Shown here: positions 1 through 64,000 of the stretch, piece after piece | How the letters are laid out: the number at the start of each line of letters is the position of its first letter | Numbering within the stretch: position 1 is the first letter of the stretch | Origin: an uncultured Bacillota bacterium | GTDB taxonomy: Bacteria > Bacillota > Dehalobacteriia > UBA4068 > UBA4997 | Reading direction: 5' to 3' | Assembly: GCA_948907985.1 (NCBI GenBank) | Contig: CAQWMM010000005.1 | Span: 5-64,004 of the forward strand | DNA length: 64,000 nucleotides | The notes under the pieces: model-generated | Database searches by the model: none | Told to the model about the DNA's origin: nothing | The model's input: the letters and a program-made list of their open reading frames with translations, nothing else | Position numbers and translations under genes: made by a program

Positions 1-737
1 TGCCGCCGGTTCTGCTGGGGGGCAATCATGCTGAAATTGAACACTGGCGGCGGCGGCAAAGTCTGGAGCGTACCTATAACCGCCGGCCGGAACTGCTGAA
101 TCAGGCCAGACTGACAGCCGAAGATTTGCATTTTTTGGCGGAACTGAAACAGCGGCGCCGGGGCCAAAGCCGGGTTTGGCTGGCTTTGGTGCACTATCCG
201 GTTTACAATAAAAAGCACGAGGTTGTCAACACCTCGATCACCAATTTGGATATTCATGATATTGCCAGGGCGGCCGCCACCTTTGGGCTGGCCGGGTATT
301 TTCTGGTGCAGCCGGCAGCCGGCCAGCAGGAATTGATTGGCAGCCTGCTTAAACATTGGCAGTATGGTTTTGGCGCGCGTTATAATCCTGACCGGCACGA
401 GGCACTAAGCCGGATCAGCTTATGCGACAGTCTGACGGAGGCCGCCGCGGCGATTGAGCGGGAGGCCGGGCAAAAACCGCGTCTGGTGGCCACCTCTGCC
501 CGGCCCTGCGCTCAAATGTGCGGCTATGGGCGGATGCGGCGGCAAATTGTGGAAAGCGACGAGCCATATCTGCTGGTTTTCGGCACGGGCTGGGGGCTGA
601 CCGACGAGTTGCTGGCGGCGGCGGATTGGGTGTTGAGGCCGGTTTATGGCGCGGCCGATTATAACCACCTTTCGGTGCGCAGTGCGGTTTCCATAATTTT
701 AGACCGTCTGTTTGGCGAGGGCGGCGAACGATTTTAA
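1..737 (+). CDS. trmD: TrmD C-terminus continuous in frame with a second SPOUT-type RNA methyltransferase-like domain (TM1570/Methyltrn_RNA_4-like); 5' partial
   Basis: The frame from nt 3 reads [32 protein letters not shown] (canonical TrmD C-terminus). It has no stop before the [29 protein letters not shown] domain. The track ORF 126..737 is the same frame called from an internal TTG. Confidence 0.6.
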
Positions 738-798
738 AATAATAATCGCCGCCGTTATGGCTGACAACGGCAGCGATTAATAGAGGATTATTTGCTGT

Positions 799-1368
799 TT
801 AGTTGAGTTTTGAGCCGCAGGTGGGGCAAAACCGGCCGGTGCAGTCGCCGGTGAAACTGCCAAGATTGTGGTTGGCATGGGCGCGCGGCACAAAGATTTT
901 GTCGCCGGGGTAAACCATATCCGGATTTTGGATATGGGGGTTCACCTTTAAAAGCTCTTTCATGCTGATGTTGAAGCATTTGGCCAGCTGATAAATATTG
1001 TCGTTTTTGCGCACAACATAGATCAGCGGCCGGGGCAGATTGGCCAGTTCGCTGCAATATTCGTCCCGCTCTTCGGTTGACATGTCGTTAATGCTTTGGT
1101 TGTCCTGCGGGGCCTGGGGCGCCGGCGGCATGGGATACTGCGGCTTGTTGGGCGATTCCCACTCCGCAGGCGGCACGGTGGGCTGGGACGGCGCTGTGGG
1201 CGGCGGGCAGGTTTCGCAGCCCTCCGGCAAATAAATTTTTTCTCCTAAACTGATATTGTTAGGGTTGGTGATTTGCGGATTGGCCGCCAAAATTTCCGCC
1301 AGACTACAGTTGTGCATCTGGGCGATACTCCACAGGCTTTCTCCTTTGGCTATGATGTGGTAATTCAT
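799..1368 (-). CDS. Double LysM peptidoglycan-binding protein with Pro-rich linker and CxxC pairs (spore coat SafA-like?)
   Basis: Two LysM motifs (GESLWSIAQMH..., DNIYQLAKCFNISMKELLKVNP) separated by a PPTAPSQPTVPP linker. CETC and CPTC pairs are present. Confidence 0.7.
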   Translation of the reverse strand: MNYHIIAKGESLWSIAQMHNCSLAEILAANPQITNPNNISLGEKIYLPEGCETCPPPTAPSQPTVPPAEWESPNKPQYPMPPAPQAPQDNQSINDMSTEERDEYCSELANLPRPLIYVVRKNDNIYQLAKCFNISMKELLKVNPHIQNPDMVYPGDKIFVPRAHANHNLGSFTGDCTGRFCPTCGSKLN

Positions 1369-1577
1369 GCTTTGCCTCCTTCAAACCTTGTTGATATATA
1401 ATATTTTATAGCCGGAGGCAGGCAGTGGTTACTGAATTTGCAGAAAAAACTGTTGTAGTTTTATGAAAAAATTTTTTGTAAAGCTTTAAATTTGCAAAAA
1501 TCTATGTTATTATATATGTTGATATTGCTTGTATATATTGCTTTGCTGGATTTAAATTTTTTTTTGAGGTTTTTGTA

Positions 1578-2009
1578 ATGAATTTTGCTAAACATGAAAA
1601 GATTTTTCAAACAGCCGGCCATTTGGCCGAACTTTTGCGTGCCTGCCCGGAGTATACTCATTATATTCAGGCCCGCGAGCGTTTGTTGCAGGACCCGGTT
1701 AACCGTAAATTATTTATGGAACTGCGGCAAAAACAGTTTGATTTGGAGGAAACGCTGGACGAAAGCGATGAGTTTAACCAAAAACAGCGTTTTATCAACG
1801 ATTTGTTGATGTCGGTGGCGCTGAACCCGGTGGTTAATGATTATTTGAATGCCGAGTATAGTTTTGGCCGCATTATTGAACATATCAGCGAAATTTTTGA
1901 GCCGATTATGCCTTATGACGATTTGGACGAAGACGGCATGGAGGAATTTTATAATCTGTTGGAAACGGCGGATAAAAAGGCCCCGGGTGAAACAAGCTAT
2001 CTTAATTGA
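1578..2009 (+). CDS. ylbF: YlbF/YmcA-family regulator (UPF0342)
   Basis: 143 aa, acidic, helical; length and pattern fit the Com_YlbF family. GGAGG-like RBS upstream. Confidence 0.55.
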   Translation: MNFAKHEKIFQTAGHLAELLRACPEYTHYIQARERLLQDPVNRKLFMELRQKQFDLEETLDESDEFNQKQRFINDLLMSVALNPVVNDYLNAEYSFGRIIEHISEIFEPIMPYDDLDEDGMEEFYNLLETADKKAPGETSYLN

Positions 2010-2097
2010 GCCGTTTGGGTATTTTAATATAGAAGCCTTTTTGACAGAGAATTTTTTAATAAATAATTTTGGTAATTTATGATGGGGGTGCCCTTTT

Positions 2098-2559
2098 ATG
2101 CCAACAGCATTACACCGCATGACTAAGCAACGCCAGGCGATTATTAATATGTTGGACTCATCAGACGCCCACCCGACGGCGGAAATGGTTTATGCCGCTG
2201 TGCGCCGGGAATTGCCGGATATAAGTCTGGCGACAGTTTATCGTAATTTGCAGCTTTTGGTGGCGCAGGGAAAGGTGCGGGAAATCAGGCAGGGGCGCGA
2301 CGGCTCGCGTTTTGACAGCCATATGGAACCGCACAGCCACTTTTTTTGTCAAAACTGCGGTCGGGTTTATGATCTGCCGGCTTATTCCGTTGAACCGCCG
2401 GCCTCCTGGCTGCGTCAGGTTCCGGGGCGGCTGCTGGAACAGCGAACCGATTTTTTCGGCATTTGCCGGCATTGCCTGAATAATGATAACCTTAAAGGCG
2501 AAAATATTAATAAGAATAGTGCTGAAAAAGCTGATATGGCTGAAAATATAAATAAATAA
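2098..2559 (+). CDS. Fur-family metalloregulator (Fur/Zur/PerR type) with Asn/Lys-rich tail
   Basis: Winged-helix N-terminus ATVYRNLQLL, HSHFFCQNCG and GICRHC (two CxxC). Confidence 0.85.
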   Translation: MPTALHRMTKQRQAIINMLDSSDAHPTAEMVYAAVRRELPDISLATVYRNLQLLVAQGKVREIRQGRDGSRFDSHMEPHSHFFCQNCGRVYDLPAYSVEPPASWLRQVPGRLLEQRTDFFGICRHCLNNDNLKGENINKNSAEKADMAENINK

Positions 2560-2582
2560 GCTTGGTTTGGAGGAATAAATTA

Positions 2583-3617
2583 ATGTCGATTATGGGTATG
2601 CGGGAATGGTTCCGCAAAAACAGAGTTATGATGGTGGTGGTTTTTGCTCTGCTGCTGGTGGGTATTTTGATTTCTTACGGTCGATTTGGCAGCAGTTCAA
2701 CTTATACGGCGGCCGATTATGAAAAGATGGTGGAACAGGCTAGAGCCGCCTATGCGGAGGACCCCACCGCGCCGGAAAATGTTTTGGCTATGTATCAAAC
2801 GCTGTCTAATTATGTGCAGTTTTTAAGCGATACCAAAGGCGATCAGGAGGAGATTAAAGCTTTGGACGCCGAGGCTGTCGGCTTTTATGACGAGTATTAC
2901 GGTTTATTGGCCGAGGAGGCGAAGAGCGCCTATCAGGCCGAGCCAAATTATGCTAACGCTTATACGGTGGCCAACTATCTGTTTGAACGCTATCGGGCGC
3001 AGGCCTCTATGGAGGGCATGGAGGGCGGAGCCGCTATGCAGGCCGAGGTTACCAACTGGATGATTGTGGCTATGGGCCATAAGGTGGACGACGACCGGGC
3101 TTTGCTGGCAGAAAATCCGACAGATTCTGTTACCCTGGCGGATTTGGGCGACGCGGTGGGCGCTTTGGCCTATTACCGGCATGAGCAGGACGGCAGCTAT
3201 GATTTGACGGCCAGCTATCAGGAAGCTTTGGATCTGTTCCAGCAGGCGATTGATAACTGCCCGGCTGACGCTGAACCTGCTGTTTTGGCCAGTTATTATC
3301 TGAAGAAAGCGGAATGTGCTTTTAATATGAATGATACCGCACAGGCCGAGGAACTTTATAAAGCCGCTTTGGCCGCTGCCCCGGCAGATTTTGACGCTAA
3401 TATGAATTATGCTTCTTATCTGTTGAACGTCGGTCGTATTGACGAGTGTCTGGCGGCTCTGGAGGCGTATAAGCCCCAGATTAGCGAGGAAGACCCCAAT
3501 TACCAGTCCTTCCAGCAGTATTATGATTCGGTTGTCGCTTTAAAGGAGCAGCTGGATAATCCGCAGGTTGATGAGGAAAACGGCGGCGCTGAAAATAACG
3601 AAAGCGGCGCGAACTAA
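2583..3617 (+). CDS. Membrane-anchored TPR-like repeat protein
   Basis: N-terminal TM helix then Ala/Tyr/Glu-rich helical repeats. ATG 8 nt after GGAGGA. Confidence 0.5.
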   Translation: MSIMGMREWFRKNRVMMVVVFALLLVGILISYGRFGSSSTYTAADYEKMVEQARAAYAEDPTAPENVLAMYQTLSNYVQFLSDTKGDQEEIKALDAEAVGFYDEYYGLLAEEAKSAYQAEPNYANAYTVANYLFERYRAQASMEGMEGGAAMQAEVTNWMIVAMGHKVDDDRALLAENPTDSVTLADLGDAVGALAYYRHEQDGSYDLTASYQEALDLFQQAIDNCPADAEPAVLASYYLKKAECAFNMNDTAQAEELYKAALAAAPADFDANMNYASYLLNVGRIDECLAALEAYKPQISEEDPNYQSFQQYYDSVVALKEQLDNPQVDEENGGAENNESGAN

Positions 3618-3698
3618 ATGTCAAAATTTTCTGCTGAATAAATTTTTAGCAAGCTGAAATGATTAAAAAACTAAAGATTGAAGAAAGAGGTGGGCAAA

Positions 3699-4925
3699 AT
3701 GTTACAAGGTAATGCCGTAATTGCTCAATCCGGCGGGCCGACCGCGGTTATTAACAGCAGCGTTTGCGGCGCGGTGCAGACCTGGTTGGCTGCGGAGAAC
3801 CGGCCCGGCACAATTTATGCGGCAATTTCCGGAATCAAAGGCTTTTTTGATGAGGATTTGCTGGATTTGGCCGAGCAACCGGCTGATGTTATCGCCGGTT
3901 TGCGCTGGACGCCCGGCGCCGGTTTATTCTCCTGCCGCTATAAAGTAAGCGAGGAGGAATACCCGCGTTTGGTGGAGATCTGCCAAAAGTATAACATTCG
4001 TTATTTCTTCTATAATGGCGGCAATGATTCCATGGATACCTGCAACAAAATGAGCCTGGCGGCGGAAAAATTGGGCTATGAAATGCGGGTTATCGGCATC
4101 CCCAAAACGGTAGACAATGATTTGCCGATTACGGATCACTGCCCCGGCTTTGCCAGCGCGGCCAAGTATCTGGCGGCAACGGTTATGGAAACCGGCATTG
4201 ATTTGGCCTCGGTGGCCACCAAAAACAAGGTTTGCATTATTGAGGCTATGGGGCGCAATGCCGGCTGGCTGACCGCAGCGGCAGCCCTGGCTAAACGTAC
4301 GCCGGAAGAAGCGCCGCATCTGATCTATCTGCCGGAGGTTCCTTTTGATACGGAACAGTTTTTGCTGGACGTTAAGGCTGTTTATGACCGCCTTGGTTAC
4401 TGCTTTGTGGTGGCCAGCGAGGGTATTATGGATAAAGGCGGCAATTATATCGCCGCCGACGGACGGGTGGACGCTTTTGGCCATGCCCAGCTCTCTGGCG
4501 CGGGCGAAACGCTGAAAAACCTGGTGGAAGAAAGGCTGGGCCTGAAAGCCCGCTGCAACACGCTGGGAACGGCCCAGCGTTCCGCTATGCACTTTGCCTC
4601 CAAAACCGACGCCGACGAGGCCTACGCCACCGGCGTCAGGGCGGTGGAGCTGGCTCTGGCCGGCCAAAGCGGCCTGATGATAACCCTGAACCGTGAGCCG
4701 GGCGAGGAATACCGCTGCACTTTGGGCGAAGCGCCGCTTAGCGCCGTAGCCAATGTGGAAAAGAAAGTTCCGCGTGAATGGGTTAACGCCGAGGGCAACT
4801 ATGTTACCGAGGACTTTATCAAATACTGCCGCCCGCTGATCGAGGGCGAAGTGCCGGTGCCGATGCGCGGCGGACTGCCGGATTATGTAGCTTTGAATAT
4901 GGAACTTGGCCGGGTTAAAAAGTGA
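3699..4925 (+). CDS. pfp: 6-phosphofructokinase, likely PPi-dependent type
   Basis: Start MLQGNAVIAQSGGPTAVINSSV; MGRNAGWL; PFK fold. 409 aa is typical of the PPi-PFK group. Confidence 0.85.
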   Translation: MLQGNAVIAQSGGPTAVINSSVCGAVQTWLAAENRPGTIYAAISGIKGFFDEDLLDLAEQPADVIAGLRWTPGAGLFSCRYKVSEEEYPRLVEICQKYNIRYFFYNGGNDSMDTCNKMSLAAEKLGYEMRVIGIPKTVDNDLPITDHCPGFASAAKYLAATVMETGIDLASVATKNKVCIIEAMGRNAGWLTAAAALAKRTPEEAPHLIYLPEVPFDTEQFLLDVKAVYDRLGYCFVVASEGIMDKGGNYIAADGRVDAFGHAQLSGAGETLKNLVEERLGLKARCNTLGTAQRSAMHFASKTDADEAYATGVRAVELALAGQSGLMITLNREPGEEYRCTLGEAPLSAVANVEKKVPREWVNAEGNYVTEDFIKYCRPLIEGEVPVPMRGGLPDYVALNMELGRVKK

Positions 4926-5035
4926 ACATAAAATAATCCTGATAAAATAAATCCCTTTGCCTGGGCTGCAGAGGGATTTATTTTGCTTTGCGGGCATATA
5001 AGAATATAAATAATTTGGCAAGGATCGTGATAGCT

Positions 5036-5959
5036 ATGTTTGGTAGGGCGGCGGACGCGCACTGTGATACGGTTGGGCGGCTGGGGGCTTTGGATTTGGC
5101 TTTGGGCTGTCCCGAGGCGGCACATTTAGATTTTCCACGGTTGCGACAAAATGTTAAGCTGCAATTTATGGCTTTTTTTCTGCATCAGGCTGCGCCGGAA
5201 CAGGCCTGGCAGGATTTGCGGCGTATGCGCCGTAATTTGCAGGTGGCCATGGAACTTTGCGGTGGGCTGGAGTTGATGCTTAATTTGCGTCAGGCCGGGT
5301 TAAAGCCGGGCGTGCAGCTGGTTTTGGCGGTGGAGGGACTGGATTTGCTGGCTGGCGTTTCATCGGCGGAGGAGTTGTATCGTTTGGGGTTTCGGAGTTT
5401 GGGGCTGTTTTGGAACAACGACAATTTTCTGGGCTGCGGCGCGGACGCGGTGGGCGCGGCGGACTGCGGCCTGACTAAAGCCGGGCGGGATTTTGTGGTC
5501 TATGCCGAAAGCCGGGGGTTTTTGCTGGATTTGGCGCATGCTTCGCAGAATAGTTTCTGGCAGGCGGCGGATTTACAGCGGAAGCCCGTTTTTGTCAGCC
5601 ATGCCTGCTGCCAGGCGCTTTGTCCGCACCGGCGCAATTTATCCGATGAACAGCTGCGCCGCGTCGGCGCAAGCGGCGGTTGGCTGGGCGTTACCATGGC
5701 GCCGGGCTTTTTGCGTCTGGATGGCCAGGCGGCTTTACCGGATTTGCTTAAACATATTCAACACGCAGTGAATTTGGCGGGGGAAGACGCGGTTGGTTTT
5801 GGTTCTGATTTTGACGGCGTGGAGCATTTGCCGCAGGGCATTGCCGGTGCGCAAAGCTGGCCAGATGTGGCGGAGGCGCTGCTGGCGGCGGGGTTCAGCC
5901 AGAGGCAGGCCGAGAAAATTTTGGGCGGCAACCTGCTACGCTTTTTGCGCGAATATTGA
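5036..5959 (+). CDS. Membrane dipeptidase (peptidase M19 family)
   Basis: DAHCDT metal-binding motif near the N-terminus; 307 aa; renal-dipeptidase fold signature. Confidence 0.7.
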   Translation: MFGRAADAHCDTVGRLGALDLALGCPEAAHLDFPRLRQNVKLQFMAFFLHQAAPEQAWQDLRRMRRNLQVAMELCGGLELMLNLRQAGLKPGVQLVLAVEGLDLLAGVSSAEELYRLGFRSLGLFWNNDNFLGCGADAVGAADCGLTKAGRDFVVYAESRGFLLDLAHASQNSFWQAADLQRKPVFVSHACCQALCPHRRNLSDEQLRRVGASGGWLGVTMAPGFLRLDGQAALPDLLKHIQHAVNLAGEDAVGFGSDFDGVEHLPQGIAGAQSWPDVAEALLAAGFSQRQAEKILGGNLLRFLREY

Positions 5960-5962
5960 AAT

Positions 5963-5996
5963 AGCCCTCTCGGCTTTTGACCAGAGAGGGCTAATA
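5963..5996. terminator. Bidirectional rho-independent terminator between convergent dipeptidase and rpmF
   Basis: agccctctcggcttttgaccagagagggct hairpin with A/T runs on both sides. Confidence 0.7.
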
Positions 5997-6017
5997 AACA
6001 GTAAATCCTGTTAAGAT

Positions 6018-6221
6018 TTATTCTTCTTCAACTTTTTCCGCCTTAACAACTTTCACCGGACGGCCTTTATAATAGCCGCACTGCGGGCAGGCATGATGAG
6101 GCAGTTTGAAAGCATGGCACTGCGGACAGAGCGAAATTGCTGTAGCTGTGAAATTGGCATAACGGCCTGCACGGTTCATGCGCCGGTTAGCCTTGGAAGT
6201 TTTCCCCTTTGGTACACCCAT
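6018..6221 (-). CDS. rpmF: 50S ribosomal protein L32
   Basis: MGVPKGKTSKANRRMNRAGRY...CPQCHAFKLPHHACPQCGYY matches the L32 consensus. Confidence 0.95.
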   Translation of the reverse strand: MGVPKGKTSKANRRMNRAGRYANFTATAISLCPQCHAFKLPHHACPQCGYYKGRPVKVVKAEKVEEE

Positions 6222-6224
6222 TTT

Positions 6225-6755
6225 TTACACCTCCTTATCTTTATTCATGGCGTTAAACAAGGCTTGCAGCTTGCTTAAACGTATGTCAATATCCTGATGG
6301 TTACAAGAGCAGGTTTGCCGGTTTAAGTCCGCCCCGCAGTCAGGGCAAAGCCCTTTGCAGTCCGGCCGGCAGAGCGGCTGCATAGGCAGCTCCAGCAGCA
6401 GAGCGCGCAACAAAGCCGGTGCAATATCAATTTCATCACCGCTGAAAAAGCTGACTTCATATTCGTCATCTTCAGAGAGCGCCTCTGGTTTGTTGGTAAA
6501 CGTTTCAGCAATATCGGCGCTTATGGTCTGCTCAAAATCAGCCAGACAGCGCGAGCAGCTAAGCCGCAGTTTGGCCGAGGCGCGGCCTTGCAGTTCCAAA
6601 AAAGGGGCGGCGTTTTCAATCTGGCCGGCAAAATGCAGGCTGCCGGCCAAGGCAAGTTCCGGGTAGCCGTAAGCGGCGGCGTCCACCGGCTCCGCCAGTT
6701 TCAGCTTTTCGGAGCATTGGGTTGTGCTTTTAACTTTTGTAACATTTATTAACAT
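6225..6755 (-). CDS. yceD: YceD/DUF177 protein (23S rRNA accumulation protein)
   Basis: C-terminal CRPDCKGLCPDCGADLN...CSC zinc-ribbon-like motif; directly upstream of rpmF. Start trimmed to the MLINVTK Met. Confidence 0.8.
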   Translation of the reverse strand: MLINVTKVKSTTQCSEKLKLAEPVDAAAYGYPELALAGSLHFAGQIENAAPFLELQGRASAKLRLSCSRCLADFEQTISADIAETFTNKPEALSEDDEYEVSFFSGDEIDIAPALLRALLLELPMQPLCRPDCKGLCPDCGADLNRQTCSCNHQDIDIRLSKLQALFNAMNKDKEV

Positions 6756-6913
6756 GCTAGCTATTATACAATATTGGGGCGGGCTTGTCAAGATTAAATA
6801 ACAAAATTTTGTTATATATCCAGGCAAAAAATTTTTTTCCAAAGAATTTTTGACCAAAAGGTTGTAATGTTAAAAAACATGTGGTAAAATAACTTAGATA
6901 AGGGTTATAGGGG

Positions 6914-7897
6914 GTGCAAACGCTGTTTAATTCTTTTATTCAAAAATATAAATATACGCTTTTAACTGTGGTTTTGATGCTGCTGGTTTTGGTGTTTTTC
7001 TGGTTTATGGATGTATCTTATACAATTTATGGCGTGGCGATTGATTCGGAAACCGCCGAGTCCAATTTGCCGCTGACGCCGGAGTATCAGGCCAGCCAGG
7101 ATTATGGCGCGGTGGTGCTGATGTATCATCATATTCTGTCGGATGCTGAAATGGCCGGTGGCAAATATGCCGGCAACAACGCGATTATTTCTGAAAGCCA
7201 GTTTGCCGAAGAAATGCGCTATCTTTCCGAACATGGCTATCATACCTTTAAGATGTCGGAGGTGGCGGCGATTTTGCATAATTCCCTGCCTTTTCCGGAA
7301 AAATCCGTAATCATTACTTTTGACGACGGTTATGCCAGCAACTACACTCTGGCTTATCCTGTCTTGCAGAAGTATAATCTGAAAGCTTCTATTGCGGTGG
7401 TGGTTATTTCTTCCATTGTGGCCTCGGACGACGGCGGGCTTACACAGCAGAACATTCCACATTTAAGTTTTGACCAAATGCGGGAAATGAATGATTCCGG
7501 TTTGGTGGAAATCGGCAGCCATAGTTATGACGGCCATGGGATGATCCAGTCTTCCAAAGGCGGCGGTTTGGGCCGGTTCTTCATTGACCATAAATACCTG
7601 ACTGCGGAAAGCCGCCGGGAGAGCGACGCGGAATATAAAGACCGGATTAATCAGGATTTGCGTTTATCCAAGTATATTCTGGAATCAGAGCTGAACACTG
7701 TGGTTAATTATTTTGCCTATCCTTACGGCGTAACCAACAGCGCCAGCTACAGCGCTTTGGCTAATAACGGTTTTTTGGTGGCGGTTACGACTTCTAAAGG
7801 GACTATTAATAAGCAGAGCGATCCTTTGAAGCTGAACCGGCGCAATGTAGATCAAAATATCAGTTTGGATGAGTTTGCCCGCTTGCTTTCTAGGTAG
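6914..7897 (+). CDS. Polysaccharide deacetylase (NodB-homology) family protein, membrane-anchored
   Basis: N-terminal TM helix; VVLMYHHI and IITFDDGYASN motifs. GTG start after GGGGG RBS. Confidence 0.8.
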   Translation: MQTLFNSFIQKYKYTLLTVVLMLLVLVFFWFMDVSYTIYGVAIDSETAESNLPLTPEYQASQDYGAVVLMYHHILSDAEMAGGKYAGNNAIISESQFAEEMRYLSEHGYHTFKMSEVAAILHNSLPFPEKSVIITFDDGYASNYTLAYPVLQKYNLKASIAVVVISSIVASDDGGLTQQNIPHLSFDQMREMNDSGLVEIGSHSYDGHGMIQSSKGGGLGRFFIDHKYLTAESRRESDAEYKDRINQDLRLSKYILESELNTVVNYFAYPYGVTNSASYSALANNGFLVAVTTSKGTINKQSDPLKLNRRNVDQNISLDEFARLLSR

Positions 7898-7935
7898 CGG
7901 TTGGCATGGCTTCGCTGGGAGGCGGAATTTTGAGC

Positions 7936-8925
7936 GTGAGAATTGCAATAGACGCTATGGGCGGCGATTTGGCCCCCAAAGCATTGGTGGACGGAGCGGT
8001 TAAGGCCGCCTCCGGGGTGCAGGATGTGCAGATTATTTTGGTGGGGCAGACGGATAAACTTCCGCAGGAAAGCTCTTTGCCTGATAATGTAACCATTGAA
8101 GAGGCCGCCACCGTGATGGCTATGGATGAGTCGGTGGAGAACCTGCGCAAAAAACGCGACAGTTCTATTTGGGTGGCTACCAAGATGGTTAAGGAGGGGC
8201 GTGCGGACGCTGTGATTTCGGCTGGCAGTACCGGTGCGCAGATGGCCTCGGCCCTGCTGCTTTTGGGGCGAATCCCCGGTATTACCCGGCCCGGAATCTG
8301 CACGGTGTTTCCCACGGTTAAGGGAGGTTCCATTTTGCTGGATATTGGCGCCAATCTGGAGTTGGATGTGGAACAGTATGTTCAGTTTGCAGTTTTGGGC
8401 AAAGTGGCAGCGCAGGCGCTGCTTAAAGTGGAAAATCCCACTATTGGTCTTTTAAATAATGGTACTGAGGAACATAAGGGCACTGATAAACTGGTTGAGG
8501 CGCATCAGCTGTTGAAAAAATCCGGCTTAAATTTTGTAGGCAACTATGAAGCCCGGGATTTGATGTCTGGACAGGTGGACGTGATTGTTACCGACGGTTT
8601 TACCGGCAACGCGGTGTTGAAGACCTCGGAGGGCCTGGCCAAAACCTTTATGAGCCTGCTCAAACAGGAATTGTCCGCTGGTATGACGCGGCGTTTGGGA
8701 GCGGCTTTGATTATGCCGGGCCTAAAGAAACTGAAACAGATGTTGGATTATAAGGCTATTGGCGGCGCGCCGCTTTTGGGGGTTGGCGGGTTAAGTTTGG
8801 TTTGCCATGGCAGTTCTGACGCGCAGACGATTGAATCCGCTATTAAGCAGACTGTCGGTTTGCAGCAGAGCGGTTTTATTGAATCGCTGCGGGAACAGGC
8901 GGCTAGCTTTTTCCAGCAGAAATAA
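7936..8925 (+). CDS. plsX: Phosphate acyltransferase PlsX
   Basis: VRIAIDAMGGDLAP N-terminus; full PlsX length. Confidence 0.9.
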   Translation: MRIAIDAMGGDLAPKALVDGAVKAASGVQDVQIILVGQTDKLPQESSLPDNVTIEEAATVMAMDESVENLRKKRDSSIWVATKMVKEGRADAVISAGSTGAQMASALLLLGRIPGITRPGICTVFPTVKGGSILLDIGANLELDVEQYVQFAVLGKVAAQALLKVENPTIGLLNNGTEEHKGTDKLVEAHQLLKKSGLNFVGNYEARDLMSGQVDVIVTDGFTGNAVLKTSEGLAKTFMSLLKQELSAGMTRRLGAALIMPGLKKLKQMLDYKAIGGAPLLGVGGLSLVCHGSSDAQTIESAIKQTVGLQQSGFIESLREQAASFFQQK

Positions 8926-8953
8926 AAAATAAAATAATGAAAGGCGATTTAAT

Positions 8954-9184
8954 ATGGATACGATTGAAGTATTGCAAAATGCGATAAAAAAAGAATTGGG
9001 CCGTGATTTGGGCGATTTGACTGTGAACACCACCTTTGAAGAACTGGCTTTGGACTCTTTGGACGTGGTGCAGATGGTTATGGCTATTGAAGAGGCCTTT
9101 GAAATTGAAATTGCCGACGAAGATGTGGACGGTATCAAAACAGTTGGCCAGCTGGTGGAATATATCGAAGAAAAAAGCAAATAG
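8954..9184 (+). CDS. acpP: Acyl carrier protein
   Basis: 76 aa; LALDSLDVVQMVMAIEE (phosphopantetheine Ser in the DSLD motif). Confidence 0.95.
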   Translation: MDTIEVLQNAIKKELGRDLGDLTVNTTFEELALDSLDVVQMVMAIEEAFEIEIADEDVDGIKTVGQLVEYIEEKSK

Positions 9185-9237
9185 TATAAACAAATAATAT
9201 ATTTTGTAAAAACACAAGTGTTATATGGAGATTTGAT

Positions 9238-9975
9238 GTGAATACAGAGGGAGTCAATAAAAATAGAATAGAAAAACTGGGCGAACTGGCCGAAAAACTG
9301 AATTGGCAGGGCGACTTGCATTTGTTGCAGCAGGCGCTGACTCATCCCACTTATTTTGAGGGGCAAAAGACGGTCGGCGATGAGGACAACCAGCGGTTGG
9401 AATTTCTCGGTGATTCTATTTTGGGTTTTGTGGTGGCAAGAGAACTTTTTAAGCGCAATCCTGCCGCCGATGAGGGTTATTTAAGCAAAACCAGAGCGGC
9501 TTTGGTTTGTGAGGGTTCCTTGGCGGATTTGGCCCGGGAGCTTGGCCTGGGTGATTATATCATCATGGGCAAGGGCAGCCTGAAAAACGGCGAGCAGAAC
9601 CGCAATTCCATTTTGGCCGACGCTTTTGAGGCGGTGGTGGGTGCAATGTATCTGGCGCAGGGGCAGGACAAGGTGGAGGCCTTTTTGCTGGCGCGCTTTA
9701 CAACAGAACTGGAAGAAAAGGTGGGCGACCGCTATGAGGATTATAAGGGCTTGATGCAGATGTTGGTGCAAACCCTTTCTGAGCGGCATATTACCTATCA
9801 GCTGCTTTCGGCCACCGGGCCGTCGCACCAGCGCACCTTTACGGTGGCTTTGGTCTATTGTGGTGAAACTTTGGCCTCGGCCTCCGGCCCCAGCAAAAAA
9901 GAGGCGGAACAAAAGGCCGCCCGGCTGGCCTGGCAGCGGCAGGATGAATGGGTGGCGCGGCTGGCGCGCGGTTGA
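9238..9975 (+). CDS. rnc: Ribonuclease III
   Basis: ERLEFLGDSILG RNase III signature; C-terminal dsRBD. Confidence 0.95.
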   Translation: MNTEGVNKNRIEKLGELAEKLNWQGDLHLLQQALTHPTYFEGQKTVGDEDNQRLEFLGDSILGFVVARELFKRNPAADEGYLSKTRAALVCEGSLADLARELGLGDYIIMGKGSLKNGEQNRNSILADAFEAVVGAMYLAQGQDKVEAFLLARFTTELEEKVGDRYEDYKGLMQMLVQTLSERHITYQLLSATGPSHQRTFTVALVYCGETLASASGPSKKEAEQKAARLAWQRQDEWVARLARG

Positions 9976-10008
9976 TTAAATTGCTAAAAATGAGAAGTGA
10001 GGTGGAAT

Positions 10009-11079
10009 ATGGCGCAGGCAAAAAAACATATTCTGCCTTTTTTTATTCCGCATTTGGGCTGTCCGCAGCAGTGCGTTTTCTGTGATCAGCATAAGATTAC
10101 CGGGCAGCAGCCGCCGGCGGCGGAACAAATTGCCGCGGCTATTGTTGCTTTGCCGCCGGAATTGGCGGCTGATTTTGAGTTGGCGTTTTATGGCGGCAGT
10201 TTTACCGCCTTGCCGCTGGATTTGCAGACATATTATTTGGAACCGGCGCGGCGCGCTCTGGCCGAGGGCCGGCTTGGCTCGGTGCGGGTTTCTACCCGGC
10301 CTGATTGCATTAACCCGCAGATTTTAACGGTTTTGCGTCAATACGGGGTTAATACGGTGGAATTGGGCGTACAGTCGATGCTAGATGAGGTTTTGCAAAA
10401 AGCCCGGCGCGGCCATACGGCGGCGCAGGCGTTGGCGGCGCTCCGTTTGTTGCAGCAGGCCGGCTTTACCGCCGGGGTTCAGCTGATGCCCGGCCTGCCG
10501 GGTGAAAGCCCGGCAGCTTGTCTGGCGGGGGCCGGGCTGCTGCTGCGGGAGCGGCCTGCTATGCTGCGCATTTATCCGACTGTGGTTTTGCAGGGCTCTG
10601 GCCTGGCTGCTTTATATCAGCGGGGGCAATACCAGCCGCTGACTCTGGACGAGGCGGCGGCGGTTACGCTGGCGTTGAAAATTATGGCCGATGATTTGGG
10701 GATAAAAGTGATCCGGATGGGCTTGCAGCCAAGCGAAACCCTGAACAGTCAGGTGTTGGCCGGACCCTATCATCAAGCCTTTGGCAGTTTGGTGCAGGGA
10801 CTTTACTGGCGGAATAAAATTCTTTGGGCGCTGCAAAAATGGCCGGGCGCGCAGGTGGTTGCTCTGGCCCGGCAGGATATATCGGCGGCGGTTGGCCATA
10901 AACGGCAGAATACGGCTTTTTATCAACAGCTTGTGCCGGGATTGCGGATTACGGCCGCTGACCTACCGGTCGGTTCATCATTGCTTATTTGGGCGGATGG
11001 CCGGCGGCAAATGTTTACGGATGTTGATTTTCGGCGCGGTTGTGATGTTATAGGCTGTGTAATGGCGGGGATCGTTTAG
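10009..11079 (+). CDS. Radical SAM protein (the conserved rnc–smc intervening gene of Clostridia-like genomes)
   Basis: CPQQCVFC = CX3CX2C motif near the N-terminus. Located between rnc and smc. Confidence 0.75.
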   Translation: MAQAKKHILPFFIPHLGCPQQCVFCDQHKITGQQPPAAEQIAAAIVALPPELAADFELAFYGGSFTALPLDLQTYYLEPARRALAEGRLGSVRVSTRPDCINPQILTVLRQYGVNTVELGVQSMLDEVLQKARRGHTAAQALAALRLLQQAGFTAGVQLMPGLPGESPAACLAGAGLLLRERPAMLRIYPTVVLQGSGLAALYQRGQYQPLTLDEAAAVTLALKIMADDLGIKVIRMGLQPSETLNSQVLAGPYHQAFGSLVQGLYWRNKILWALQKWPGAQVVALARQDISAAVGHKRQNTAFYQQLVPGLRITAADLPVGSSLLIWADGRRQMFTDVDFRRGCDVIGCVMAGIV

Positions 11080-11098
11080 AGAGGGAGTTTTTATTGGT

Positions 11099-14000
11099 AT
11101 GTACTTAAAGAGCATTGAGTTGTCCGGGTTCAAATCTTTCACTAACCGTACGGTTATTAAGCTGGAGGACGGAATTTCCTGCATTGTGGGGCCAAACGGC
11201 AGCGGCAAGTCCAATATTGCCGACGCTGTGCGCTGGGTTTTGGGGGAACAAAGCGCCAAAATTCTGCGCGGCCACAAAATGGAGGATATTATTTTTGCCG
11301 GCTCGGACAAGCGCAAACCGCTGGGTATGGCGGAGGTTACCTTGCATATTGATAATTCGGACGGCAGTCTGCCTTTGGAATTTTCGGCGGTCAGCGTTTG
11401 CCGGCGCGCCTATCGCGACGGGGATTCCGAGTATTTGCTTAATGGGCGGCAGTGTCGCCTGACGGACATTCGCGAACTTTTTATGGACAGCGGTATTAGT
11501 AATAATTCTCTGGCGCTGATTGGCCAGGGACGGATTCAGGAAGTTGTGAATATGAAACCGGACGAGCGCCGGCTGCTTTTGGAGGACGCCGCCGGTATTG
11601 TGAAGTATCGGGCGCGCAAACAGACTGCGCAGCGCAAGCTGGCTGATACGGAACAAAATTTGACGCGTCTTTGGGATATTATCAGCGAGCTTACGGTGCG
11701 TTTGGCCCCTTTGGCGGAACAAAGCAGCCAGGCGGAGACCTTTTTGCGCCTTAAGGAACAGGCGGATAAGCAAGAAATTAACCTGATTTTACAAAATATG
11801 CAGGAAAATCGCCAGAGTTTGCAGGAAAACGCCGCCGCTCTGGCCGAAACTCAACTCTTGCTTGAACAGGCGGACAGCCGCCGCCTGCATTTGGAGGCTG
11901 ATTTAGCGGCGGCAAGGCTGGCCAGTGATCAAGCGGAGGGCCGGCTTGTGGAGGAGCGGCAGCAGTTTTTTGATTTGAAATCCAAACGTGAACAGGCCGA
12001 GGCGCAAAGCCGGCTTTGGCAGGAAAAGCTGCATACGGCGGAGGACAATATTCAGCGTTTGCAGGGGGAGCTTGCGCGGCTGTTGCAGCAGGACAGCGGT
12101 TTTATGGCCGAGGTGGAACGCCTGCGCCAGGGTGCGGCAACGGCTAAGGAAGATTGGCAGCGCCAGGAAGAGAGCGTCAAAGAGCAGGAACAGACCTTTG
12201 CCGCCAGGCGGGAAGAGGTGGAAAATTTGCAGGCCGAGCAGGAGATTGCCCGGCAGGAAATTTTGGATAACACCGGCCAGTTGGCTAATTTGCAGAACGA
12301 GCAGACTTTTTTGGCCAGATCGGCAGCGGAAATTGAGCAGAATATGTTAAACACGCGGCGGGATATAAACGCCTTGCTGGGCGAGAAACAGGAACTGGCG
12401 CGGCAAACCGGGCAGTTGCAGGCTAACTTGCAGGCTTTGCAGCAAAAACGCGCCGCTAACCAAGAGCGGCTTTTGCAGCTGGGCCAGGATTTGGACGCGC
12501 AGGAGGCGCGCATTGTGCAGGCTAATGAGGCCAGCGTGGCGGTGCGTATGAAATTGAACAGTGAGGAATCGCGCTTAAAAATTTTAACGGAGATGGCGGA
12601 AAACAAAAGCGGCTTTTATCCCGGCGTGCGCGCGGTACTGCGGGGGCGGCAGCAGGGGCGTTTGCAGACCGACGGCGTTTTGGGCGTGGTTCTGGATTTG
12701 ATTGAGTCGGAGAGTCGGTATAGTTTGGCATTGGAGGCCGCGGTGGGCGCCGGCTTGCAAAATTTGGTGGTCAGCGACGACCGGGCGGCGCGCGCCTGCG
12801 TGGCTTATTTGAAAAAGGAAAAACTGGGCCGCGCGACCTTTTTGCCGCTGGCCAGCCTGAAGTGGCGGCTTAATGCCGAACTGACGCAGGCGCTTGCGCA
12901 CCCCGGCGTGATTGGCCGCTGTTCTGACGTGGTTCAATGCCGGCCGGAGGTGCGCCCGGCGGTAGAATTTTTGTTTGCGAATATTTTGTTGGTGGAAGAT
13001 TTGGACGTGGCCGCCGAGGTGGCGCGTTTGCACCGTCAACAGTTTAAGATTGTTACGCTGGCCGGGGATATAATTTCGCCGGGCGGTTCAATTACCGGCG
13101 GCAGCCGGCAGAAAAATGCCGGCGATTTGCTGCAAAAGAAAAATCAGCTGGCCGAACTTAAACACAGCGTGCAGCAGTTGAAACAGCAGGGCGAACAGGG
13201 ACAGCAGAATTTGTTGGCTTTGCAGGCCGACCGGGACAGGCTGGCGGCGGAGCGCGGCAGCCTGGCGGAGGCCGACCGGGAACTGGAACTGCAATATCTT
13301 GGTAAGGTTAAGGATATAAGCCATCTGCGCGATAATCTGGCCGATAAAGAGGAGCAAACGGTGCAGTTAGAGCGCGCCCTGGCCGATAGTGAGCGCGAGC
13401 GCGGGCTGGTGCTTGGCCGGCAGAAAGAACTGGCCGGAGAGCTGAAAAGCTGGGATGACATCAGCCGGCGCGCCAATCAGGCGCTGGCCGATTTGCAGCG
13501 GCGGCAGGAAGAACAGAACAAGGCCCTGGAGCAGGGGCGGCAGGCATTAGAGCAGGGCCGCTTGCAGGCTTTGGCCAAACAGCAGGAGTATCAAACATTA
13601 GCCAATGATTTGGCGCGCTTGCAGGCGGAAAAGGGGAGCCTTTTTGCCCAGAAAGAGGAAAAAGAACAGGCTTTGCTGGAGTGGCAGACGCAGCAGGGCG
13701 CAATGCAGCAGGCCTGGCAGGGCAAGCAGCAGGAAGTTCAGGCTTTTTTTGCCCAAATTGAACGGGCCGAAGAGAATTTGCAGCAGCTAACCGAGGAGCT
13801 GGGCGGGCGCAGGCGGCAGATTGAAGACTGGGATCGTCAGGTGGCGGCCCTGCGTCAGGAGTCGGCGCGCTTTAATCAGGAACTTACGCAGTTGAAGGTG
13901 AAAGAGGCGCGTTTGCAGGCGGAGGATAACGCCGACAGCCAAAAGCTGGCCGAGGGCTTTGAACTCAGCTATGAACAGGCCCTGCCGCTTCTGGACACGA

Positions 14001-14677
14001 AACTGGGCCGCCTGGAACTGACGCAAAACCTTAAACAGCTGAAAAAACAGCTGGCGACGCTGGGTAACGTTAATCTGGAGGCCATTGAGGAATATCGTCA
14101 GGTGCGGGAGCGGCACGAATTTTTGTCAACGCAGCGGGAGGATTTGTTGGAGGCGCATGCTTCTTTAAATAACGTGATTCAGGAAATGGATGAAATTATG
14201 GCCAAACGCTTCCGCGAGACCTTTGAACAGGTTAACCGCAATTTTGGCCAAACCTTTGTGCAGCTTTTTGGCGGCGGTTCCGCCTCGCTGTTTTTAACCG
14301 AGCCGGACGAAATTTTGAATACCGGCGTGGATTTGCTGGTGCAGCCGCCGGGCAAAAAACTGATTAATTATAACCTGCTTTCCGGCGGTGAAAAGTCTTT
14401 AATCGGCGTGGCGCTGGTGTTGGCTATTTTTCAGTTTAGGCCCAGCCCGTTCTGTATTCTGGACGAGGTGGACGCCGCCCTGGACGAGGCTAATGTGGAA
14501 AGGTTCGCCGATTATATCAAAATGTTTAAGCAGAAAACCCAGTTTATTGTGGTAACGCATCGCCAGGGCACTATGGAAGCCGCCGACCGGCTTTGGGGCG
14601 TTACTATGGAGAAAGACGGGGTTTCTAAAATTGTATCGGTGCGGCTGACTGACGATTTGCAGCAGTATGTTTCCTGA
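11099..14677 (+). CDS. smc: Chromosome segregation protein SMC
   Basis: 1192 aa; Walker A GPNGSGKSN; long coiled coils; hinge; C-terminal LSGGEKSL and DEVDAALD. Confidence 0.97.
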   Translation: MYLKSIELSGFKSFTNRTVIKLEDGISCIVGPNGSGKSNIADAVRWVLGEQSAKILRGHKMEDIIFAGSDKRKPLGMAEVTLHIDNSDGSLPLEFSAVSVCRRAYRDGDSEYLLNGRQCRLTDIRELFMDSGISNNSLALIGQGRIQEVVNMKPDERRLLLEDAAGIVKYRARKQTAQRKLADTEQNLTRLWDIISELTVRLAPLAEQSSQAETFLRLKEQADKQEINLILQNMQENRQSLQENAAALAETQLLLEQADSRRLHLEADLAAARLASDQAEGRLVEERQQFFDLKSKREQAEAQSRLWQEKLHTAEDNIQRLQGELARLLQQDSGFMAEVERLRQGAATAKEDWQRQEESVKEQEQTFAARREEVENLQAEQEIARQEILDNTGQLANLQNEQTFLARSAAEIEQNMLNTRRDINALLGEKQELARQTGQLQANLQALQQKRAANQERLLQLGQDLDAQEARIVQANEASVAVRMKLNSEESRLKILTEMAENKSGFYPGVRAVLRGRQQGRLQTDGVLGVVLDLIESESRYSLALEAAVGAGLQNLVVSDDRAARACVAYLKKEKLGRATFLPLASLKWRLNAELTQALAHPGVIGRCSDVVQCRPEVRPAVEFLFANILLVEDLDVAAEVARLHRQQFKIVTLAGDIISPGGSITGGSRQKNAGDLLQKKNQLAELKHSVQQLKQQGEQGQQNLLALQADRDRLAAERGSLAEADRELELQYLGKVKDISHLRDNLADKEEQTVQLERALADSERERGLVLGRQKELAGELKSWDDISRRANQALADLQRRQEEQNKALEQGRQALEQGRLQALAKQQEYQTLANDLARLQAEKGSLFAQKEEKEQALLEWQTQQGAMQQAWQGKQQEVQAFFAQIERAEENLQQLTEELGGRRRQIEDWDRQVAALRQESARFNQELTQLKVKEARLQAEDNADSQKLAEGFELSYEQALPLLDTKLGRLELTQNLKQLKKQLATLGNVNLEAIEEYRQVRERHEFLSTQREDLLEAHASLNNVIQEMDEIMAKRFRETFEQVNRNFGQTFVQLFGGGSASLFLTEPDEILNTGVDLLVQPPGKKLINYNLLSGGEKSLIGVALVLAIFQFRPSPFCILDEVDAALDEANVERFADYIKMFKQKTQFIVVTHRQGTMEAADRLWGVTMEKDGVSKIVSVRLTDDLQQYVS

Positions 14678-14753
14678 TTTTGGCTAAAAACTTGCTATAA
14701 ATAAAAAATTGTGTTAAAATAAATGTATAATATAGAAATAAGGGGGCTGCGGT

Positions 14754-15728
14754 ATGGGTTTTTTTGCAAAGCTGAAACAGGGTTTGACGAAAACACGCGA
14801 TGATTTTAATAATAAGCTTGCCCAGGTTTTTTCTCTGGGGCGTAAAATAGATGAAGAATTTTATGAGGATTTGGAAGAGACACTGATTCAGGCGGATGTT
14901 GGCGTGCAGACAGCGATTGAGCTGACCGAGCGCCTGCGCGAGATTGAGAAAAAGGAGCATATCCGCGAGGCCGAACCTTTGCGCCAGGCTTTGCAGGACG
15001 AGATTGTTAAAATCATCAAAGGCTCGGAGGAGGGCGAAAATAAAAACCGCTTTCTGCTTAAGGGCGGCCGATTGAATATCATTTTGGTGGTGGGCGTAAA
15101 CGGCGCCGGCAAAACCACCACCATTGGCAAGATGGCCGCTTATTATCACAGTATTGGGCATAACGTTTTGCTGGCGGCGGCTGATACTTTTCGCGCTGCG
15201 GCGATTGAACAGCTTTGTATGTGGGGCGAGCGGGCCGGCGTAGATGTGATCCGGCAGAACAGCGGTTCTGATCCGGGGGCGGTGGTTTTTGACGCTTGCC
15301 AGGCGGCGGTATCGCGCGGCACTAACATTTTGATTGTGGATACGGCCGGGCGGCTGCAAAATAAAACCAACTTAATGGAAGAACTGCGCAAAATCAACCG
15401 GATTATTGAGCGTGAGGCGCCGCAGGCCAATGTGGAAGTTCTGCTGGTGTTAGACGCCGGCACCGGTCAGAACGCTATCAGCCAGGCCAAGCTTTTTGGC
15501 GAGGTTGTGCCGCTTTCCGGCATTATTTTGACCAAGCTGGACGGTACGGCTAAGGGCGGCGTGGTGATTGGTATTGCCAACGAGCTGAATTTGCCGGTGA
15601 AGATGATTGGCGTTGGCGAGGGCGTTGATGACCTGCGCGAGTTTGTGGCGGCGGACTTTGCGGCGGCGCTGTTTGCCGACGACCATGAAGAGACTAGCAA
15701 TTATGATGTTTTGCGGGAGGAGGAATAG
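14754..15728 (+). CDS. ftsY: Signal recognition particle receptor FtsY
   Basis: MGFFAKLKQGLTKTRDDF N-terminus; GVNGAGKTTTIGK; DTAGR; TKLDGTAKGG. Confidence 0.95.
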   Translation: MGFFAKLKQGLTKTRDDFNNKLAQVFSLGRKIDEEFYEDLEETLIQADVGVQTAIELTERLREIEKKEHIREAEPLRQALQDEIVKIIKGSEEGENKNRFLLKGGRLNIILVVGVNGAGKTTTIGKMAAYYHSIGHNVLLAAADTFRAAAIEQLCMWGERAGVDVIRQNSGSDPGAVVFDACQAAVSRGTNILIVDTAGRLQNKTNLMEELRKINRIIEREAPQANVEVLLVLDAGTGQNAISQAKLFGEVVPLSGIILTKLDGTAKGGVVIGIANELNLPVKMIGVGEGVDDLREFVAADFAAALFADDHEETSNYDVLREEE

Positions 15729-15731
15729 AAC

Positions 15732-16469
15732 ATGTTGGCTTTGATTGCCGGAACCGGCTTTTATGATTGGGACGCTCTGCGTAATCAGCAGGAAAAACGA
15801 ATTGTTACTCCGTATGGCGAGGCGAATGTTTTTCTGGGCGAGGTGGAGGGGCCGGCCGGCCCCAAACCGCTGGTGTTTTTGCCGCGCCATGCCCGCAACC
15901 ACAGCATACCGCCGCATCTGATTAATTATCGTGCCAATATCTGGGCGCTGCAAAGTCTGGGAGTGCAGAAGATTATTGCGGTTAACGCGGTGGGCTCGCT
16001 GCTGCGCGAGGTGCCGCCGGGCAGCATTGTTTTAGTTGATGATTTTATCGACTTCACCTATGGGCGGGAGCATACTTTTTTCACCGGCGGCGAAACCGGC
16101 GTCAGACATACGGATATGACGCACTGCTACGACGAGGACTGGCAGAGCCAGATTAAGGCGGCGGCGGCGCGTGCGAAAATTCCCCTGGTGGAGGGCGGGG
16201 TATATGTTTGCGTGCAGGGGCCGCGTTTTGAATCCCGCGCCGAGATCAGGGCTTATGCCCGGATGGGTGGTACGATTTCCGGCATGACCGGCGTGCCGGA
16301 AGTTACGCTGGCTAACGAATTGGGTATTAAGTATGGTTCGTTGGCCATGGTAACCAATTTTGCCTGCGGCCTGGCGGATAAAGTAACCCATGAAGAGGTT
16401 ACGGAGTTGATGGGGATTAACGCTGAACGCCTGGCTAAAATATTGCTGGAGCTGGTTTGGACTTATTAA
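15732..16469 (+). CDS. mtnP: 5'-methylthioadenosine/purine nucleoside phosphorylase (MTAP family)
   Basis: 245 aa PNP/MTAP fold (LIAGTG...; ...MTGVPEVTLA). Confidence 0.75.
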   Translation: MLALIAGTGFYDWDALRNQQEKRIVTPYGEANVFLGEVEGPAGPKPLVFLPRHARNHSIPPHLINYRANIWALQSLGVQKIIAVNAVGSLLREVPPGSIVLVDDFIDFTYGREHTFFTGGETGVRHTDMTHCYDEDWQSQIKAAAARAKIPLVEGGVYVCVQGPRFESRAEIRAYARMGGTISGMTGVPEVTLANELGIKYGSLAMVTNFACGLADKVTHEEVTELMGINAERLAKILLELVWTY

Positions 16470-16522
16470 AAGTGCTAAAATTAAATTTCGCTGCATATGC
16501 TTAAACATCCTAAATAAAGCAG

Positions 16523-17053
16523 GTGAGCATAATGGCGGAAAATATCGTTTTGGTTGGTATGATGGGCGTGGGCAAAACGGCGGTGGGCCGGCTGTTGGCT
16601 GAAGAGCTGGATTTTGATTTTGTCGATTTGGACTCGGAACTGGAGCGGGTTTGCGGGCTTAAGCTGCCGCAGATTTACAGCAAGTACGGAGCGATTCGCT
16701 TTTATTCAGAGGATAAGCTTTTGCTGCGCAAACAGCTGGGCAAAAGCGGTTTGGTGCTGGCCGCTGACGGAGCTCTGCCGCCTGACGAGCAGCAGCTTGA
16801 ACTTTGGCGGCAGCTGGGCTGCGTTATTTGGTTAAAAGCTGATCCTGACACTATTTTCCGGCGGGTAAGGCGTAAAAATAACCGGATTTTTCTGCCCAGA
16901 CAGGCTGACGCCGAAAGTGTGCGGCAGATGGCGGAGGCGCGCGCCGCGCTATACGCCGCTGCGGCGGAGTATAGTATTGACGTTGATAAATGGGCGCTGG
17001 AAGAAGTTGCCAGTAAAATATTGGGATTTTATCACAACAAAGCGCAAAGTTAG
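16523..17053 (+). CDS. aroK: Shikimate kinase
   Basis: NIVLVGMMGVGKTAVGRLLA Walker A; 176 aa. Confidence 0.9.
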   Translation: MSIMAENIVLVGMMGVGKTAVGRLLAEELDFDFVDLDSELERVCGLKLPQIYSKYGAIRFYSEDKLLLRKQLGKSGLVLAADGALPPDEQQLELWRQLGCVIWLKADPDTIFRRVRRKNNRIFLPRQADAESVRQMAEARAALYAAAAEYSIDVDKWALEEVASKILGFYHNKAQS

Positions 17054-17259
17054 CTTTTGTTGGCAAAAAATGATTCGATATTGCGGTAAATACCGCGGCA
17101 GGACTTAAATAATACCTGCGCAGCGGCCCTGGCCGCCCCGGTCAGGGCGCAGATAACGGCGAATAAATATAACAGAAAAGCGGCAATCAGGCTGATTGCC
17201 AGCCAGACGGCGATTAGTCCGGTGATTATTAAGGCGGTTAACGCCCAAAATTTGTCCAC
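17050..17259 (-). CDS. Small two-TM membrane protein, unknown function
   Basis: 69 aa with two hydrophobic helices; no recognisable family. Overlaps the aroK stop by 4 nt. Confidence 0.35.
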   Translation of the reverse strand: MDKFWALTALIITGLIAVWLAISLIAAFLLYLFAVICALTGAARAAAQVLFKSCRGIYRNIESFFANKS

Positions 17260-17383
17260 GGCAACAGGCCCCCTATGTCAGTTTTCTGTGCTGTTTGTTA
17301 TATAATATGCAGGTTTTTGGCGGCAAGCTAATGTGTTTGTAAAATTATCCAGGATAAAGTTTGCACTTTCTTTGCCTAAACGC

Positions 17384-17412
17384 TTGACAAGTTTGTCTTA
17401 AATATATAAAAT
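17384..17412 (+). promoter_or_regulatory. Strong sigma-A-like promoter (TTGACA-17-TAAAAT) about 330 nt upstream of rny
   Basis: cgcTTGACAagtttgtcttaaatataTAAAAT. Confidence 0.5.
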
Positions 17413-17739
17413 AATAGGTAGTTATAAAAATACAGAATAATTTTTATGGCTTTTAGAATAAATTTTTACATTCCTTTGGTTTTATTCTGATTTATATATT
17501 GGCTGTTTGCGGCCTGATTCTTATAGCATGATTGTTGCGTATTATTGAGCAGAACTTTTAAAGCAAAGTTTAAGCAAGATTGTTGAGATAAGTTGATTAT
17601 TGGAATATTGGGGGAAGATTGTGTTCTTTTGCCCACCAGGTTGTTATGTACAAATTTATTCTGATGGCCCATCACTTCTGGTGATTGGGCTATTTTTATG
17701 AAAATCAAAAAAACAAAAATTACCAAAGGAGGTGAAGGA

Positions 17740-19299
17740 ATGCCGCAATTTTCAATTAGCAGTGTACTTATTAATCTTGTGTTTCTGGTGGTTGGTCTGG
17801 CGCTGGGCTATTTTGCGGGTTCGGTTTTTTACCGTAAAATAGTGGAAGCTAAGTTGGGCGCGGCCAAAGGAACTATTGATAAAATGCTGGATGATGCGGC
17901 TAAGGACGCGGAATCCCTGAAAAAGGAGGCTCTGTTGGAAGCTAAAGACGAAATCTTCAAGCAGCGCACCCAGGCGGAGGACGAGGCCAAAGCGCGGCGC
18001 AATGAGTTGAACCAGATGGAACAGCGCCTGCTGCAAAAGGAAGATACTCTGGATAAAAAACTTGATGGGATTGAGCGCAAAGAGGCCAAGCTGCATCAAA
18101 AAAATATTGAGCTGGATTCACAGCGGGAGAAAATTCAGGCATTGGAACAGGAACAGATGGCCGAACTGGAAAAAATATCCGGTTTGACGTCTGAACAGGC
18201 CAAGGAGCAACTGTTGGCCGACGTTAACAAAGAGGTTCAGGTGGATATGGCCACTATGATCCGGGAAATGGAGGCCGAGGCCAAGGACGAGGCCGAAAAT
18301 AAGGCGCGGGAGATTATCACCGAGGCCATTCAGCGCGTGGCCGCCGACCATGCGGTGGAAAGTACGGTTTCGGTGGTGGCGCTGCCTAACGAGGAAATGA
18401 AAGGCCGGATTATTGGCCGCGAAGGGCGCAACATCCGGGCGCTGGAGAATTTGACCGGCATTGATTTAATTATCGACGATACGCCGGAGGCTGTGATCCT
18501 TTCCGGCTTTGATTCGGTGCGCCGCGAAATTGCCCGCATTGCCCTGGGCAAACTGATTTTAGACGGCCGGATTCATCCTGCCCGCATTGAGGAAATGGTG
18601 GAGAAAGCCAAAAAAGAAGTGGAGCAGAAAATTCGTCAGGAGGGCGAACAGGCGGTTTTGGAAACCGGTGTGCGCGGCTTGCATATTGAGCTGGTTAAGC
18701 TGCTGGGGCGTTTGCATTATCGTACCAGCTATGGCCAGAATGTGCTGAAACATTCTATTGAGGTTTCGCATCTGGCCGGGGTTATGGCCGCCGAGATTGG
18801 CGCCGATGTTGCCCTGGCTAAGCGTGCCGGTTTGCTGCATGATATTGGTAAGGCGTTGAATCAGGAAATGGAAGGCTCACATGTGGAGATCGGCGCGGAT
18901 ATTGCCAAAAAATATCATGAAAGCAAACAGGTTGTGCATGGTATTTTGGCGCACCACGGCGACGTGGAGGTGGAATCCGTGGAGGCGGCTTTGGTGCAGG
19001 CGGCCGACGCTATTTCAGCAGCCAGACCGGGCGCGCGCCGGGATACGCTGGAATCTTACATCAAACGTATGGAGAAATTGGAATCCATTGCCAACGATTT
19101 TGAGGGCGTGGAAACGGCCTATGCTATCCAGGCCGGCCGTGAACTGCGTATTATCTTAAAACCGGAGAAAGTGGCGGAGAGCCGCGCCGAGGTTATGGTG
19201 CGCGAGATTGTGAAACGCATTGAGGCCGAATTAGATTATCCCGGCCAAATCAAGGTGGTTCTGATCCGCGAAACCAGAGTTACGGATTACGCTAAATAG
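17740..19299 (+). CDS. rny: Ribonuclease Y
   Basis: N-terminal TM helix, coiled coil, KH domain ([15 protein letters not shown]), HD domain (LLHDIGKA). ATG 7 nt after AAAGGAGGTGAAGGA. Confidence 0.95.
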
Positions 19300-19319
19300 T
19301 CGGTTTGTGAATTAAACTG

Positions 19320-19357
19320 TTAAAGCCGTCTTTGTATCTGCAAGGACGGCTTTAATC
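19320..19357 (+). terminator. Rho-independent terminator after rny
   Basis: ttaaagccgtctttgtatctgcaaggacggctttaatc. Confidence 0.7.
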
Positions 19358-19397
19358 TATATATAACGTTTGTTATAGGAGGAATACGTTTTATATT

Positions 19398-20036
19398 ATG
19401 CTTTATTTCTGGCAGGGGTTCAGCGTGGGCCTGGCTTATTCCGCGCCGCTTGGCCTGCAAAATCTATTCATCATAAATTCGGCGCTTAGCTGCCGTTTGC
19501 GTCGCGCTCTGCTGATTGCTTTAATCGTGCTGTTTTTTGACGCGGCGCTCTCTTTGGGCTGCTTTTTCGGCATTGGCGCGATTATGCAGCGCTGGTTTTG
19601 GCTGCAAATGTTGGTTTTGCTGGCCGGCGGTTTGATTGTCGGTTTTATTGGCTTGCGCCTGCTGCGCTCGCAACCGCCGGATATTACTTTGAACGCCAAA
19701 CCGCCGTCTGTTCGCCAGACTATTGCCACGGCCTGCGTGGTAACCTGGTTTAATCCACAGGCGTTGATTGACGGCACTATGATGTTAGGCGCTTTTCAGG
19801 TTGGTCTGCCGCCTGGGCAGGGGGCGGCCTTTATCGAGGGCGTGGTTTTGGCCAGCCTGTGTTGGTTTGTGATTTTGACTTTGCTGGTTTCCGGTCTGCG
19901 TGCCAAATTTAACGCTAAAGTGCTGCATATCATCAATTTGGTTTGCGGCGCGGTGATTATTTTTTATGCCGGCAAACTGCTGTGGAATTTTGGACGGTTG
20001 TTGAGTAATTGCTTTGACAACGGCAATGCGTTTTAG
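19398..20036 (+). CDS. LysE/RhtB-type amino-acid exporter
   Basis: 212 aa polytopic; LysE-family N-terminus MLYFWQGFSVGLAYSAPLG. Confidence 0.7.
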   Translation: MLYFWQGFSVGLAYSAPLGLQNLFIINSALSCRLRRALLIALIVLFFDAALSLGCFFGIGAIMQRWFWLQMLVLLAGGLIVGFIGLRLLRSQPPDITLNAKPPSVRQTIATACVVTWFNPQALIDGTMMLGAFQVGLPPGQGAAFIEGVVLASLCWFVILTLLVSGLRAKFNAKVLHIINLVCGAVIIFYAGKLLWNFGRLLSNCFDNGNAF

Positions 20037-20084
20037 GTGAGAAATATAGTTCCAAAAAAATATGACAAATAAGCTACATATAGC

Positions 20085-20345
20085 CTATTTGTCATAATGA
20101 TCCTTGCAGTTGGCGATAATTATTGCGCCGTCTTTTTCCTGGTATACGATGCGATTATAGTCGTCAATACGGCGGCTCCACCAACTGCTTAACTCATCTT
20201 TCAGCGGTTCTGGTTTGCCTATGCCCTCATAGGGGCAGCGCATAATATCTTTAATCAAGGCATTGATACGTTTTAAGGTTTTTTTATCTTCTTGCTGCCA
20301 TTGGCAATATTCCTGCCAGGCCTTTTCTTCCCATAATAAACGCAT
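20085..20345 (-). CDS. yoeB: Type II toxin, YoeB/Txe (RelE superfamily)
   Basis: 86 aa; W..Y..WQ..DKK..KRIN.LIKD..R.P.EGIGKPEPLK..LS.WWSRRI...NRIVY YoeB consensus. Confidence 0.85.
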   Translation of the reverse strand: MRLLWEEKAWQEYCQWQQEDKKTLKRINALIKDIMRCPYEGIGKPEPLKDELSSWWSRRIDDYNRIVYQEKDGAIIIANCKDHYDK

Positions 20346-20350
20346 CGGCT

Positions 20351-20611
20351 TTATTCCTCCAGCAAATCATGCTCTTGTAAGTTTGCCCGGCCGGCTTCAA
20401 TATCAGCAATAACTTTTTTTAAGTATTCCATATTGCTTGGCGAGTAGAAATGATTGACGCTAACCTCAAACGGTATCCGTTGTTCGACTGCCACCTTGCG
20501 GGCAAAGATAGTGAAAGCGGTTGTCATGCTTAAACCCATTTCAGCGCAGGCTTTTTCCATTCTTTTTTTTAAATCCTCATCCATGCGAAAATTAACCATA
20601 ACCTGTGCCAT
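20351..20611 (-). CDS. Type II antitoxin with RelB/DinJ-like RHH N-terminus and YefM-like acidic C-terminus
   Basis: MVNFRMDEDLKKRMEKACAEMGLSMTTAFTIFARKVAVEQRIPFEV is DinJ/RelB-like. Immediately upstream of yoeB, 5-nt gap. Confidence 0.8.
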   Translation of the reverse strand: MAQVMVNFRMDEDLKKRMEKACAEMGLSMTTAFTIFARKVAVEQRIPFEVSVNHFYSPSNMEYLKKVIADIEAGRANLQEHDLLEE

Positions 20612-20657
20612 AGTTTTCCCTCCTTATTAAAACGCTTCTTGGGCGTTGTTCGGATAT

Positions 20658-20686
20658 ATTATAGCTGATTTTGCTTTGTTTGTCAA
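20658..20686 (-). promoter_or_regulatory. Putative promoter of the TA operon (TTGACA-17-TATAAT on – strand), with an adjacent gctttacat direct repeat (20704..20723)
   Basis: Reverse complement of tgtcaa(20681-86) and attata(20658-63) with a 17-nt spacer. Confidence 0.45.
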
Positions 20687-20799
20687 GAATTTATCTAACT
20701 ATTGCTTTACATATGCTTTACATTCTGTCAAAAATTTATTAAAAAAATTATAGAGAACAAAATTTCTATAATTTATTTTTAATTTGCCGGATAGATGTA

Positions 20800-20829
20800 T
20801 TGATTTTGGTGTGGTAGATATGGTATAAT
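20800..20829 (+). promoter_or_regulatory. Putative carAB promoter TTGATT-18-TATAAT
   Basis: tattgattttggtgtggtagatatggtataat. Confidence 0.45.
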
Positions 20830-20881
20830 AAATCAATTTGGAGTAGTTTTTTTGCATATTTTTAGAACGGGAGTGAGGTCT

Positions 20882-21958
20882 ATGCAGGAGTTATATCTGG
20901 TTTTAGAAAACGGCCAGGTATTTGCGGGCCAGTCTTTTGGCTGGCAGGGAGAAGTTACTGGCGAACTGGTTTTTACAACGGCTATGGTCGGCTATTTGGA
21001 AACGCTGACTGATCCCAGCTTTTATGGACAAATGGTTATCCAAACATTTCCATTAATTGGTAATTATGGGGTGATTCCTGCTGATTTTGAAAGCACGAAA
21101 CCACACCTTTGTGCTTATATTGTTCGTGAATGGTGCCAGGAGCCTTCTAATTTCCGTATGGAGGGTAATCTTGACACCTTTTTAATGGAAAATAAGATTG
21201 TCGGCTTATGCGGTGTTGATACGCGGGCGCTGACCAGAATTATTCGGGAAAAGGGCGTGATGAACGCTAAGATAACCGCCAACCCGGAGGTTACGCCGGA
21301 GCTTTTGGCAGAGATTAAGGCTTATACTTTGAAAGATGCCGTAAACGCCGTGAGCAGCCGCGATAAAGAGCCGGTGGGCAGCGGCCGCCGGGTAGTGCTT
21401 TGGGATTTCGGCGCGAAGAATAATATTGCCAAAAATTTGGTTAAACATGGCTGTCAGGTTATCAATATGCCGGCAGACAGCACGGCGGAACAAATTCTGG
21501 CACAGCGTCCGCAGGGTATCATGCTTTCTAACGGGCCGGGGGACCCGGCGGATAATATGCCGATTGTGGCTGAGCTGCAAAAGCTGTTGAACTCCCAAAT
21601 CCCGATGTTCGGTATTTGTATGGGGCATCAGCTGTTGGCGCTGGCCTGCGGCGCTAAAACCGGTAAACTGCATTATGGCCACCGCGGCGCTAACCAGCCG
21701 GTTAAAGATTTGCAGACCGGGCAGGTTTTTATTTCCAGCCAGAATCACGGCTATGAGGTTTTAAATGACAGCCTGCCTGCGGGGGCGCGTCTGCGTTATG
21801 TTAACGCTAACGACAACTCCTGCGAGGGCATTGATTATCTGGACAAGCCGGCTTTTTCGGTGCAGTTTCATCCCGAGGCCGCAGCTGGCCCGCTGGATAC
21901 CGGTTTTTTGTTTGACAGATTTATGGAAATGATAGACGCTAATGGGGAGGGAAGATAA
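20882..21958 (+). CDS. carA: Carbamoyl-phosphate synthase small (glutaminase) subunit
   Basis: MQELYLVLENGQVFAGQSFG; GICMGHQLL catalytic Cys; class-I GATase domain. Confidence 0.95.
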   Translation: MQELYLVLENGQVFAGQSFGWQGEVTGELVFTTAMVGYLETLTDPSFYGQMVIQTFPLIGNYGVIPADFESTKPHLCAYIVREWCQEPSNFRMEGNLDTFLMENKIVGLCGVDTRALTRIIREKGVMNAKITANPEVTPELLAEIKAYTLKDAVNAVSSRDKEPVGSGRRVVLWDFGAKNNIAKNLVKHGCQVINMPADSTAEQILAQRPQGIMLSNGPGDPADNMPIVAELQKLLNSQIPMFGICMGHQLLALACGAKTGKLHYGHRGANQPVKDLQTGQVFISSQNHGYEVLNDSLPAGARLRYVNANDNSCEGIDYLDKPAFSVQFHPEAAAGPLDTGFLFDRFMEMIDANGEGR

Positions 21959-24900
21959 ATGCCGTTAAAATCCGGTATTAAAAAAGTATTAGTGATTGGC
22001 TCCGGCCCGATTGTGATCGGCCAGGCGGCTGAATTTGATTATGCCGGCACGCAGGCCTGTCGGGCTTTGAAAGAAGACGGCCTGGAGGTGGTGTTGGTTA
22101 ACTCTAATCCGGCTACGATTATGACCGACAGCGCTATGGCCGACAAAATTTATATTGAACCGCTGACACTGCCGGTGTTAAAGCGGATTATCCGCAAGGA
22201 AAAGCCGGACAGTATTCTTTCCACCCTGGGCGGGCAGACCGGCCTGACGCTTTCCATGCAGCTGGCCAAGGAGGGTTTTTTGGCGGCTAACAACGTGCGC
22301 TTGCTGGGCGCTCGGCCAGATACGATTGAGCGTGCCGAGGACCGTCAGCTTTTTAAAGAAACCATGCTGAAAATCGGCCAGCCCTGTATACCCTCGGATA
22401 TTGTTACCAATGTGGAGGATGCGGTTAAACTGGCGGAACGCCTGCAATATCCGGTAATTGTGCGCCCGGCCTTTACGCTGGGTGGCAGCGGCGGCGGTAT
22501 TGTTAACAACGAAGCGGAACTGCGCGAAATTGCCGATAACGGCCTGCGCTTATCGCCGATTCACCAGATTTTGCTGGAAAAATCTGTGGCTGGCTGGAAA
22601 GAGATTGAGTTTGAAGTGATGCGCGATAGCAAGGGCAATAACATCACCATCTGCTCTATGGAAAACTTTGATCCGGTGGGCGTGCATACCGGCGACAGCA
22701 TTGTGATTGCGCCGGCGGTTACGCTGGCTGATAAGGAATACCAGATGCTGCGCACCGCGGCTTTGGATATTATCAACGAGTTGCAGGTGGAGGGCGGTTG
22801 CAACTGCCAGTTTGCACTGAACCCGGATAGTTTTGAATACGCTGTGATTGAGGTTAACCCGCGTGTTTCTCGCTCTTCGGCGCTGGCCTCTAAGGCCACC
22901 GGCTACCCGATTGCCAAGGTGGCCACCAAAATTGCAATCGGCTATACTTTGGACGAGATTAAAAATGCGGTTACCGGCAAAACGGCGGCTGCCTTTGAGC
23001 CGGCGCTGGATTATGTGGTGGTTAAATTCCCCAAGTGGCCGTTTGATAAGTTTGTTTATGCCAAACGCGATTTGGGAACCCAGATGAAAGCCACCGGCGA
23101 GGTTATGGCGATTGGCCTGAATTTTGAGCAGGCCTTGATGAAAGCGGTACGCGGGGCGGAAATCGGCCTGAGCGATTTGAACGCCCACCGGCAGCTGGCA
23201 ATGTCGCCGGAAGAAATCCGCGCTGCCCTGCACAGTTGCACTGACGAGCGGCTGTTTGTGATTTATCAGGCCATTAAGCAGGGCGTGGAGCTGGCCGAGA
23301 TTCATAATATCACTAAGATTGATATGTGGTTTTTGCATAAGCTGGCGAATATTGCCCGTATGGAGGCCGAGCTGCGCCAGGGTTATGACCGCGCTAAGTA
23401 TCTGGCGGCCAAGCGGCTGGGTTTCCCGGATAAGGTGATTGCCGCGCTTTCCGGCCAGCCGGTGGATGAGCCGGCGCGCGCGGTTTATAAAATGGTGGAT
23501 ACCTGCGCGGCGGAGTTTGCGGCGGAAACGCCTTATTTTTACTCCACATATGATGAAGAAAACGAGGCCGCGCTTTTCCTGGCGGAGCGGGAAAATCCCA
23601 AACCAACGATTATGGTGTTAGGCTCCGGCCCGATCCGCATCGGCCAGGGCATTGAATTTGACTATGCCTCGGTGCACTGCGTTTGGGCTTTGCAGCAGGC
23701 CGGTTATGAGGTTGTTATTGTCAACAATAATCCGGAAACGGTTTCCACCGATTTTGATACGGCGGACAGGCTTTATTTTGAACCGCTGACCGAGGAGGAC
23801 GTGAGCAATATTATTGCTACCGAAAAGCCCTATGGCGTGGTGGTGGCCTTTGGTGGCCAGACGGCGATTAAGCTGACCGGTTTTCTGGATAAGCAGGGAG
23901 TGCGGATTTTGGGTACCTCGGCTGACAGTATTGACCGGGCGGAGGATCGTGGCCGCTTTGACGAGTTGCTGACCAAGCTGAATATTCAGCGCCCCAAAGG
24001 CGAAACAGTGAAGACCACCGACGAGGCTTTGGCGGTGGCCGAGCGGATCGGTTATCCGGTTTTGATGCGCCCCTCCTATGTGCTGGGCGGCCAGAATATG
24101 ATTATTGCCTTTACGGAGGCGGATATTCGGGAATATATGGCAATTATCCTGGAGCAGAATGTGGATAATCTGGTGTTGATCGACAAATATCTGCAAGGCG
24201 TGGAGCTGGAAATTGACGCGATCTGTGATGGTGAAGATATCCTGATTCCCGGCATTATGGAACACGTTGAGCGCACCGGCGTACACTCCGGCGATTCGAT
24301 TGCCGTTTATCCCTCCTTTAATATTAACGACGATATGGTGCAGGTGATTATTGAAACCACCCGCAAACTGGCTGTGGAGTTGGAAACCCGCGGCCTGGTG
24401 AATATTCAGTATCTGATTAAAGATAATCAGCTTTATGTGATTGAGGTTAATCCCCGCTCTTCGCGCACCATTCCGTATTTAAGCAAGGTTACCGGCGTGC
24501 CAATGGTGGATTTGGCTACCCGCGCGCTGCTTGGCGAAAAGCTGGCTGATATGGGCTATGGCACCGGGCTTTATCCTACGCCGGTATACTGCGCGGTTAA
24601 GGTGCCGATTTTCTCCTTTGAAAAACTGCTGAATGTGGACAACCAGCTGGGGCCGGAAATGAAGAGCACCGGCGAGGTTCTGGGTATCGGCTCTAATTTT
24701 GAGGAGGCTATTTATAAAGGCCTGGTGGCGGCTGGCTATAATCTGGAGCAAAAGGGCGGCCTGTTCGTTACCGTTAACGACCGCGACAAGGCGGAGATTG
24801 TGCATGTGGTGAAGAAGTTCGCCGATATGGGTTTCGCGATTTACGCCACCGCCGGCACCCGCAAGGTTTTGCAGGACGCCGGTATTGAGGCGGTTTTTGT

Positions 24901-25996
24901 GGAAAAAATTCATGAGGGCGCGGAAAACGCCGTTAAATTGATGGAAGAGGGCAAGCTGAATTATGTAATTTCCACCTCGGCCAAGGGGCGCAACCCGCAA
25001 AAAGACAGCGTCATCACCCGGCGTAAGGCGGTTGAGCGGGGCATTCCCTGCCTGACCTCGATTGATACGGCTAACGTGCTGGCCGACAGTCTGCATAGCC
25101 TGTATACCCAGGAAAGTATTGAGCTGGTGGATATTAACAACCTGCGGCGCGAACTGATTAAGCTGCCTTTTACCAAAATGCAGAGCTGCGGCAATGATTA
25201 CATTTATTTTAACTGCCTGGAGCGCCAGTTGGACAATCCTGCCGGGCTGGCGGTGCGTTTGTGCCGCCGCAACCGTGGTATCGGCGGCGACGGTGTGGCG
25301 ATGATCTGCCCGTCGGACAAGGCGGACGTTTATGTTAAAGTTTACAATGTTGACGGCACTAACGGCGGTATCGGCGGCAACGCTATCCGCTGCGTGGGCA
25401 AGTATCTTTATGATAACGATATTGTGCATAAAGATGAAATCAGCATTGAAACTGATTACGGTATCAAACGTCTGAAACTGATTAAGCGCAACGGCAAGGT
25501 TTGGGGGGCCTCGGTTTTGATGGGCAAACCCCAGCTGACGCCGGCGGCGCTGCCAATGCTGGCCGCAGGCGAGGATTTTATCAATAAACCGATTGAGGTT
25601 TTGGGCAAGATTTATCTGGCGACCTGCCTTTCGGTGGGCAACCCGCATATGGTGATTTTCACCGATGATTTGGAGGCTGTGCAGCTGGAAAAAATTGGCT
25701 ATCATTTTGAACACCATGAATGGTTCCCGGAGCGGGTGAACGTGGAGTTTGTGAAAGTGTTCAGCCGGGACATTCTCTATATGCGTGTTTGGGAGCGGGG
25801 TAACGGTTATACCAACGCCTGTGGCACCGGCTCCTGCGCGGCGGTGGTGGCGGCGGTTTTGAACGGCTATTGTGATAACGGCCGGGAAATTACCGTTAAA
25901 CAGCCCGGCGGCGATTTGATCATCAGCTATGACGGCGAGAACATCAGTATGACCGGCAGCGCGGAAAAGCTGTTTGAGGGTGTTGTCGAAATATAA
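21959..25996 (+). CDS. carB: Carbamoyl-phosphate synthase large subunit fused in frame to a C-terminal DapF-like (diaminopimelate epimerase fold) domain
   Basis: 1345 aa. Residues about 1-1070 are canonical CarB (two ATP-grasp halves, oligomerisation domain, MGS-like domain ending ...ESIELVDINNL). It continues without a stop into FTKMQSCGNDYIYF...ACGTGSCAA (DapF motifs). Confidence 0.85.
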   Translation: MPLKSGIKKVLVIGSGPIVIGQAAEFDYAGTQACRALKEDGLEVVLVNSNPATIMTDSAMADKIYIEPLTLPVLKRIIRKEKPDSILSTLGGQTGLTLSMQLAKEGFLAANNVRLLGARPDTIERAEDRQLFKETMLKIGQPCIPSDIVTNVEDAVKLAERLQYPVIVRPAFTLGGSGGGIVNNEAELREIADNGLRLSPIHQILLEKSVAGWKEIEFEVMRDSKGNNITICSMENFDPVGVHTGDSIVIAPAVTLADKEYQMLRTAALDIINELQVEGGCNCQFALNPDSFEYAVIEVNPRVSRSSALASKATGYPIAKVATKIAIGYTLDEIKNAVTGKTAAAFEPALDYVVVKFPKWPFDKFVYAKRDLGTQMKATGEVMAIGLNFEQALMKAVRGAEIGLSDLNAHRQLAMSPEEIRAALHSCTDERLFVIYQAIKQGVELAEIHNITKIDMWFLHKLANIARMEAELRQGYDRAKYLAAKRLGFPDKVIAALSGQPVDEPARAVYKMVDTCAAEFAAETPYFYSTYDEENEAALFLAERENPKPTIMVLGSGPIRIGQGIEFDYASVHCVWALQQAGYEVVIVNNNPETVSTDFDTADRLYFEPLTEEDVSNIIATEKPYGVVVAFGGQTAIKLTGFLDKQGVRILGTSADSIDRAEDRGRFDELLTKLNIQRPKGETVKTTDEALAVAERIGYPVLMRPSYVLGGQNMIIAFTEADIREYMAIILEQNVDNLVLIDKYLQGVELEIDAICDGEDILIPGIMEHVERTGVHSGDSIAVYPSFNINDDMVQVIIETTRKLAVELETRGLVNIQYLIKDNQLYVIEVNPRSSRTIPYLSKVTGVPMVDLATRALLGEKLADMGYGTGLYPTPVYCAVKVPIFSFEKLLNVDNQLGPEMKSTGEVLGIGSNFEEAIYKGLVAAGYNLEQKGGLFVTVNDRDKAEIVHVVKKFADMGFAIYATAGTRKVLQDAGIEAVFVEKIHEGAENAVKLMEEGKLNYVISTSAKGRNPQKDSVITRRKAVERGIPCLTSIDTANVLADSLHSLYTQESIELVDINNLRRELIKLPFTKMQSCGNDYIYFNCLERQLDNPAGLAVRLCRRNRGIGGDGVAMICPSDKADVYVKVYNVDGTNGGIGGNAIRCVGKYLYDNDIVHKDEISIETDYGIKRLKLIKRNGKVWGASVLMGKPQLTPAALPMLAAGEDFINKPIEVLGKIYLATCLSVGNPHMVIFTDDLEAVQLEKIGYHFEHHEWFPERVNVEFVKVFSRDILYMRVWERGNGYTNACGTGSCAAVVAAVLNGYCDNGREITVKQPGGDLIISYDGENISMTGSAEKLFEGVVEI

Positions 25997-26118
25997 CCTA
26001 AAAATTTTAGAAAAAAATAAGCTAAAAAATAACAGAAAACATTTTAGCACGGCAAGTGTAATATTAATAGAAGAAAAAATTTAAGGCAAAAGAATTTGCA
26101 ATTAAGGTGGGGTTATTG

Positions 26119-26619
26119 ATGATAGAAAAGCCGGCAGAGATTGACTTGCGGCCACTGGAGCCTGTTCTGGCGGAGTATGCCGCCAAACCGGGCTCTCTGA
26201 TTACAATTTTGCAGCAGACGCAGGATATTTATGGTTATCTGCCCAAAGCGGCGCTGGCGGAAATCAGCCGGGCGGTGGGCGCAACGCCGGCCAAGGTGTT
26301 GGGCGTGGCCTCGTTTTACACCCAGTTTCGGCTGGAGCCGGTGGGGCGTTATCTGATTATGCTCTGCCAGGGAACGGCCTGCCATGTTAACGGCTCGGAA
26401 AGTATCAGCGCGATTATCAGCGAGGAGTTGGGCATTGCCGACGGCCAGACGACGGCGGACGGGCTTTTCAGCCTGAAGCACGTCGCCTGTTTGGGCTGCT
26501 GCTCTTTGGCCCCGGCCATGATGATTAACGGCGAGGTTTACGGTAATTTGACTGCCGATTCAGTCCGCAAGGTTCTGCGCGGCCTGCGTGATTCGGCTGT
26601 GTCGGAGGAGGAAAAATAA
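26119..26619 (+). CDS. NuoE/HydC-like [2Fe-2S] thioredoxin-fold subunit (StnA-like)
   Basis: CQGTACHVNGS....CLGCCSLAP cysteine pattern of NuoE-family 24-kDa subunits. Confidence 0.85.
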   Translation: MIEKPAEIDLRPLEPVLAEYAAKPGSLITILQQTQDIYGYLPKAALAEISRAVGATPAKVLGVASFYTQFRLEPVGRYLIMLCQGTACHVNGSESISAIISEELGIADGQTTADGLFSLKHVACLGCCSLAPAMMINGEVYGNLTADSVRKVLRGLRDSAVSEEEK

Positions 26620-28380
26620 ATGGCAATACGCGTGAAAATTGGTTTGGGCAGCTGTGGTATGGCAGCCGGCGCCCGACAGACGCAGACCGCTTTGGACGAG
26701 GCTCTGACGGCGGCAGGCTCGGATATTCGCAGTGAGCGCACCGGCTGTATCGGCCTGTGTTTTGCCGAGCCGCTGGTAGAGGTGGTTGACGAGGCGGCGG
26801 GACAGAGCTGGTTTTATGGCCGGGTGGACGCGGCGGCGGCGGCCAAAATTGTGGACGGCCATATTTTGGGCGGTCAGCCGCAGACTGATCTGCTGCTGAC
26901 TGATGAGGAACTGCATTTTTTACGCAGTCAGCACCGGGTGGCTCTGCGCAACTGCGGCGTAATTGATCCGGAAAATATCGACCACTATATTGAGCGGGGC
27001 GGCTATCAGGCTTTGCGCAAGGCGGTTGTGGAACTGGAGCCGGAAAAGATAATTGAGATTGTTAAAACCTCCGGCCTGCGGGGCCGGGGCGGGGCCGGGT
27101 TCCCCACCTGGTTTAAGTGGGACGCCTGCCGTAAAGCCGAGGGCGACGTGAAATATGTGATCTGTAATGCGGACGAGGGCGACCCCGGCGCGTTTATGGA
27201 CCGCAGTGTTTTAGAGAGCGACCCGCACAGCGTTTTGGAGGGCATGGCGATTGCCGCGCGGGCGATTGGCAGCAGCCAGGGCGTAATTTATGTGCGCGCT
27301 GAATATCCGTTGAGTATTCACCGGCTGGAGCTGGCGATGCGGGCGGCCAGAGAACGCGGCTTTTTGGGCCAAAATATCTTTGGCAGCGGCTGGGATTTTG
27401 ATATTTACATCAAGGCCGGCGCGGGCGCTTTCGTCTGCGGCGAGGAAACGGCGCTGCTGGCCTCGCTGGAGGGTGAGCGCGGCATGCCGCGGCTGAAGCC
27501 GCCTTTCCCGGCGCAAAAAGGTTTTTGGCAACGCCCCAGCAACATCAATAACGTGGAAACTTTTGCCAATGTGGCCTGGATTATCAATAACGGCGGAGAG
27601 GCCTTTGCCGCTATGGGAACGGCAACCAGCAAAGGCACCAAGGTTTTTGCGCTGGCCGGTAAAATTAAGCGCGGCGGCCTGGTGGAGGTGCCAATGGGTA
27701 TGACTCTGCGCGAGGTGATTTTTGACATTGGCGGCGGCGTTAAAGGCGGCGGCCAGTTTAAGGCGGTGCAGATGGGCGGCCCCTCCGGCGGCTGTATCCC
27801 GGCCAGCCTGCTGGATACGCCGGTGGATTATGAAAGCATTAGCCAAACCGGGGCGATTATGGGCAGCGGCGGTATGATTATTATGGACGACAGCACTTGT
27901 ATGGTAGATATGGCGCGGTTCTTTTTGGACTTTACGCAAAAGGAAAGCTGTGGCAAGTGTATTCATTGCCGGATTGGCACCAAACGAATGCTGGAAATTT
28001 TGGAGCGTATCACCAAAGGCGAGGGGCAGCCGGGCGATGTGGAGCTTTTGCAGGAGCTGGGGCGGCAGATTCAGGCTGGCTCGCTCTGCGGATTAGGCGC
28101 GTCGGCCCCCAACCCGGCGCTTAGCACAATTCGCTATTTTGCCGACGAGTATCGGGCGCATATTGAAGAGCATAAATGCCCCAGCCATAGCTGCCGGCCC
28201 TTGCTGCAATATCGTATTAAGCCGGATAAGTGCCGGGGCTGTTCGCTTTGCGCCCGCAAATGCCCGGTAGGGGCGATCAGCGGCGAACTGCGCGAGGTTT
28301 TTGTCATTGATATGGATAAATGTATTAAATGCGGCAACTGCGCTGCAACCTGCCGTTTTGGCGCGGTGGAAACAGTATAA
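26620..28380 (+). CDS. NuoF/HydB-like NADH-binding FMN/Fe-S subunit with extra N-terminal [2Fe-2S] and C-terminal 2x[4Fe-4S] domains (StnB-like)
   Basis: GRGGAGFPT (FMN/NADH site); CGKCIHCR (N3 cluster); CRGCSLCARKCP and CIKCGNCAATC ferredoxin motifs. Confidence 0.85.
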   Translation: MAIRVKIGLGSCGMAAGARQTQTALDEALTAAGSDIRSERTGCIGLCFAEPLVEVVDEAAGQSWFYGRVDAAAAAKIVDGHILGGQPQTDLLLTDEELHFLRSQHRVALRNCGVIDPENIDHYIERGGYQALRKAVVELEPEKIIEIVKTSGLRGRGGAGFPTWFKWDACRKAEGDVKYVICNADEGDPGAFMDRSVLESDPHSVLEGMAIAARAIGSSQGVIYVRAEYPLSIHRLELAMRAARERGFLGQNIFGSGWDFDIYIKAGAGAFVCGEETALLASLEGERGMPRLKPPFPAQKGFWQRPSNINNVETFANVAWIINNGGEAFAAMGTATSKGTKVFALAGKIKRGGLVEVPMGMTLREVIFDIGGGVKGGGQFKAVQMGGPSGGCIPASLLDTPVDYESISQTGAIMGSGGMIIMDDSTCMVDMARFFLDFTQKESCGKCIHCRIGTKRMLEILERITKGEGQPGDVELLQELGRQIQAGSLCGLGASAPNPALSTIRYFADEYRAHIEEHKCPSHSCRPLLQYRIKPDKCRGCSLCARKCPVGAISGELREVFVIDMDKCIKCGNCAATCRFGAVETV

Positions 28381-28394
28381 GGGAGGCTGGATTA

Positions 28395-31300
28395 ATGGCA
28401 GAAAATAAAAAAATGTTTACATTAACCATCGACGGCCAAAAGCTGACGGCCACTGCCGGCGAAACCATTTTGGCGGTGGCGCGCCGGGCCGGGATTGAGA
28501 TCCCCACCCTGTGCCATAACGACAGTCTGAAGCCTTACGGCGCCTGCGGCCTTTGCGTGGTGGCTATGGAGGGCAGCCCGCGGCTGTTCCGCGCCTGTGC
28601 GACGGAGGCGGCTGAGGGGCAGGTTATTTATACCGATACCGAGGCGGTGGTGAGCGCCCGCCGTACTGCTTTGGAGCTGCTGCTTTCCAATCATAAGGGG
28701 GATTGCGCCGCCCCCTGCCAGCTGGCTTGCCCGGCCGGAACCGATTGTCAGGGCTATGTTGGGCTGATCGCCAATAATCGCTTTGCCGAGGCCTTGCAGC
28801 TGATTAAAGAGAGTTATCCGATTCCGGCCTCTTTGGGGCGGGTTTGCCCGCACCCCTGCGAAACGGCTTGCCGCCGCGCCAAGGTGGAGCAGCCAATTAG
28901 TCTGGCACGGCTGAAACAATTTGTCGCCGACGTGGATTTGAACACCGGCAGCCCTTATCTGCCGGCTAAAAAGCCGGCCACCGGTAAGCGTGTGGCGGTG
29001 GTGGGCGGCGGCCCCGCCGGTTTGACGCTGGCCTATTTTATGGCGCTGGCCGGTCATCAGGCGGTGATTTTTGAGATGATGCCCCAAGCCGGCGGTATGC
29101 TGCGCTATGGCATACCGGAATATCGCCTGCCTAAAAATATTCTGGATATGGAAATTGCCCTGATTGAAAAGTTGGGCGTAGAAATTCGCACTAAATGTAT
29201 GCTGGGGCGGGATGTGCAGTTTGCGGATTTGCAGCGGGATTTTGACGCTGTTTATCTGGCCAACGGCGCCTGGCAGAGCGCCGGCCTGCGCTGCGAGGGC
29301 GAAACCCTGCCCGGCGTGGTGGGCGGCATTGACTTTTTGGGCAATGTGGCCCTGGGCAAGCTAAGCAAATTGGGCGGCCGCGTGGCGGTGGTGGGCGGCG
29401 GCAACACCGCTATGGACGCCTGCCGTACGGCGGTACGCCTGGGCGCGCAGGAGGTTTATGTGCTTTACCGGCGCACCGAGGCGGAAATGCCGGCGGAGGA
29501 TGTGGAAATTCGCGAGGCCCGCGAGGAGGGCGTGCAGTTTAAGTTTCTGGTAGCGCCCACCCGGATTATTGGCCATGCCCAGCATGGCCGCGCGGTGGCG
29601 ATTGAACTGCAAAAAATGGAACTGGGCGAGCCGGACGAAAGCGGCCGCCGCAAACCGGTGCCGGTGCCGGGCGGTATTGAAACCCTGCCGGTGGATCTGG
29701 TGATTGCGGCGATCGGCCAAAAGGTGGTGCCGCTTAACCTGGGTGAGGGCGCGCCGGAGCTGCAATATACCAAATGGCAGACGATTGCCGCCGACGAACG
29801 CACCTACGCGACCTCTATCCCCGGGGTTTTTGCCGGCGGCGACGCGATTAACGACGGCCCGGGTATTGCGGTGCAGGCGGTGGCGCATGCCAAACAGGCC
29901 GCCAAGGTTATCGACGAATATTTGCGCACTGGGCAGGTTGACGCGGCTTTAAATGCAGAAAAATATTTGCATAAAAACGGCGAACCGGACGCGGAATTTT
30001 TCAAAACCAAATCGCGGGTGCAGCGGGTTTCAATCAGTTATCTGCACCCGGAATACCGCAAGAGCAATTTTATGGAAGTGGCCAAGGGCTTTGAGCCAAT
30101 GGAGGCTATGTATGAGGCCAGCCGCTGTTTGGAGTGCGGCTGCGGCGATGTTTTTGAATGCCGTCTGCTGCATTATGCCCGACAATATAATGTACAGCCG
30201 CAAAAATACGCGGGTGAGATTAATATAACGCCTAAGGATGACAGCCACCGTTTTATTGTGCGGGATATGAGCAAGTGTATTTTGTGCGGTAACTGCGTGC
30301 GCGCCTGCGAGGAAGTGGCCGGCGTGGGAGCGCTGGGCTTGGATGGGCGCGGTTTCCCCACGGTGGTGGGCGCTGATTTTGGTCTGCCGCTGGGCGATAG
30401 CAGCTGCCGGGGCTGCGGCCAGTGCGTGGCGGTGTGCCCCACCGGCGCTTTGCAGGAACGCCAGCCCTGGGAAAAGCCGGTGCCGCTGGATTGTGAAACA
30501 CAGAGCGGCGTTTGTAACTTCTGCGGCAATGGCTGTAACTTGCAAATTAAACATAAAGGCGACTATCTGGTTAAGGTAGAGCCAGCCGAGGGCGGCAGAC
30601 TTTGCCAGACCGGGCGTTTTGGCTATCCGCACGCCATGACGGCCACCGGCGCGCCGACCGCCGGTATTGATTTTGGGCAGGGCATGACGGAGGCCCGGGC
30701 GGCGGACGCTCTGCGCGCGGCGGCCGCGGCGATTAATTCGCTGCGCGAAACCGACGGCACCGACACCATCGGCGTGGCGGTGGGCGATCAGCTGACCAGT
30801 GAAGAACTGTTCCTGTTGAAGTTTATGGCCGAAGAAGTTATTGGGACGGAATATATTTATGCGCCTAATGCGGAAAGCGGCGGCCTGGGCGACGTCTGGG
30901 GTTTTGACGCATCTACGGCCACCGTGGCCGATGTGGAGGCGGCGGATTTGCTGCTGGTCTTTGGCGATGAACTGGCAGAAAATTACCCGATTTTGGGTTC
31001 TCGTCTGCAAAAGGGCGTTAAAGCCGGACAAAAACTGCTGTTGGTGGCCGATAAACCGGGCGTACTGGCGGACTTTGCGGCCAGTCTGTATCAGCCGCAG
31101 GGTAATTTGCAGCTTTTAAGCCAACTGGCGCAGGGCGGAGAGAGCGCGGCGGCGCAGGAAATTTTGGCGGCTTTGGCCGGGGCGAAACGCCCGGTTTTGC
31201 TGCTGGACCGAAGCCGGCTGACGCGTGAGGCGGCGCAGTGTGTGGCGGCGCTGGCGGCTGGGGGCGGCAAACAGCTGCCGGTTTTGCAGTTGCAGGCCAG

Positions 31301-31889
31301 AGCCAACAGCCAGACGGTGCGCGCTTTGGGAATCCAGCGGAATATGCGGCAGCTGGCGGCGGATATTGCTGCCGGCAAGCTGAAAGGTCTGTTGCTTTTC
31401 GGTGTGGATTTGCCGGCGGAATTGGCCGAAAATATGGAATTTGTGCTGGAGGCCGACGCTGGTTATGGCCGGGCTTATCCTTATGCCTCGGTGCTGCTGC
31501 CGCTGGCCGGGTTCGGCGCGGTAACCGGCAGCTACGTCAATTTTGAGGGCCGTTTGCAAAAGGTTCAGGCGGCGGTGCGTCCCAATTTGGGCGAAGAGAA
31601 CTGGCAGCTTTTGGCCGGCCTGGTCAACGCCTTAAATCGCAATTACAAATTTACGGATTTACAGCAAATTCGCGACGGTTTGGCGGCAGCCTGCCCGGAA
31701 TATGCGGCGGCCTTGTCAGCAGCTGCCGGCGCGGCGGTTTATTTGAGCGCGGACGGTAAATTGCCCCAAACCCCGGCAGTTTTGCCGGCGGAACTTAAGC
31801 TTGCCGATAATTTGGCGGCACTGCCTTTTGCCCGGGAATATGAGCAGGCCAGCACGGCGGTAAAAAGCTGGCAAAAAATGAAGGTGTGA
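28395..31889 (+). CDS. NuoG/HydA-N-terminus-like Fe-S subunit with inserted GltD/NfnB-like NADPH:FAD oxidoreductase domain and degenerate FDH/molybdopterin-like C-terminal domain (StnC-like); no H-cluster
   Basis: N-terminal plant-type 2Fe-2S (CHNDSLKPYGACGLCVV). GltD-like Cys cluster plus two Rossmann motifs (VAVVGGGPAGL, VAVVGGGNTAMD). CILCGNCVRAC and CRGCGQCVAVCP ferredoxin motifs. CNFCGNGCNL molybdopterin-oxidoreductase Fe4S4 motif. Truncated MoCo-like domain without catalytic Cys/Sec. Confidence 0.8.
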   Translation: MAENKKMFTLTIDGQKLTATAGETILAVARRAGIEIPTLCHNDSLKPYGACGLCVVAMEGSPRLFRACATEAAEGQVIYTDTEAVVSARRTALELLLSNHKGDCAAPCQLACPAGTDCQGYVGLIANNRFAEALQLIKESYPIPASLGRVCPHPCETACRRAKVEQPISLARLKQFVADVDLNTGSPYLPAKKPATGKRVAVVGGGPAGLTLAYFMALAGHQAVIFEMMPQAGGMLRYGIPEYRLPKNILDMEIALIEKLGVEIRTKCMLGRDVQFADLQRDFDAVYLANGAWQSAGLRCEGETLPGVVGGIDFLGNVALGKLSKLGGRVAVVGGGNTAMDACRTAVRLGAQEVYVLYRRTEAEMPAEDVEIREAREEGVQFKFLVAPTRIIGHAQHGRAVAIELQKMELGEPDESGRRKPVPVPGGIETLPVDLVIAAIGQKVVPLNLGEGAPELQYTKWQTIAADERTYATSIPGVFAGGDAINDGPGIAVQAVAHAKQAAKVIDEYLRTGQVDAALNAEKYLHKNGEPDAEFFKTKSRVQRVSISYLHPEYRKSNFMEVAKGFEPMEAMYEASRCLECGCGDVFECRLLHYARQYNVQPQKYAGEINITPKDDSHRFIVRDMSKCILCGNCVRACEEVAGVGALGLDGRGFPTVVGADFGLPLGDSSCRGCGQCVAVCPTGALQERQPWEKPVPLDCETQSGVCNFCGNGCNLQIKHKGDYLVKVEPAEGGRLCQTGRFGYPHAMTATGAPTAGIDFGQGMTEARAADALRAAAAAINSLRETDGTDTIGVAVGDQLTSEELFLLKFMAEEVIGTEYIYAPNAESGGLGDVWGFDASTATVADVEAADLLLVFGDELAENYPILGSRLQKGVKAGQKLLLVADKPGVLADFAASLYQPQGNLQLLSQLAQGGESAAAQEILAALAGAKRPVLLLDRSRLTREAAQCVAALAAGGGKQLPVLQLQARANSQTVRALGIQRNMRQLAADIAAGKLKGLLLFGVDLPAELAENMEFVLEADAGYGRAYPYASVLLPLAGFGAVTGSYVNFEGRLQKVQAAVRPNLGEENWQLLAGLVNALNRNYKFTDLQQIRDGLAAACPEYAAALSAAAGAAVYLSADGKLPQTPAVLPAELKLADNLAALPFAREYEQASTAVKSWQKMKV

Positions 31890-31891
31890 TT

Positions 31892-32818
31892 ATGCGGCAA
31901 AATTTTGATGCGGCCGCTTATGTGCAGGCGCGGCAAAAGCTGATTAACAACGCGCTGGCGGCGGAAATGGAGAGGGCGGGCCGGACGGCCCCGCCCGGCG
32001 CTGGTGTGGAGCGGCTGCTGGCGGCTATGGAATACAGCCTGCTGGCCGGTGGCAAAAGGCTGCGCCCGTTGCTGTTTCTGGCGGCGCTGGAAAGCATCGG
32101 CCAGGTGGAGGAGAACGAACTGGCGGCTTATCTGCCTTTCGCCTGCGGCATTGAAATGCTGCACACCTATTCTTTGATTCATGACGACCTGCCGGCGATG
32201 GATAACGACGCTCTGCGGCGGGGGCGGCCCAGCTGCCACAAAGCTTTTGACGAGGCGACGGCAATTTTGGCCGGCGACGGCCTGTTGACGCATTGTTTTT
32301 GCTGCCTGCTGGCGGCCGGCGCGCCGGCGGAGCGGCTTGTTCAGGCCGGGCGGTATTTCGCCTGGCAGGCCGGCATTGGCGGTATGGTGAGCGGCCAGGC
32401 GCTGGATATTGATGCGGAAACGGCTGCGGAGCCGCTGAATTTGGCCGGTTTGCGCAAAATTCACGCCAGTAAAACCGGCGCGCTGTTGGAGTCTGCCATA
32501 GTTTGCGGCGGTATTCTGGCGGGAGCTGATGAGGCGCAAAAGCAGGCATTGAAAGAATTTGGCCGGCAGTTTGGTTTGGCTTTCCAGATAACCGACGATA
32601 TTTTGGATGTCGTGGGGGATGAAGCTAAACTGGGCAAACCGGTGGGCAGCGATGCGGCCAACAATAAAACCACTTATGTTTCGCTGTTGGGCCTGGCGGG
32701 AGCCGGGCAGGCGGCGCAGGCGGCTATGACAGCGGCCCGGGATGCTTTGGAGCCGTTGGGCGAGTCGGGGCGGCTGCTTGGGGCTTTGACGGATTATTAT
32801 TGCAGGCGGGATAACTGA
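31892..32818 (+). CDS. ispA: Short-chain polyprenyl diphosphate synthase (FPP/GGPP synthase)
   Basis: LIHDDLPAMDNDALRRGRP (first DDxxD/FARM) and ITDDILD (second Asp-rich motif). Start overlaps the stnC stop (gtgTGAttATG). Confidence 0.9.
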   Translation: MRQNFDAAAYVQARQKLINNALAAEMERAGRTAPPGAGVERLLAAMEYSLLAGGKRLRPLLFLAALESIGQVEENELAAYLPFACGIEMLHTYSLIHDDLPAMDNDALRRGRPSCHKAFDEATAILAGDGLLTHCFCCLLAAGAPAERLVQAGRYFAWQAGIGGMVSGQALDIDAETAAEPLNLAGLRKIHASKTGALLESAIVCGGILAGADEAQKQALKEFGRQFGLAFQITDDILDVVGDEAKLGKPVGSDAANNKTTYVSLLGLAGAGQAAQAAMTAARDALEPLGESGRLLGALTDYYCRRDN

Positions 32819-32839
32819 AAAACAGGAGGGGGAAGCACT

Positions 32840-33187
32840 ATGCCTTATATCAGAATGGCAACGTCTCAACAACTGACTGCCGCGCAAAAGGACGATTTTA
32901 AAAGCGGGCTGGCGGAGATTATCGGCTTGATACCGGGCAAAACTGAGGCGGCCTTGATGGTAGAAGTCGACGACGGCATAACGATGTATTTTAAGGGTGA
33001 AAAGCGCGCTTTGGCCTATTTGGACGCTAAATTTTCCGGCGATACGGAGTTTGAACATAAAAAACTGTTCACCGAGGCTGCCTGCGCTTTGACGCAAAAG
33101 GTCTGCGGTCTGCCGCCGGACGCGGTTTATCTGACTTACAGCGTCTTTAATGAATGGGGAACCGGCGGAACCTTAAAGGCGCGTTAA
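32840..33187 (+). CDS. MIF/tautomerase-superfamily protein (Pro-1 tautomerase)
   Basis: 115 aa; Met-Pro N-terminus (MPYIRM); C-terminal VYLTYSVFNEWGTGG resembles the MIF ...YINYYDMNAANVGWNG region. Confidence 0.6.
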   Translation: MPYIRMATSQQLTAAQKDDFKSGLAEIIGLIPGKTEAALMVEVDDGITMYFKGEKRALAYLDAKFSGDTEFEHKKLFTEAACALTQKVCGLPPDAVYLTYSVFNEWGTGGTLKAR

Positions 33188-33293
33188 ATACTTGCTGAAA
33201 ATACTTGATTAATTGCGGCGGGCGTTATATAATAAGGCTTTATAAAAGGTCTTTAATTTAGCCTGAATTTAGTATGGGAGGAAGATTTGACAT

Positions 33294-34433
33294 ATGAAAT
33301 ATCGGGATCTGGGTAAGACCGGTCTTAAAGTCAGCGAGATTGGCCTGGGCTGCGAGGGTTTTATTAATCAGCCGGCGGCGAATGAAATGTTTGCGCAGGC
33401 CCTGGCGCAGGGCGTAAACTGCATGGATTTATACAGCCCTAATCCAGATTTGCATCGCCTGGTGGGCAGAAATATCACTGGCCGGCGGGCGGATTTTGTG
33501 TTGCAGGCGCATCTTTGTACTGCCTGGCAGAATGGGCAGTATAAAGCTACGCGTGATTTGACCGAGGTTCAGCAGGCTTTTGAATTGATGCTGCAAAATT
33601 TAGGTACTGATTATATTGACATTGGTATGATCCACTATGTGGATTCGGTGCAGCTTTGGCGGCAGATTGCCGAAGGCGGCATTTTGGCTTACGCCCGGGA
33701 GTTGAAAAAACAGGGGCGGATTCGGCATATCGGCGTTAGCAGCCATAACCCGGAGGCTGCGCTGGCCGCGGTGGCAAGCGGGGAGATTGAGGTTGTGATG
33801 TTCAGCGTTAACCCTTGCTATGATTTGCTGCCGGGTGATGAAGATTTGGAAAAACTCTGGGCGGATGAGAGCTACGCCCAACCCCTGTTAAATTTGGAGC
33901 CTAAGCGTGAAGAACTGTATGAAACCTGCCTGCGTTTGGGGGTGGGTATAACGGTGATGAAAGCTTTTGGCGGCGGCGACCTGCTGACTGACGATTCGCC
34001 GGCGGGGCGAAAGCTGACGGTTTGCCAATGCCTGCAATATGCGCTGGACCGACCGTCGGTGGCGGCGGTGATGGTGGGCGCTCATTCTCCGGAGGAGCTG
34101 GCGGCCAGCCTGCATTATGTCGAGGCCGACGCGGCAGAGCGGGATTATACGGCGGCTTTTGCCGATTTTCCGCGGATTAGCTGGCAGGGGCATTGTATGT
34201 ATTGCGGCCATTGCGCGCCTTGCCCGCAGGGGATTGATATTGCCGCGGTAACTAAATTTTTGAACCTGGCCCGGGCGCAGGGAGAAATCCCGGAAACTGT
34301 GCGCGAGCATTACGCGGCGCTGCCAGTTACTGCCAGCGCCTGTATCGCCTGCGGAGCCTGCGCGCGCCGCTGTCCGTTTATGGTGGACGCGCCGGCCAAT
34401 ATGCAGGCGGCCAGAGAATTATTTGGTTATTAA
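33294..34433 (+). CDS. Aldo/keto reductase fused to a C-terminal 2x[4Fe-4S] ferredoxin domain
   Basis: MKYRDLGKTGLKVSEIGLGCEGF AKR N-terminus. C-terminal CMYCGHCAPCP and CIACGACARRCP motifs. Confidence 0.85.
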   Translation: MKYRDLGKTGLKVSEIGLGCEGFINQPAANEMFAQALAQGVNCMDLYSPNPDLHRLVGRNITGRRADFVLQAHLCTAWQNGQYKATRDLTEVQQAFELMLQNLGTDYIDIGMIHYVDSVQLWRQIAEGGILAYARELKKQGRIRHIGVSSHNPEAALAAVASGEIEVVMFSVNPCYDLLPGDEDLEKLWADESYAQPLLNLEPKREELYETCLRLGVGITVMKAFGGGDLLTDDSPAGRKLTVCQCLQYALDRPSVAAVMVGAHSPEELAASLHYVEADAAERDYTAAFADFPRISWQGHCMYCGHCAPCPQGIDIAAVTKFLNLARAQGEIPETVREHYAALPVTASACIACGACARRCPFMVDAPANMQAARELFGY

Positions 34434-34470
34434 AATAGCGGGCGTAAATAAACCAAAACAGGAGATAGTT

Positions 34471-36054
34471 ATGCTGGCAATTATAAAAAGCTGCTCGCTG
34501 CAAGGCGCTGACGCCTATTTGGTGAATGTGGAGGTGGACGTTGCCAAGGGCCTGCCGGCTTTTGACATCGTCGGTTTGCCGGATACGGCGGTACGGGAAA
34601 GCCGCGAGCGCGTACGCACCGCTATTCGCAACAGCGGTTTTGATTTTCCATATGAGCGTATTACGGTAAACCTGGCGCCGGCGGATGTGAAAAAAGAGGG
34701 CGCAAATTTTGATTTGGCGATTGCGGCGGGTATTCTGCTGGCCACCGGGCAGCTGAACGAGGCGCGGACTGGTAAGCCCGGCCTGACCATGAATGACAGT
34801 GCTTTGCTGGGCGAACTTTCTCTGGATGGCAGTCTGCGCCGGGTGAACGGCGTTTTGCCCATGTCGCGCATTTTGCCGGAGCAGGGCGTTGCCAATTTGA
34901 TCTTGCCGCAGGTTAACGCGGCGGAGGGTGCGCTTTTGGGACGGACGGCGGTTTGGGGAATTGACAGCCTGAGCCGGTTTGTGCAGTGGTGGCGCGGTCA
35001 GATTGAGCTGGAACCATGCCGGGTTGACGTGGCGGAACTTTTCCGCCGGTCGGCCAGCCGGGCGCAGGGTTTGGATATGGCGGATGTCAAGGGGCAGCAG
35101 CTGGCGAAAAGGGCTTTGGAGATTGCGGCGGCCGGACGGCATAATCTGTTAATGCTGGGTTCGCCCGGTTCCGGCAAAACTATGCTGGCCAGGCGTTTGC
35201 CGGGGATTCTGCCGGAACTGACTTTGGCCGAAAGTTTGGAGATCACCCGCATATACAGTATTTGCGGCCTGCTGCCGGAGGGCCAGCCTTTGATAACGGA
35301 GCGGCCTTTCCGCGCGCCGCACCACACCTCGTCGGCGCAGAGCGTGATTGGCGGCGGGCGGACGCCCCGCCCGGGCGAGGTCAGCCTGGCGCATAACGGC
35401 GTATTGTTTTTGGACGAACTGCCGGAGTTTAACCGGGCTGTGCGGGAGAGCCTGCGCCAGCCGCTGGAGGATAAGGTGGTTACGGTATCGCGCGTGCAGG
35501 GGCGGATGGATTTTGACGCCGCCTTTCAGCTGATCGCGGCCATGAACCCCTGCCCCTGCGGCTTTTTGGGGGACCCGGTTAAGCCCTGCACCTGCACTCC
35601 CTATCAGATTTCCCGTTATTTGGGGCGGGTTTCCGGGCCGCTGCTGGATCGGATTGATTTGCAGGTTAATGTTCAGCGGGTGGAATTTGCGGATCTGAAC
35701 AATGACACCAAGGCGGAATCTTCGGCGGAGATTAAGGCCCGGGTGGTGGCGGCGCGGCAAATTCAGCTGCGGCGTTTTGCGGCTGAATCTGCGCCCGGGC
35801 AGGAGCAGCGGATTTTTGCCAATGCGGATATGAACCGCGCCCAACTGGAAAAATACTGCCGCCTGCAACCGGCGGCGGAAAATATTCTGGCCAAAGCTTT
35901 TGCCCGCCTTAATCTAAGCGCCCGCGCCCATGATCGTTTGCTGAAAGTGGCGCGGACGATTGCCGACCTGGCGGGCAGCGAACTGATTGAGGCGGCGCAT
36001 ATTGCCGAGGCGGTGCAATATCGCGGTCTGGAAAAATTTGCGGAATATAAATAG
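34471..36054 (+). CDS. comM: YifB/ComM-family Mg-chelatase-like AAA+ ATPase
   Basis: MLAIIKSCSLQGADAYLVNVEVD N-terminal Lon-like domain; Walker A LMLGSPGSGKTM; C-terminal MCM/chelatase region. Confidence 0.9.
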   Translation: MLAIIKSCSLQGADAYLVNVEVDVAKGLPAFDIVGLPDTAVRESRERVRTAIRNSGFDFPYERITVNLAPADVKKEGANFDLAIAAGILLATGQLNEARTGKPGLTMNDSALLGELSLDGSLRRVNGVLPMSRILPEQGVANLILPQVNAAEGALLGRTAVWGIDSLSRFVQWWRGQIELEPCRVDVAELFRRSASRAQGLDMADVKGQQLAKRALEIAAAGRHNLLMLGSPGSGKTMLARRLPGILPELTLAESLEITRIYSICGLLPEGQPLITERPFRAPHHTSSAQSVIGGGRTPRPGEVSLAHNGVLFLDELPEFNRAVRESLRQPLEDKVVTVSRVQGRMDFDAAFQLIAAMNPCPCGFLGDPVKPCTCTPYQISRYLGRVSGPLLDRIDLQVNVQRVEFADLNNDTKAESSAEIKARVVAARQIQLRRFAAESAPGQEQRIFANADMNRAQLEKYCRLQPAAENILAKAFARLNLSARAHDRLLKVARTIADLAGSELIEAAHIAEAVQYRGLEKFAEYK

Positions 36055-36116
36055 ATTGCGCTGAATAAGATTAGTCAGAAGCAGATAGTGTTTTTTTGTG
36101 ATAAGAGGGATCGAAA

Positions 36117-37112
36117 ATGCAGAATATGGACAATAGCAGTTGGGGGCTGAAACTGACGGCTTTTTTGGCTTTGGCGGCGGCGATGATTTTAGCCGGCCTG
36201 ACCTTTTATTGCAGCACGGCGGGCGGCGGGCAGGCCGAGGCCGATCAGCGCGTGGTTTTGCGCAGTCTGCCGCCGGATTTGCGCCAGCTGGCCTTGGACA
36301 TTTTTGATGAAACCTATATTGTCCGCCCGCACCTGGACAATGATTTTAAGGTGGAAAGCGGGCGTTATGATTTGTTTTTGCGCAATCAGCAGACGGCGGA
36401 AAGCGAAGCGGCCCGGGTTTATATGCAGGGGGCGGCTTTGCAGGAATATACTTTGAGCTGTGTTTCCCGCGGCTCGGTGTTTTCTAACCGGGCGGCTGGC
36501 AAAATGGTTGCGCTGACCTTTGACGACGGATTGTTTGCCAAAAAAACGCCGCAGATTTTGCAGATTTTACAGGACAATGACTGCCGGGCGACTTTTTTTG
36601 CTTTGGGCAAATATGTACATAATAATCCGGAACTTGCACAGCAGGTTTTGAACGCCGGCTGTGAGCTTGGCAGTCATTCATGGTTTCACAGCAAACAGAC
36701 GGCATTATCCGCAGCCGAGCGGGAGGACGATTTTGCCCGTGTGGCTAAGGCCTTTGGCGAAGCAATCGGCACGCCGCCTTATCTTTTCCGGGCGCCTTAC
36801 GGGGCTTTGGATGATGAGGTTAAGGCGGATATTGCCCGGCAAAATATGATTTCCGTTTTGTGGTCTTTGGATACCGAAGACTGGCGGGCCAAATCAGCCG
36901 ACGCAGTTTATAATTCGGTGCTGGATGTGGTGAGGGACGGGGACATTATCCTGATGCACGAAAACGCCGAATATACTATTGAGGTTTTGCCGCGGATTTT
37001 AAAAGATCTTAAGGGCAGAGGTTATCAGGTGGTTACGGTGAGCGAACTGGTTTATGCCGGCAGCGATATTAAGGCGGCTGTGGACGACGGCAGAATAAAA
37101 AATAACAATTAA
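36117..37112 (+). CDS. Polysaccharide deacetylase (NodB domain) family protein, second copy
   Basis: MVALTFDDG...GSHSWFH NodB motifs; N-terminal TM/signal. Confidence 0.8.
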   Translation: MQNMDNSSWGLKLTAFLALAAAMILAGLTFYCSTAGGGQAEADQRVVLRSLPPDLRQLALDIFDETYIVRPHLDNDFKVESGRYDLFLRNQQTAESEAARVYMQGAALQEYTLSCVSRGSVFSNRAAGKMVALTFDDGLFAKKTPQILQILQDNDCRATFFALGKYVHNNPELAQQVLNAGCELGSHSWFHSKQTALSAAEREDDFARVAKAFGEAIGTPPYLFRAPYGALDDEVKADIARQNMISVLWSLDTEDWRAKSADAVYNSVLDVVRDGDIILMHENAEYTIEVLPRILKDLKGRGYQVVTVSELVYAGSDIKAAVDDGRIKNNN

Positions 37113-37120
37113 AAAATCTA

Positions 37121-37933
37121 ATGATGAAAGCAGGAAAAATGGGCGTACTTGGAAAATACATTTATACAGCGGATGGACGGCAGCAGCCGCTTTATTATTT
37201 GGAGGGCGGCAGCGGCTGGCCGGTTTGGCTGCTGCATGGCTGGGGCTGCTCCAGCGAAACGATGCTGCCGGTGTTTCAACATCTGGCGGCGAATTTTCAT
37301 GTTTATTGCTTTGATTTGCCTGGCTTTGGCTTAAGCCCGGAACCGCCGGCCGCCTGGGATACGGTGGCCTATGCGGCTATGCTGGCCGATTTCTGCCGCC
37401 AGACCTGTGAAAGGCCGCCGGTTCTGTTGGCCCATTCCTTTGGCGGCCGTTTGAGCCTGCGCCTGGCGGCACAGGGCGTTCCGCATAAAATGATTTTAAC
37501 CGGCTGCGCGGGGCTGAAGCCGCACCGCGGCGTGGACTATTACGCCAAGGTTTACAGCTATAAGGCGGCGAAAAAACTGCTTTCTCTGCCGGGGCTGGGC
37601 GCTAAAAAACAGGAGTGGCTGGCCAAAGCCAGAGCCAAAAGCGGTTCCAGCGATTACCGGCAGGCCTCGGAGGTTATGCGCTCTGTTTTTGTTAAAACGG
37701 TGAACGAGGATCAAACCGCCAATCTGCCGAAAATTAAAGCGCCGACAATTTTATTTTGGGGCGCGCAGGATTCGGCTACGCCGCTGGCCGACGGCCAGCT
37801 GATGGCCGGTAAAATGCAGGACGCGGCTTTGATTGTGAAACAAAACGGCACGCATTTTGCCTTTTTGGAGTTTCTACCGGAATTTTTGGCGATTTGCGAC
37901 AGTTTTCTGGCGCCGGAAAAGGCGCGGGCGTGA
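37121..37933 (+). CDS. Alpha/beta-fold hydrolase
   Basis: HGWGCSS..., AHSFGG (GxSxG nucleophile elbow); 270 aa. Confidence 0.75.
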   Translation: MMKAGKMGVLGKYIYTADGRQQPLYYLEGGSGWPVWLLHGWGCSSETMLPVFQHLAANFHVYCFDLPGFGLSPEPPAAWDTVAYAAMLADFCRQTCERPPVLLAHSFGGRLSLRLAAQGVPHKMILTGCAGLKPHRGVDYYAKVYSYKAAKKLLSLPGLGAKKQEWLAKARAKSGSSDYRQASEVMRSVFVKTVNEDQTANLPKIKAPTILFWGAQDSATPLADGQLMAGKMQDAALIVKQNGTHFAFLEFLPEFLAICDSFLAPEKARA

Positions 37934-37967
37934 ATGAACCTGACGAATAGGGAAGGAGCAGTTTTTG

Positions 37968-39617
37968 ATGCTTGGCTTAAATAATTATGAACTTATTTTT
38001 ATTGGCGCGGCCTTGAGCTGGCTTTTCTATGTTCTTTATGCCGGCCGGCGGCTGGCCTATTATTTGCAGATGGCCCAGCAGACCGGCTACCGGCCGGAGC
38101 GCTACTGGCGCTGGCTGCGCCCGCGTTTTAACAGCGAACTTTTCTGGCTGGATTCGATTGCGGTGCTGGCCCTGCTGGCCTGTCAGCTTTGGTTGGGCGG
38201 TTGGCTGCTGCCCTGGCCGCAGATAACCGCCGATTGGCAGATTTATTTGCTGATTGCTCTGCCGCCGCTGCTGGCTTTGCTCTCGCTGCTGCTTTGGCGG
38301 CGGCCGCCAGTGAAAAAGCCGCTGGTTTGGACAGCGCGCGCCAAGCGCCTTTATGCGGCGGCCCTAATTCCCTGGGCGCTGCTGCTGGCGGTGCAGCCGC
38401 TTTGCGCTTTTCGGGTGGAGGTCGATTGTTACTGGGGTTTCTTAAACCCTGTGCTGGCCGGCAGCCTGCCCCTGCAAATGTGGCTGGCCGTTTTTTGGCG
38501 GCAGCCTTGGGAAGAGGCGCGCAACCGCAAATTTGTAGCCGAGGCCGCCCGGATTATCAAAGACGCGCCCAACCTGCTGCGTATCGGCATAACCGGCAGT
38601 TATGGCAAAACCAGCAGTAAAATGTTGGTGGGGCGGGTGCTTTCGGAAAGCAAATATACGCTGATTACGCCGGACAGCTATAACACGCCGATGGGGGTTA
38701 CGCTGACTATTCGCCAGCAGCTTAAACCGATTCATCAGGTTTTTGTGGCCGAGATGGGCGCGCGGCAGAGGGGCGATATTAAGGAACTCTGCGATTTGGT
38801 GCAGCCGGAAATTGGTATTTTGACTTCGATTGGGCCGCAGCATCTGGAAACCTTTGGCAATATTGAAACGGTGGCGGATACCAAATTTGAATTAATAGAT
38901 AGCCTGCCCGCTTACGGCCTGGCAATTTTGAATTTGGATGACCCGCTGATTGCCGAACGCCTGCCCAAAATTAAGGTGGCCTGCCGTACTTACGGCGTGG
39001 AGCGCCAGGACGCTGATTATACTGCCTCGGATATTAGTTTCTCGCCGCAGGGCATGGATTTTGTCCTGCATACCGCCGAGGGCGGCAGCCAGCCGATTCA
39101 CACCCGGCTGTTGGGGCGGCATAACATTGCTAATATTTTGGCGGCGGCGGCGGTGGGCGAATATCTGGGCCTGGGTTTAGCCGAGATTGCCCGGGCGGTG
39201 GCGCAGGCTCCGCCGGTGGAACACCGCCTGACGCTGAAACAGGCCGGCGGCTTTACGATTATCGACGATGCTTTTAATTCCAATCCACAGGGCAGCAAGG
39301 CGGCGGTGGACGTGCTGGCGGCTATGCCCGGCGGGCGTAAAATGATTATTACTCCCGGCATGGTGGAGCTGGGCAGCGAGCAGGAACGCCTTAATCAGGA
39401 GTTTGCCGCCTATTGCGCCCGAAAGCTGGATTATGTGCTGATTGTGGGGCAAAAGCAAAGCGCGCCGCTGTTGGCCGGCCTGCGCCAGGCGGGAATCTCG
39501 CCGGAGCGTTGGCGGGTGGCGGCTGATTTGGCCGAGGCCAGCGCGTTTATGCGCAGTTGGGTGCGGCCCGGCGATTATGTATTGTTTGAAAACGATCTGC
39601 CGGACAGCTACTTATAA
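37968..39617 (+). CDS. murF: MurF-like UDP-MurNAc-tripeptide:D-Ala-D-Ala ligase with about 190-aa polytopic N-terminal extension
   Basis: Mur ligase P-loop IGITGSYGKTSS at about residue 205; YNTPMGV, EMGA, DDAFNSNP MurF-like motifs. Residues 1-190 are four predicted hydrophobic helices. Immediately upstream of ddl. Confidence 0.7.
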   Translation: MLGLNNYELIFIGAALSWLFYVLYAGRRLAYYLQMAQQTGYRPERYWRWLRPRFNSELFWLDSIAVLALLACQLWLGGWLLPWPQITADWQIYLLIALPPLLALLSLLLWRRPPVKKPLVWTARAKRLYAAALIPWALLLAVQPLCAFRVEVDCYWGFLNPVLAGSLPLQMWLAVFWRQPWEEARNRKFVAEAARIIKDAPNLLRIGITGSYGKTSSKMLVGRVLSESKYTLITPDSYNTPMGVTLTIRQQLKPIHQVFVAEMGARQRGDIKELCDLVQPEIGILTSIGPQHLETFGNIETVADTKFELIDSLPAYGLAILNLDDPLIAERLPKIKVACRTYGVERQDADYTASDISFSPQGMDFVLHTAEGGSQPIHTRLLGRHNIANILAAAAVGEYLGLGLAEIARAVAQAPPVEHRLTLKQAGGFTIIDDAFNSNPQGSKAAVDVLAAMPGGRKMIITPGMVELGSEQERLNQEFAAYCARKLDYVLIVGQKQSAPLLAGLRQAGISPERWRVAADLAEASAFMRSWVRPGDYVLFENDLPDSYL

Positions 39618-39751
39618 AATTTTTTATTTGGCAGGAAAATTCAGACAAAAATTAAAATAATATTTACAAAGCGTATATATAATAGTAGAAACAATCAAAA
39701 AAGTATGCTGCCGGTAAAGTATACTGGCAGCAATATGGGGGAGTTTAAAGA

Positions 39752-40984
39752 ATGCAGAAAATCCGTTTGGGCGTGCTTTATGGTGGCCCCTCGGTGGAAC
39801 ACGAAATTTCAATAATCTCTGCCGTACAGGCTATGTCGGCGGCGCTGGAGGGCGCTAAATATGAAATAACCCCGGTTTATATCAGCAAGGACGGCCTTTG
39901 GTATACCGGCCAGGAGCTTTTGAATATGGCGGCTTATGCGGATTTGCCAAAGCTGCTGGGCAAATGCCAACAGGTGCATATGTTGGCCGACCGGGGGGCG
40001 CATAGGCTGGTGGCGCGGGGCAGGGGGCTCTTTGCCAAAACGCAGGAGATCTCTCTGGATGTGATTTTGCCGGTTATGCACGGCGCGCATGGCGAAGACG
40101 GCTGTTTGCAGGGTTTTTTGGAGCTGCTGAATATTCCTTATGCCGGGCCGGGCGTTTTGGCGGCGGCGGTGGGCATGGATAAAATTATGATGAAAAACGT
40201 TCTGGCGGCGAATAATCTGCCGGTGCTGCCGTCAATCTGGTTTACGGCGGACGAATGGTTTGCCGGCCGCGCGGCTAAATTGCAGGAGGCGGAACAAAAG
40301 CTGGGCTGGCCGATTATCGTTAAACCGGCCAATTTGGGCAGCAGCGTCGGTATCAGCCGCGCCGCTAATGCCGACGAACTGGCGGTGGCGTTGGACGAGG
40401 CCGCCGGTTTCAGTAATCGTTTGCTGTTGGAAACCTGCCTGACGGATTTGCGGGAGATCAACTGCTCGGTGTTGGGCTATGGCTCTAAAATCCGCGCCAG
40501 CGTTTGCGAGGAGCCGCTTACGGATAATGCTTTTTTGACTTATCAGGATAAATATTTGGCCGGCGGCAAGGGTTCTAAAGGCGCAAGCGGGGTTAAAGGG
40601 GCCAAAATTACCGGCGGTGTTAAGGGCAGCGGCGGCATGAGCGACGCCCGCCGCCAGGTGCCGGCTGATTTGCCGGCAGAGCAAACGGCGGAAATGCAGC
40701 GGCTGGCCTGCCAGGCTTTTACCGCCTTGGACGGTTGTGGCGTGGCGCGGGTGGATCTGCTGTTGGATAAAACCAGCGGCCGCAGCTATATTAATGAAAT
40801 CAACACGATTCCCGGTTCGCTTTCTTTTTATCTCTGGCAGGCCAGCGGTCTGGATTTTGCCGGGCTGATTGACGAACTGGTAGAATCCGCTCTGTGGCGG
40901 CAGCGCAGCAAGGCCAAGCTGACCTATTCTTATGATACCAATATTTTGGCCTCCTTTGCCGGCGGCAGCGGCTCAAAGGGGTGA
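39752..40984 (+). CDS. ddl: D-alanine--D-alanine ligase with Gly/Lys-rich insertion
   Basis: MQKIRLGVLYGGPSVEHEISIISA N-terminus and ATP-grasp fold. A 30-aa GGKGSKGASGVKGAKITGGVKGSGG segment sits between KY and RRQVPADL. Confidence 0.9.
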   Translation: MQKIRLGVLYGGPSVEHEISIISAVQAMSAALEGAKYEITPVYISKDGLWYTGQELLNMAAYADLPKLLGKCQQVHMLADRGAHRLVARGRGLFAKTQEISLDVILPVMHGAHGEDGCLQGFLELLNIPYAGPGVLAAAVGMDKIMMKNVLAANNLPVLPSIWFTADEWFAGRAAKLQEAEQKLGWPIIVKPANLGSSVGISRAANADELAVALDEAAGFSNRLLLETCLTDLREINCSVLGYGSKIRASVCEEPLTDNAFLTYQDKYLAGGKGSKGASGVKGAKITGGVKGSGGMSDARRQVPADLPAEQTAEMQRLACQAFTALDGCGVARVDLLLDKTSGRSYINEINTIPGSLSFYLWQASGLDFAGLIDELVESALWRQRSKAKLTYSYDTNILASFAGGSGSKG

Positions 40985-42123
40985 TGGCTTTGGCTTTAAG
41001 CCATTTGCTGGCCTTACACAGCCTGCCCGATATTGGCAGCGTGCGCCTGTCAGCCTTGCTGGATTATTTTGCGGGCGATGCGGAGGCGGCCTGGCAAAAT
41101 TTTGCCGAGTGGCCCAAGGCGCTGCAAGGTTTAATCCAGCCGTCTTTGCTGCCCAAACTGTCGGCTGATTGGCAGGCGGTGGAACCGGCGGCGCTCTATG
41201 AAAATTTTTTGCTTGCCGGCGCTAAGGTGGTAACCAGACCGGAGCCGCATTATCCCAGGCTTTTAGCCGAAATTAAAGACGCGCCTTATCTGTTGTTTTA
41301 CCGGGGCGATCTGCCTGAGCCGGAGGATTTGTGTATCGCGGTTATCGGCTCGCGCAAAGCCTCTGCCTACGGGCGGGAAGCGGCGCGCTTTATTGCCGGC
41401 GGCCTGGCCAGAGCCGGGGCCTGGGTGGTGGGCGGACTGGCCAGAGGTATTGACAGCATGGCCCATCAGGGGGCGCTGGACGGCGGCGGCAAGACAATCG
41501 GCGTTTTGGGCTGCGGTATTGATATTGTCTATCCCCGGGAAAATCGCCGGCTTTTTGCCGATGTTGCGCAAAGCGGCTGCATTATCAGCGAGTATCCGTT
41601 GGGTATGCAGCCTTTGGGCAAAAACTTCCCCATTCGCAACCGAATTGTCAGCGGTTTAAGCCAGGGGGTTATTGTGGTGGAATCCGGGCTGAAAAGCGGC
41701 ACCCAGATTACGGTGGGCTATGCTTTGGAGCAGAACCGCAATATTTACGCTGTGCCGGGCAGTATCTTCAGCCCAAACAGCCGGGGAACGCATAATTTAA
41801 TTCAGAAATACGGCGTTAAGCTGGTTGGCTCGGCGGACGACGTTCTGGAGGATTTTAGAGGCGGCACGGTTTGGCCGGCCGCTGGCGTTCAGCAAACGGC
41901 GGCGGCAAGTTATCAGCCAGCGCTTTTTGCCGCCCCGCCGCCGAACCTGACTGAACAGGAACGCCTGCTTTGGCAGGCCCTGGGCGAACAGCGGCATTTC
42001 AATGACTTGCTGGCGGCGCTTAATCTGAACGCTGCCGAATTGGGCGGGCTTTTGACCAGCTGTGAGTTGGACGGCTGGGTGGAACGTCTGGACGGACAAT
42101 ATTTTATTAGAAAAAATAGTTAA
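40984..42123 (+). CDS. dprA: DNA-processing protein DprA (Smf)
   Basis: Rossmann-like DprA core (IAVIGSRKAS..., GLARGIDS..H); 4-nt overlap with the ddl stop. Confidence 0.9.
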   Translation: MALALSHLLALHSLPDIGSVRLSALLDYFAGDAEAAWQNFAEWPKALQGLIQPSLLPKLSADWQAVEPAALYENFLLAGAKVVTRPEPHYPRLLAEIKDAPYLLFYRGDLPEPEDLCIAVIGSRKASAYGREAARFIAGGLARAGAWVVGGLARGIDSMAHQGALDGGGKTIGVLGCGIDIVYPRENRRLFADVAQSGCIISEYPLGMQPLGKNFPIRNRIVSGLSQGVIVVESGLKSGTQITVGYALEQNRNIYAVPGSIFSPNSRGTHNLIQKYGVKLVGSADDVLEDFRGGTVWPAAGVQQTAAASYQPALFAAPPPNLTEQERLLWQALGEQRHFNDLLAALNLNAAELGGLLTSCELDGWVERLDGQYFIRKNS

Positions 42124-42146
42124 ATTTGGGGTGTTTAATATCAATC

Positions 42147-44318
42147 ATGGGAAAAACGCTGATTATTGTTGAATCGCCGACAAAGGCCAAAACGATTGGC
42201 AAATATCTGGGCGCAAATTATACGGTTCTTTCTTCAATGGGCCATGTTCGCGACTTGCCTAAAAGCAGCCTGGGCGTTGATGTGGAGAGCGAGTTTGAGC
42301 CGCATTATATCACGATTCGCGGCAAGGGCGATATTTTGAAAAATCTGCGCAGCGAGGCCAAAAAGGCCGACCGCGTGCTGCTGGCCAGCGACCCTGATCG
42401 TGAGGGCGAGATGATCGCCTTTCATCTCAAGGGCTATTTGGATAATGTTGATGAAAAATGTCGGGTGGAGTTCCATGAAATCACCAAAGATGCGGTGAAA
42501 AAAGCGGTGAAGGCCCCCCACGAACTGGATATGGACAGAATTTACGCCCAGCAGGCGCGGCGGATTTTGGACCGTCTGGTGGGCTATAAGCTCTCCCCCC
42601 TGCTGTGGGTTAAAGTGAAAAAAGGGCTTTCCGCCGGGCGGGTGCAGTCGGTAGCGGTGCGGATGATCTGCGACCGCGAGGCGGAAATTAACGCTTTTGT
42701 GCCGGAGGAGTACTGGACGCTGGGCCTTAGCCTGCAAACCGGCGGCGGCCCGCTTAACGCGCAGCTGGCGCGAATTGACGATAAACCGGCGCATATCCCG
42801 GATCAGCAGACGGTTGAGCGGATTATGGCGGAGAGCCGCCGGGAACCGTATCGTATTGCTAAAATTACCAAAAAGGAGCGCAAGCGCAACCCGGTTGCGC
42901 CCTTTACCACCAGCAGCATGCAGCAGGAAGCTTATCGCAAGCATGGTCTGCTGACGAAAAAAACCATGCAGATAGCGCAGCAGCTTTTTGAGGGTATCAG
43001 CTTGGGCAAGCAGGGCGTGGTGGGCTTAATTACCTATATGCGTACCGATTCAACCCGCATTGCGCCGGAAGTGCAGCAGGCTGCCCGCGAATTTATCGTC
43101 AGCCAGTACGGTGAGGATTATGTGCCGGAAAAGCCGCGTGTTTTCCAGAGCAAGGGCAAAATTCAGGACGCGCACGAGGCTATCCGCCCTACCGACGTCA
43201 GCCGGCGGCCGGCGGATATTCGCCAGTTTTTAACCCCCCAGCAATATAAACTTTATAAACTGATTTGGGAGCGTTTTGTGGCCAGCCAGATGGCCTCGGC
43301 GGTTATCGATACCACCACGGTGGATATAGCTAACGGGCGCTACACTTTTCGTGCCAATGGTTCGGTGATTCATTTCCCGGGTTTTATGCAGCTTTATATA
43401 GAGGGCCGGGACGACGTCGAGGACAAGGATGGCGGCGAGCGCGACGAACTGGGCCTGCTGCCGGAGGTGGCCGAGGGGCAGCAGCTGGCGGCGGAAAAGC
43501 TGGAGCCAAAGCAGCATTTTACTGCGCCGCCCCCGCGTTATACCGAAGCCATGCTGGTTAAGACGCTGGAAGAAAAGGGTATTGGCCGCCCCAGTACCTA
43601 TGCGCCGATTGTGGATACCATTTTGGGGCGCGGTTATGTGGTGCGGGAGGAGAAACATTTTTATTCTACCGAGCTGGGCATGGTGGTGGTTAACCTGCTT
43701 AAGGAGGGTTTCCCGGACATCATTGATATTGGTTTCACAGCTGGCCTGGAGGAGCGGCTGGACGATGTGGAGGAGGGCAAGCGCAACTGGCGGCAGACGG
43801 TCAGCGAGTTTTATCAGCCCTTTGCCGAAGAACTGGCCAAGGCCGAGGCCGAACTGGAAAAGGTGGATCTGGAGCCGGAATACAGCGGCGAAAACTGTGA
43901 GCTTTGCGGCAAGCCGATGATTTATAAGCTGGGCAGGTATGGCAAGTTTCTGGCTTGTTCCGGTTTCCCGGAATGCCGCAACACCAAGCCGATTGTGATT
44001 AGCGCCGGGGTAAAGTGCCTGGCCTGCGGCGGCGAGATTATCCAGCGCAAAAGCCGGGGCGGGCGCGTGTTCTACGGTTGCAGCAACTATCCGCAGTGCA
44101 AATTTGTTTCCTGGGATAAGCCGATTGAGGAGGCCTGCCCGGAGTGCGGCAAGCAGCTGGCCGAGCGGACGCTCCATTCCGGTCAGACGCAAAAGGTCTG
44201 CCCTAATGCTGATTGCCCCAGCAACGCTAACAAGAAAAAACGCAAAAAGGCCTCGGCTGACGTGTCGATGCAGAAAGCGGCGCAGCAGGCGGCCAAAAAG
44301 ATAAAGAAAGAAAGCTAG
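42147..44318 (+). CDS. topA: DNA topoisomerase I with C-terminal zinc ribbons and Lys-rich tail
   Basis: MGKTLIIVESPTKAKTIGKYLG Toprim N-terminus; C-terminal CELCGKPM, CLACGGE, CPECG zinc-ribbon motifs. Confidence 0.95.
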   Translation: MGKTLIIVESPTKAKTIGKYLGANYTVLSSMGHVRDLPKSSLGVDVESEFEPHYITIRGKGDILKNLRSEAKKADRVLLASDPDREGEMIAFHLKGYLDNVDEKCRVEFHEITKDAVKKAVKAPHELDMDRIYAQQARRILDRLVGYKLSPLLWVKVKKGLSAGRVQSVAVRMICDREAEINAFVPEEYWTLGLSLQTGGGPLNAQLARIDDKPAHIPDQQTVERIMAESRREPYRIAKITKKERKRNPVAPFTTSSMQQEAYRKHGLLTKKTMQIAQQLFEGISLGKQGVVGLITYMRTDSTRIAPEVQQAAREFIVSQYGEDYVPEKPRVFQSKGKIQDAHEAIRPTDVSRRPADIRQFLTPQQYKLYKLIWERFVASQMASAVIDTTTVDIANGRYTFRANGSVIHFPGFMQLYIEGRDDVEDKDGGERDELGLLPEVAEGQQLAAEKLEPKQHFTAPPPRYTEAMLVKTLEEKGIGRPSTYAPIVDTILGRGYVVREEKHFYSTELGMVVVNLLKEGFPDIIDIGFTAGLEERLDDVEEGKRNWRQTVSEFYQPFAEELAKAEAELEKVDLEPEYSGENCELCGKPMIYKLGRYGKFLACSGFPECRNTKPIVISAGVKCLACGGEIIQRKSRGGRVFYGCSNYPQCKFVSWDKPIEEACPECGKQLAERTLHSGQTQKVCPNADCPSNANKKKRKKASADVSMQKAAQQAAKKIKKES

Positions 44319-44334
44319 TTAGAGAAATAATTAT

Positions 44335-45675
44335 ATGAGAGAAATTAAAATTGTCGGCGCCGGCCTGGCCGGGGCCGAGGCGGCCTGGCAGGCCGCTAAT
44401 GCCGGCTGCCGGGTTCAGCTTTATGAGATGCGCCCCAAGCGGCGTTCTCCGGCGCACCAAACCGCTTATTTTGCCGAACTGGTTTGCAGTAATTCTCTGC
44501 GGGCCGCCGGGCTTGGCAATGCGGTTGGGCTGCTTAAAGAAGAAATGCGGCGGCAGGATTCTTTAATCATGGCCTGCGCCGACGCTTGCCGGGTGCCGGC
44601 GGGCGGCGCTTTGGCAGTGGACAGAACCGTCTTTGGCCAGCTGGTTACAGAAAAAATTCTGGCGCACCCCGCGATTGAGGTACGTTATGCCGAGGTGGAA
44701 AGTCTTGAGCCATTGCTGGCTGACGACAGTCTGGTGATTGTGGCGGCCGGTCCCTTGCTGGAAGGCGCTTTGGCCGAGGATCTGCGGCGGCGTTTTGGTG
44801 CGGAGCAGGGCGACTATCTGCATTTTCATGACGCGGTGGCTCCGATTGTGGACGGCGCTACCATTGATATGGACAAGGTCTACTGGGCGTCGCGCTATGA
44901 TAAAGGGGTTGCGCCGGGCGAGCGGGGCGATTATCTGAACTGCCCGCTGGACAAGCAGCAATATGAGCGCTTTTATCAGGAGTTGTTGACGGCGGAGCGG
45001 GCGCCGCTGCACGCCTTTGAGCAGGAAAAGGATTTTGAGGGCTGCATGCCTATTGAAAGTATGGCGCGCCGGGGACAGGATACAATCCGGTTTGGCCCGC
45101 TGAAGCCGGTGGGCCTGCCTGATCCTCATGCCGGCGGCCGGGAGCCTTACGCGGTGGTGCAGCTTAGGCAGGATAACGCAGCGGCCACCATGTTTAATCT
45201 GGTGGGTTTCCAAACCAGACTGACCTGGGGCGAGCAAAAGCGGGTGTTTCGGCTGATTCCCGGCCTGGAGCAGGCGGAATTTCTGCGTTTTGGTGTGATG
45301 CACCGCAACAGCTTTATTAATTCGCCGCGCCTGCTTAAGCCGGAGCTTTGCCTGAAGACCGACGAGCGGATTTATTTTGCCGGCCAGCTAACCGGGGTGG
45401 AGGGTTATGTGGAAAGCGCGGCCTGCGGGCTGGCCGCCGGGCGCAACGCCGCCCGCGCCGCTTTGGGGCTGCCGCCGCTTTGCTGGAGTCGCCAAACCGC
45501 GCTGGGCGGGCTTTTGGGCTGGCTGCAAACGCCTAACGCCAATTTTCAGCCGATGAACGTAACTTTTGGCCTGATTGAGCCTTTGGGTTATAAGGTACGC
45601 GGCAAACAGAATAAAAACCTGCAAATTGCCCAGCGCGCTTTAGCCGCTCTGGCGGAAATGTATGAGCAGAAATAA
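44335..45675 (+). CDS. trmFO: Methylenetetrahydrofolate--tRNA-(uracil54-C5)-methyltransferase TrmFO
   Basis: IKIVGAGLAGAEAAWQAA FAD motif; TrmFO/Gid length (446 aa); synteny topA-trmFO-hslVU. Confidence 0.9.
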   Translation: MREIKIVGAGLAGAEAAWQAANAGCRVQLYEMRPKRRSPAHQTAYFAELVCSNSLRAAGLGNAVGLLKEEMRRQDSLIMACADACRVPAGGALAVDRTVFGQLVTEKILAHPAIEVRYAEVESLEPLLADDSLVIVAAGPLLEGALAEDLRRRFGAEQGDYLHFHDAVAPIVDGATIDMDKVYWASRYDKGVAPGERGDYLNCPLDKQQYERFYQELLTAERAPLHAFEQEKDFEGCMPIESMARRGQDTIRFGPLKPVGLPDPHAGGREPYAVVQLRQDNAAATMFNLVGFQTRLTWGEQKRVFRLIPGLEQAEFLRFGVMHRNSFINSPRLLKPELCLKTDERIYFAGQLTGVEGYVESAACGLAAGRNAARAALGLPPLCWSRQTALGGLLGWLQTPNANFQPMNVTFGLIEPLGYKVRGKQNKNLQIAQRALAALAEMYEQK

Positions 45676-45769
45676 AAAGTTTAGTATTTAGCTAAGAAAT
45701 TAATATTTAATATGAAAAAACACTGGCTTATTATGGAAATTAGTGTATAATATAAGGAGGAATTGCTGA

Positions 45770-46306
45770 ATGGTAGAAATTAGAGGCACAACAATCTGCG
45801 GCGTTAAACGCAACGGCAAGGTGGCCATTGCCGGCGACGGGCAGGTTACCATGGGGCAGAGTATCGTAATGAAAAACACCGCGCGCAAGGTGCGCCGCCT
45901 GTATAAAAACCAGGTGGTGGTGGGCTTTGCCGGGGCGGTGGCCGACGCTTTTACGCTTTGCGAAAAATTTGAGGGCTATCTTGAGGAGTATAACGGCAAC
46001 TTAACCCGCGCGGCGGTTTCGCTGGCCAAGGAATGGCGCACCAACAAAGTTCTGCGCAATTTGGAGGCCCTGATGGTAGTGGCATCCGGCCAGGACATGC
46101 TGATTATTTCCGGCAACGGCGAGGTTATTGAGCCGGACGACGGCGTGGCGGCCATTGGCTCCGGCGGGCCTTACGCTCTGGCGGCGGCCAGAGCTATGTT
46201 GGCCAACACCGAGCTTTCGGCTGTTGATATTGCTTATAAGGCCATTGATATTGCCTCGGATATTTGTATTTTTACCAACAAAAACATTATTGTGGAGGAG
46301 GCTTAA
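45770..46306 (+). CDS. hslV: ATP-dependent protease subunit HslV
   Basis: [16 protein letters not shown] with Thr N-terminal nucleophile context; 178 aa. Confidence 0.95.
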
Positions 46307-46345
46307 TCATTTAAGCCTGATTTTCAGTTGAAGGAGGCTGCGAAT

Positions 46346-47728
46346 ATGCAAGAACTGACGCCGCGACAAATTGTGGCAGAATTGGATAAATATATTATCG
46401 GCCAGCTGGACGCCAAAAAAAGCGTGGCCGTTGCACTGCGCAACCGTTATCGCCGCAAATGCCTGGGGGCGGGGATTCAGGACGAGATTATGCCCAAAAA
46501 TATCATTATGATTGGGCCGACGGGCGTTGGCAAAACCGAGATCGCCCGGCGTTTGGCCAGACTGGTGAGCGCGCCTTTTATTAAGGTGGAAGCTACAAAA
46601 TATACGGAAATTGGCTATGTTGGCCGTGATGTTGAGGGGATTATCCGCGATTTGACAGAAACTGCCGTGCGAATGGTTAAGGCAGAGCAAATGGAGCAGG
46701 TGCGCCCCAAGGGCGAAGCCGCTGCAGAAGAGCGCTTGGTGGAACTTCTGGCCCCAACCAAGCGGGAGAAAAAGCCCAAAAATCCGATGGAGATTTTCTT
46801 CGGCGGCGGCAACAGCGACGACAAACCCAGCGACGAAGAACGCCAGTTTATGGAGGATAACAAAAACCTGCGCGAACAGGTTCGGCGAATGTTGGCGCTG
46901 GGCGAGCTGGAAGACAATCTGGTGGAGATTGAGGTTGAGGAGCAAAACAGCTATCCGGTTTCGGCCAGCATGGAAGAAATGGGGCTGAACTTTCAGGATA
47001 TGTTGGGCAGCATTATTCCTAAAAAAACCTATAAACGCCAGTTGACCGTCAGCGAGGCGCGCAAGATTTTGATTCAGGAGGAAAGCGCCAAGCTGCTGGA
47101 TATGGACGACGTCAAGGCTAAGGCCATAGAGCGGGCCGAGCAAAGCGGCATTGTGTTTATTGATGAGATTGATAAAATTGCCGGGCGTGGCAGCAACAGC
47201 ACCGCCGACGTGGCGCGTGACGGCGTGCAGCGCGATATTCTGCCTATTGTGGAGGGCAGCACGGTAATGACTAAATATGGCCAGGTTAAAACCGATTACA
47301 TTTTGTTTATTGCCGCCGGGGCCTTTTCAATGAGCAAGCCCTCCGATCTGATCCCGGAATTGCAGGGGCGTTTCCCGATCCGGGTGGAACTGGAAAGTCT
47401 GACGGAGGAAGATTTTAAACGGATTTTGCTGGAGCCGCAGAACTCGCTGGTTAAACAATATGAGGCGCTTTTGCAGGCCGATGGCGTGGAGGTTTGTTTT
47501 ACGGAAGACGGCATTGAGGCTTTGGCGCGGATTTCTTATCAGGTGAACGCCACAACCGAAAATATCGGCGCGCGCCGGCTGCATACAGTACTGGAAAAGG
47601 TGCTGGAGGAGCTGTTGTTTATTGCGCCGGATGCTTCGCTTAGCCGGGTGATTATTGACCGGGAATATGTTGAGAGTAAGTTGGCGGCTCTTGCCGATAA
47701 CGAGGATATGAGCAGGTTTATTTTATAG
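46346..47728 (+). CDS. hslU: ATP-dependent protease ATPase subunit HslU
   Basis: [20 protein letters not shown]; [18 protein letters not shown] Walker A; [11 protein letters not shown] Walker B. Confidence 0.95.
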
Positions 47729-47882
47729 TTTTTCAGTTCGCTGGCGGCACAGCTGCTTGGTTGTTTTCTTATTCAGTTCGTTGGCGTATTACAGTACGCC
47801 TGCCGCGTACTCATAAGTTGACTTCGCGCAGCCATACCACTATCGAATGGAAACAATTTTTGATAAATGGAGGATGAACGAA

Positions 47883-48611
47883 ATGAAAAAATTAGTTTTA
47901 TTAGTGATGGGATTGCTGTTGGTGGGCTCTTTAGCGGCTTGCTCCGGGGATAACAATAACAGTCAGCCAGCCAACAACAATCAGCAGAATCAACAGCAAA
48001 ACCAGCAGCAGGTTGAGCAGAACCAAAACGACGCACAGACGGTTGGCTGGAAAGAGGCGGCTAATCTGGAGATTGAGGCCGGCAAAGCCGATGGCGTAAC
48101 CCTGGATATTGCTGAATTGCAGGCCGATCCGGAGAACACCGTTCTGGCTGACTGCGACGCTGATGTTCAGGCCAAGGTGGCCGCTTGGCTTAACCAGCTG
48201 GGCGAGGGCGAAACCCTGTATGTTAAGGCTTATGTTCTGGATACGGATAATTATCTGAACGTGGTACTGACGCAGTCGGTCGGCCCCAATTATGGCAGCG
48301 ACGGCGATGTATATTCTTATGTTTATGATAAAACAACCAAAACGACCATGGACACAGAGTATGCCAAGGCCTGGAAAGCTTTGACTGATGAAACCATTAT
48401 TGAGGCGATCAAGGCTACCCTGGAAGAAAACCAGAAATGGCGCAGTTTCAATGTGGACGCTTTCTTTGTGGATACCGATAACGAGCCGGTTTATTTGCTG
48501 AGCGCCAAAATCGGCCAGGAGGGCGCTGACGACTGGACGTATCTTTATGTGCTGAAAAATGGTGTGATTTTGGGCAATCTGTCCGGTTATATGGAAGAAA
48601 AAGTTCAATAA
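47883..48611 (+). CDS. Lipoprotein with Asn/Gln-rich linker, unknown function
   Basis: MKKLVLLVMGLLLVGSLAACSG lipobox, then NNNSQPANNNQQNQQQNQQQ. Confidence 0.6.
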   Translation: MKKLVLLVMGLLLVGSLAACSGDNNNSQPANNNQQNQQQNQQQVEQNQNDAQTVGWKEAANLEIEAGKADGVTLDIAELQADPENTVLADCDADVQAKVAAWLNQLGEGETLYVKAYVLDTDNYLNVVLTQSVGPNYGSDGDVYSYVYDKTTKTTMDTEYAKAWKALTDETIIEAIKATLEENQKWRSFNVDAFFVDTDNEPVYLLSAKIGQEGADDWTYLYVLKNGVILGNLSGYMEEKVQ

Positions 48612-48837
48612 AAAAATCTGCTGCAATAAACTTTTAAAAACTTCTAAAAAATAGCTGCATTGTGGGCATTTTATGAAAAAAATGCTTGCAGTGCGGCTTT
48701 TTTTGTGCTAAAATATAGAACGTATGATAAAACACACGACGGCGGATTGGTTTCGCGCGTGTTTTGCCACCGCAGGCGGTGCAAAATGTGGGGCTTTAGA
48801 GGCTGTCGGAGGTGTAACAAAAAGGAGGAATTTTATT

Positions 48838-49596
48838 ATGGCAGTAATTTCTATGAAACAACTGCTGGAGGCCGGCGTTCATTTCGGCCACCAAACCAGA
48901 AGATGGAACCCTAAAATGGGGCGTTTTATCTTCACTGAAAGAAACGGTATCTACATTATTGACCTGCAAAAGACGGTTCACAAGGTGGACGAGGCTTATA
49001 ACTTTGTGAAATCGGTGGCCGCCGAGGGCAGGGATATTTTGTTTGTAGGCACCAAAAAGCAGGCGCAGGAGGCTATTAAAGACGAGGCTTTGCGTTGCGG
49101 TATGTATTATGTTAACGAACGCTGGCTGGGCGGCATGCTGACCAACTTTAACACCATCCAGGCCAGAATCCGCCGTTTGCGTGAACTGGAAAAAATGGAA
49201 GAAGACGGCACTTTTGACAAGCTGCCGAAAAAAGAAGTGGCGATGCTGAACCATGAAAAGGAAAAGCTAGAGCGTTTCCTGGGCGGCATTAAAGATATGA
49301 AGAAAAAGCCCGGCGCTATGTTCATTGTGGACCCCAGAAAGGAACGTATTGCTGTGGCCGAGGCTAAACGTTTGAATATTCCGATTGTGGCGATTGTGGA
49401 TACCAACTGCGATCCGGACGAGATTGATTATCCTATCCCCGGCAACGATGACGCTATTCGTGCCGTACGTTTGCTGACCGGCAAAATGGCCGACGCGGTG
49501 ATTGAGGGTAACCAGGGCGTTTCTATGGCGGAGGCTCCGGCGGCGGCTGAAGAACCCGCTGCTGCCGAGGCTGCGGAAGCACCGGCCGAGGCCTAG
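48838..49596 (+). CDS. rpsB: 30S ribosomal protein S2
   Basis: [30 protein letters not shown] 7 nt after AAAGGAGG. Acidic Ala-rich C-terminal tail. Confidence 0.95.
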
Positions 49597-49622
49597 AATA
49601 TAACATTAGGAGGAATTAAGGC

Positions 49623-50534
49623 ATGATTAGTGCAGCAATGGTTAAAGAACTGCGCGAGAGAACCGGCGCAGGCATGATGGATTGTAAAAAAGCGCTGACC
49701 GAAACCAACGGCGATATGGAGGCGGCTATTGATTATCTGCGTGAGAAAGGTCTTTCGCAGGCTGCTAAAAAATCTGGCCGGATTGCCGCTGAGGGTATTG
49801 TCGGCTTGGGCTTTTCCGCTGACGGCCGGCAGGGCGCTATTGTGGAGGTAAACTCGGAAACCGACTTTGTGGCCAAGAATCAGGAATTTGTCGATATGGT
49901 AAATTCTTTTGTTCAGGTTATTTTGGATAATGATTTTGCCAATACGGACGAGCTGTTGGCAGGTAAACTGGGCGAGGGCACTGTGCGTGATGAACTGACC
50001 GCCAAAATTGCCAAAATCGGCGAGAATATGACGGTTCGCCGTTTTGCCAAGTTTGCTGAACCTGGTACCGTAACCGCCGGTTATGTGCACGGCGGCGGTA
50101 AGATCGGCGTTTTGGTGGAGTTTGCCACTGCGGCTGCCGATGTGGAAACCGTTAAGAGCATGGGCCGCGATGTGGCTATGCAGGTAGCCTCAATGAATCC
50201 GCAGTTTGTGGATGAAAACGGCGTTGATCCGGCTTATCTGGAGCGAGAAAAGAAGATTTTGGTACAGCAGGCTTTGAACGAGGGCAAACCGGCCGATATT
50301 GTGGAAAAAATGGTAGTTGGCCGCCTGAAGAAAGAGTTGAAAGAAACCTGCCTGTTGGAGCAGAAATTTGTTAAAGACGGCGATATTACAGTTGCCGATT
50401 ATGTTAAACAAATTGCTAAGGCTGTGGGCGCTGATGTGGCTGTTAAATCCTTTGTCCGCTATGAGGTGGGCGAGGGCATTGAAAAGCAGGTTGACGATTT
50501 GGCGGCTGAAGTTGCCAAAATGACTGCACAATAA
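49623..50534 (+). CDS. tsf: Elongation factor Ts
   Basis: MISAAMVKELRERTGAGMMDCKKAL UBA-like N-terminus; 303 aa. Confidence 0.95.
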   Translation: MISAAMVKELRERTGAGMMDCKKALTETNGDMEAAIDYLREKGLSQAAKKSGRIAAEGIVGLGFSADGRQGAIVEVNSETDFVAKNQEFVDMVNSFVQVILDNDFANTDELLAGKLGEGTVRDELTAKIAKIGENMTVRRFAKFAEPGTVTAGYVHGGGKIGVLVEFATAAADVETVKSMGRDVAMQVASMNPQFVDENGVDPAYLEREKKILVQQALNEGKPADIVEKMVVGRLKKELKETCLLEQKFVKDGDITVADYVKQIAKAVGADVAVKSFVRYEVGEGIEKQVDDLAAEVAKMTAQ

Positions 50535-50561
50535 GCTTAGCTGAATAGTTAAACAGATAAC

Positions 50562-50600
50562 AAAGCGGTAGGCCGGACTGGGGCATACCGCTTTTGTGTT
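50562..50600 (+). terminator. Rho-independent terminator after tsf
   Basis: aaagcggtaggccggactggggcataccgcttttgtgttt. Confidence 0.75.
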
Positions 50601-50625
50601 TGCATAATAGTTTTTTCGTTTTGAG

Positions 50626-51327
50626 GTGCTTAAATTGCGTTTTTCCAATCCGTTTGCCGATTTGTCTCGCTTTGAACTGCTGCTTTGGCTGGGTTCGATG
50701 GCGTTGATTTTGGCGGCCTTTGGGCTGGCCGGCGGTCGGGAGCCGCTGAATCTGCTTTCGTCGCTGTTGGGGGTTACCTCGCTGATTTTTATTTCCAAGG
50801 GCTATGTGTTTGGCGAGGTTTTAACGGTTTTTTTCTCGATATTATACGGCATTGTGTCGTACTTTTTTCATTATTATGGCGAAATGATAACCTTTATGGG
50901 GATGACCGGCCCGGTGGCCCTATTTTCAATTTTTGCCTGGCTGCGCCATCCTTATGCGGACAGCGGGGAGGTAGAGGTCAGCCGGCTTTCCCGGCGGCAG
51001 GCCTTGCTTTTGGCTGTGTTGGCTGTTGCGGTTACCGTTGTTTTTTATTTTATTTTGGGCGCGTTGGGCAACGCTAATCTGTTAGTCAGCACAATTTCGG
51101 TTACGGCCAGCTTTGTGGCCTCCAGTCTGGCCTTTTTGCGCAGTCCGTATTATGCGCTGGTTTATGCGGTCAACGATTTGATTTTGATTGTGTTATGGCT
51201 GCTGGCAACTCTGGAAAGCGTGGCCTATTTACCCATGACGGCCTGCTTTGTTACTTTCTTTTTCAATGATCTGTATGGTTTTTATAACTGGCGGCGGATG
51301 CAGCATCGGCAGTCTGTTGCGCCTTAG
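50626..51327 (+). CDS. pnuC: Nicotinamide riboside/NMN transporter PnuC family
   Basis: 233 aa, about 7 TM; PnuC-like helix pattern including the W-rich C-terminal segment. GTG start. Confidence 0.65.
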   Translation: MLKLRFSNPFADLSRFELLLWLGSMALILAAFGLAGGREPLNLLSSLLGVTSLIFISKGYVFGEVLTVFFSILYGIVSYFFHYYGEMITFMGMTGPVALFSIFAWLRHPYADSGEVEVSRLSRRQALLLAVLAVAVTVVFYFILGALGNANLLVSTISVTASFVASSLAFLRSPYYALVYAVNDLILIVLWLLATLESVAYLPMTACFVTFFFNDLYGFYNWRRMQHRQSVAP

Positions 51328-52477
51328 AGCGGCGCCTGCGGTGTGAAGATGCTGTCTGATTAACATTTTGCGGCTGCCGCCATTTTACCGTAACTTTTAT
51401 TCCTTTTCTTTCTACTACAAAATGCAGGGAGCTTTGAACGTTGCGGCCCAGCTGCCAGCTGGCGCGTTCTGGCTGCTGTTGGCATGGCAGGACAATTTCC
51501 TGATAGAAAAGCTCGATAATGGCGGCAGGGTCCGGCTGGGCCTGGGCGATGGCGGTCAGCTGGCGGTAGGGGCGCGAGGTTTGCGGCAGCAGCCGGCGCA
51601 TAATCAGCAGCAGACCGACCAGGCAGTAGCCGATTACCACTAAAATGATTAGCAGCAGGAAAACGACTCCTGTCAATTCATCGCCGCTTAATTTGCTCAA
51701 ATCCGGCCAGCCGCCGTATTCGTCCCAAATAATCCAGCCAAAAAAGCCGGCGACGCTGAAACCAAAGATAAACAGGCAAACCCCCAGCGCCAAATAATCG
51801 GTGGTTAAATATTGCTGCGCCTGTTTTTCATAGAAGCTTTGCTTATCTAAATAATCGTCTGGGTTGGGCAGCGGGCGGCGGCGCTCATAAAGCAACGTGC
51901 CAATCAACAGGCCGCAAAAAAGCACAAAATTTTTGAAAATTATCATAAACAGGCCATAAATTGGGAATTTTACCCAAAATGTGCTGGCCAGACAAAGGTG
52001 GAGGATCGTAAAGGGGAAGTTATCAATCAGCAGGCCGCCGTATAGCACCAGCAGGGCCAGCGCGGTGATAATTTCCAGCCCAAAAGTCAGCAGCCATTCG
52101 GAGAGCCGGGGACGATAGAGCAGAGAGTAGGCCAGGGTGAGCAGGGCAAACAGGCCGACCCAGCCCAGAGTTTCGTAGACAAAATCATAGCTTAGCGTGC
52201 TTTCCACCAGGTGCAGCATTTCCGTCGCGCTCCAATAGCTGGAGAAAAAGGCGCCGAAGACGATACTGGCCGCGATTATGTAGGTGCCGCCTATAACCAT
52301 GGGGATCAGACTGGCCATAACTTTCAGCAGCAGTGAGCGCCGGCGCATAGCGCCAAACAGGGTGCGCAACACAAAAAAGGCTGAGGCAAAGGTTTGCGCC
52401 AACACCAGAAAAAGACTGTTGGCATAACCAACGCCGCCCAGCAAAATGGCGATAAACAGATTAAAAGCCTGCATTTT
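51263..52477 (-). CDS. Polytopic membrane protein with soluble C-terminal domain, unknown function
   Basis: About 404 aa; many hydrophobic helices; ATG preceded by AGGAGA. 65-nt convergent overlap with pnuC. Confidence 0.5.
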   Translation of the reverse strand, partial: KMQAFNLFIAILLGGVGYANSLFLVLAQTFASAFFVLRTLFGAMRRRSLLLKVMASLIPMVIGGTYIIAASIVFGAFFSSYWSATEMLHLVESTLSYDFVYETLGWVGLFALLTLAYSLLYRPRLSEWLLTFGLEIITALALLVLYGGLLIDNFPFTILHLCLASTFWVKFPIYGLFMIIFKNFVLFCGLLIGTLLYERRRPLPNPDDYLDKQSFYEKQAQQYLTTDYLALGVCLFIFGFSVAGFFGWIIWDEYGGWPDLSKLSGDELTGVVFLLLIILVVIGYCLVGLLLIMRRLLPQTSRPYRQLTAIAQAQPDPAAIIELFYQEIVLPCQQQPERASWQLGRNVQSSLHFVVERKGIKVTVKWRQPQNVNQTASSHRRRRSKAQQTADAASAASYKNHTDH

Positions 52478-52614
52478 CTTGTTCTCCTGTATATTGCATT
52501 TGTTTATATTAATTATAACATAAAAAAAAGAAAAAAACAGGTGCAATAAGAAAAATTATGTGTTATACTAAATTAAAGGCTTTTATTTTGAATATTTGGA
52601 GGAGGTTTTTTATT

Positions 52615-53415
52615 ATGGGGTTTTTGCAGGGTAAGACGGCGATTATTACTGGCGCAGGCCGGGCGGTTCTTAGCGATGGGCGCTGTGGTTCTATCGGCTA
52701 TGGCATTGCCACCGCCTATGCCAAGGAGGGCGCTAATCTGGTGATAACCGGGCGCAATGTCCAGAAGTTGCAGGACGCTAAAGAGGAACTGGAGAGGCTT
52801 TATGGAATTGAGGTTTTGACCGTGGCGGCAGACGTTAACGCCAAGGCGGATAATAAAGCGGTGGTGGCGGAAGTTGTGCGCCAGACTATGGAAAAATTTG
52901 GCAGGATCGACGTGTTGATTAATAACGCGCAGGCCTCGGCCTCTGGCGTTACGCTGGCCGATCATACTACCGAGCAGTTCGATTTGGCAATTTATTCAGG
53001 CCTTTATGCCGCCTTTTATTATATGCAGGCCTGTTATCCGCATTTGGTGGAAACTAAAGGTGCGGTTATCAACTTCGCTTCCGGCGCCGGTCTGTTCGGC
53101 AATTTTGGGCAATGCGCCTATGCGGCGGCCAAAGAGGGTATTCGCGGCCTGACGCGTGTGGCGGCCACCGAGTGGGCCAAGGACGGCGTTAATGTGAATA
53201 TTATCTGCCCGCTGGCCTGGACTGCCCAGTTGGAGGGTTTTGCTAATCAGTACCCAGAGGCTTTTAAAGCCAATGTTAAGATGCCTCCGGCCGGCCATTA
53301 CGGCGACGCTGAATTGGAAATTGGCCGCGTTTGCGTGCAGCTGGCCTCGCCGGACTTTAAGTATATGACTGGTGAAACAATTACGCTGGAGGGCGGCATG
53401 GGCCAGCGTCCGTAG
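52615..53415 (+). CDS. SDR-family oxidoreductase
   Basis: TAIITGAGRAV Rossmann motif; NNAQ; YAAAK catalytic YxxxK. Confidence 0.85.
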   Translation: MGFLQGKTAIITGAGRAVLSDGRCGSIGYGIATAYAKEGANLVITGRNVQKLQDAKEELERLYGIEVLTVAADVNAKADNKAVVAEVVRQTMEKFGRIDVLINNAQASASGVTLADHTTEQFDLAIYSGLYAAFYYMQACYPHLVETKGAVINFASGAGLFGNFGQCAYAAAKEGIRGLTRVAATEWAKDGVNVNIICPLAWTAQLEGFANQYPEAFKANVKMPPAGHYGDAELEIGRVCVQLASPDFKYMTGETITLEGGMGQRP

Positions 53416-53693
53416 GCTGTAAAAATTTTAAAATTTATTTAAATAGAAGTTTTAAAGCAGGCGCTGATTAATGGCGTCTGCTTTTATCCGCTGGCCGGTG
53501 TTATTATCAGGTTGGGCGGCAAAATTTTTTGCGAAAATTGCCTTGGAAAATCTTCAACTGACTTGCTTTTTTTCACAGGATAAAGCCAGCTTGCTTTGGT
53601 TATGGTATAGATACAGGCGTTGACGACTGGGACGCCTGTGTTAAATGCCAGATGGGGAGGTGTTACAAAAGCAAGCTCAAAGGAGGTGTTAGT

Positions 53694-54755
53694 TTGTTTC
53701 AGACAAATTTTGGCAAAAAATTTGTGTGTTCCCTGCGTTCAAGCATAGTTTTTACGGCTTTGCTGGTTTCTATGCTTATTTCTGGTTTATTAACGCCGCA
53801 AATTTCCTGGGCCTATGACGTGCTGGCGGGCGGCCAATCTCTGGGCATCGTTTTAAAAAGCGAGGGCGCGATTGTGGTGGGCTTTACGCCGGTGCAGACG
53901 GCTGACGGCCGGGAATTATATCCGGCCAAAGAGGCCGGCGTGGAAATTGAGGATATGCTGATTGCTATTAACGACCAGCAGGTGAGTTATAATCAGGAAG
54001 TGGCCGATTTGATCGACGAACTGGGGCGCAGCGGCCAGCCTGTTGAGTTGACTCTGCGGCGCGGCGGCGCGCTGAAAAAGCTGGCGGTGGAACCGGCCCT
54101 GTGCGCGGAAAGCGGTACCTGGCGTATCGGCCTTTATATCCGCGACGCTAACGCCGGCATTGGCACGCTGACCTTTTATGACCCCGCCACCGGCGCTTAT
54201 GGCGCGCTGGGGCACCGGGTGGAAGATAACAGCGAAGAGGGCGCGGATGTGTTGGGCCGCGTGCTGGCGGCAAGGGTTCAGTATGTGCAGAACAGCGCGC
54301 CCGGCGAACCGGGCGAAAAAGTGGGCGTTTTTGACAGCGAAAGCCTGAACGGTTCAATTAACAAAAACTGTGATCTGGGTATTTACGGCTTGTTGGAACA
54401 GCCGGTGAGCAATTCGCTTTATCCGCAGCTTTTACCGGTGGCCGACGCTTCCGAGGTTAAACCTGGGCCTGCCACTATGCTGACGGTTTTGGAGGGCGAA
54501 AAGCTGGAAGAGTTCGCCATAGAAATTACCAGGGTTTCGCCCCAAAAACACGCCGCTGATAAGGGCATGGTGATTAAAATTACTGACGAGCGTCTTTTGG
54601 CCGAGGCCGGCGGTATCGTGCAGGGAATGTCCGGCAGCCCGATTATTCAGAACGGAAAACTGGTTGGGGCGGTTACGCACGTTTTTGTGAATGACGCCAG
54701 CTCCGGATACGCCTGTTTTGCGGAATGGATGCTGGAGGAGGCCCAAAGTTTGTAG
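53694..54755 (+). CDS. spoIVB: Stage IV sporulation protein B (SpoIVB, peptidase S55, PDZ + serine protease)
   Basis: GIGTLTFYDPATGAYGALGH hallmark; PDZ segment; C-terminal GMSGSPI serine motif. TTG 6 nt after AAAGGAGGTG. Confidence 0.9.
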   Translation: MFQTNFGKKFVCSLRSSIVFTALLVSMLISGLLTPQISWAYDVLAGGQSLGIVLKSEGAIVVGFTPVQTADGRELYPAKEAGVEIEDMLIAINDQQVSYNQEVADLIDELGRSGQPVELTLRRGGALKKLAVEPALCAESGTWRIGLYIRDANAGIGTLTFYDPATGAYGALGHRVEDNSEEGADVLGRVLAARVQYVQNSAPGEPGEKVGVFDSESLNGSINKNCDLGIYGLLEQPVSNSLYPQLLPVADASEVKPGPATMLTVLEGEKLEEFAIEITRVSPQKHAADKGMVIKITDERLLAEAGGIVQGMSGSPIIQNGKLVGAVTHVFVNDASSGYACFAEWMLEEAQSL

Positions 54756-54899
54756 TTTGTTCATCTTTGGCTGGGTGGCCGGAAAAAATCCGGCGGCCCG
54801 GCCGTTACTTAAAAGTCAGATAATGCAGGCTGCTGTGGTTTTAAGTTGAACGCCGCTGAATAAAGCTGATTGCCGCTGAATGGTGTTGAGATATGCAGC

Positions 54900-55090
54900 T
54901 TGTGGAAAAAAAATTGTATTGTGGAAAAAAGTTTGAAAACTTTTGTCGATTTGGTGGAAAAAAAATGTTGAAGTCTGGATTATGCTGTTAGATTTTTTTC
55001 CTTACTGTCGAATAGAGCAAAATAATACCGAAAAAAGTCTGACTTTTGCATATAAGCGGTAGAGGAAAGTCTTTAGGGATGTCGAAAACT
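54900..55090 (+). promoter_or_regulatory. spo0A control region: three Spo0A-box-like TGTCGAA/T elements, triple GTGGAAAAAA direct repeat, candidate sigma-H-type promoter
   Basis: TGTCGAT 54944-50; TGTCGAA 55006-12; TGTCGAA 55080-86. GTGGAAAAAA at 54902, 54921, 54954. AGAGGAAAG (55061-69) followed by GTCGAAAA. Confidence 0.5.
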
Positions 55091-55224
55091 TTATTACAGG
55101 ATTAATCCTCAAAAATATTTTTAATTTATATTAAAAGCTACTTAATAGGCCTCTAAGGTATAAAATGAAACAATAACTTTTCAGGACTGAAACTCATGGT
55201 AGCATTTGGAAAGGAAATGAGATT

Positions 55225-56007
55225 ATGATGGGCGAAAATGGCAAGAAAAAAATTAATGTAATGCTGGCGGATGACAACCGGAGTTTCTGCGCTGAACTTA
55301 AGGAATTTTGGGATATGCAGGAAAACATAAACGTCTGCGGTATTATGAACAATGGCGAACAAGTGCTGGAACAGCTGGAAACCCTGAGGCCGGATATTAT
55401 TGTTTTGGATGTGGTTATGCCTAAAGTGGACGGCTTCGGCGTGCTGGAGGCTATCCGGGAACTGCCGGAGCAGCAGCGCCCGCAGGTGGTGGTGCTGTCG
55501 GGCCTGATGCAGGACGATATTATGCGCAGGGCTATTGAACTGGGCGCAAAATATTATATGATGAAACCAATTGATTTTCAGGTTTTAACCAACCGCATAC
55601 TTTCGCTGATGTCGGCCCCGGTTAAGGCAACCACCGGGTTCTCGCCGATGGTGCGCAACCTGGATATCGAGGTTACCAGGGTTATTCAGCAAATGGGCGT
55701 GCCGGCGCACGTTAAAGGCTATCAGTATGTGCGTGATGCGATCATTTTAGTGGTGGAGGAAATGAACCTGCTGGGCGCTGTTACCAAAGAACTTTACCCG
55801 CTGATTGCTGAAAAATACAACACCACCGCCAGCCGGGTGGAGCGGGCGATTCGCCATGCAATAGAACTGGCCTGGGACCGGGGCAATGTGGATATGATGA
55901 ACAAATTCTTTGGTTATACGGTGAACATGGAGCGCGGCAAGCCGACCAACAGCGAATTTATTGCCATGGTGGCCGATCGCCTGCGGATTGGGGAAAAAGT
56001 AATCTAG
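55225..56007 (+). CDS. spo0A: Sporulation master regulator Spo0A
   Basis: Receiver domain (VMLADDNR...DVVMPKVDG). C-terminal Spo0A_C with [20 protein letters not shown] and [15 protein letters not shown], near-identical to the Bacillus consensus. Confidence 0.97.
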
Positions 56008-56064
56008 TAAAAATAATTTATTAAAAATAATTTTAAAATTAATTTGAATTGATTATAGAATTTT

Positions 56065-56098
56065 GAGCGTCCCAAAGGCCGGGGACGCTCATTTTTTC
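56065..56098 (+). terminator. Rho-independent terminator after spo0A
   Basis: gagcgtcccaaaggccggggacgctc + attttttcc. Confidence 0.75.
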
Positions 56099-56155
56099 CA
56101 TATTGCGGCATATCTTTTAAAGCCTAAATTTATCTGTTGTGGGAGGGACTTTGCA

Positions 56156-56623
56156 ATGATTATGCTGACTGTTACCAAGCCGCGCCGTAAACTGAAAAAG
56201 TTGTTGAAAGGCGGCGCTTTGCTGCTGCTGTTGGGGGTGGTGGTGCCGGGGATTTATTATAGCCTGCAAACGGTGGGTGCGATGAGCCTGTTTGTGGCGG
56301 AGGATGAAACGGCGCAGGTTGAGCAGAGCACACCGGCTGAACCGGCTGAACCGCAGGCACAGACCGGGAGTGAAGAAACAATGGCGGCGGATTCTGGCGC
56401 GGAGAACGATAATGCCGGTGAAGAAGAAAATAATGAGGAACAAATTGATGAAACGCAAGTTAATGCGGAGCAGGCCGCCGCTGCTGACACTGCCGAAAAT
56501 CCGGCTGAAGATTCGGCTGGGGAACTGACCGCAGAGCAAAAGGGCGGCGGGCTGTGGGCCGCTTTGCAGGCGGTGTTGTTTGGGGAAAAAGCGCAGGTGA
56601 TACCTTACGCGCCGGGCAGTTGA
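56156..56623 (+). CDS. Membrane-anchored, highly acidic low-complexity protein
   Basis: One N-terminal TM helix, then an E/A/Q/D-rich disordered tail. ATG 8 nt after GGGAGGGA. The track ORF begins at an upstream TTG inside the terminator. Confidence 0.5.
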   Translation: MIMLTVTKPRRKLKKLLKGGALLLLLGVVVPGIYYSLQTVGAMSLFVAEDETAQVEQSTPAEPAEPQAQTGSEETMAADSGAENDNAGEEENNEEQIDETQVNAEQAAAADTAENPAEDSAGELTAEQKGGGLWAALQAVLFGEKAQVIPYAPGS

Positions 56624-56749
56624 CAGCGCCGCCCGCCTTGAGCGGCGAAAAAACTAAAAAAGCAGGAGATGAACAATTTTTCACGAATTAAGCATATAAG
56701 AAACGCCCTAACGGCAAAATTAAAATTAAGGCTAAGGGAGTTGATTTAT

Positions 56750-57964
56750 ATGGCTGAAAAAAATTTAGCGGAAAAAAGAGTGATTTTGATTGTTCTGGAC
56801 AGCGTGGGCGCTGGCGAGGCCCCGGACGCGGCGGCCTACGGCGACGCGGGCAGCAACACGCTGGGCCATATTGCGGAGGCGCTGGGCGGGCTGAACTTGC
56901 CCAACCTGCAAAAAATGGGCCTGGGCAATATTTTGCCTTTGCGGGGCGTGGCCCCTCAGGCCGCGCCGAAAGCCGCCTTTGGCCGGATGCAGGAGGTTTC
57001 CTGCGGCAAGGATACCACCGCCGGTCATTGGGAACTGGCCGGAACGCCGCTGCTGCGGCCCCTGCCCACTTATCCCGACGGTTTTCCGGCTTCTTTGCTG
57101 GCCGAGTTTGAACGCCGGATTGGCCGGGGCACGCTGGGCAATGTTCCGGCCTCTGGGACGGTGATTATTCAGGAGTTGGGCGAGGAGCATATGCGCACCG
57201 GCCAGCCGATTGTTTATACCTCGGCGGACAGTGTTTTCCAGATTGCGGCGCACGAGCAGGTGATCCCGCCGGAACAGCTTTATGAGATGTGCGGGATTGC
57301 CCGCCGCCTGCTGGTGGGCGAACACGGCGTTGGGCGGGTGATCGCCCGGCCCTTTGTCGGCGAGCCGGGCCATTTTAGCCGCACCGAGAGGCGGCGCGAT
57401 TTTTCGCTGCTGCCGCCGGACGGTAATCTGCTGGCCGCCGTGCAGGCGGCAGGCCTGCCGGTGGTGGCGATTGGCAAAATTCACGATATTTTTGCGGATC
57501 AAAATATTGATTTCAGTTATCCGACTTCTGATAACGCGGACGGTATGGTGAAAATTTTGGCCGCTGTGGACAAGCACTCCGCCGGTTTGATTTGGGCTAA
57601 TCTGGTCGATTTCGATATGCTTTATGGGCACCGTAACGACGCTGCCGGTTATGGGGCGGCGCTGGAGGCTTTCGACGCCTGGCTGCCGCGGCTGCTGGCG
57701 GCTCTGCGCCCGGCTGATTTGCTGCTGATTACGGCTGACCACGGCAATGATCCGACAACGCCCAGCACCGACCATTCCCGCGAGTATGTGCCGGTGTTGG
57801 CTTATGGCGAGCCAGCGGCGGCCGGGATTGATTTGGGCGTGCGCTCCTGCTTTGCGGATTTGGGGGCGACGGCGGCGGAATATCTGGGCGCGCCCGAACT
57901 GCCCGCCGGGCGTAGTTTTTTGGCGGATATAACTAAAGTTGGCGGCGCGGCAAGGGGTGAATAA
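56750..57964 (+). CDS. deoB: Phosphopentomutase
   Basis: [32 protein letters not shown] (alkaline-phosphatase-like Mn site). Start is approximate (±2 nt); my hand read of the printed bases near 56700 shows a frame break not present in the ORF track. Confidence 0.9.
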
Positions 57965-57965
57965 T

Positions 57966-59330
57966 ATGGCGGCTGATAAATTTAATATGTATGGTCTGAT
58001 TGCCAAAAAGCGGGACGGCGGCCTTTTGCAGGCCGAAGAAATCCGCTTTTGGCTGCGCGGTATGCTGGACGGGTCTATTCCCGACTATCAAACGGCGGCC
58101 ATGCTGATGGCGATTTTTTGGCGCGGTTTGACTGAGGCGGAAACTTTCGCCCTGACCGAGGAGATTGTGGCTTCTGGCGAGCGGCTGGATTTAAGCGGTA
58201 TTGACGGGGTTTGTGCGGACAAACACTCTACCGGCGGGGTGGGGGATAAAACCACGCTGATTGCTATGCCGCTGGCGGCGGCCTGCGGGCTGAAGATTGC
58301 CAAGATGAGCGGCCGCAGTTTGGGCAAAACCGGCGGCACGGCGGATAAACTGGCCTCTGTGCCCGGTTTTAGGCTGGAACTGCCGGAGCCTGCGCTGTTG
58401 GCGCAGGTGGCAGAAATTGGCCTGGCGGTGGTGGCGCAGACCAAGAATTTGACGCCGGCGGATAAGCGTCTTTATGCTTTGCGGGATATGACGGCTACGG
58501 TGGATTCGCTGCCGCTGATTGCCGCCAGTGTGATGTCGAAAAAAATCGCGGCTGGCGCGGGAGTGATTGTGTTGGACGTGAAGTTTGGTTCGGGCGCTTT
58601 TATGCCGGACGCGGCCAGCGCGGCGGAACTGGCGCGGCTAATGGTTAAGCTGGGGCGCAGCGCCGGCCGGCGGGTGGAGGCGGTGATTTCTTCTATGGCG
58701 GCCCCTTTGGGCGCGGCGGTGGGCAATGCGCTGGAGGTGGCCGAGTGTGCCGATATTTTGCAGAATAAGCCGGATTTGGCGGTTTCGGCTGACTTGCAGC
58801 GGCTGGCGGTGGTTCTGGCCGGGGAAATGCTGTATTTAGGCGGTTTGGCGGAATGCCGGCGGGACGGCTGGCAGCAGGCCGAGGCGGCTTTGCAGGACGG
58901 CCGGGGCTGGCAAAAGCTGTTGGCATTTTTGCAGGCGCAGGGCGGAGATACCGAAAGTTTGCAGGCCGGCGAACTGGTACAGGCCAAACACGTTGTGCCG
59001 GTTTTGGCGGCTAAAAACGGCTATCTGTCGGCGGCGGACGCGGCGCAGGTGGCGGAGATTGTGCAGCGCCTGGGCGCAGGCCGCGAGCGCGTGGAGGATG
59101 AGATTGATTATCAGGTGGGCGTGCGGATGATAAAACCTGCCGGCGCTCAAGTTGTGGCCGGGGAACGCCTGGCCGAGGTTTACGCCAGCGATTTGGCGCA
59201 GGCCGAGGCGGCCAAAAAGGATTTGCAGCGGGTTTTGCAGGTTTTGCCGGAGCCGCCGCAGTTGGAGCCGCTAATTTGGGGACTGGTGGACGAACGGGGG
59301 AACGTTGTTCCCTGGGCGGAAGTTAAATAA
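57966..59330 (+). CDS. pdp: Pyrimidine-nucleoside (thymidine) phosphorylase
   Basis: MYGLIAKKRDGG...; DKHSTGGVGDKTTL glycosyltransferase family 3 motif; ATG 1 nt after the deoB stop. Confidence 0.92.
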   Translation: MAADKFNMYGLIAKKRDGGLLQAEEIRFWLRGMLDGSIPDYQTAAMLMAIFWRGLTEAETFALTEEIVASGERLDLSGIDGVCADKHSTGGVGDKTTLIAMPLAAACGLKIAKMSGRSLGKTGGTADKLASVPGFRLELPEPALLAQVAEIGLAVVAQTKNLTPADKRLYALRDMTATVDSLPLIAASVMSKKIAAGAGVIVLDVKFGSGAFMPDAASAAELARLMVKLGRSAGRRVEAVISSMAAPLGAAVGNALEVAECADILQNKPDLAVSADLQRLAVVLAGEMLYLGGLAECRRDGWQQAEAALQDGRGWQKLLAFLQAQGGDTESLQAGELVQAKHVVPVLAAKNGYLSAADAAQVAEIVQRLGAGRERVEDEIDYQVGVRMIKPAGAQVVAGERLAEVYASDLAQAEAAKKDLQRVLQVLPEPPQLEPLIWGLVDERGNVVPWAEVK

Positions 59331-59337
59331 AAATTAG

Positions 59338-59366
59338 TTGCCCTTTTTTTGTTTCTATGGTATAAT
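59338..59366 (+). promoter_or_regulatory. Promoter TTGCCC-17-(TGg)TATAAT with extended –10
   Basis: agTTGCCCtttttttgtttctaTGgTATAATaaaa. Confidence 0.55.
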
Positions 59367-59502
59367 AAAAATTGCACAAAGACTGAAAATTGAATTGGCG
59401 GTTAGCCCTCAGGAAGATAATTATACCCAAGTGATTGGTTTATAGTTGGCAGAATGAGGGATTGGGGCCCTCTCCACTTTGTAAGACGGGGAGGTGATGT
59501 TT

Positions 59503-59598
59503 ATGTTTTGGTTAAACATAGCGGCTTTAGTTATGCAAGCTGTTCAGCTTGGCATACAGGTTGCCGAGTTTATATTGAATCATGGCAAAAAAAAATAA
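59503..59598 (+). CDS. Small hydrophobic peptide (31 aa; 33 aa if the 59497 ATG is used), type-I-toxin-like / small membrane protein
   Basis: MFWLNIAALVMQAVQLGIQVAEFILNHGKKK. GGGGAGGTG SD 7 nt upstream. Own promoter and about 125-nt leader. T-run terminator follows. Below the ORF-track size cut-off. Confidence 0.5.
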   Translation: MFWLNIAALVMQAVQLGIQVAEFILNHGKKK

Positions 59599-59640
59599 CC
59601 GCCCTCCCAGCAAAAGGTTGCGGTTATTTTTAACCAAATT
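59599..59640 (+). terminator. Putative terminator after the small peptide gene
   Basis: aaccgc...gcggtt stem then atttttaa. Confidence 0.4.
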
Positions 59641-59795
59641 CCTAAGGGCTGACCCGATTTAAGGATCAGTTCTTTGTGCTTTTATTATACTAGAAAAGCT
59701 GAAAAAAGTCAAGATGAATTTTAAGAGTGGCCAAACGAATAGTTTTAAGCCTATCTGTTCTCACCCTCTCCGTCATATCTTCCCTAACGGTCAGA

Positions 59796-59888
59796 TATGC
59801 CACCTCCCCCTCTGGGGGAGGCAAGTTTTCCTGCTTATAAGATGAATATTTAAACCTGGCTCCCCCTTTGGGGGAGCTGTCAGCGGCG
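59796..59888. repeat. Two near-identical GC-rich palindromic hairpins (cCTCCCCC-tYt-GGGGGAGg) about 50 nt apart in an AT-rich spacer
   Basis: cacctccccctctgggggaggc (about 59800-59822) and ggctccccctttgggggagc (about 59858-59878). A third GGGGG run at about 59911. Confidence 0.6.
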
Positions 59889-59963
59889 ACTAATAGGGAG
59901 CCGATGACTGAGGGGGCTGGAAGAAGATAAAACAATGCATTTTGTCCAATCCTCAAAAAATAA

Positions 59964-60000
59964 CCCTCTACCTGCGGTTTTGCAGATAGAGGGCTTTTTT
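59964..60000. terminator. Bidirectional rho-independent terminator
   Basis: ccctctacctgcggttttgcagatagaggg flanked by a T-run on + and an A-run (a T-run on –). Confidence 0.7.
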
Positions 60001-60206
60001 CAACTTTCAACAAGTTCGACGTTTTCTAAAGCATAACGTAATGCCATACACATTACCTCGTTTCGAGAATAGCCGGTTCGGTTTGCCAGATCCTCATAAG
60101 AGTCTAGCAAGGCCTTTTCTATTCTTATGCTTGTATTGACAGGCTCGTATATACTTTTCCCTAATCGTTTAGGTTTAACAATAAATTTTTCTTCCATTGT
60201 CATCAC
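60000..60206 (-). CDS. Ribbon-helix-helix (CopG/Arc-like) DNA-binding protein
   Basis: 68 aa; KPKRLGKSIYEPVNTSIRIEKALLDSYEDLANRTGYSRNEVMCMALRYALENVE shows the beta-strand then two-helix RHH pattern. Confidence 0.65.
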   Translation of the reverse strand: MMTMEEKFIVKPKRLGKSIYEPVNTSIRIEKALLDSYEDLANRTGYSRNEVMCMALRYALENVELVES

Positions 60207-60338
60207 CTCGTTTGAATTATAAGCTAAATATAGTATATATTAAATATAAAACATAATATATACCAAAAACATATTGAAAACATATTGAAGATATACTGAA
60301 AGAGTGTTATAATTATAAAAAATTATGGAGATGATATT

Positions 60339-60812
60339 GTGGATGAAAAAAAAGAAAAACGAAAGATAACTGCCAAATTAGTTAATGATATGGATGATTT
60401 GATTAAAGATCCTCTGTTAAAAGATAAATTGACAGAAGAGGAACGGGCAATTTTAAAAAATATTGATAAGCAGGAAATATTTACGTTAGTTAAATTTTTT
60501 TCTCTCAAAGAAATTGCAAACATGCAAAAGATGAGAGATAATAAACAATATCAGAATGTGTTGGAACTTTTAGGCAAAATTGATTTTGCGGCGATAAGCA
60601 GACTGTGCAGAAGTTCAGAAATCAGTTCGATAATGCGCCAGGCCAATTTTAGTATAAAACTAAAGGCGATAGACGCGGAACTGGCTAAGGAGTTTGACGA
60701 AATTTTGCACGAACGTTTGGCTTATAATAAACTGCGCGGATTTGATAGTTTTGTTATGGCGCTGCGCACCGGCGTTAGGGCAATAATAAAGTTATATATT
60801 GAGGACTATTAA
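60339..60812 (+). CDS. Hypothetical 157-aa helical protein, no recognisable family, in AT-rich islet
   Basis: Lys/Glu-rich; codon usage and GC clearly different from neighbours. Divergent from the RHH gene, sharing a repeat-containing promoter region. Confidence 0.5.
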   Translation: MDEKKEKRKITAKLVNDMDDLIKDPLLKDKLTEEERAILKNIDKQEIFTLVKFFSLKEIANMQKMRDNKQYQNVLELLGKIDFAAISRLCRSSEISSIMRQANFSIKLKAIDAELAKEFDEILHERLAYNKLRGFDSFVMALRTGVRAIIKLYIEDY

Positions 60813-60918
60813 ACTTATTTGCAAAATTTGTATAAATTTAGTGATTGATTTTTCTGCCGAAATTTGTTATAATAAAAAACAGAATAGTTGTAAAAAATTT
60901 GGCAGGAGGTTTGACAAA

Positions 60919-61665
60919 ATGCTTTTAGAAAATAAGGTGGCGGTGATTACCGGCGGCAGCCGCGGGATTGGTTTGGCAACGGCCAGGGCTTTTTTGGCCG
61001 AGGGCGCGGTTGTTGTGCTTTGCGCCAGCCGGCAAACTACCGCTGACCAGGCTGTGGAAAGCCTGCAAGCTGCGTATCCCGACGGAAAGGTGGAGGGCAT
61101 TTGCCCCAAGCTGGCCGATTATGATGCTGTTAAACAGGCTTTTAGCCGGATTTCGGAAAAATATGGCCGGATAGATATTTTGGTGAACAATGCTGGAATG
61201 TCTGACAGTACGCATTTTGTCGAATACAGTGAGGAAACCTTTGATAAAGTGTTGGATTTGAACATTAAGGCGGTTTATAACTGCACGCGCGCCGCGGTTG
61301 ATTATATGGTGGCGCAGGGCGCGGGCGTTATTTTGAACACCTCTTCGATGGTCAGCATTTATGGCCAGCCCAGCGGCGTTGCTTATCCAACGTCTAAATT
61401 TGCGGTTAATGGCTTTACGGTATCTTTGGCCAGAGAGTTGGGGCCGAAAGGTATCCGGGTGAACGCCGTGGCGCCGGGGATTATCGAAACCGATATGATG
61501 CGCGCTGTACCGCTGGAGGTTATCGAGCCGATGATCGCCCAAATTCCGCTGCGCCGTTTGGGGCAGCCGGAAGATATTGCCAACGCCTTTGTTTTCCTGG
61601 CCTCGGATAAAGCTTCATACATAAACGGCGCGGTGCTGAACGTGGACGGTATGGCGCGCGTTTAA
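60919..61665 (+). CDS. SDR-family oxidoreductase, 3-oxoacyl-ACP reductase (FabG)-like
   Basis: VAVITGGSRGIGLATA Rossmann motif; NNAG; YPTSK catalytic motif. Confidence 0.85.
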   Translation: MLLENKVAVITGGSRGIGLATARAFLAEGAVVVLCASRQTTADQAVESLQAAYPDGKVEGICPKLADYDAVKQAFSRISEKYGRIDILVNNAGMSDSTHFVEYSEETFDKVLDLNIKAVYNCTRAAVDYMVAQGAGVILNTSSMVSIYGQPSGVAYPTSKFAVNGFTVSLARELGPKGIRVNAVAPGIIETDMMRAVPLEVIEPMIAQIPLRRLGQPEDIANAFVFLASDKASYINGAVLNVDGMARV

Positions 61666-61673
61666 AAATAAAA

Positions 61674-61703
61674 AACCTTGGGCAAATTGCGCCAAGGTTT
61701 TTC
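61674..61703. terminator. Bidirectional terminator shared by the SDR gene (+) and tRNA-Arg (–)
   Basis: aaaaaccttgggcaaattgcgccaaggttttt. Confidence 0.7.
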
Positions 61704-61708
61704 CGCAT

Positions 61709-61783
61709 TGGTACGCCTGATAGGAATCGAACCTACGCTTTCGGCTCCGGAGGCCGACGCTCTATCCACTGAGCTACAGGCGC
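61709..61783 (-). tRNA. tRNA-Arg (anticodon CCG), CCA encoded
   Basis: Reverse complement GCGCCTGTAGCTCAGTGGATAGAGCGTCGGCCTCCGGAGCCGAAAGCGTAGGTTCGATTCCTATCAGGCGTACCA. Cloverleaf with D-arm GCTC/GAGC, anticodon loop CUCCGGA, T-arm GTAGG-TTCGATT-CCTAT; G1-U72. Confidence 0.85.
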
Positions 61784-62153
61784 ACGATTAAATGCAACTT
61801 ATATTTTAATATATTTTGGGCTGGAAGTCAATGGTTTTTTGAAATAAATTTTTTTGCGGAATTTTTATGGATAAAATGAATAAAAATAATGCAGAATTAA
61901 TAAAATTTTTCGCAAAATTGTATTGCTAAAATTTGTGATTAATGTTATCATATAACTAGTGTAATATATAATTAAGAAATCTATGGGGCTTTGATTGTTG
62001 ATTTGGCTCAGAATTTGGCAGAGGTAGGAACAAGCAGGTTTTTAATCCATGCTTTTCTTATATAAATCCTAATCATTTTATTAAAACGCAGGGTTATGGT
62101 TATACTGTCCAAATAACCATGGTTCTGCCAAAAAAACTTGGAGGTGAAAAGAT

Positions 62154-62561
62154 ATGTTCAAGGTAGAAAGAATTGATCATCTGGGTGTGGCAGTTAATAA
62201 CATTGACGAGGCTATGGCTTTTTGGGGCGAGGCTTTGGGTTTGAAGCTGGACTTCAAGGAAACTGTAGAAGAACAGAAAACCACCACTGGCTTTATTCCG
62301 GTAGAGAACAGCTGGGTGGAATTGTTGGAATCCACCACTCCTGATGGCCCCGTTGCCAAGTTCTTGGAAAAGAACGGCGAGGGTATCCAGCATGTTGCGT
62401 TCAAGGTTGATAATATTGACCAGGCTTTGGCTGATTTGGACGCTGCAGGTGTTCGTCTGATCGACAAAACTGCTCGCAATGGCGCTGGCGGCGCAAGAAT
62501 CGCTTTCTTGCATCCGAAGGCAACACGCGGCATTTTGCTGGAACTTTGCGAACACAAATAA
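62154..62561 (+). CDS. mce: Methylmalonyl-CoA epimerase (VOC/glyoxalase-fold)
   Basis: 135 aa; IDHLGVAV...HVAF...GILLEL metal-binding pattern of MCE. Confidence 0.85.
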   Translation: MFKVERIDHLGVAVNNIDEAMAFWGEALGLKLDFKETVEEQKTTTGFIPVENSWVELLESTTPDGPVAKFLEKNGEGIQHVAFKVDNIDQALADLDAAGVRLIDKTARNGAGGARIAFLHPKATRGILLELCEHK

Positions 62562-62582
62562 GGATCTTTAGGAGGTAAAAGG

Positions 62583-64000
62583 ATGGCTACAGATAAGTTG
62601 GCTCAGTTGATCAAAAAACGTGAAGAAGTTATTTTGGGCGGCGGGCAAGAGAAGATTGACAAACATCATGCTAAGGGCAAATATACTGCCCGCGAAAGAA
62701 TTGATAAGATTCTGGATGATGGCAGCTTTGTAGAGTTGGATCAGTTCGTGGTACACCGCGGTACTGCTTTCGGCTTTGATAAAGTTAAAGCTCCGGGCGA
62801 AGGCGTTGTTACCGGCTACGGCACTGTTGACGGCCGTCTGGTTTATGTATTCTCCCAGGACTTTACGGTTCAGGGCGGCTCCCTGGGCGAGATGCACGCT
62901 GCTAAAATCTGCAAGGTTATGGAACTGGCTGTTAAAAACGGCGCTCCCTGCATCGGCATCAACGATTCCGGCGGCGCTCGTATTCAGGAAGCGGTTGACG
63001 CTCTGAACGGCTATGGCCGTATCTTCAAACTGAACACTTTGGCGTCCGGCGTTGTGCCGCAGTTGTCCATCATCATGGGCCCCTGCGCTGGCGGCGCTGT
63101 GTATTCCCCGGCTTTGACTGACTTTATCTTCATGGTGGATAAATGCCAGATGTTCATTACCGGTCCGGCTGTAATTCAGTCCGTAACTGGTGAGGTTGTT
63201 ACTGCGGAAGCCCTGGGCGGCGCCCGCACTCATAACACCAAGAGCGGCAACGCTCATTTCTATGCAGCAACTGAGGACGAATGTATTGAGCAGGTTAAAA
63301 CCTTGCTTTCCTTCCTGCCCAGCAACAATATGGAAGGCGCTCCTGTATTTGCTTGCGATGATCCGGTTGAACGCTGCGAGGAATCCTTGCTGAGCATTAT
63401 TCCGGATAACCCGAACAAACCCTACAACATGAAAGACGTTATCACCGCTATTGCTGATAATGGCTATCTGTTTGAGGTACATGAAAACTTCGCCAAGAAT
63501 ATCGTAACTGGTTTCATTCGTCTGAATGGCCGTTCCGTAGGCGTTATTGCTAACCAGCCCTGCGTTGGCGCTGGCTGCTTGGATATCGACTGCTCAGACA
63601 AAGCCTCTCGCTTTATTCGTCTGTGCGACGCATTTAATATCCCGATTCTTACCTGTGTTGACACCCCTGGCTATCTGCCTGGTGTTGCTCAGGAGCATGG
63701 CGGCATCATTCGTCATGGCGCTAAATTGTTGTACGCATACTCCGAGGCTACTGTTCCGCTGCTGGTTCTGATTACCCGCAAAGCATACGGCGGCGCTTAT
63801 CTGGCAATGTGCGGCAAATCCTTGGGCGCTGACGTGGCTATCGCCTGGCCGACTGCTCAAATCGCTGTTATGGGTGCTTCCGGCGCTGCTAACATCGTAT
63901 TTGCTAAGGATATCAAGAACTCCTCTAACCCCGAGAAAACCCGCGCTGAAAAGATTGCTGAATACGAAGAAGAATTCGCTAATCCTTATAAGGCTGCGGC
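62583..64000 (+). CDS. mmdA: Methylmalonyl-CoA decarboxylase alpha subunit / propionyl-CoA carboxyltransferase; 3' partial at window end
   Basis: Reading frame open from ATG 62583 to the window end. Carboxyltransferase N and C subdomains (GGARIQE..., ...GGAYLAM). Not in the ORF track because no stop is reached. Confidence 0.9.
   Translation, partial: MATDKLAQLIKKREEVILGGGQEKIDKHHAKGKYTARERIDKILDDGSFVELDQFVVHRGTAFGFDKVKAPGEGVVTGYGTVDGRLVYVFSQDFTVQGGSLGEMHAAKICKVMELAVKNGAPCIGINDSGGARIQEAVDALNGYGRIFKLNTLASGVVPQLSIIMGPCAGGAVYSPALTDFIFMVDKCQMFITGPAVIQSVTGEVVTAEALGGARTHNTKSGNAHFYAATEDECIEQVKTLLSFLPSNNMEGAPVFACDDPVERCEESLLSIIPDNPNKPYNMKDVITAIADNGYLFEVHENFAKNIVTGFIRLNGRSVGVIANQPCVGAGCLDIDCSDKASRFIRLCDAFNIPILTCVDTPGYLPGVAQEHGGIIRHGAKLLYAYSEATVPLLVLITRKAYGGAYLAMCGKSLGADVAIAWPTAQIAVMGASGAANIVFAKDIKNSSNPEKTRAEKIAEYEEEFANPYKAA

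Follow-up and report, generated by a model that had tools for sequence, protein, structure and literature searches.

A DapF-like domain without its first catalytic cysteine at the C-terminus of a carbamoyl-phosphate synthetase large subunit: a candidate diaminopimelate-binding module

In the window analysed here (the whole 64-kb stretch of DNA), the reading frame for the large subunit of carbamoyl-phosphate synthetase (CPS), carB, does not stop after its allosteric domain and runs on into a domain related to diaminopimelate (DAP) epimerase, DapF, in which one of the two catalytic cysteines is missing. The locus thus raises the question of what a DapF-like domain is doing at the end of a CPS, and whether it is still an enzyme.

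A single reading frame for CarB and the DapF-like domain

A sequence-only reading of the locus had proposed an in-frame CarB-DapF fusion, and this was borne out: one uninterrupted ORF on the forward strand (21959..25996; 1345 aa) covers both parts, and the junction (…ESIELVDINNLRRELIKLPFTKMQSCGNDY…) contains neither stop codon nor frameshift. The NCBI metagenome-assembled genome (MAG) GCA_948746715.1 encodes an identical protein, and the same continuous 1345-aa ORF recurs in relatives that are 86-95% identical and were assembled separately (ENA, Logan, NCBI), which excludes a sequencing indel. The more general suspicion that the fusion stems from an indel or mis-assembly and the loss of the cysteine from a base-call error is a natural one for a MAG, the more so as TGC to GGC is a single-base change. 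The same ORF with Gly at this site is nonetheless found in over 12 protein clusters that are 86-95% identical and stem from independent assemblies, as well as in 70%-identity relatives that include the cultured Sporobacter termitidis; these ORFs refute the artefact, to which we attach a negligible probability.

The CarB portion (aa 1-1049; 21959..25105, forward strand) matches NF003671 over its full length at 1495 bits against a cutoff of 599, and TIGR01369 at 1450 bits. Its Pfam domains (CPSase_L_D1/D2/D3) follow the order of two preATP-grasp/ATP-grasp units, an oligomerisation domain and an MGS-like allosteric domain (aa 946-1033; 24794..25057, forward strand; PF02142, 67.4 bits). As is expected of a CPS large subunit, its gene adjoins that of the partner glutaminase subunit, carA (20852..21958, forward strand, in the ORF list; NF009475, 450.8 bits), whose stop codon abuts the carB start (TAAATG). 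The true start of carA is probably the ATG at 20882, which gives 358 aa, the length called for carA at the locus of the identical MAG. A promoter-like site upstream of carA (20800..20829, forward strand; TTGATT-18-TATAAT with an extended TG) has 10/12 consensus matches in a consensus scan, as a pattern match only, and a search of 19900-26700 gave no match to an Rfam leader or riboswitch.

The allosteric domain of E. coli CPS corresponds to CarB residues 933-1073 and binds UMP/IMP and ornithine. In the alignment to 1bxr, the E. coli effector residues K954, T974, T977, K993 and T1042 are kept in the window CarB, and E892, which we take to be an ornithine contact, is replaced by Val. T977, K993 and T1042 are effector-site residues of the E. 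coli allosteric domain (PMC6245113), and the homologous MGS-like domain of the window protein conserves their equivalents. While E. coli CarB ends at this domain, the window CarB continues with a predicted ligand-binding fold of 280 aa.

The two parts are joined by a linker (aa 1050-1070, …LYTQESIELVDINNLRRELIK…; 25106..25168, forward strand) that carries the ELVDINxxR motif kept across the fused family (consensus of 121 fused proteins). In a model of the allosteric and DapF-like domains together, the linker has a pLDDT of 78-85 and is therefore not predicted to be disordered; the construct as a whole has a pTM of 0.83 with a confident linker, which speaks for rigid domain packing only indirectly. 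The codons across the domain start read in frame (ctg att aag ctg cct ttt acc aaa atg), ATG, GTG and TTG are absent where standalone DapFs begin, and the sole Met nearby sits inside the first strand (FTKM). Since there is no start codon at this place, the DapF-like domain is probably produced only within the fusion.

The DapF fold, its pocket and the missing thiol

The extension (aa 1071-1343; 25169..25987, forward strand) scores 245-250.6 bits against the DapF equivalog TIGR00652 (250.6 bits over aa 1067-1345; cutoff, 114.65) and matches 2otn with E = 3e-74, the Foldseek alignment to that structure giving 46% identity to B. anthracis DapF. Its AF2 model (pLDDT 94.7, pTM 0.92) shares the two-lobed fold of canonical DapFs (PDB 2otn, 9mro, 3ejx, 1gqz/2gke and 5m47) at TM 0.86-0.93, and lies nearest to the ligand-bound structures 9mro (TM 0.93, rmsd 1.6 Å) and 3ejx (TM 0.92), with 2otn at TM 0.86. 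The complete epimerase fold that had been read from the letters is thereby upheld.

So is the state of the two cysteines. At the site of the first catalytic Cys (H. influenzae Cys73, C. glutamicum Cys83) stands Gly1139 (GGC, 25373..25375, forward strand), within GGIGGNAIRC, and Gly occupies position 73 in all close relatives; the second (Cys217, C. glutamicum Cys221) is retained as Cys1288 (TGT, 25820..25822, forward strand), within NACGTGSC. Position numbers refer to an alignment to H. influenzae DapF, and the 2otn alignment gives the same Cys-to-Gly change. Within the motif, GNA in place of GNG is normal for these Clostridia, and the missing Cys is the one unusual feature. Further departures from canonical DapFs are the loop ahead of the missing Cys, remodelled to TNGGIGG, Asn for Ser at position 211 (Asn1282; AAC, 25802..25804, forward strand) and Ser for Gly at position 8, in the HG.GND motif (Ser1076; AGC, 25184..25186, forward strand), besides the fact that canonical DapFs are free proteins of ~280 aa and this one is the C-terminal domain of a CarB.

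The pocket is otherwise that of a DapF. All 12 scored DAP-site residues are present (N11, N64, G74, N75, N157, H159, N190, E208, R209, T214, G218 and T219), and the DAP-binding residues found in the window protein include N1079, N1130, N1141, N1228, N1261, E1279, R1280 and T1290. In C. glutamicum DapF, Ala mutants at eight of these 12 positions almost abolish activity, and the C83A and C221A mutants lose it almost wholly (PMC5296763). Because Gly1139 replaces Cys73, the two-base chemistry would be broken, and judged by its residues the domain is presumably not an epimerase.

Could the fused domain still be a working DAP epimerase, the protein being a bifunctional enzyme in which Cys1288 serves as one base while Cys73 is replaced by water or by a residue such as Ser1076? 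The score well above the equivalog cutoff, the retention of the substrate-binding residues together with the second Cys, and the single-base chemistry that a Cys1288 kept in the window lineage makes possible would all fit, as would the fact that no other dapF was detected, either in the 64-kb window (tblastn) or within ±10 kb of the fused gene at the Candidatus Avidehalobacter locus. The near-inactivity of the two C. glutamicum cysteine mutants speaks against it, as do the comparisons below.

Recurrent loss of Cys73 in the fused family

The fusion is widespread in gut Clostridia, and it is the prevailing form among relatives of the window protein. As the earlier reading had suggested should be checked, relatives share it: the best 120 full-length homologues, from Oscillospiraceae, Sporobacter termitidis, Christensenellales and some Treponema, are without exception CarB-DapF fusions of ~1345 aa, and it was found in 42/80 sampled GTDB genomes. 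The window protein has the length, the domain order (CarB then DapF in one frame) and the ELVDINxxR junction of the fusions of Clostridia, and sits in their G73/N211 branch. Other members are Oscillospiraceae bacterium CM UOO37014.1, that of Ca. Avidehalobacter gallistercoris (87% identical) and Sporobacter termitidis WP_073078757.1 (UniRef100_A0A1M5Y2E9), which UniRef names "Multifunctional fusion protein"; databases label all members simply carB or fusion protein. The earlier claim of an undescribed architecture is thus only half right: the fusion is far from rare and is automatically annotated in UniRef, but no publication describing a CarB-DapF fusion was found. A known, common fusion with both cysteines in place had been named as what would refute the earlier reading, and this applies by half: the fusion is common, but both cysteines stand in only about half of the fused proteins, which may be truly bifunctional.

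Residues were compared in 320 domains, 143 from standalone DapFs and 177 fused. Cys73 is absent from 0/143 of the former and 89/177 of the latter (Fisher p = 2e-29), and a separate sample of GTDB genomes gave 0/38 against 26/42 (p = 2e-10). Its loss is recurrent and specific to fused copies: on a simple neighbour-joining tree, the state of position 73 requires ~12 changes by parsimony against 78 with shuffled labels, and the replacing residue is G, A, S or F. Cys217 has become Ser as well in 21 fused relatives whose residue 73 is Gly or Ser. All 12 DAP-site residues are nonetheless kept in 83/89 Cys-less domains, the mean mutual identity of which is 58%. Estimates of dN/dS from four genomes of the window's clade are 0.05-0.11 for the DapF-like domain and 0.05-0.11 for the CarB allosteric domain (approximate values, dS being saturated at > 1); on these ratios the domain is under purifying selection and not decaying.

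Two other positions co-vary with position 73. Position 211 is Ser in 225/231 Cys73-containing domains and Asn in 62/89 Cys-less ones, and position 8, Gly in all 143 standalone DapFs, is S, T, A or C in 67/89 fused domains without the Cys/Cys pair. Ahead of position 73 the loop has been recast in the conserved form TNGGIGGNA, which co-varies with Asn1282, and there is a class of fused domains with F73/C211. An advocate of the bifunctional enzyme may see a hydroxyl shifted into the site in the substitution of Ser or Thr at position 8, which could in principle offer one near the vacated thiol, and a relocated thiol in the F73/C211 class. Yet the variety of residues at position 73 by lineage, with Ser217 in 21 relatives, is a poor fit to a conserved alternative acid/base, the loss of Cys73 is tolerated in none of the standalone DapFs, and the Cys-less domains lie further from the DapF consensus (64% against 73% identity, p = 9e-22). 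We regard a working epimerase here as quite improbable.

The same remodelling could instead mark new chemistry, namely a one-base enzyme of DapF descent that would convert a DAP-like substrate, for example as a lyase/dehydratase or unidirectional isomerase. A parallel exists in the Cys/Thr members of the proline-racemase superfamily, which are 3-hydroxyproline dehydratases. Cys1288 and the whole pocket are kept, the conserved TNGGIGGNA loop has changed together with Asn1282, dehydratases and isomerases of the superfamily are among the fold matches (6r76, 4k7g, PhzF), and DapF homologues have repeatedly changed substrate, e.g. HisR (PMC11602996) and the O-ureidoserine racemase 7vdy. Close relatives within the same clade nevertheless lack both thiols (G73/S217), neither a candidate substrate nor a pathway suggests itself, the neighbouring genes being housekeeping or redox genes, and no reason is evident to weld such an enzyme to CPS; we therefore consider this very unlikely.

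A purely structural appendage is a further alternative, in which the DapF fold would serve CPS oligomers as a scaffold or dimerisation module and sense no ligand. In one Acutalibacter MAG (L021), the fused domain has lost catalytic as well as binding residues (the latter by N64L, N75S, H159S and E208K) while keeping its full length. Such a domain cannot be a DAP sensor, at least in L021, which favours a purely structural role there; the L021 carB is frameshifted, however, so that the gene is perhaps damaged. The interface of DapF dimers is conserved (PMC5296763, PMC6061791), the window protein keeps an aromatic residue (F1339) at the position of the dimer-critical Y268, and the model of both domains points to a fixed placement against the allosteric domain. 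A scaffold, on the other hand, needs no polar pocket, and that of 83 of the 89 Cys-less domains is complete at 58% mean identity. This explanation is in our estimation unlikely.

A candidate ligand-binding module on carbamoyl-phosphate synthetase

The reading that we favour, and to which we give about an even chance, is that the DapF-like domain is a non-catalytic, DAP-binding pseudoenzyme set on the CPS allosteric domain, probably with a regulatory role. It has the marks of a pseudoenzyme, in that an essential catalytic residue is gone, fold and length are kept, and selection appears purifying by the dN/dS values given above. In Neglectibacter caecimuris and two Acutalibacter MAGs (L021 and L034), a fully canonical standalone dapF lies 0-2 kb from a fused copy with a diverged active site, which shows that such an epimerase gene and the fusion coexist in some genomes. 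The same "dead" state is shared by roughly half of the fused proteins, a pattern that points to a hitherto undescribed module for binding or regulation, not to an enzyme. The suggestion of a non-catalytic module binding DAP or an amino acid, already made from the sequence, agrees with the retained substrate-contacting residues, the selection and the recurrent loss within the fused family.

The gene would encode the cell's CPS large subunit, translated together with carA, with an extension that could no longer run the two-thiol epimerase mechanism but would still fold as a DapF with a complete DAP-binding pocket. The ligand would be LL- or meso-DAP or a near analogue, and its binding between the lobes would shut the clamshell. 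As the predicted packing on the allosteric domain is rigid, closure could be passed on to CPS and change its activity or oligomeric state. That the domain binds DAP is suggested by its residues; any regulation of CPS by such binding, and its direction, we infer from this arrangement. The earlier reading had likewise proposed that the domain might be a sensor coupling lysine/peptidoglycan precursors to the supply of arginine/pyrimidines, which is a hypothesis.

Mammalian CPS1 retains an inactive glutaminase-like domain. It is likewise a dead enzyme homologue within a CPS polypeptide, but a GATase domain, at another position and in a eukaryote. A precedent for action on a partner is found in E. 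coli, where DapF doubles as an activator of RppH by binding to it (PMC6061791), and a DapF fold thus acts on another enzyme by protein-protein contact; that DapF is however catalytically competent and free-standing, and its partner is an RNA pyrophosphohydrolase, not CPS. The DapF scaffold has also been repurposed in F. nucleatum HisR, which keeps its two catalytic cysteines C67/C209 (PMC11602996), in the O-ureidoserine racemase DcsC (7vdy) and in PddB. These are described as active racemases in which the substrate has changed, whereas in the window domain the pocket is kept and a catalytic residue has changed.

More tentatively, the Cys-less DapF domain could be a new allosteric sensor that makes CPS responsive to the DAP pool in much of the gut Clostridia, the still-catalytic fused forms representing an ancestral dual-purpose state; we see this as possible, with the balance of probability against it. 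If true, a dead epimerase would here have given rise to a new class of CPS regulation, one that ties the supply of pyrimidines/UDP-sugars and arginine to the diaminopimelate pool.

The fused open reading frame and its distribution

A single reading frame of 1345 codons spans nucleotides 21959-25996 (+) and crosses the CarB/DapF junction without a stop codon, in agreement with the in-frame fusion proposed in the sequence-only reading. Pfam and NCBIfam profiles resolve its product into a complete carbamoyl-phosphate synthetase (CPS) large subunit (aa 1-1049; NF003671, 1495 bits) and a complete diaminopimelate (DAP) epimerase, DapF (aa 1071-1343; TIGR00652, 245-250 bits against an equivalog cutoff of 114.65 bits). 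The CarB part is, judging from its sequence, an ordinary and probably functional CPS large subunit, and carA lies immediately 5' of carB, its stop codon adjoining the carB start. The mechanical ORF call starts carA at TTG 20852 (368 aa), while on the identical MAG contig the gene was called at ATG 20882 (358 aa). Also as had been read from the DNA, this protein has Gly1139 (GGC, 25373-25375) in place of the first DapF catalytic thiol, and the second is kept as Cys1288. NCBI MAG GCA_948746715.1 encodes exactly the same protein. Among named organisms, Candidatus Avidehalobacter gallistercoris comes closest (87% identity), and in relatives of 86-95% identity, drawn from ENA, Logan and NCBI assemblies of independent origin, the ORF is likewise unbroken and the glycine present. 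A frameshift or stop at the junction was not found, and a sequencing artefact is excluded by these independent assemblies. Chance read-through of the ORF and separate production of the DapF-like domain from an internal start were likewise considered and rejected.

The architecture had been put forward as undescribed, a claim that did not survive comparison with the databases. All of the best 120 matches to the whole protein share it at about 1345 aa, among them proteins from Oscillospiraceae, Ruminococcaceae, Christensenellales and Sporobacter termitidis DSM 10068, the last labelled "Multifunctional fusion protein" in UniRef; among the matches listed, 42 of 80 sampled GTDB species genomes matching DapF motifs also encode the fusion. 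The CarB-DapF architecture is therefore present in databases and common, and not categorically new. A full-text literature search yielded no publication on CarB-DapF fusions, nor any on a DapF pseudoenzyme. Fusion carriers in the GTDB sample include several Treponema/Spirochaetaceae MAGs (L017, L035, L040, L047, L058) and one Selenomonadaceae MAG (L075), mostly with Ala at position 73 and Asn at position 211; their position outside the Clostridia suggests horizontal transfer or mis-binned contigs. Treponema peptidoglycan contains ornithine instead of DAP, which would make a DAP-binding domain in this genus curious.

Cysteine loss and retention of the binding pocket

Positions are given in the numbering of Haemophilus influenzae DapF (catalytic thiols Cys73 and Cys217) from a sequence whose motif residues fall at the published numbers. 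We pooled 320 DapF domains, 143 standalone and 177 fused, from whole-protein and domain searches and the GTDB genome sample. Cys73 is present in every one of the standalone domains and absent from 89 of the fused ones, where Gly, Ala, Ser or Phe takes its place (Fisher p = 2e-29). The GTDB sample alone, retrieved with search patterns that left out the Cys73 region, gives the same picture, with losses in 0/38 standalone versus 26/42 fused domains among the matches listed (p = 2e-10). Of the 241 domains collected outside the GTDB sample, 21 combine Gly or Ser in place of Cys73 with Ser in place of Cys217. The active-site columns were left out in building a neighbour-joining tree, on which parsimony requires about 12 changes of Cys73 state, an approximate figure given the crudeness of the tree, versus about 78 with shuffled labels; Cys73 has therefore been lost repeatedly. 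Cys-less domains are 64% identical to the standalone consensus versus 73% for fused domains keeping Cys73, and the clade of the window protein bears a signature of its own (Q-S/T at positions 7-8, the stretch TNGGIGGNA leading into the helix, and Asn211).

A separate search of representatives at 50% identity returned both cysteines in 137 of 150 diverse DapF relatives; it is no measure of fusion frequency because the whole fused family collapsed into a few representatives. Among the 50%-identity representatives, P0257, P0289, P0309, P0361, P0362 and P0382 are apparently standalone homologues lacking one or both cysteines (AC, CS, SC, SS), so that Cys-less free DapF-like proteins do exist, at low frequency and in more distant lineages. 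A clade of fused domains (P0206, P0208, P0209, P0222, P0227, P0230, P0236 and L014:5001-5834) combines Phe73 with a new Cys211 (MFGNA…ERGCGET), as if the thiol had been relocated; catalysis might persist there through a shifted active site. As rivals to the reading favoured below, the appended domain could still epimerise DAP to some extent with another proton donor, could have a purely structural or oligomerisation role, or could have acquired a new one-base chemistry.

Alanine mutants of eight DAP-holding residues of the Corynebacterium glutamicum enzyme (N15, N74, N85, N159, N194, E212, R213 and T223) are almost devoid of activity, as are the mutants of its two catalytic thiols, C83A and C221A (PMC5296763). 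The window protein has equivalents of all eight, together with G74, H159, T214 and G218. Of the 89 Cys-less domains, which have a mean pairwise identity of only 58%, 83 retain the full set of twelve pocket residues and the remaining six differ from it by a single change. Within the window clade, dN/dS is 0.05-0.11 for the DapF-like domain, 0.05-0.11 for the CarB allosteric domain and 0.03-0.05 for whole CarB, all rough values at saturated dS. The appended domain is a DapF unable to run the two-thiol mechanism, with a DAP pocket under purifying selection, and in the window protein it is probably not a normal DAP epimerase. The recurrent loss of a catalytic cysteine only in fused copies, with an intact binding pocket and co-varying positions 8 and 211, appears to be undescribed.

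Predicted structure, gene context and second epimerases

The complete DapF fold proposed earlier is also predicted with high scores for the domain alone (pLDDT 94.7, pTM 0.92), whose best superpositions are on ligand-bound DapFs (9mro, TM 0.93, rmsd 1.6 Å; 3ejx, TM 0.92). Modeling of aa 930-1345, comprising the CarB allosteric and DapF-like domains, yielded pLDDT 91.7 and pTM 0.83, with a linker at pLDDT 78-85, which suggests that the two domains are held in a fixed orientation relative to each other. In the E. coli CarB allosteric site, T977 and K993 bind UMP and T1042 binds ornithine (PMC6245113); all three are kept in the window protein, and E892 is replaced by Val. The two lobes of DapF close upon ligand binding (PMC5296763); were the DapF-like domain to do the same while packed on the allosteric domain, closure would offer a plausible signal route to CPS.

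The genomic surroundings provide no functional clue: the fusion gene of the window has housekeeping, toxin-antitoxin and redox genes around it, with no operon of arg, pyr, dap or lys genes, and no Rfam leader was found near carAB. Just 5' of the operon lies a LysE-type translocator gene (19398-20036, +) with weak, below-cutoff matches to L-lysine exporters and the arginine exporter ArgO, a possible lysine/arginine link to carAB; it is not kept beside carA in the Ca. Avidehalobacter locus (L002). A YoeB-toxin/RelB-type antitoxin pair (two 86-aa ORFs, 20085-20611, -), preceded by a perfect TTGACA-17-TATAAT promoter-like match (20686-20658, -), is inserted between this exporter gene and carA and is missing at the matching place in L002. 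Genes for a NuoE-like 2Fe-2S protein, a NuoF-like flavoprotein and a 1186-aa protein that joins a GltD-like NAD(P)H oxidoreductase to a NuoG/formate-dehydrogenase-like molybdopterin domain follow carB (26107-31889, +) and are found after it in L002-L005 as well.

As to a separate bona fide dapF, a point raised by the sequence-only reading, tblastn found none in the 64-kb window, nor does the Avidehalobacter locus have one in the 10 kb on either side, and a genome-collection scan returned, among the matches listed, no window-clade genome and no assembly with two loci. The scan did bring out three genomes in which a fully canonical standalone dapF follows the fused gene at a distance of 0-2 kb: Neglectibacter caecimuris (L019; fused 1-3198, standalone 4968-5843) and two Acutalibacter MAGs (L034; fused 1737-5864, standalone 5865-6722; and L021; fused 221-4314, standalone 4965-5846). 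The fused copies are diverged at their active sites (L019, G8→A and G10→R; L034, G8→T, G10→S and S211→N), and the fused domain therefore need not be the cell's epimerase. That of L021 lacks both cysteines and several binding residues, which favours a purely structural or oligomerisation role of the DapF-like domain; carB in this locus is frameshifted near nt 2555, and the fused gene is either decaying or an assembly error.

A DAP-binding pseudoenzyme without substrate turnover, attached to the CPS allosteric domain, remains the most economical reading. In its full form, a non-catalytic and probably regulatory DAP-binding module, we give this explanation an even chance; that the module is a true allosteric DAP sensor is a tentative proposal that we regard as less likely than not.

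Significance for annotation and metabolism

Automated annotation of these proteins as "carB", "multifunctional fusion protein" or a DapF equivalog match will assign these genomes a DAP epimerase, probably wrongly, because the fusions score above the equivalog cutoff for DapF even where, as in many of them, epimerase activity is unlikely, and this can mask real gaps or alternative enzymes in lysine/peptidoglycan pathway reconstructions of gut bacteria. Several free DapFs of 279/~280 aa are named "carbamoyl-phosphate synthase large subunit" by JGI (e.g. P0027, P0050, P0067, P0081, P0091, P0112), which may reflect annotation spill-over from fused proteins in the opposite direction.

CPS stands at the arginine/pyrimidine branch point, and the textbook picture of how it is regulated comes almost entirely from E. 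coli. A large group of anaerobes, many dominant gut Oscillospirales among them, carries an extra domain on the allosteric end of the enzyme, about half of these domains being without the catalytic cysteine yet with the DAP pocket. DAP feeds peptidoglycan and lysine, and carbamoyl phosphate feeds UMP/UDP-MurNAc and arginine, so that a metabolic logic joining DAP supply to carbamoyl phosphate use may be inferred. If the domain does act as a DAP sensor, it would directly link cell-wall and lysine precursor supply to nucleotide and arginine synthesis and provide a clean natural case of an enzyme turned sensor.

What the first reader, a model, noticed from the sequence alone, without database searches (positions are those of the whole stretch)
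26107..31889. Three-gene NuoE/NuoF/NuoG+GltD cluster matching the Sporomusa-type Nfn (StnABC) transhydrogenase
The third protein (1164 aa) carries a HydA/NuoG-type 2Fe-2S N-terminus, an inserted GltD/NfnB-like NADPH-FAD module with two Rossmann motifs, ferredoxin-type 4Fe-4S sites, and a degenerate FDH-like Fe4S4/MoCo remnant. It has no H-cluster motifs (no TSCCP/MPCxxK) and no catalytic Cys/Sec. Together with the HydC-like and HydB-like subunits this is the architecture reported for the electron-bifurcating NADH/Fd:NADP oxidoreductase of Sporomusa. That enzyme is recently described and rarely annotated. This copy is followed by a translationally coupled ispA.
Basis: partly seen in the sequence, partly recalled or inferred. 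Interest (0 to 1): 0.65.

Follow-up and report, generated by a model that had tools for sequence, protein, structure and literature searches.

The report
Ordinary StnABC/NfnABC electron-bifurcating transhydrogenase operon

Summary
Window 26119-31889 (+) carries three tightly packed genes for a NuoE/HydC-like protein (166 aa), a NuoF/HydB-like protein (586 aa) and a 1164-aa NuoG-like protein with an inserted GltD/NfnL-like FAD/NADPH module.

- **Best matches.** For all three, the best solved-structure match is a characterised electron-bifurcating transhydrogenase: S. ovata StnABC for StnA and StnC, and C. saccharolyticus NfnABC, nearly tied with StnB, for StnB. Identity to S. ovata is 62.5 % (StnA), 66 % (StnB) and about 50 % over StnC residues 8-891.
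- **Fold.** An AlphaFold model of the large subunit superposes full length on both structures (TM 0.86-0.88).
- **Residues.** Every Fe-S ligand is conserved, including the unusual Lys and His ligands. So are the Arg near FAD, the GxGxxA/YRR NADPH signature and the BfuB zinc-site His.
- **Excluded.** There is no H-cluster domain. The FDH Cys/Sec-His position reads Ala-Pro and the pterin cap domain is missing. No hydrogenase or FDH gene was found among the ORFs scanned across the 64-kb window.

ispA starts 2 nt after stnC, and this linkage is conserved in related Peptococcaceae/Bacillota MAGs.

Verdict: interpretation supported. This is a new, unannotated member of a known, widespread family, and interest is low.

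The parts
26054..26079 (+). Conserved AT-rich box (AAGTGTAATATTAATAGAAGAAAAAA) about 40 nt upstream of the stnA start. It is a candidate extended -10 promoter for the operon.
   Evidence: The box aligns almost identically in the window, L003 and L002 inside an otherwise divergent intergenic region. The consensus promoter scan did not call it. It is a candidate only.
26119..26619 (+). stnA (nfnC/bfuC): NuoE/HydC-like subunit of 166 aa with one [2Fe-2S] cluster (A1/C1). Ligands are Cys83, Cys88, Cys124 and Cys128.
   Evidence: Pfam 2Fe-2S_thioredx, E 1e-50. Best PDB hit is 8oh5_A, E 2e-60, 62.5 % identity over 152 aa. The CxxxxC...CxxxC pattern is present. Gene callers give 166 aa. The ORF opens at GTG 26107.
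26620..28380 (+). stnB (nfnB/bfuB): NuoF/HydB-like subunit of 586 aa. It carries the N-terminal thioredoxin-like B5 site (Cys12, Cys43, Cys47), the FMN/NADH site (GRGGAGFPTWFKW; Glu186/Asp188), B1 [4Fe-4S] (Cys444/447/450/490), the Zn 'B2' hinge site (Cys427, His514, Cys520, Cys525) and a C-terminal 2x[4Fe-4S] ferredoxin-binding domain (Cys538-548, Cys568-578).
   Evidence: Pfam. PDB 9bov_B E 3.6e-270 and 8oh5_B E 1e-269, both full length. Identity is 66 % to S. ovata and 65.5 % to Csac. Residues. Site definitions come from PMC10482914, PMC12018979 and PMC9304861. The ATG abuts the stnA stop, and a GGAGGAGG ribosome-binding site lies inside the stnA 3' end.
28395..31889 (+). stnC (nfnA/bfuA): 1164-aa NADPH-binding electron-input subunit.
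   Evidence: PDB 8oh5_C E 3.4e-284 and 9bov_A E 1.7e-280, both over most of the length. AlphaFold2 model pLDDT 87.6, pTM 0.83. Foldseek TM 0.88 and 0.86 to 9bov_A and 8oh5_C. A GGGAGG ribosome-binding site lies 8 nt before the ATG.
28410..28640 (+). StnC residues 6-82: HydA/NuoG-type [2Fe-2S] domain. Ligands are Cys40, Cys51, Cys54 and Cys68.
   Evidence: Pfam Fer2_4, E 1.5e-19. The Cys are conserved with S. ovata and invariant in 118 homologues.
28701..29939 (+). StnC residues 103-515: inserted GltD/NfnL-like module. It starts with H100xxxC104xxxC108xxxC112P and continues with Cys118, Cys151/155/159 and Lys174 (the Lys ligand of the cluster next to FAD). It also holds the FAD motif GGGPAG (204), Arg244, the NADPH motif GGGNTA (334) and YRR (358-360).
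   Evidence: Pfam Fer4_20 and Pyr_redox_2. 55 % identity to S. ovata over this module. Lys174 = Sov K170, Arg244 = Sov R239, Cys118 = Sov C114. All are invariant or nearly so in 118 homologues. Functional roles are from PMC10482914.
30126..30452 (+). StnC residues 578-686: CxxCxCx5C motif (Cys578/581/583/589) followed by a ferredoxin-type 2x[4Fe-4S] domain (Cys628-638, Cys671-681).
   Evidence: The Cys are conserved with S. ovata and invariant in the family.
30492..31748 (+). StnC residues 700-1118: Molybdop_Fe4S4 cluster (Cys707/710/714/737) followed by a degenerate, catalytically dead FdhF-like domain. In S. ovata this domain mediates tetramerisation.
   Evidence: Weak Pfam Molybdop_Fe4S4 and Molybdopterin hits and no Molydop_binding domain. 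The FDH 'RVCHSPTG' segment aligns to 'YAPNAESG', so Cys-His becomes Ala823-Pro824. Identity to S. ovata is only 26-34 % here, but the fold is confidently predicted and superposes.
31892..32818 (+). ispA (farnesyl-diphosphate synthase, 308 aa). It starts 2 nt after the stnC stop and is probably co-transcribed. It is not a subunit of the enzyme.
   Evidence: NCBIfam FPPsyn 327 bits (cut-off 275) and Pfam polyprenyl_synt. Junction sequence. Gene call of 308 aa. The stnC-ispA order is conserved in L002, L003, L007, L009 and L010 but not in Ca. Formimonas warabiya.

Best explanation
The locus encodes an StnABC/NfnABC (Nfn-type Bfu) complex. [quoted passage not shown]

Mechanism, inferred by homology to the S. 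ovata, C. saccharolyticus and T. sibiricus enzymes:
1. NADP(H) binds the GltD/NfnL-like module of the large subunit, and a hydride is exchanged with a non-bifurcating FAD.
2. Single electrons travel along a wire in StnC. The wire runs from the Cys3-Lys [4Fe-4S] next to FAD, through further [4Fe-4S] clusters and the N-terminal [2Fe-2S], to the B1 [4Fe-4S] of StnB.
3. FMN in StnB is the bifurcation site. It acts together with B1 and the [2Fe-2S] of StnA.
4. One electron pair goes to or comes from NAD(H) stacked on FMN.
5. The low-potential pair is handed by the mobile thioredoxin-like domain of StnA to the two C-terminal [4Fe-4S] clusters of StnB, where ferredoxin docks.

Overall reaction: NADH + Fd(red) + 2 NADP+ <-> NAD+ + Fd(ox) + 2 NADPH.

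The FdhF-like C-terminal domain is a non-catalytic scaffold. In this uncultured, spore-forming Peptococcaceae-like bacterium the likely physiological direction is NADPH production for biosynthesis or CO2 reduction. That direction is inferred, not shown.

Shown here: gene order, domain architecture, fold, and conservation of every cofactor ligand and of the functionally tested residues. Inferred: activity, stoichiometry, oligomeric state and direction.
For: - **Solved-structure matches.** For all three proteins the best hits are the characterised complexes 8OH5 (StnABC) and 9BOV (Csac NfnABC), then 9N5U (Tsi NfnABC). These rank above the HydABC hydrogenases, FDHs and complex I.
- **Identity.** 62.5 %, 66 % and about 50 % over StnC residues 8-891 to S. 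ovata StnA, StnB and StnC.
- **Fold.** The AlphaFold2 model has pLDDT 87.6, and Foldseek gives full-length TM 0.88 to 9bov_A and 0.86 to 8oh5_C. The next non-Nfn-Bfu hits cover only the GltD module or reach TM below 0.5.
- **StnC ligands.** All 27 Cys ligands plus His100 and Lys174 are conserved with S. ovata. Across 118 full-length homologues they are invariant, except Cys118 (116 of 118). Arg244 (= R239) and Lys174 (= K170), both shown by mutagenesis to be needed for activity (PMC10482914), are invariant.
- **NADPH signature.** GxGxxA plus YRR are invariant.
- **StnB.** It has the Bfu-specific His (His514) with Cys427/520/525, the B1 cluster, Glu186/Asp188 at the FMN site and the C-terminal 2x[4Fe-4S] ferredoxin-reducing domain (criteria from PMC9304861, PMC12018979).
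- **StnA.** It has the [2Fe-2S] cluster that is essential for bifurcation (PMC10482914).
- **Operon structure.** Gaps of 0, 14 and 2 nt, with ribosome-binding sites in front of each gene.
- **Lineage context.** An StnABC-like cluster was reported in 7 of 10 Dehalobacteriia genomes. [quoted passage not shown]
Against: - No biochemical data exist for this protein or for any close relative above 50 % identity. Activity is inferred from homologues at 40-66 % identity.
- The C-terminal FdhF-like domain is only 26-34 % identical to S. ovata. Tetramer formation is therefore not assured.
- The StnB N-terminal (B5) site has only three Cys. Published structures disagree on whether it holds [2Fe-2S] (S. 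ovata) or Zn (Csac, Tsi), and its occupant here is unknown.
- The rest of the genome is not in hand. Ferredoxin, a Wood-Ljungdahl pathway and presence or absence of NfnSL cannot be checked, so the physiological direction is a guess.
Confidence: 0.9

Rival explanations
1. The complex is a non-bifurcating NAD(P)H-linked oxidoreductase with the same architecture but another physiological acceptor. Examples are an NADPH-dependent sulfur/polysulfide reductase, as T. litoralis NsoABC was first described, or an SfrAB-like NADPH:Fe(III)/dye reductase. In this reading the NuoEF-like subunits merely add an NADH entry point.
For: The NsoABC-type architecture is the same (PMC7483475). Isolated StnC alone has high NADPH:viologen activity (PMC10482914). 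One source names a homologue (P0050) 'NADPH-Fe(3+) oxidoreductase subunit beta'.
Against: Nso-type complexes were reinterpreted as possible Nfn (PMC7483475), and the T. sibiricus homologue was shown to bifurcate (PMC9304861, PMC12018979). The window proteins are closer to the two bacterial enzymes with proven bifurcation than to any other solved protein. StnB keeps every Bfu-specific bifurcation feature: His514, the Zn hinge and the C-terminal ferredoxin domain. SfrAB has no NuoE/F partners and its GltD- and NuoG-like parts are separate subunits.
Confidence: 0.05
2. The three proteins are the diaphorase/electron-transfer module of a hydrogenase or formate dehydrogenase (HydABC- or Fdh-Bfu-like). 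The catalytic site would be either in the large subunit or in a partner encoded elsewhere.
For: [quoted passage not shown] The large subunit gives weak Molybdopterin and Molybdop_Fe4S4 hits. Sources often name homologues 'formate dehydrogenase major subunit'.
Against: There is no H-cluster domain or motifs. The FDH Cys/Sec-His position is Ala-Pro, and the same column is mostly Ser-Phe in 118 homologues. The Molydop_binding cap domain is absent. The large subunit carries its own complete FAD/NADPH site. No hydrogenase, FDH or maturation gene was found among the ORFs scanned across the 64-kb window. The same compact stnABC-ispA neighbourhood, without such partners, recurs in relatives.
Confidence: 0.03
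3. The genes are intact but the complex is a degenerate paralogue that does not assemble or function as a transhydrogenase, for example because the diverged FdhF-like domain no longer supports assembly.
For: The C-terminal domain is only 26-34 % identical to S. ovata. In S. ovata, deleting this domain or its clusters abolished assembly (PMC10482914).
Against: All cluster ligands in that domain are kept. The domain is predicted with high confidence (pLDDT mostly 85-97) and superposes on the solved structures. The genes are conserved at 64-92 % identity, with synteny, across many MAGs, which implies purifying selection.
Confidence: 0.02

Closest known systems
Sporomusa ovata StnABC (Sporomusa-type Nfn; PDB 8OH5/8OH9; PMC7483475, PMC10482914)
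   Same: - Same three-gene set and the same domain order in each subunit.
- Identity of 62.5 % (StnA), 66 % (StnB) and about 50 % over StnC residues 8-891.
- All Fe-S ligands are kept, as are the Lys ligand (K170 = K174), R239 = R244 and C114 = C118.
- The three-Cys B5 site in StnB, the Zn hinge site and the dead FdhF-like domain all match.
- The StnC fold superposes with TM 0.86.
   Different: - The FdhF-like domain is strongly diverged (26-34 % identity) and StnC is 8 residues shorter (1164 aa against 1172).
- The host is an uncultured Peptococcaceae-like spore-former, not a Negativicute acetogen.
- Here the operon is followed directly by ispA.
- Activity has not been tested.
Caldicellulosiruptor saccharolyticus NfnABC (PDB 9BOV/9BP5; PMC11829005)
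   Same: It is the best structural match to the large subunit (TM 0.88) and the best sequence match to the B subunit (E 3.6e-270, 65.5 % identity). Cofactor sites are the same. Its proposed role, making NADPH for biosynthesis in a fermenter, may fit a non-acetogenic host best.
   Different: Csac NfnB has a fourth Cys (C22) at the B5 site, which binds Zn. The window protein has Ala or Thr there, like S. ovata.
Thermococcus sibiricus NfnABC / T. litoralis NsoABC (PDB 9N5U; PMC12018979, PMC9304861)
   Same: Same Nfn-Bfu type and the same BfuBC core. E-values are 1.6e-181 (A), 5.2e-239 (B) and about 1e-54 (C).
   Different: The archaeal large subunit is about 200 residues shorter and lacks the Cys for one cluster in the truncated C-terminal domain. 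The window protein has the full bacterial-type domain and all clusters.
Electron-bifurcating [FeFe]-hydrogenase HydABC (T. maritima, T. kivui, A. woodii; PDB 7P5H, 7Q4V, 8A6T)
   Same: It has a homologous bifurcating BfuBC core (HydB/HydC) and the N-terminal Fe-S part of HydA.
   Different: The H-cluster domain is replaced here by an inserted NADPH/FAD module and a dead FdhF-like domain, so the third substrate is NADP(H), not H2.
NfnSL (NfnAB) transhydrogenase (PDB 5JCA, 4YLF)
   Same: It catalyses the same overall reaction. The GltD-like module is homologous to NfnL (E 4.7e-91, TM to target 0.79).
   Different: It is an unrelated two-subunit enzyme in which the FAD of NfnL itself bifurcates. 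Here a Lys replaces the Glu cluster ligand, no NfnS is present, and bifurcation is assigned to FMN in the B subunit (PMC10482914).

Membership tests
StnABC / NfnABC (Nfn-type, Type 1 Bfu family) | Three adjacent co-oriented genes for a NuoE-like (BfuC), a NuoF-like (BfuB) and a GltD-inserted NuoG-like (BfuA) subunit | tested here: met
   ORFs at 26119-26619, 26620-28380 and 28395-31889, with gaps of 0 and 14 nt.
StnABC / NfnABC (Nfn-type, Type 1 Bfu family) | Large-subunit architecture and fold: [2Fe-2S] N-terminus, inserted NfnL/GltD-like FAD/NADPH module, Fe-S dicluster, Fe4S4, then FdhF-like domain | tested here: met
   Pfam and NCBIfam. phmmer alignments to 8oh5_C and 9bov_A over most of the length. 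AF2 model with Foldseek TM 0.88 and 0.86.
StnABC / NfnABC (Nfn-type, Type 1 Bfu family) | Ligands for six [4Fe-4S] and one [2Fe-2S] in the large subunit, including the strictly conserved Lys (Sov K170) and the HxxxCxxxCxxxCP and CxxCxCx5C motifs | tested here: met
   All are conserved with S. ovata. In 118 homologues they are invariant, except C118, which is kept in 116 of 118 as described in PMC10482914.
StnABC / NfnABC (Nfn-type, Type 1 Bfu family) | FAD motif, Arg equivalent to Sov R239, and an NADPH-type second Rossmann motif (GxGxxA) | tested here: met
   GGGPAG at 204, R244, GGGNTA at 334 and YRR at 358-360, all invariant in the family alignment.
StnABC / NfnABC (Nfn-type, Type 1 Bfu family) | Bifurcating BfuB core: FMN/NADH site, B1 [4Fe-4S], Cys3-His hinge (B2/Zn) site with the Bfu-specific His, and a C-terminal 2x[4Fe-4S] ferredoxin domain | tested here: met
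   GRGGAGFPTWFKW; E186/D188; C444/447/450/490; C427, H514, C520, C525; two CxxCxxCxxxC motifs. Criteria are from PMC9304861 and PMC12018979.
StnABC / NfnABC (Nfn-type, Type 1 Bfu family) | BfuC/StnA [2Fe-2S] cluster in a thioredoxin-like C-terminal domain | tested here: met
   C83, C88, C124 and C128. 62.5 % identity to 8oh5_A.
StnABC / NfnABC (Nfn-type, Type 1 Bfu family) | [quoted passage not shown] | not testable with these tools
   This needs anoxic enzyme assays. No data exist for this protein.
StnABC / NfnABC (Nfn-type, Type 1 Bfu family) | Tetramer of ABC heterotrimers mediated by the FdhF-like domain | not tested
   Only the monomer was modelled. The domain is 26-34 % identical to S. 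ovata.
[FeFe]-hydrogenase HydABC | H-cluster domain (Fe_hyd_lg_C) with TSCCP / MPCxxK motifs in the large subunit | tested here: not met
   No Pfam hit to the H-cluster domain. The motifs are absent. The NCBIfam hydrogenase models match only the N-terminal Fe-S part and score far below cut-off.
NAD-dependent / Bfu-type formate dehydrogenase (FdsABG, Fdh-Bfu) | Catalytic Cys/Sec-His, a complete bis-MGD-binding fold including the Molydop_binding cap domain | tested here: not met
   The FDH 'RVCHSPTG' segment aligns to 'YAPNAESG', giving A823-P824. There is no PF01568 hit, and the Molybdopterin hit is weak and partial. TM to FDH alpha subunits is 0.5 or less.
NfnSL (NfnAB) | Two-subunit enzyme: a free-standing NfnL with a Glu-ligated [4Fe-4S], plus an NfnS (FAD/[2Fe-2S]) partner | tested here: not met
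   The NfnL-like module is embedded in a 1164-aa NuoG-like protein. A Lys (K174) occupies the Glu position according to PMC10482914. No NfnS-like gene was found among the ORFs scanned across the window.
SfrAB NADPH:Fe(III) oxidoreductase | Separate SfrA (NuoG-like) and SfrB (GltD-like) subunits with no NuoE/NuoF partners | tested here: not met
   Here the two parts are fused and are preceded by NuoE- and NuoF-like genes. The family description is from PMC7483475.

The most novel reading that the evidence does not exclude
In this Peptococcaceae-like lineage the transhydrogenase operon has captured ispA, and with it a MIF/tautomerase-like gene. The block carB::dapF-stnABC-ispA is conserved down to about 65 % StnC identity. 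The most novel reading is that this linkage is functional. StnABC expression would be tied to isoprenoid (MEP-pathway) biosynthesis, which consumes NADPH at Dxr and low-potential electrons at IspG and IspH. The bifurcating enzyme would then act as a dedicated redox supplier for that pathway rather than a general pool balancer.
Probability: 0.08. Interest if true: 0.35.

Novelty: new member of a known kind. Interest (0 to 1): 0.15.

Why it matters
The value is mainly in annotation. The large subunit is routinely mislabelled as formate dehydrogenase, molybdopterin oxidoreductase or glutamate synthase small subunit. No listed NCBIfam model for the large subunit reaches its cut-off. Metabolic reconstructions of uncultured anaerobes, such as this lineage of uncultured Bacillota known only from MAGs, will therefore miss their NADH/NADPH/ferredoxin coupling site or wrongly infer formate metabolism.

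Recognising the locus as StnABC/NfnABC gives the organism a route to NADPH from NADH plus reduced ferredoxin. It adds nothing mechanistically new to a family that already has three cryo-EM structures.

Tried and rejected
- **Hydrogenase reading.** Searched for the H-cluster domain and motifs; none found.
- **FDH reading.** Aligned the FdhF-like domain to solved FDHs. The catalytic Cys-His is replaced by Ala-Pro and the cap domain is absent.
- **Catalytic partner nearby.** About 50 ORFs across the 64-kb window were scanned with NCBIfam or Pfam. Those that matched a family are housekeeping genes (plsX, rnc, smc, ftsY, rny, carAB, comM, dprA, topA, hslUV, rpsB, tsf, spoIVB, spo0A and others); a few matched nothing. 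No hydrogenase, FDH, CODH or Wood-Ljungdahl gene was seen.
- **Redox regulator (Rex) box upstream.** The pattern TTGTTAAN4TTAACAA with up to 3 mismatches gave 3 hits in the window against 3.1 expected, and none near the operon.
- **Promoter and terminator scan of 25.5-33.5 kb.** It found no promoter-like site in the carB-stnA gap, and terminator-like sites were at the chance level.
- **Rfam scan.** It found only one tRNA and no riboswitch or leader near the operon.
- **Naming the organism.** The exact proteins are in three NCBI MAGs without names. The nearest named relative is Ca. Avidehalobacter gallistercoris at 67 %. Assignment to GTDB class Dehalobacteriia is my guess from names, not tested.
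- **Literature on a CarB-DapF fusion.** The search found nothing relevant.

Full report
**1. Observation**

The region holds three co-oriented ORFs on the + strand: 26107/26119-26619, 26620-28380 and 28329/28395-31889. A fourth follows at 31886/31892-32818. Sequence at the junctions shows ribosome-binding sites in front of ATG 26119 (AAGGTGG), ATG 26620 (GGAGGAGG inside the end of gene 1), ATG 28395 (GGGAGG) and ATG 31892 (AAGGTG inside the last codons of gene 3). The gaps are 0, 14 and 2 nt. Gene callers on identical public contigs give 166, 586, 1164 and 308 aa. The stnA start is better placed at 26119, and ispA starts 2 nt after the stnC stop rather than overlapping it.

**2. Domain content**

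- Gene 1 is a thioredoxin-like [2Fe-2S] NuoE-family protein.
- Gene 2 is a NuoF-family protein with an FMN/NADH domain, the NuoF [4Fe-4S] region and an extra C-terminal 2x[4Fe-4S] ferredoxin domain.
- Gene 3 begins with a HydA/NuoG-type [2Fe-2S] domain. Next comes a complete GltD/NfnL-like module (Fer4_20 and Pyr_redox_2, with GGGPAG at 204 and GGGNTA at 334). A CxxCxCx5C motif follows, then a ferredoxin-type dicluster and a Molybdop_Fe4S4 cluster. It ends in a weak, partial Molybdopterin domain.
- There is no H-cluster domain, no TSCCP or MPCxxK motif and no Molydop_binding cap domain.

**3. Comparison with solved, characterised enzymes**

The best PDB sequence matches to all three proteins are, in order:
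- the S. ovata StnABC complex (8OH5; A 2e-60, B 1e-269, C 3.4e-284);
- the C. saccharolyticus NfnABC complex (9BOV; 9.4e-56, 3.6e-270, 1.7e-280);
- the T. sibiricus NfnABC complex (9N5U).

Bifurcating hydrogenases, NAD-dependent FDHs and complex I come after these. Alignments of StnA and StnB cover nearly the whole proteins; the StnC alignment covers residues 8-1118 for 8OH5 and 8-886 for 9BOV.

Identity to S. ovata, computed from those alignments, is:
- 62.5 % for StnA;
- 66 % for StnB (65.5 % to Csac NfnB);
- 50 % for StnC residues 8-891, made up of 57 % in the [2Fe-2S] domain, 55 % in the GltD-like module, 50 % in the Fe-S region and 34 % in the first part of the FdhF-like domain;
- 26 % in the StnC tail, residues 902-1118.

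An AlphaFold2 model of StnC built on 64 homologues is confident (mean pLDDT 87.6, pTM 0.83). Foldseek places it full length on 9bov_A (TM 0.88) and 8oh5_C (TM 0.86). NfnL and GltD match only the inserted module, and FDH or complex I subunits reach TM 0.5 or less.

**4. Residue-level tests**

The functional residues below are defined in PMC10482914.

*StnC.*
- All cluster ligands are conserved with S. ovata: Cys40/51/54/68; His100, Cys104/108/112; Cys151/155/159; Cys578/581/583/589; Cys628/631/634/638; Cys671/674/677/681; Cys707/710/714/737.
- Lys174 (= K170, the unusual Lys ligand of the cluster next to FAD), Arg244 (= R239) and Cys118 (= C114) are also conserved.
- In a MAFFT alignment of 118 full-length homologues all of these are invariant except Cys118 (116 of 118; Ile or Val in two). 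This is the same pattern the paper reports.
- The GxGxxA and YRR elements of the NADPH site are invariant too.

*StnB.*
- It keeps the FMN loop, Glu186/Asp188 (= E184/D186) and the B1 cluster (Cys444/447/450/490).
- It keeps the Cys3-His hinge site (Cys427, His514, Cys520, Cys525) and both C-terminal ferredoxin motifs.
- The His of the hinge site is described as a marker of bifurcating BfuB proteins (PMC9304861, PMC12018979).
- The N-terminal B5 site has three Cys, as in S. ovata. Csac has a fourth Cys and binds Zn there.

*StnA.* It has the CxxxxC...CxxxC [2Fe-2S] site.

**5.

- H-cluster: absent.
- Catalytic Mo/W site: the FDH segment 'RVCHSPTG' aligns to 'YAPNAESG', so Cys-His becomes Ala823-Pro824. 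The same column is mostly Ser-Phe in the family, and there is no cap domain.
- Catalytic partner nearby: none. ORFs across the whole 64-kb window were scanned. The flanks are carA, a carB-dapF fusion, ispA, a MIF-like gene, an aldo-keto reductase, comM, cell-wall genes, dprA, topA, hslUV, rpsB, tsf, spoIVB and spo0A.

None of the refuting conditions is met.

**6. Mechanism**

By homology, NADP(H) exchanges a hydride with a non-bifurcating FAD in StnC. Single electrons run through the StnC cluster chain to B1 and FMN in StnB. FMN, together with B1 and the StnA [2Fe-2S], splits or merges electron pairs between NAD(H) and the low-potential branch. That branch leads through the mobile StnA domain to the C-terminal clusters of StnB and on to ferredoxin.

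The two structural groups differ in emphasis. One describes a kinetic gate (PMC10482914); the other describes a 'flavobicluster' B1-FMN-C1 (PMC11829005, PMC12018979). They agree on the pathway. The FdhF-like domain is a scaffold, and in S. ovata it is required for tetramer assembly. Activity, stoichiometry, oligomeric state and in vivo direction are inferred for this copy, not shown.

**7. Organism and context**

- The exact StnC protein occurs in three unnamed NCBI MAGs and one Logan assembly.
- The nearest genome-collection relatives (79-86 %) are MAGs labelled Peptococcaceae or Bacillota.
- The nearest named relative is Ca. Avidehalobacter gallistercoris at 67 %, placed in Peptococcaceae by NCBI.
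- The order carA, carB::dapF, stnABC, ispA, then (in most relatives) the MIF-like gene and comM is conserved in L002, L003, L009 and L010. L010 lacks the MIF-like gene.
- It is not conserved in Ca. Formimonas warabiya (46 %), where stnABC sits after nusB/tsaD and before a sigma-54 regulator. The ispA linkage is therefore lineage-specific and probably incidental.
- A short AT-rich box 40-65 nt upstream of stnA is conserved in the three closest loci and may be a promoter.
- A paper on the class Dehalobacteriia already reports an StnABC-like cluster in 7 of 10 genomes. [quoted passage not shown]

**8. Novelty and verdict**

The family was described in 2020 and has since been characterised structurally in three organisms. 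The 120 best listed are nearly all full-length proteins of 1114-1216 aa.

This copy passes every sequence- and structure-based membership test and shows no departure in architecture. It is a new, unannotated member of a known kind. The practical value is in correcting the common mis-annotation as FDH, molybdopterin oxidoreductase or GltD.

Noticed in passing
window 21959-25996 (+): A single 1345-aa ORF fuses a complete carbamoyl-phosphate synthase large subunit (CarB, residues 1-1049, 1495 bits) in frame to a complete diaminopimelate epimerase (DapF, residues 1071-1343, 245 bits). A 1345-aa ORF or gene call occupies the same position in L002, L003, L006, L009 (Ca. Avidehalobacter) and L010, so this is not a sequencing artefact. 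A literature search found no description of such a fusion.
   Followed up: partly
window 32840-33187 (+): A 115-aa ORF directly after ispA has only a weak MIF/tautomerase-superfamily match (Pfam E 1.5e-4, just above the cut-off). A 115-aa gene sits in the same position in L007 and L009, and similar-sized ORFs in L002 and L003. It is absent in L010.
   Followed up: partly
window 26054-26079 (+): The box AAGTGTAATATTAATAGAAGAAAAAA in the carB-stnA spacer is nearly identical in the window, L003 and L002, while the rest of the spacer diverges. It may be an extended -10 promoter or an operator. The consensus promoter scan did not call it.
   Followed up: partly
window 26620-26790 (StnB residues 1-57): The N-terminal thioredoxin-like 'B5' site of StnB has three Cys (12, 43, 47), as in S. 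ovata. C. saccharolyticus NfnB has a fourth Cys and binds Zn there, whereas the S. ovata structure models a [2Fe-2S]. What occupies a three-Cys site is unresolved between the published structures.
   Followed up: partly
window 1-64000: GC skew is positive in every 2-kb bin and almost all credible genes are on the + strand. This is consistent with a leading-strand stretch of a Bacillota chromosome. spoIVB (53652-54755) and spo0A (55225-56007) suggest a spore-former.
   Followed up: no
window 59690-63482: GC content drops to 0.40 at 60-62 kb. Here the strand bias breaks: tRNA-Arg(CCG) lies on the - strand at 61709-61783, and ORFs without any Pfam match lie on the - strand at 62100-62555 and 62568-63482. 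This could be the edge of an insertion next to the tRNA gene.
   Followed up: no

Follow-up and report, generated by a model that had tools for sequence, protein, structure and literature searches.

We propose that a module of ~375 bp (59338-59712) in the analysed window, the whole 64,000-nt stretch of DNA, probably represents a new family of type I toxin-antitoxin system, with the toxicity of its peptide and the expression of its RNAs being predictions. The evidence that we count in favour of this reading comprises a conserved ORF, an antisense RNA gene, a hairpin that would close the Shine-Dalgarno (SD) sequence, the portability of the cassette, the class of the peptide, the gene layout and, in one homologous locus (L104), a par-like neighbour. 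The initial annotation of this DNA had described a promoter-leader-peptide-terminator unit at 59338-59640 and had offered it as a candidate type I toxin or small membrane protein. This proposal is supported by the conservation of the ORF, the predicted antisense gene and the conserved SD hairpin. The elements that it named are present, but the unit extends to 59712, with the antisense gene outside the borders first drawn. The features of the module are listed in Table 1.

Table 1. Predicted features of the module, in window coordinates
Feature	Position	Strand	Description or basis
Promoter of peptide mRNA	59338..59366	+	-35 TTGCCC 59338-59343, 17-nt spacer, extended -10 TGgTATAAT 59358-59366
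5′ leader	59376..59502	+	~127 nt; small 5′ hairpin, A:B helix, inner hairpin (MFE fold)
Leader element A, GCCCTCAG	59405-59412	+	pairs with element B, TGAGGG 59455-59460
Anti-SD:SD element	59469..59498	+	anti-SD CCTCTCC 59469-59475 complementary to SD GGGGAGG 59488-59494
Extended SD, GGAGGTGAT	about 4-8 nt upstream of ATG 59503	+	sequence
ORF, 31 codons plus stop, product MFWLNIAALVMQAVQLGIQVAEFILNHGKKK	59503..59598	+	homologues, frame-specific substitution bias
Bidirectional intrinsic terminator, stem AAAAATAACCGC / GCGGTTATTTTT	59587..59633	.	common to both RNAs
Predicted antisense (antitoxin) RNA, ~95 nt	59677 to ~59583	-	fold, conservation in 10 loci
Antisense RNA 5′ end, ACAAAGAA	from ~59677	-	sequence
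Antisense RNA hairpin, CTGATCC..GGGTCAG	59669-59649	-	fold
Antisense RNA C-rich segment, GCCCTTAGG	59649-59641	-	sequence
Promoter of antisense RNA, TTGACT-17-TATAAT	59712-59684	-	11/12 (promoter scan)

Conservation of the 31-codon ORF

Two further in-frame starts, GTG 59494 and ATG 59497, lie upstream of the ORF. We took ATG 59503 as the start codon because ATG 59497 follows the SD by a mere 2 nt and its counterpart in the homologous locus L087 is out of frame. The exact peptide is absent from a collection of 15 billion proteins, and the annotation of the source genome is therefore without this gene. An exhaustive phmmer search of 1.84 billion representatives gave seven homologues with E values from 2e-9 to 5e-4 and 58-84% identity. 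Five of these are exactly 31 aa long; in the two longer ones the peptide forms the C-terminal end, the result of a wrongly called upstream start. Two further variants were obtained by a DNA-pattern scan of metagenome contigs, and a protein search with P0002 plus its clusters added two more homologues; no member of the homologue clusters bears a name. The initial annotation had regarded the ORF as invisible to standard ORF callers. This holds only in part, since callers did pick up several of the homologues, some of them with wrong upstream starts.

All ten distinct ORFs that we compared consist of 31 codons, with zero indels. Read in frame they show a mean pN of 0.22 and a mean pS of 0.52, whereas the shifted frames, with pN/pS of 0.28/0.31 and 0.31/0.20, reveal no such bias. 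Residues M1, M11, Q12, Q15, L16, Q19, F23 and K31 are invariant. In the 10 distinct homologues, which come from other metagenomes, the ORF has kept its length, frame, start and stop and remains accompanied by the SD, both promoters and the terminator. A lone 31-codon ORF would be trivial; it is the retention of these elements in 10 homologues that sets the module beyond chance. On this comparative evidence the ORF is a real gene, the protein product of which is under purifying selection. The opposite pattern, a conserved RNA structure surrounding an ORF that is not conserved, had been named at the outset as one that would speak for a pure sRNA; with this excess of synonymous changes and the constant length it is not what we observe.

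Predicted properties of the peptide

AlphaFold2 modelled the peptide as a single helix at residues 3-30 (pLDDT 86). The mean Kyte-Doolittle hydropathy over residues 1-26 is 1.37, and the hydrophobic length suffices to span a membrane. The net charge of +2 resides at the C-terminus, which ends with a KKK tail, and residues N5, Q12, Q15, Q19, E22 and N26 fall within a 100-degree arc, forming a polar stripe. The peptide is thus predicted to be one TM-length helix with a Gln-rich polar stripe and a cationic C-terminal tail. Small (<60 aa) hydrophobic peptides with a TM helix, usually cationic at the C-terminus, are the generic form of membrane type I toxins (PMC8309996), and the 31-aa peptide agrees with this form in size, helix and C-terminal charge.

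None of Pfam, NCBIfam, Rfam, PHROGs, PADLOC and PDB contains this locus, nor does the searched literature. Pfam and NCBIfam gave zero matches to the peptide at E up to 10, nothing in PHROG passed E = 0.01, zero matches were obtained in PADLOC and PDB, and the peptide motif was not found in the searched literature.

In composition, a short amphipathic helix with a Lys tail resembles phenol-soluble modulins (PSMs) and leaderless bacteriocins. We considered whether the product could be a secreted leaderless amphipathic peptide acting on other cells, either a cytolysin of the phenol-soluble-modulin/delta-toxin kind or a leaderless bacteriocin. Its helix is short and formyl-Met-initiated and has a Lys tail, and a signal peptide is lacking, which would suit such a role. 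Yet no exporter, immunity or regulator genes are linked to the module in any of eight contexts, and the peptide has a moderate hydrophobic moment (0.3) and a hydrophobic stretch long enough to cross a membrane. A convergent antisense RNA that shares the terminator is also not a known feature of PSM or leaderless bacteriocin loci, and we regard a secreted peptide as very improbable.

Promoter and leader of the peptide mRNA

The promoter scan gave the promoter of the peptide mRNA a score of 10/12 plus the TG extension. In 7 homologous loci an equivalent sense promoter was found, equally spaced (119-143 nt) from the ATG; across the homologous loci these promoters score 9-12/12, and the TG extension is present in four. 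The likely mRNA start is the A of ACAAAGA (59376), since the homologues place the start there, and the 5′ sequence of the leader, ACAAAGAG..GGCGGTTAGCCCTC, is conserved among homologues. Much of this region had been outlined correctly in the initial annotation. The near-consensus extended -10 promoter is present, the 125-nt leader with internal complementarity corresponds to our ~127-nt leader with its element A/TGAGGG and anti-SD/SD pairings, and the strong SD (GGGGAGG) is followed by the claimed 31-aa ORF. The AT-rich islet was also recovered, with GC content falling from ~0.62 in pdp to ~0.41 across the module.

RNAalifold recovered the anti-SD:SD helix in 9/9 leaders. The structure that we named by hand was scored on the six leaders of subfamily 1 only. 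In these the anti-SD:SD helix is 100% paired (6/6), with one compensatory pair (G-C to A-U), and the A:B helix is 83% paired, with 2 compensatory pairs. Taken as a whole, the structure has 91.7% of its cells paired, vs. 47-60% after displacement of the 3′ partner by 1-3 columns; both-side changes occur in three pairs, and its covariation score was equalled in 2/500 shuffles. Between homologues the SD helix changes from GGGGAGG:CCUCCCC to GAGGAGG:CCUCCUC, with the window as a G-U intermediate, and the A:B helix changes from CCCUCA:UGAGGG to CCCUCG:CGAGGG. Partition-function folding gave a probability of 0.04 that the SD is unpaired in the window, and of 0.04 or less in subfamily 1; closure is looser in subfamily 2. 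The energy of the SD hairpin in the window, taken alone, is not above that of shuffles (z = 0.15) and was not used as support. Our results suggest, with moderate confidence, that the SD is sequestered in a conserved local hairpin, a comparative conclusion drawn from 6-9 related sequences in two subfamilies.

Other arrangements of the leader were also considered. For subfamily 1, RNAalifold offered a structure in which G-U pairs join UGAGGG to the beginning of the ORF; we judged it weaker than the A:B helix. Activation by 5′ processing, in the style of tisB, zorO or hok, was not supported. Such processing opens the SD in the tisB and zorO mRNAs, whereas here the SD stays closed in silico when element A is removed.

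The predicted antisense RNA gene and the shared terminator

The initial annotation had recommended a search for an antisense sRNA across the unit. Such a search was successful: a convergent promoter, a 5′ hairpin and a shared terminator were found on the opposite strand at 59583-59712. In the window the antisense promoter is stronger than the sense promoter (11/12 vs. 10/12). Of the 10 loci scored, 8 have the full 12/12 consensus, TTGACA-17/18-TATAAT, at the homologous position, a count that becomes 7 if the near-identical L109 and L110 are counted once, and the other two loci score 10-11/12. In the loci scored, the end of the antisense -10 box is always 84-91 nt from the stop codon of the ORF. 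The predicted antisense RNA folds with -31 kcal/mol (z = -2.9; 0/200 shuffles as good), and its consensus structure, a 5′ hairpin plus a 12-15-bp terminator, is found in 10/10 loci, with double changes in five pairs. The antisense gene is kept in every homologous locus that extends that far.

The T-run terminator that had been claimed downstream of the ORF is a hairpin followed on the plus strand by a T-run. Its arms (59591-59602 and 59620-59631) are 12 nt long and 100% complementary, the loop is 17 nt, and the fold has -15.2 kcal/mol (z = -3.9). It was because of this 17-nt loop that the consensus terminator scan missed it. Transcription of the minus strand from ~59677 would run into the same hairpin and then into TTTTTTTTT, a T-run that is the complement of the AAA AAA AAA Lys codons, and the terminator is thus bidirectional as well. 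The predicted antisense RNA shows complementarity to the 3′ end of the mRNA and to the final ~15 nt of the ORF; provided that both transcripts end at the terminator that they share, their 3′ ~50 nt are perfectly complementary.

In Rfam only a tRNA passes the gathering score in the window. The best local match of the module, OrzO-P (26 bits vs. a threshold of 60), was rejected as a resemblance of the terminator only. At the level of sequence, the module has features expected of type I systems, namely an antisense RNA gene with its own promoter and terminator, and a cis structure, the SD hairpin, that would limit translation of the toxin mRNA.

The conservation of these elements could also be read without the peptide, as a non-coding RNA pair or a mobile promoter/terminator cassette insulating neighbouring operons, in which the ORF would be incidental. 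Much of the conservation is indeed at the RNA/DNA level (promoters, 5′ domains, terminator), and the Lys codons double as the T-run of the antisense RNA. In addition, pdp and the module are not separated by a terminator in the window, so that of the module may also end the pdp transcript. What makes this reading extremely improbable is the ORF itself. Its substitutions are strongly biased towards synonymous ones in the coding frame only; its length does not vary, nor do its start and stop; all members have a 9-nt extended SD at optimal spacing; and a helical pattern of polar and hydrophobic residues is maintained.

Predicted pairing of the two RNAs and their twin 5′ domains

We examined whether the antisense RNA has a second pairing site on the mRNA, as in par. 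Using RNAduplex and ungapped complementarity, only 7-9 nt were found between the 5′ domain of the antisense RNA and either the whole leader or the region -45..+15, and this complementarity is no better than that of shuffles in any of 10 loci. In the par-like locus of L104, which served as a positive control, complementarity runs uninterrupted for 24 nt over the start codon, a result that 0/300 shuffles equalled. A par-like second pairing site was therefore rejected as unsupported for the module, which has the layout of par without this site. As far as complementarity indicates, the 3′ overlap is the only assured interaction of the two RNAs.

Instead of being complementary, the 5′ domains of the two RNAs are alike. 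In the window the mRNA starts with ACAAAGACTGA...TTAGCCCTCAGG and the antisense RNA with ACAAAGAACTGA...TCAGCCCTTAGG. Subfamily 2 has a different 5′ sequence, GAAAAGAG...GCGGCTGCCCCCTC, again in both RNAs. Both ~40-nt domains consist of the same start as the leader, a small hairpin and a single-stranded C-rich GCCCUC. The similarity of the sense and antisense 5′ ends amounts to 27-35 matches of ~45, vs. a shuffled mean of 12, with the exception of L104, in which the sense 5′ end is probably mis-set. At the DNA level these twin domains are inverted repeats that reach into the promoters, with arms of 33 nt and 76% complementarity in the window, 15 nt and 100% in L101, and 20 nt and 85% in L099. 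The cassette is thereby bounded by inverted repeats of ~70 bp that include both promoters, in both subfamilies and with different sequences. The C-rich GCCCUC shared by the two RNAs is complementary to the G-rich UGAGGG and to the SD over 4-7 bp only. Concerted evolution of the two 5′ domains within a locus was not supported, as within-locus similarity is not consistently above between-locus similarity. It can be claimed from these comparisons that the sense and antisense 5′ domains are paralogous at the family level only.

If the twin 5′ domains are functional, one factor, an RNase or an RNA-binding protein, might recognise both RNAs and set their ratio. Alternatively, the antitoxin might provide in trans, in addition to kissing of the terminator loops, the C-rich strand by which the leader is closed or the G-rich SD covered in cis. 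In either case the module would follow a principle so far undescribed among type I systems, the 5′ ~40 nt of the antitoxin being a same-sense paralogue of those of the toxin mRNA. We consider this doubtful.

Portability of the cassette and its hosts

Similarity among the homologous loci starts at the sense -35 box and stops at the antisense -35 box. In the window the genes upstream of the module are deoB and pdp, the stop codon of the latter being at 59328-59330. The flanking genes are ilvC plus an aminotransferase in L087 and L114, a gene for an ~1800-aa SLH protein in L093, a DAHP synthase gene in L105, nadE in L101 and other genes in L103 and L104. The cassette lies after pdp, ilvC, the SLH protein and DAHP synthase genes, and before nadE. 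Comparison of the loci indicates that the module is a self-contained, portable unit that recurs in unrelated gene neighbourhoods. In L104 it is located 250 nt downstream of a classical par-like locus. Within the 64-kb window it is single copy, no others having been found, and no copy was detected in 50,697 phage records, 72,556 plasmids or IMG/VR contigs, nor in prophage or skin-like elements.

The window sequence is identical to contigs of the MAGs GCA_949935695.1 and GCA_948746715.1. Among the matches listed for its Pdp, 80 genome loci from Peptococcaceae, Gracilibacteraceae, Bacilli and others, the best reaches at most 49% identity, and the peptide was seen in none of them. Homologous loci carry SLH and Coat_F genes, and the hosts are uncultured Firmicutes that probably form spores.

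These surroundings bear on the main rival to the type I reading, a non-toxic small membrane protein (e.g., a transporter, sensor or sporulation-membrane modulator) tuned by a cis-antisense RNA, in which case the module would be regulatory and not an addiction or stress module. A conserved TM peptide with an antisense RNA fits this explanation equally well, the polar Gln stripe could bind a partner membrane protein, and the module adjoins housekeeping genes and is not on plasmids or phages. However, its neighbours differ in every lineage, so that there is no conserved partner gene, and the cassette is autonomous and portable. A closed SD combined with an antisense promoter of consensus strength is typical of harmful products, and in L104 the module stands beside a par-like toxin locus. 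We consider a non-toxic protein unlikely.

Discussion

The type I reading, which we favour, also has to accommodate observations that count against it. Guaranteed complementarity of the two RNAs covers only ~50 nt at the terminator, and no pairing with the ribosome-binding site exceeds that of shuffles. Homology to known toxin families was not detected. The module is absent from phage and plasmid collections, a frequent home of such modules, and the window holds one copy. Convergent RNAs that overlap at their 3′ ends are the rule for Gram-positive type I systems (PMC4147584).

If the module is a type I system, the sigma-A-type promoter would give an mRNA of ~260 nt with its SD locked in the local hairpin, and the stronger near-consensus promoter of the opposite strand would give the ~95-nt antisense RNA. 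Abundant antisense RNA would pair with the mRNA through the terminator loops and stems, in analogy to par/Fst, txpA/RatA and bsrG/SR4. By the same analogy, pairing may lead to duplex-dependent decay, keep the ribosome-binding site closed, or both, and the peptide would be made only when the antisense RNA runs short. The peptide might then insert with its C-terminus inside, oligomerise via the polar stripe and depolarise or permeabilise the membrane.

[quoted passage not shown] The module would add a new candidate toxin family from uncultured Firmicutes, and further copies can be annotated by means of its conserved DNA signature (twin promoters, ...GCAAACAAAAATAGCCGC..GCGGCTATTTTT). The 31-residue helix with its Gln ladder may serve as a minimal design for studying the rules of membrane-pore formation or oligomerisation. 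The module is also a natural comparison with par, as the layout is the same and the 5′ complementarity is missing; silencing of a toxin mRNA by pairing of the 3′ ends alone thus becomes directly testable. For a specialist the system is ordinary in kind and its novelty modest: the family is undescribed, and a par-like layout without 5′ pairing is combined with twin 5′ domains.

Comparison with known systems

In architecture the closest system is par (Fst / RNA I - RNA II) of Enterococcus faecalis pAD1, of the Fst/Ldr family. Both have convergent promoters, a toxin mRNA plus a short antisense RNA, one bidirectional terminator, an SD-sequestering stem-loop and a single-helix peptide of ~30 residues, the C-terminal tail of which is charged. 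The bidirectional terminator of pAD1 par is common to RNA I and RNA II and initiates their pairing through its loops, and the direct repeats DRa and DRb let RNA II cover the SD and start codon, while a 5′ stem-loop closes the SD in the meantime (PMC7472228). The module differs in having no DRa/DRb-type repeats and no complementarity of the antisense 5′ domain to the start region; its two RNAs have similar same-sense 5′ domains instead, encoded as DNA inverted repeats. The peptides differ as well. The PXXXG(C) motif of Fst is missing, there is no Pro in 8/8 aligned members, and the only Trp is at position 3, whereas Fst-type peptides have a conserved Trp before the charged tail. The C-terminal tail is cationic in the module peptide and acidic in Fst-pAD1.

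With txpA/RatA and bsrG/SR4 of B. subtilis the module has in common that it is a chromosomal Firmicute module, is transcribed convergently and has RNAs complementary only at their 3′ ends. The overlap is ~50 nt in the module, if both RNAs end at the terminator, vs. ~75 and ~120 nt in txpA/RatA and bsrG/SR4, respectively. With its 59 residues TxpA is about twice as long as the peptide of the module, and the two are unrelated in sequence. In txpA/RatA the RNA is degraded via RNase III, and in bsrG/SR4 degradation of the duplex by RNase III is combined with long-range tightening of the SD stem (PMC4147584). As in these systems, the 3′ overlap is the only assured pairing of the module, and which of the two modes applies here is a matter of inference.

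The initial annotation had likened the peptide to the TisB/Fst/Hok class. This likeness stands as one of kind, a helix with a Lys tail, but sequence homology to those families was not detected. The resemblance to TisB, at the peptide level only, consists of a TM helix of ~30 residues with a single polar stripe and does not amount to homology. The stripe of TisB is made up of D5, K12, Q19, D22 and K26, positions that also carry the stripe of the module peptide. In the latter, uncharged Gln/Asn take the place of a charge zipper. TisB is a pore former that depolarises the membrane (PMC8309996). No sign of SOS control is evident for the module. The antitoxins are also arranged differently: IstR-1 of TisB is a divergent trans RNA aimed at the standby site, whereas the predicted antitoxin of the module is encoded in cis and overlaps the 3′ end of the toxin mRNA.

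Copy number and genomic contexts of the module

In dozens of independent Logan contigs from homologous loci of other metagenomes (L093-L098, L116, L118-L120), the sequence breaks off precisely with the final codon of the peptide ORF. At this 3′ end, different family members have in common an identical 30-nt stretch, with further identity through the stop codon and the terminator. As these ORF ends are identical among members, a k-mer assembly graph would branch there if two modules co-occurred; two different family members are present in run SRR35209577. The positions of the contig ends are indirect evidence that suggests multiple module copies per genome or community.

One family member, P0011 (Logan contigs, 79 aa), runs beyond position 29 (...ILNHGKRPIRF...) with ~50 additional residues followed by terminator-like sequence, and probably represents a copy that has degenerated or carries an insertion. 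At the ilvC-linked locus L114, phage genes encoding a large terminase and an SPP1-type portal (L114:6372-8096) begin 2.3 kb from the module, with a spore-coat Coat_F gene and small ORFs in between.

Flanks of the module

The interval that separates the stop codon of pdp (59330) from the -35 box of the module (59338) contains no terminator (59328-59343). Transcripts reading through from deoB-pdp would run into the leader of the putative toxin mRNA. In four contexts the gene upstream has the same orientation as the module, and the bidirectional terminator of the module may also serve as the end of the pdp transcript. Within the module, a 19-nt inverted repeat with 84% complementarity could bring ORF codons 2-8 into pairing with the T-run and the terminator's 3′ arm; the repeat is weaker in the homologues compared by eye, and may therefore be due to chance.

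Downstream, a non-coding stretch of ~250 nt extends from the antisense promoter to the terminator of an RHH-like gene and contains two perfect CTCCCCC-NNN-GGGGGAG hairpins, 56 nt apart (chance expectation 0.2). An Rfam scan of this stretch gave sub-threshold matches only (whalefall-1, MIR477). The 88-aa ORF called over it by the gene caller is probably spurious. The remaining AT-rich islet (59962-60812) has a GC content of 0.25-0.35, and a tRNA gene further on may mark a site where the islet integrated.

Features in and around the module and small-peptide loci of L104
Feature	Position	Strand	Remarks
Inverted repeat	59507-59525 / 59620-59638
Twin-hairpin stretch	59720-59960		also the region of the 88-aa ORF
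Hairpins	59804-59820; 59860-59876
Terminator of 68-aa RHH-like gene	59995-59962	-
68-aa RHH-like gene	60000-60206	-	resembles ribbon-helix-helix proteins weakly (RHH_1 at E 0.004, short of the cut-off)
157-aa ORF	60339-60812		no family match; seen in source species only
tRNA gene	61712-61783	-	72 bits; far edge of low-GC region
Predicted par/Fst-like locus	L104:250-560		promoter, SD, 29-aa peptide MDVLFSFAIVVAGNVAFYYIIKWLDSIWR, bidirectional terminator, convergent TTGACA-17-TAAAAT
Paralogous 32-aa peptide	L104:3396-3494		3 kb off

A par-like locus beside a homologous module

In L104, a homologous locus in another MAG (GCA_948973335.1), a predicted classical par/Fst-like type I locus was observed ~250 nt upstream of the module, together with a more distant paralogue of its peptide. 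A Pfam search returned no match for either the 29-aa or the 32-aa peptide. Small-toxin loci appear to be clustered in this genome. The antisense 5′ end of the par-like locus shows 24 nt of complementarity to the start codon region, the region with which the antisense 5′ end pairs in par/Fst, the type I system of Enterococcus faecalis pAD1.
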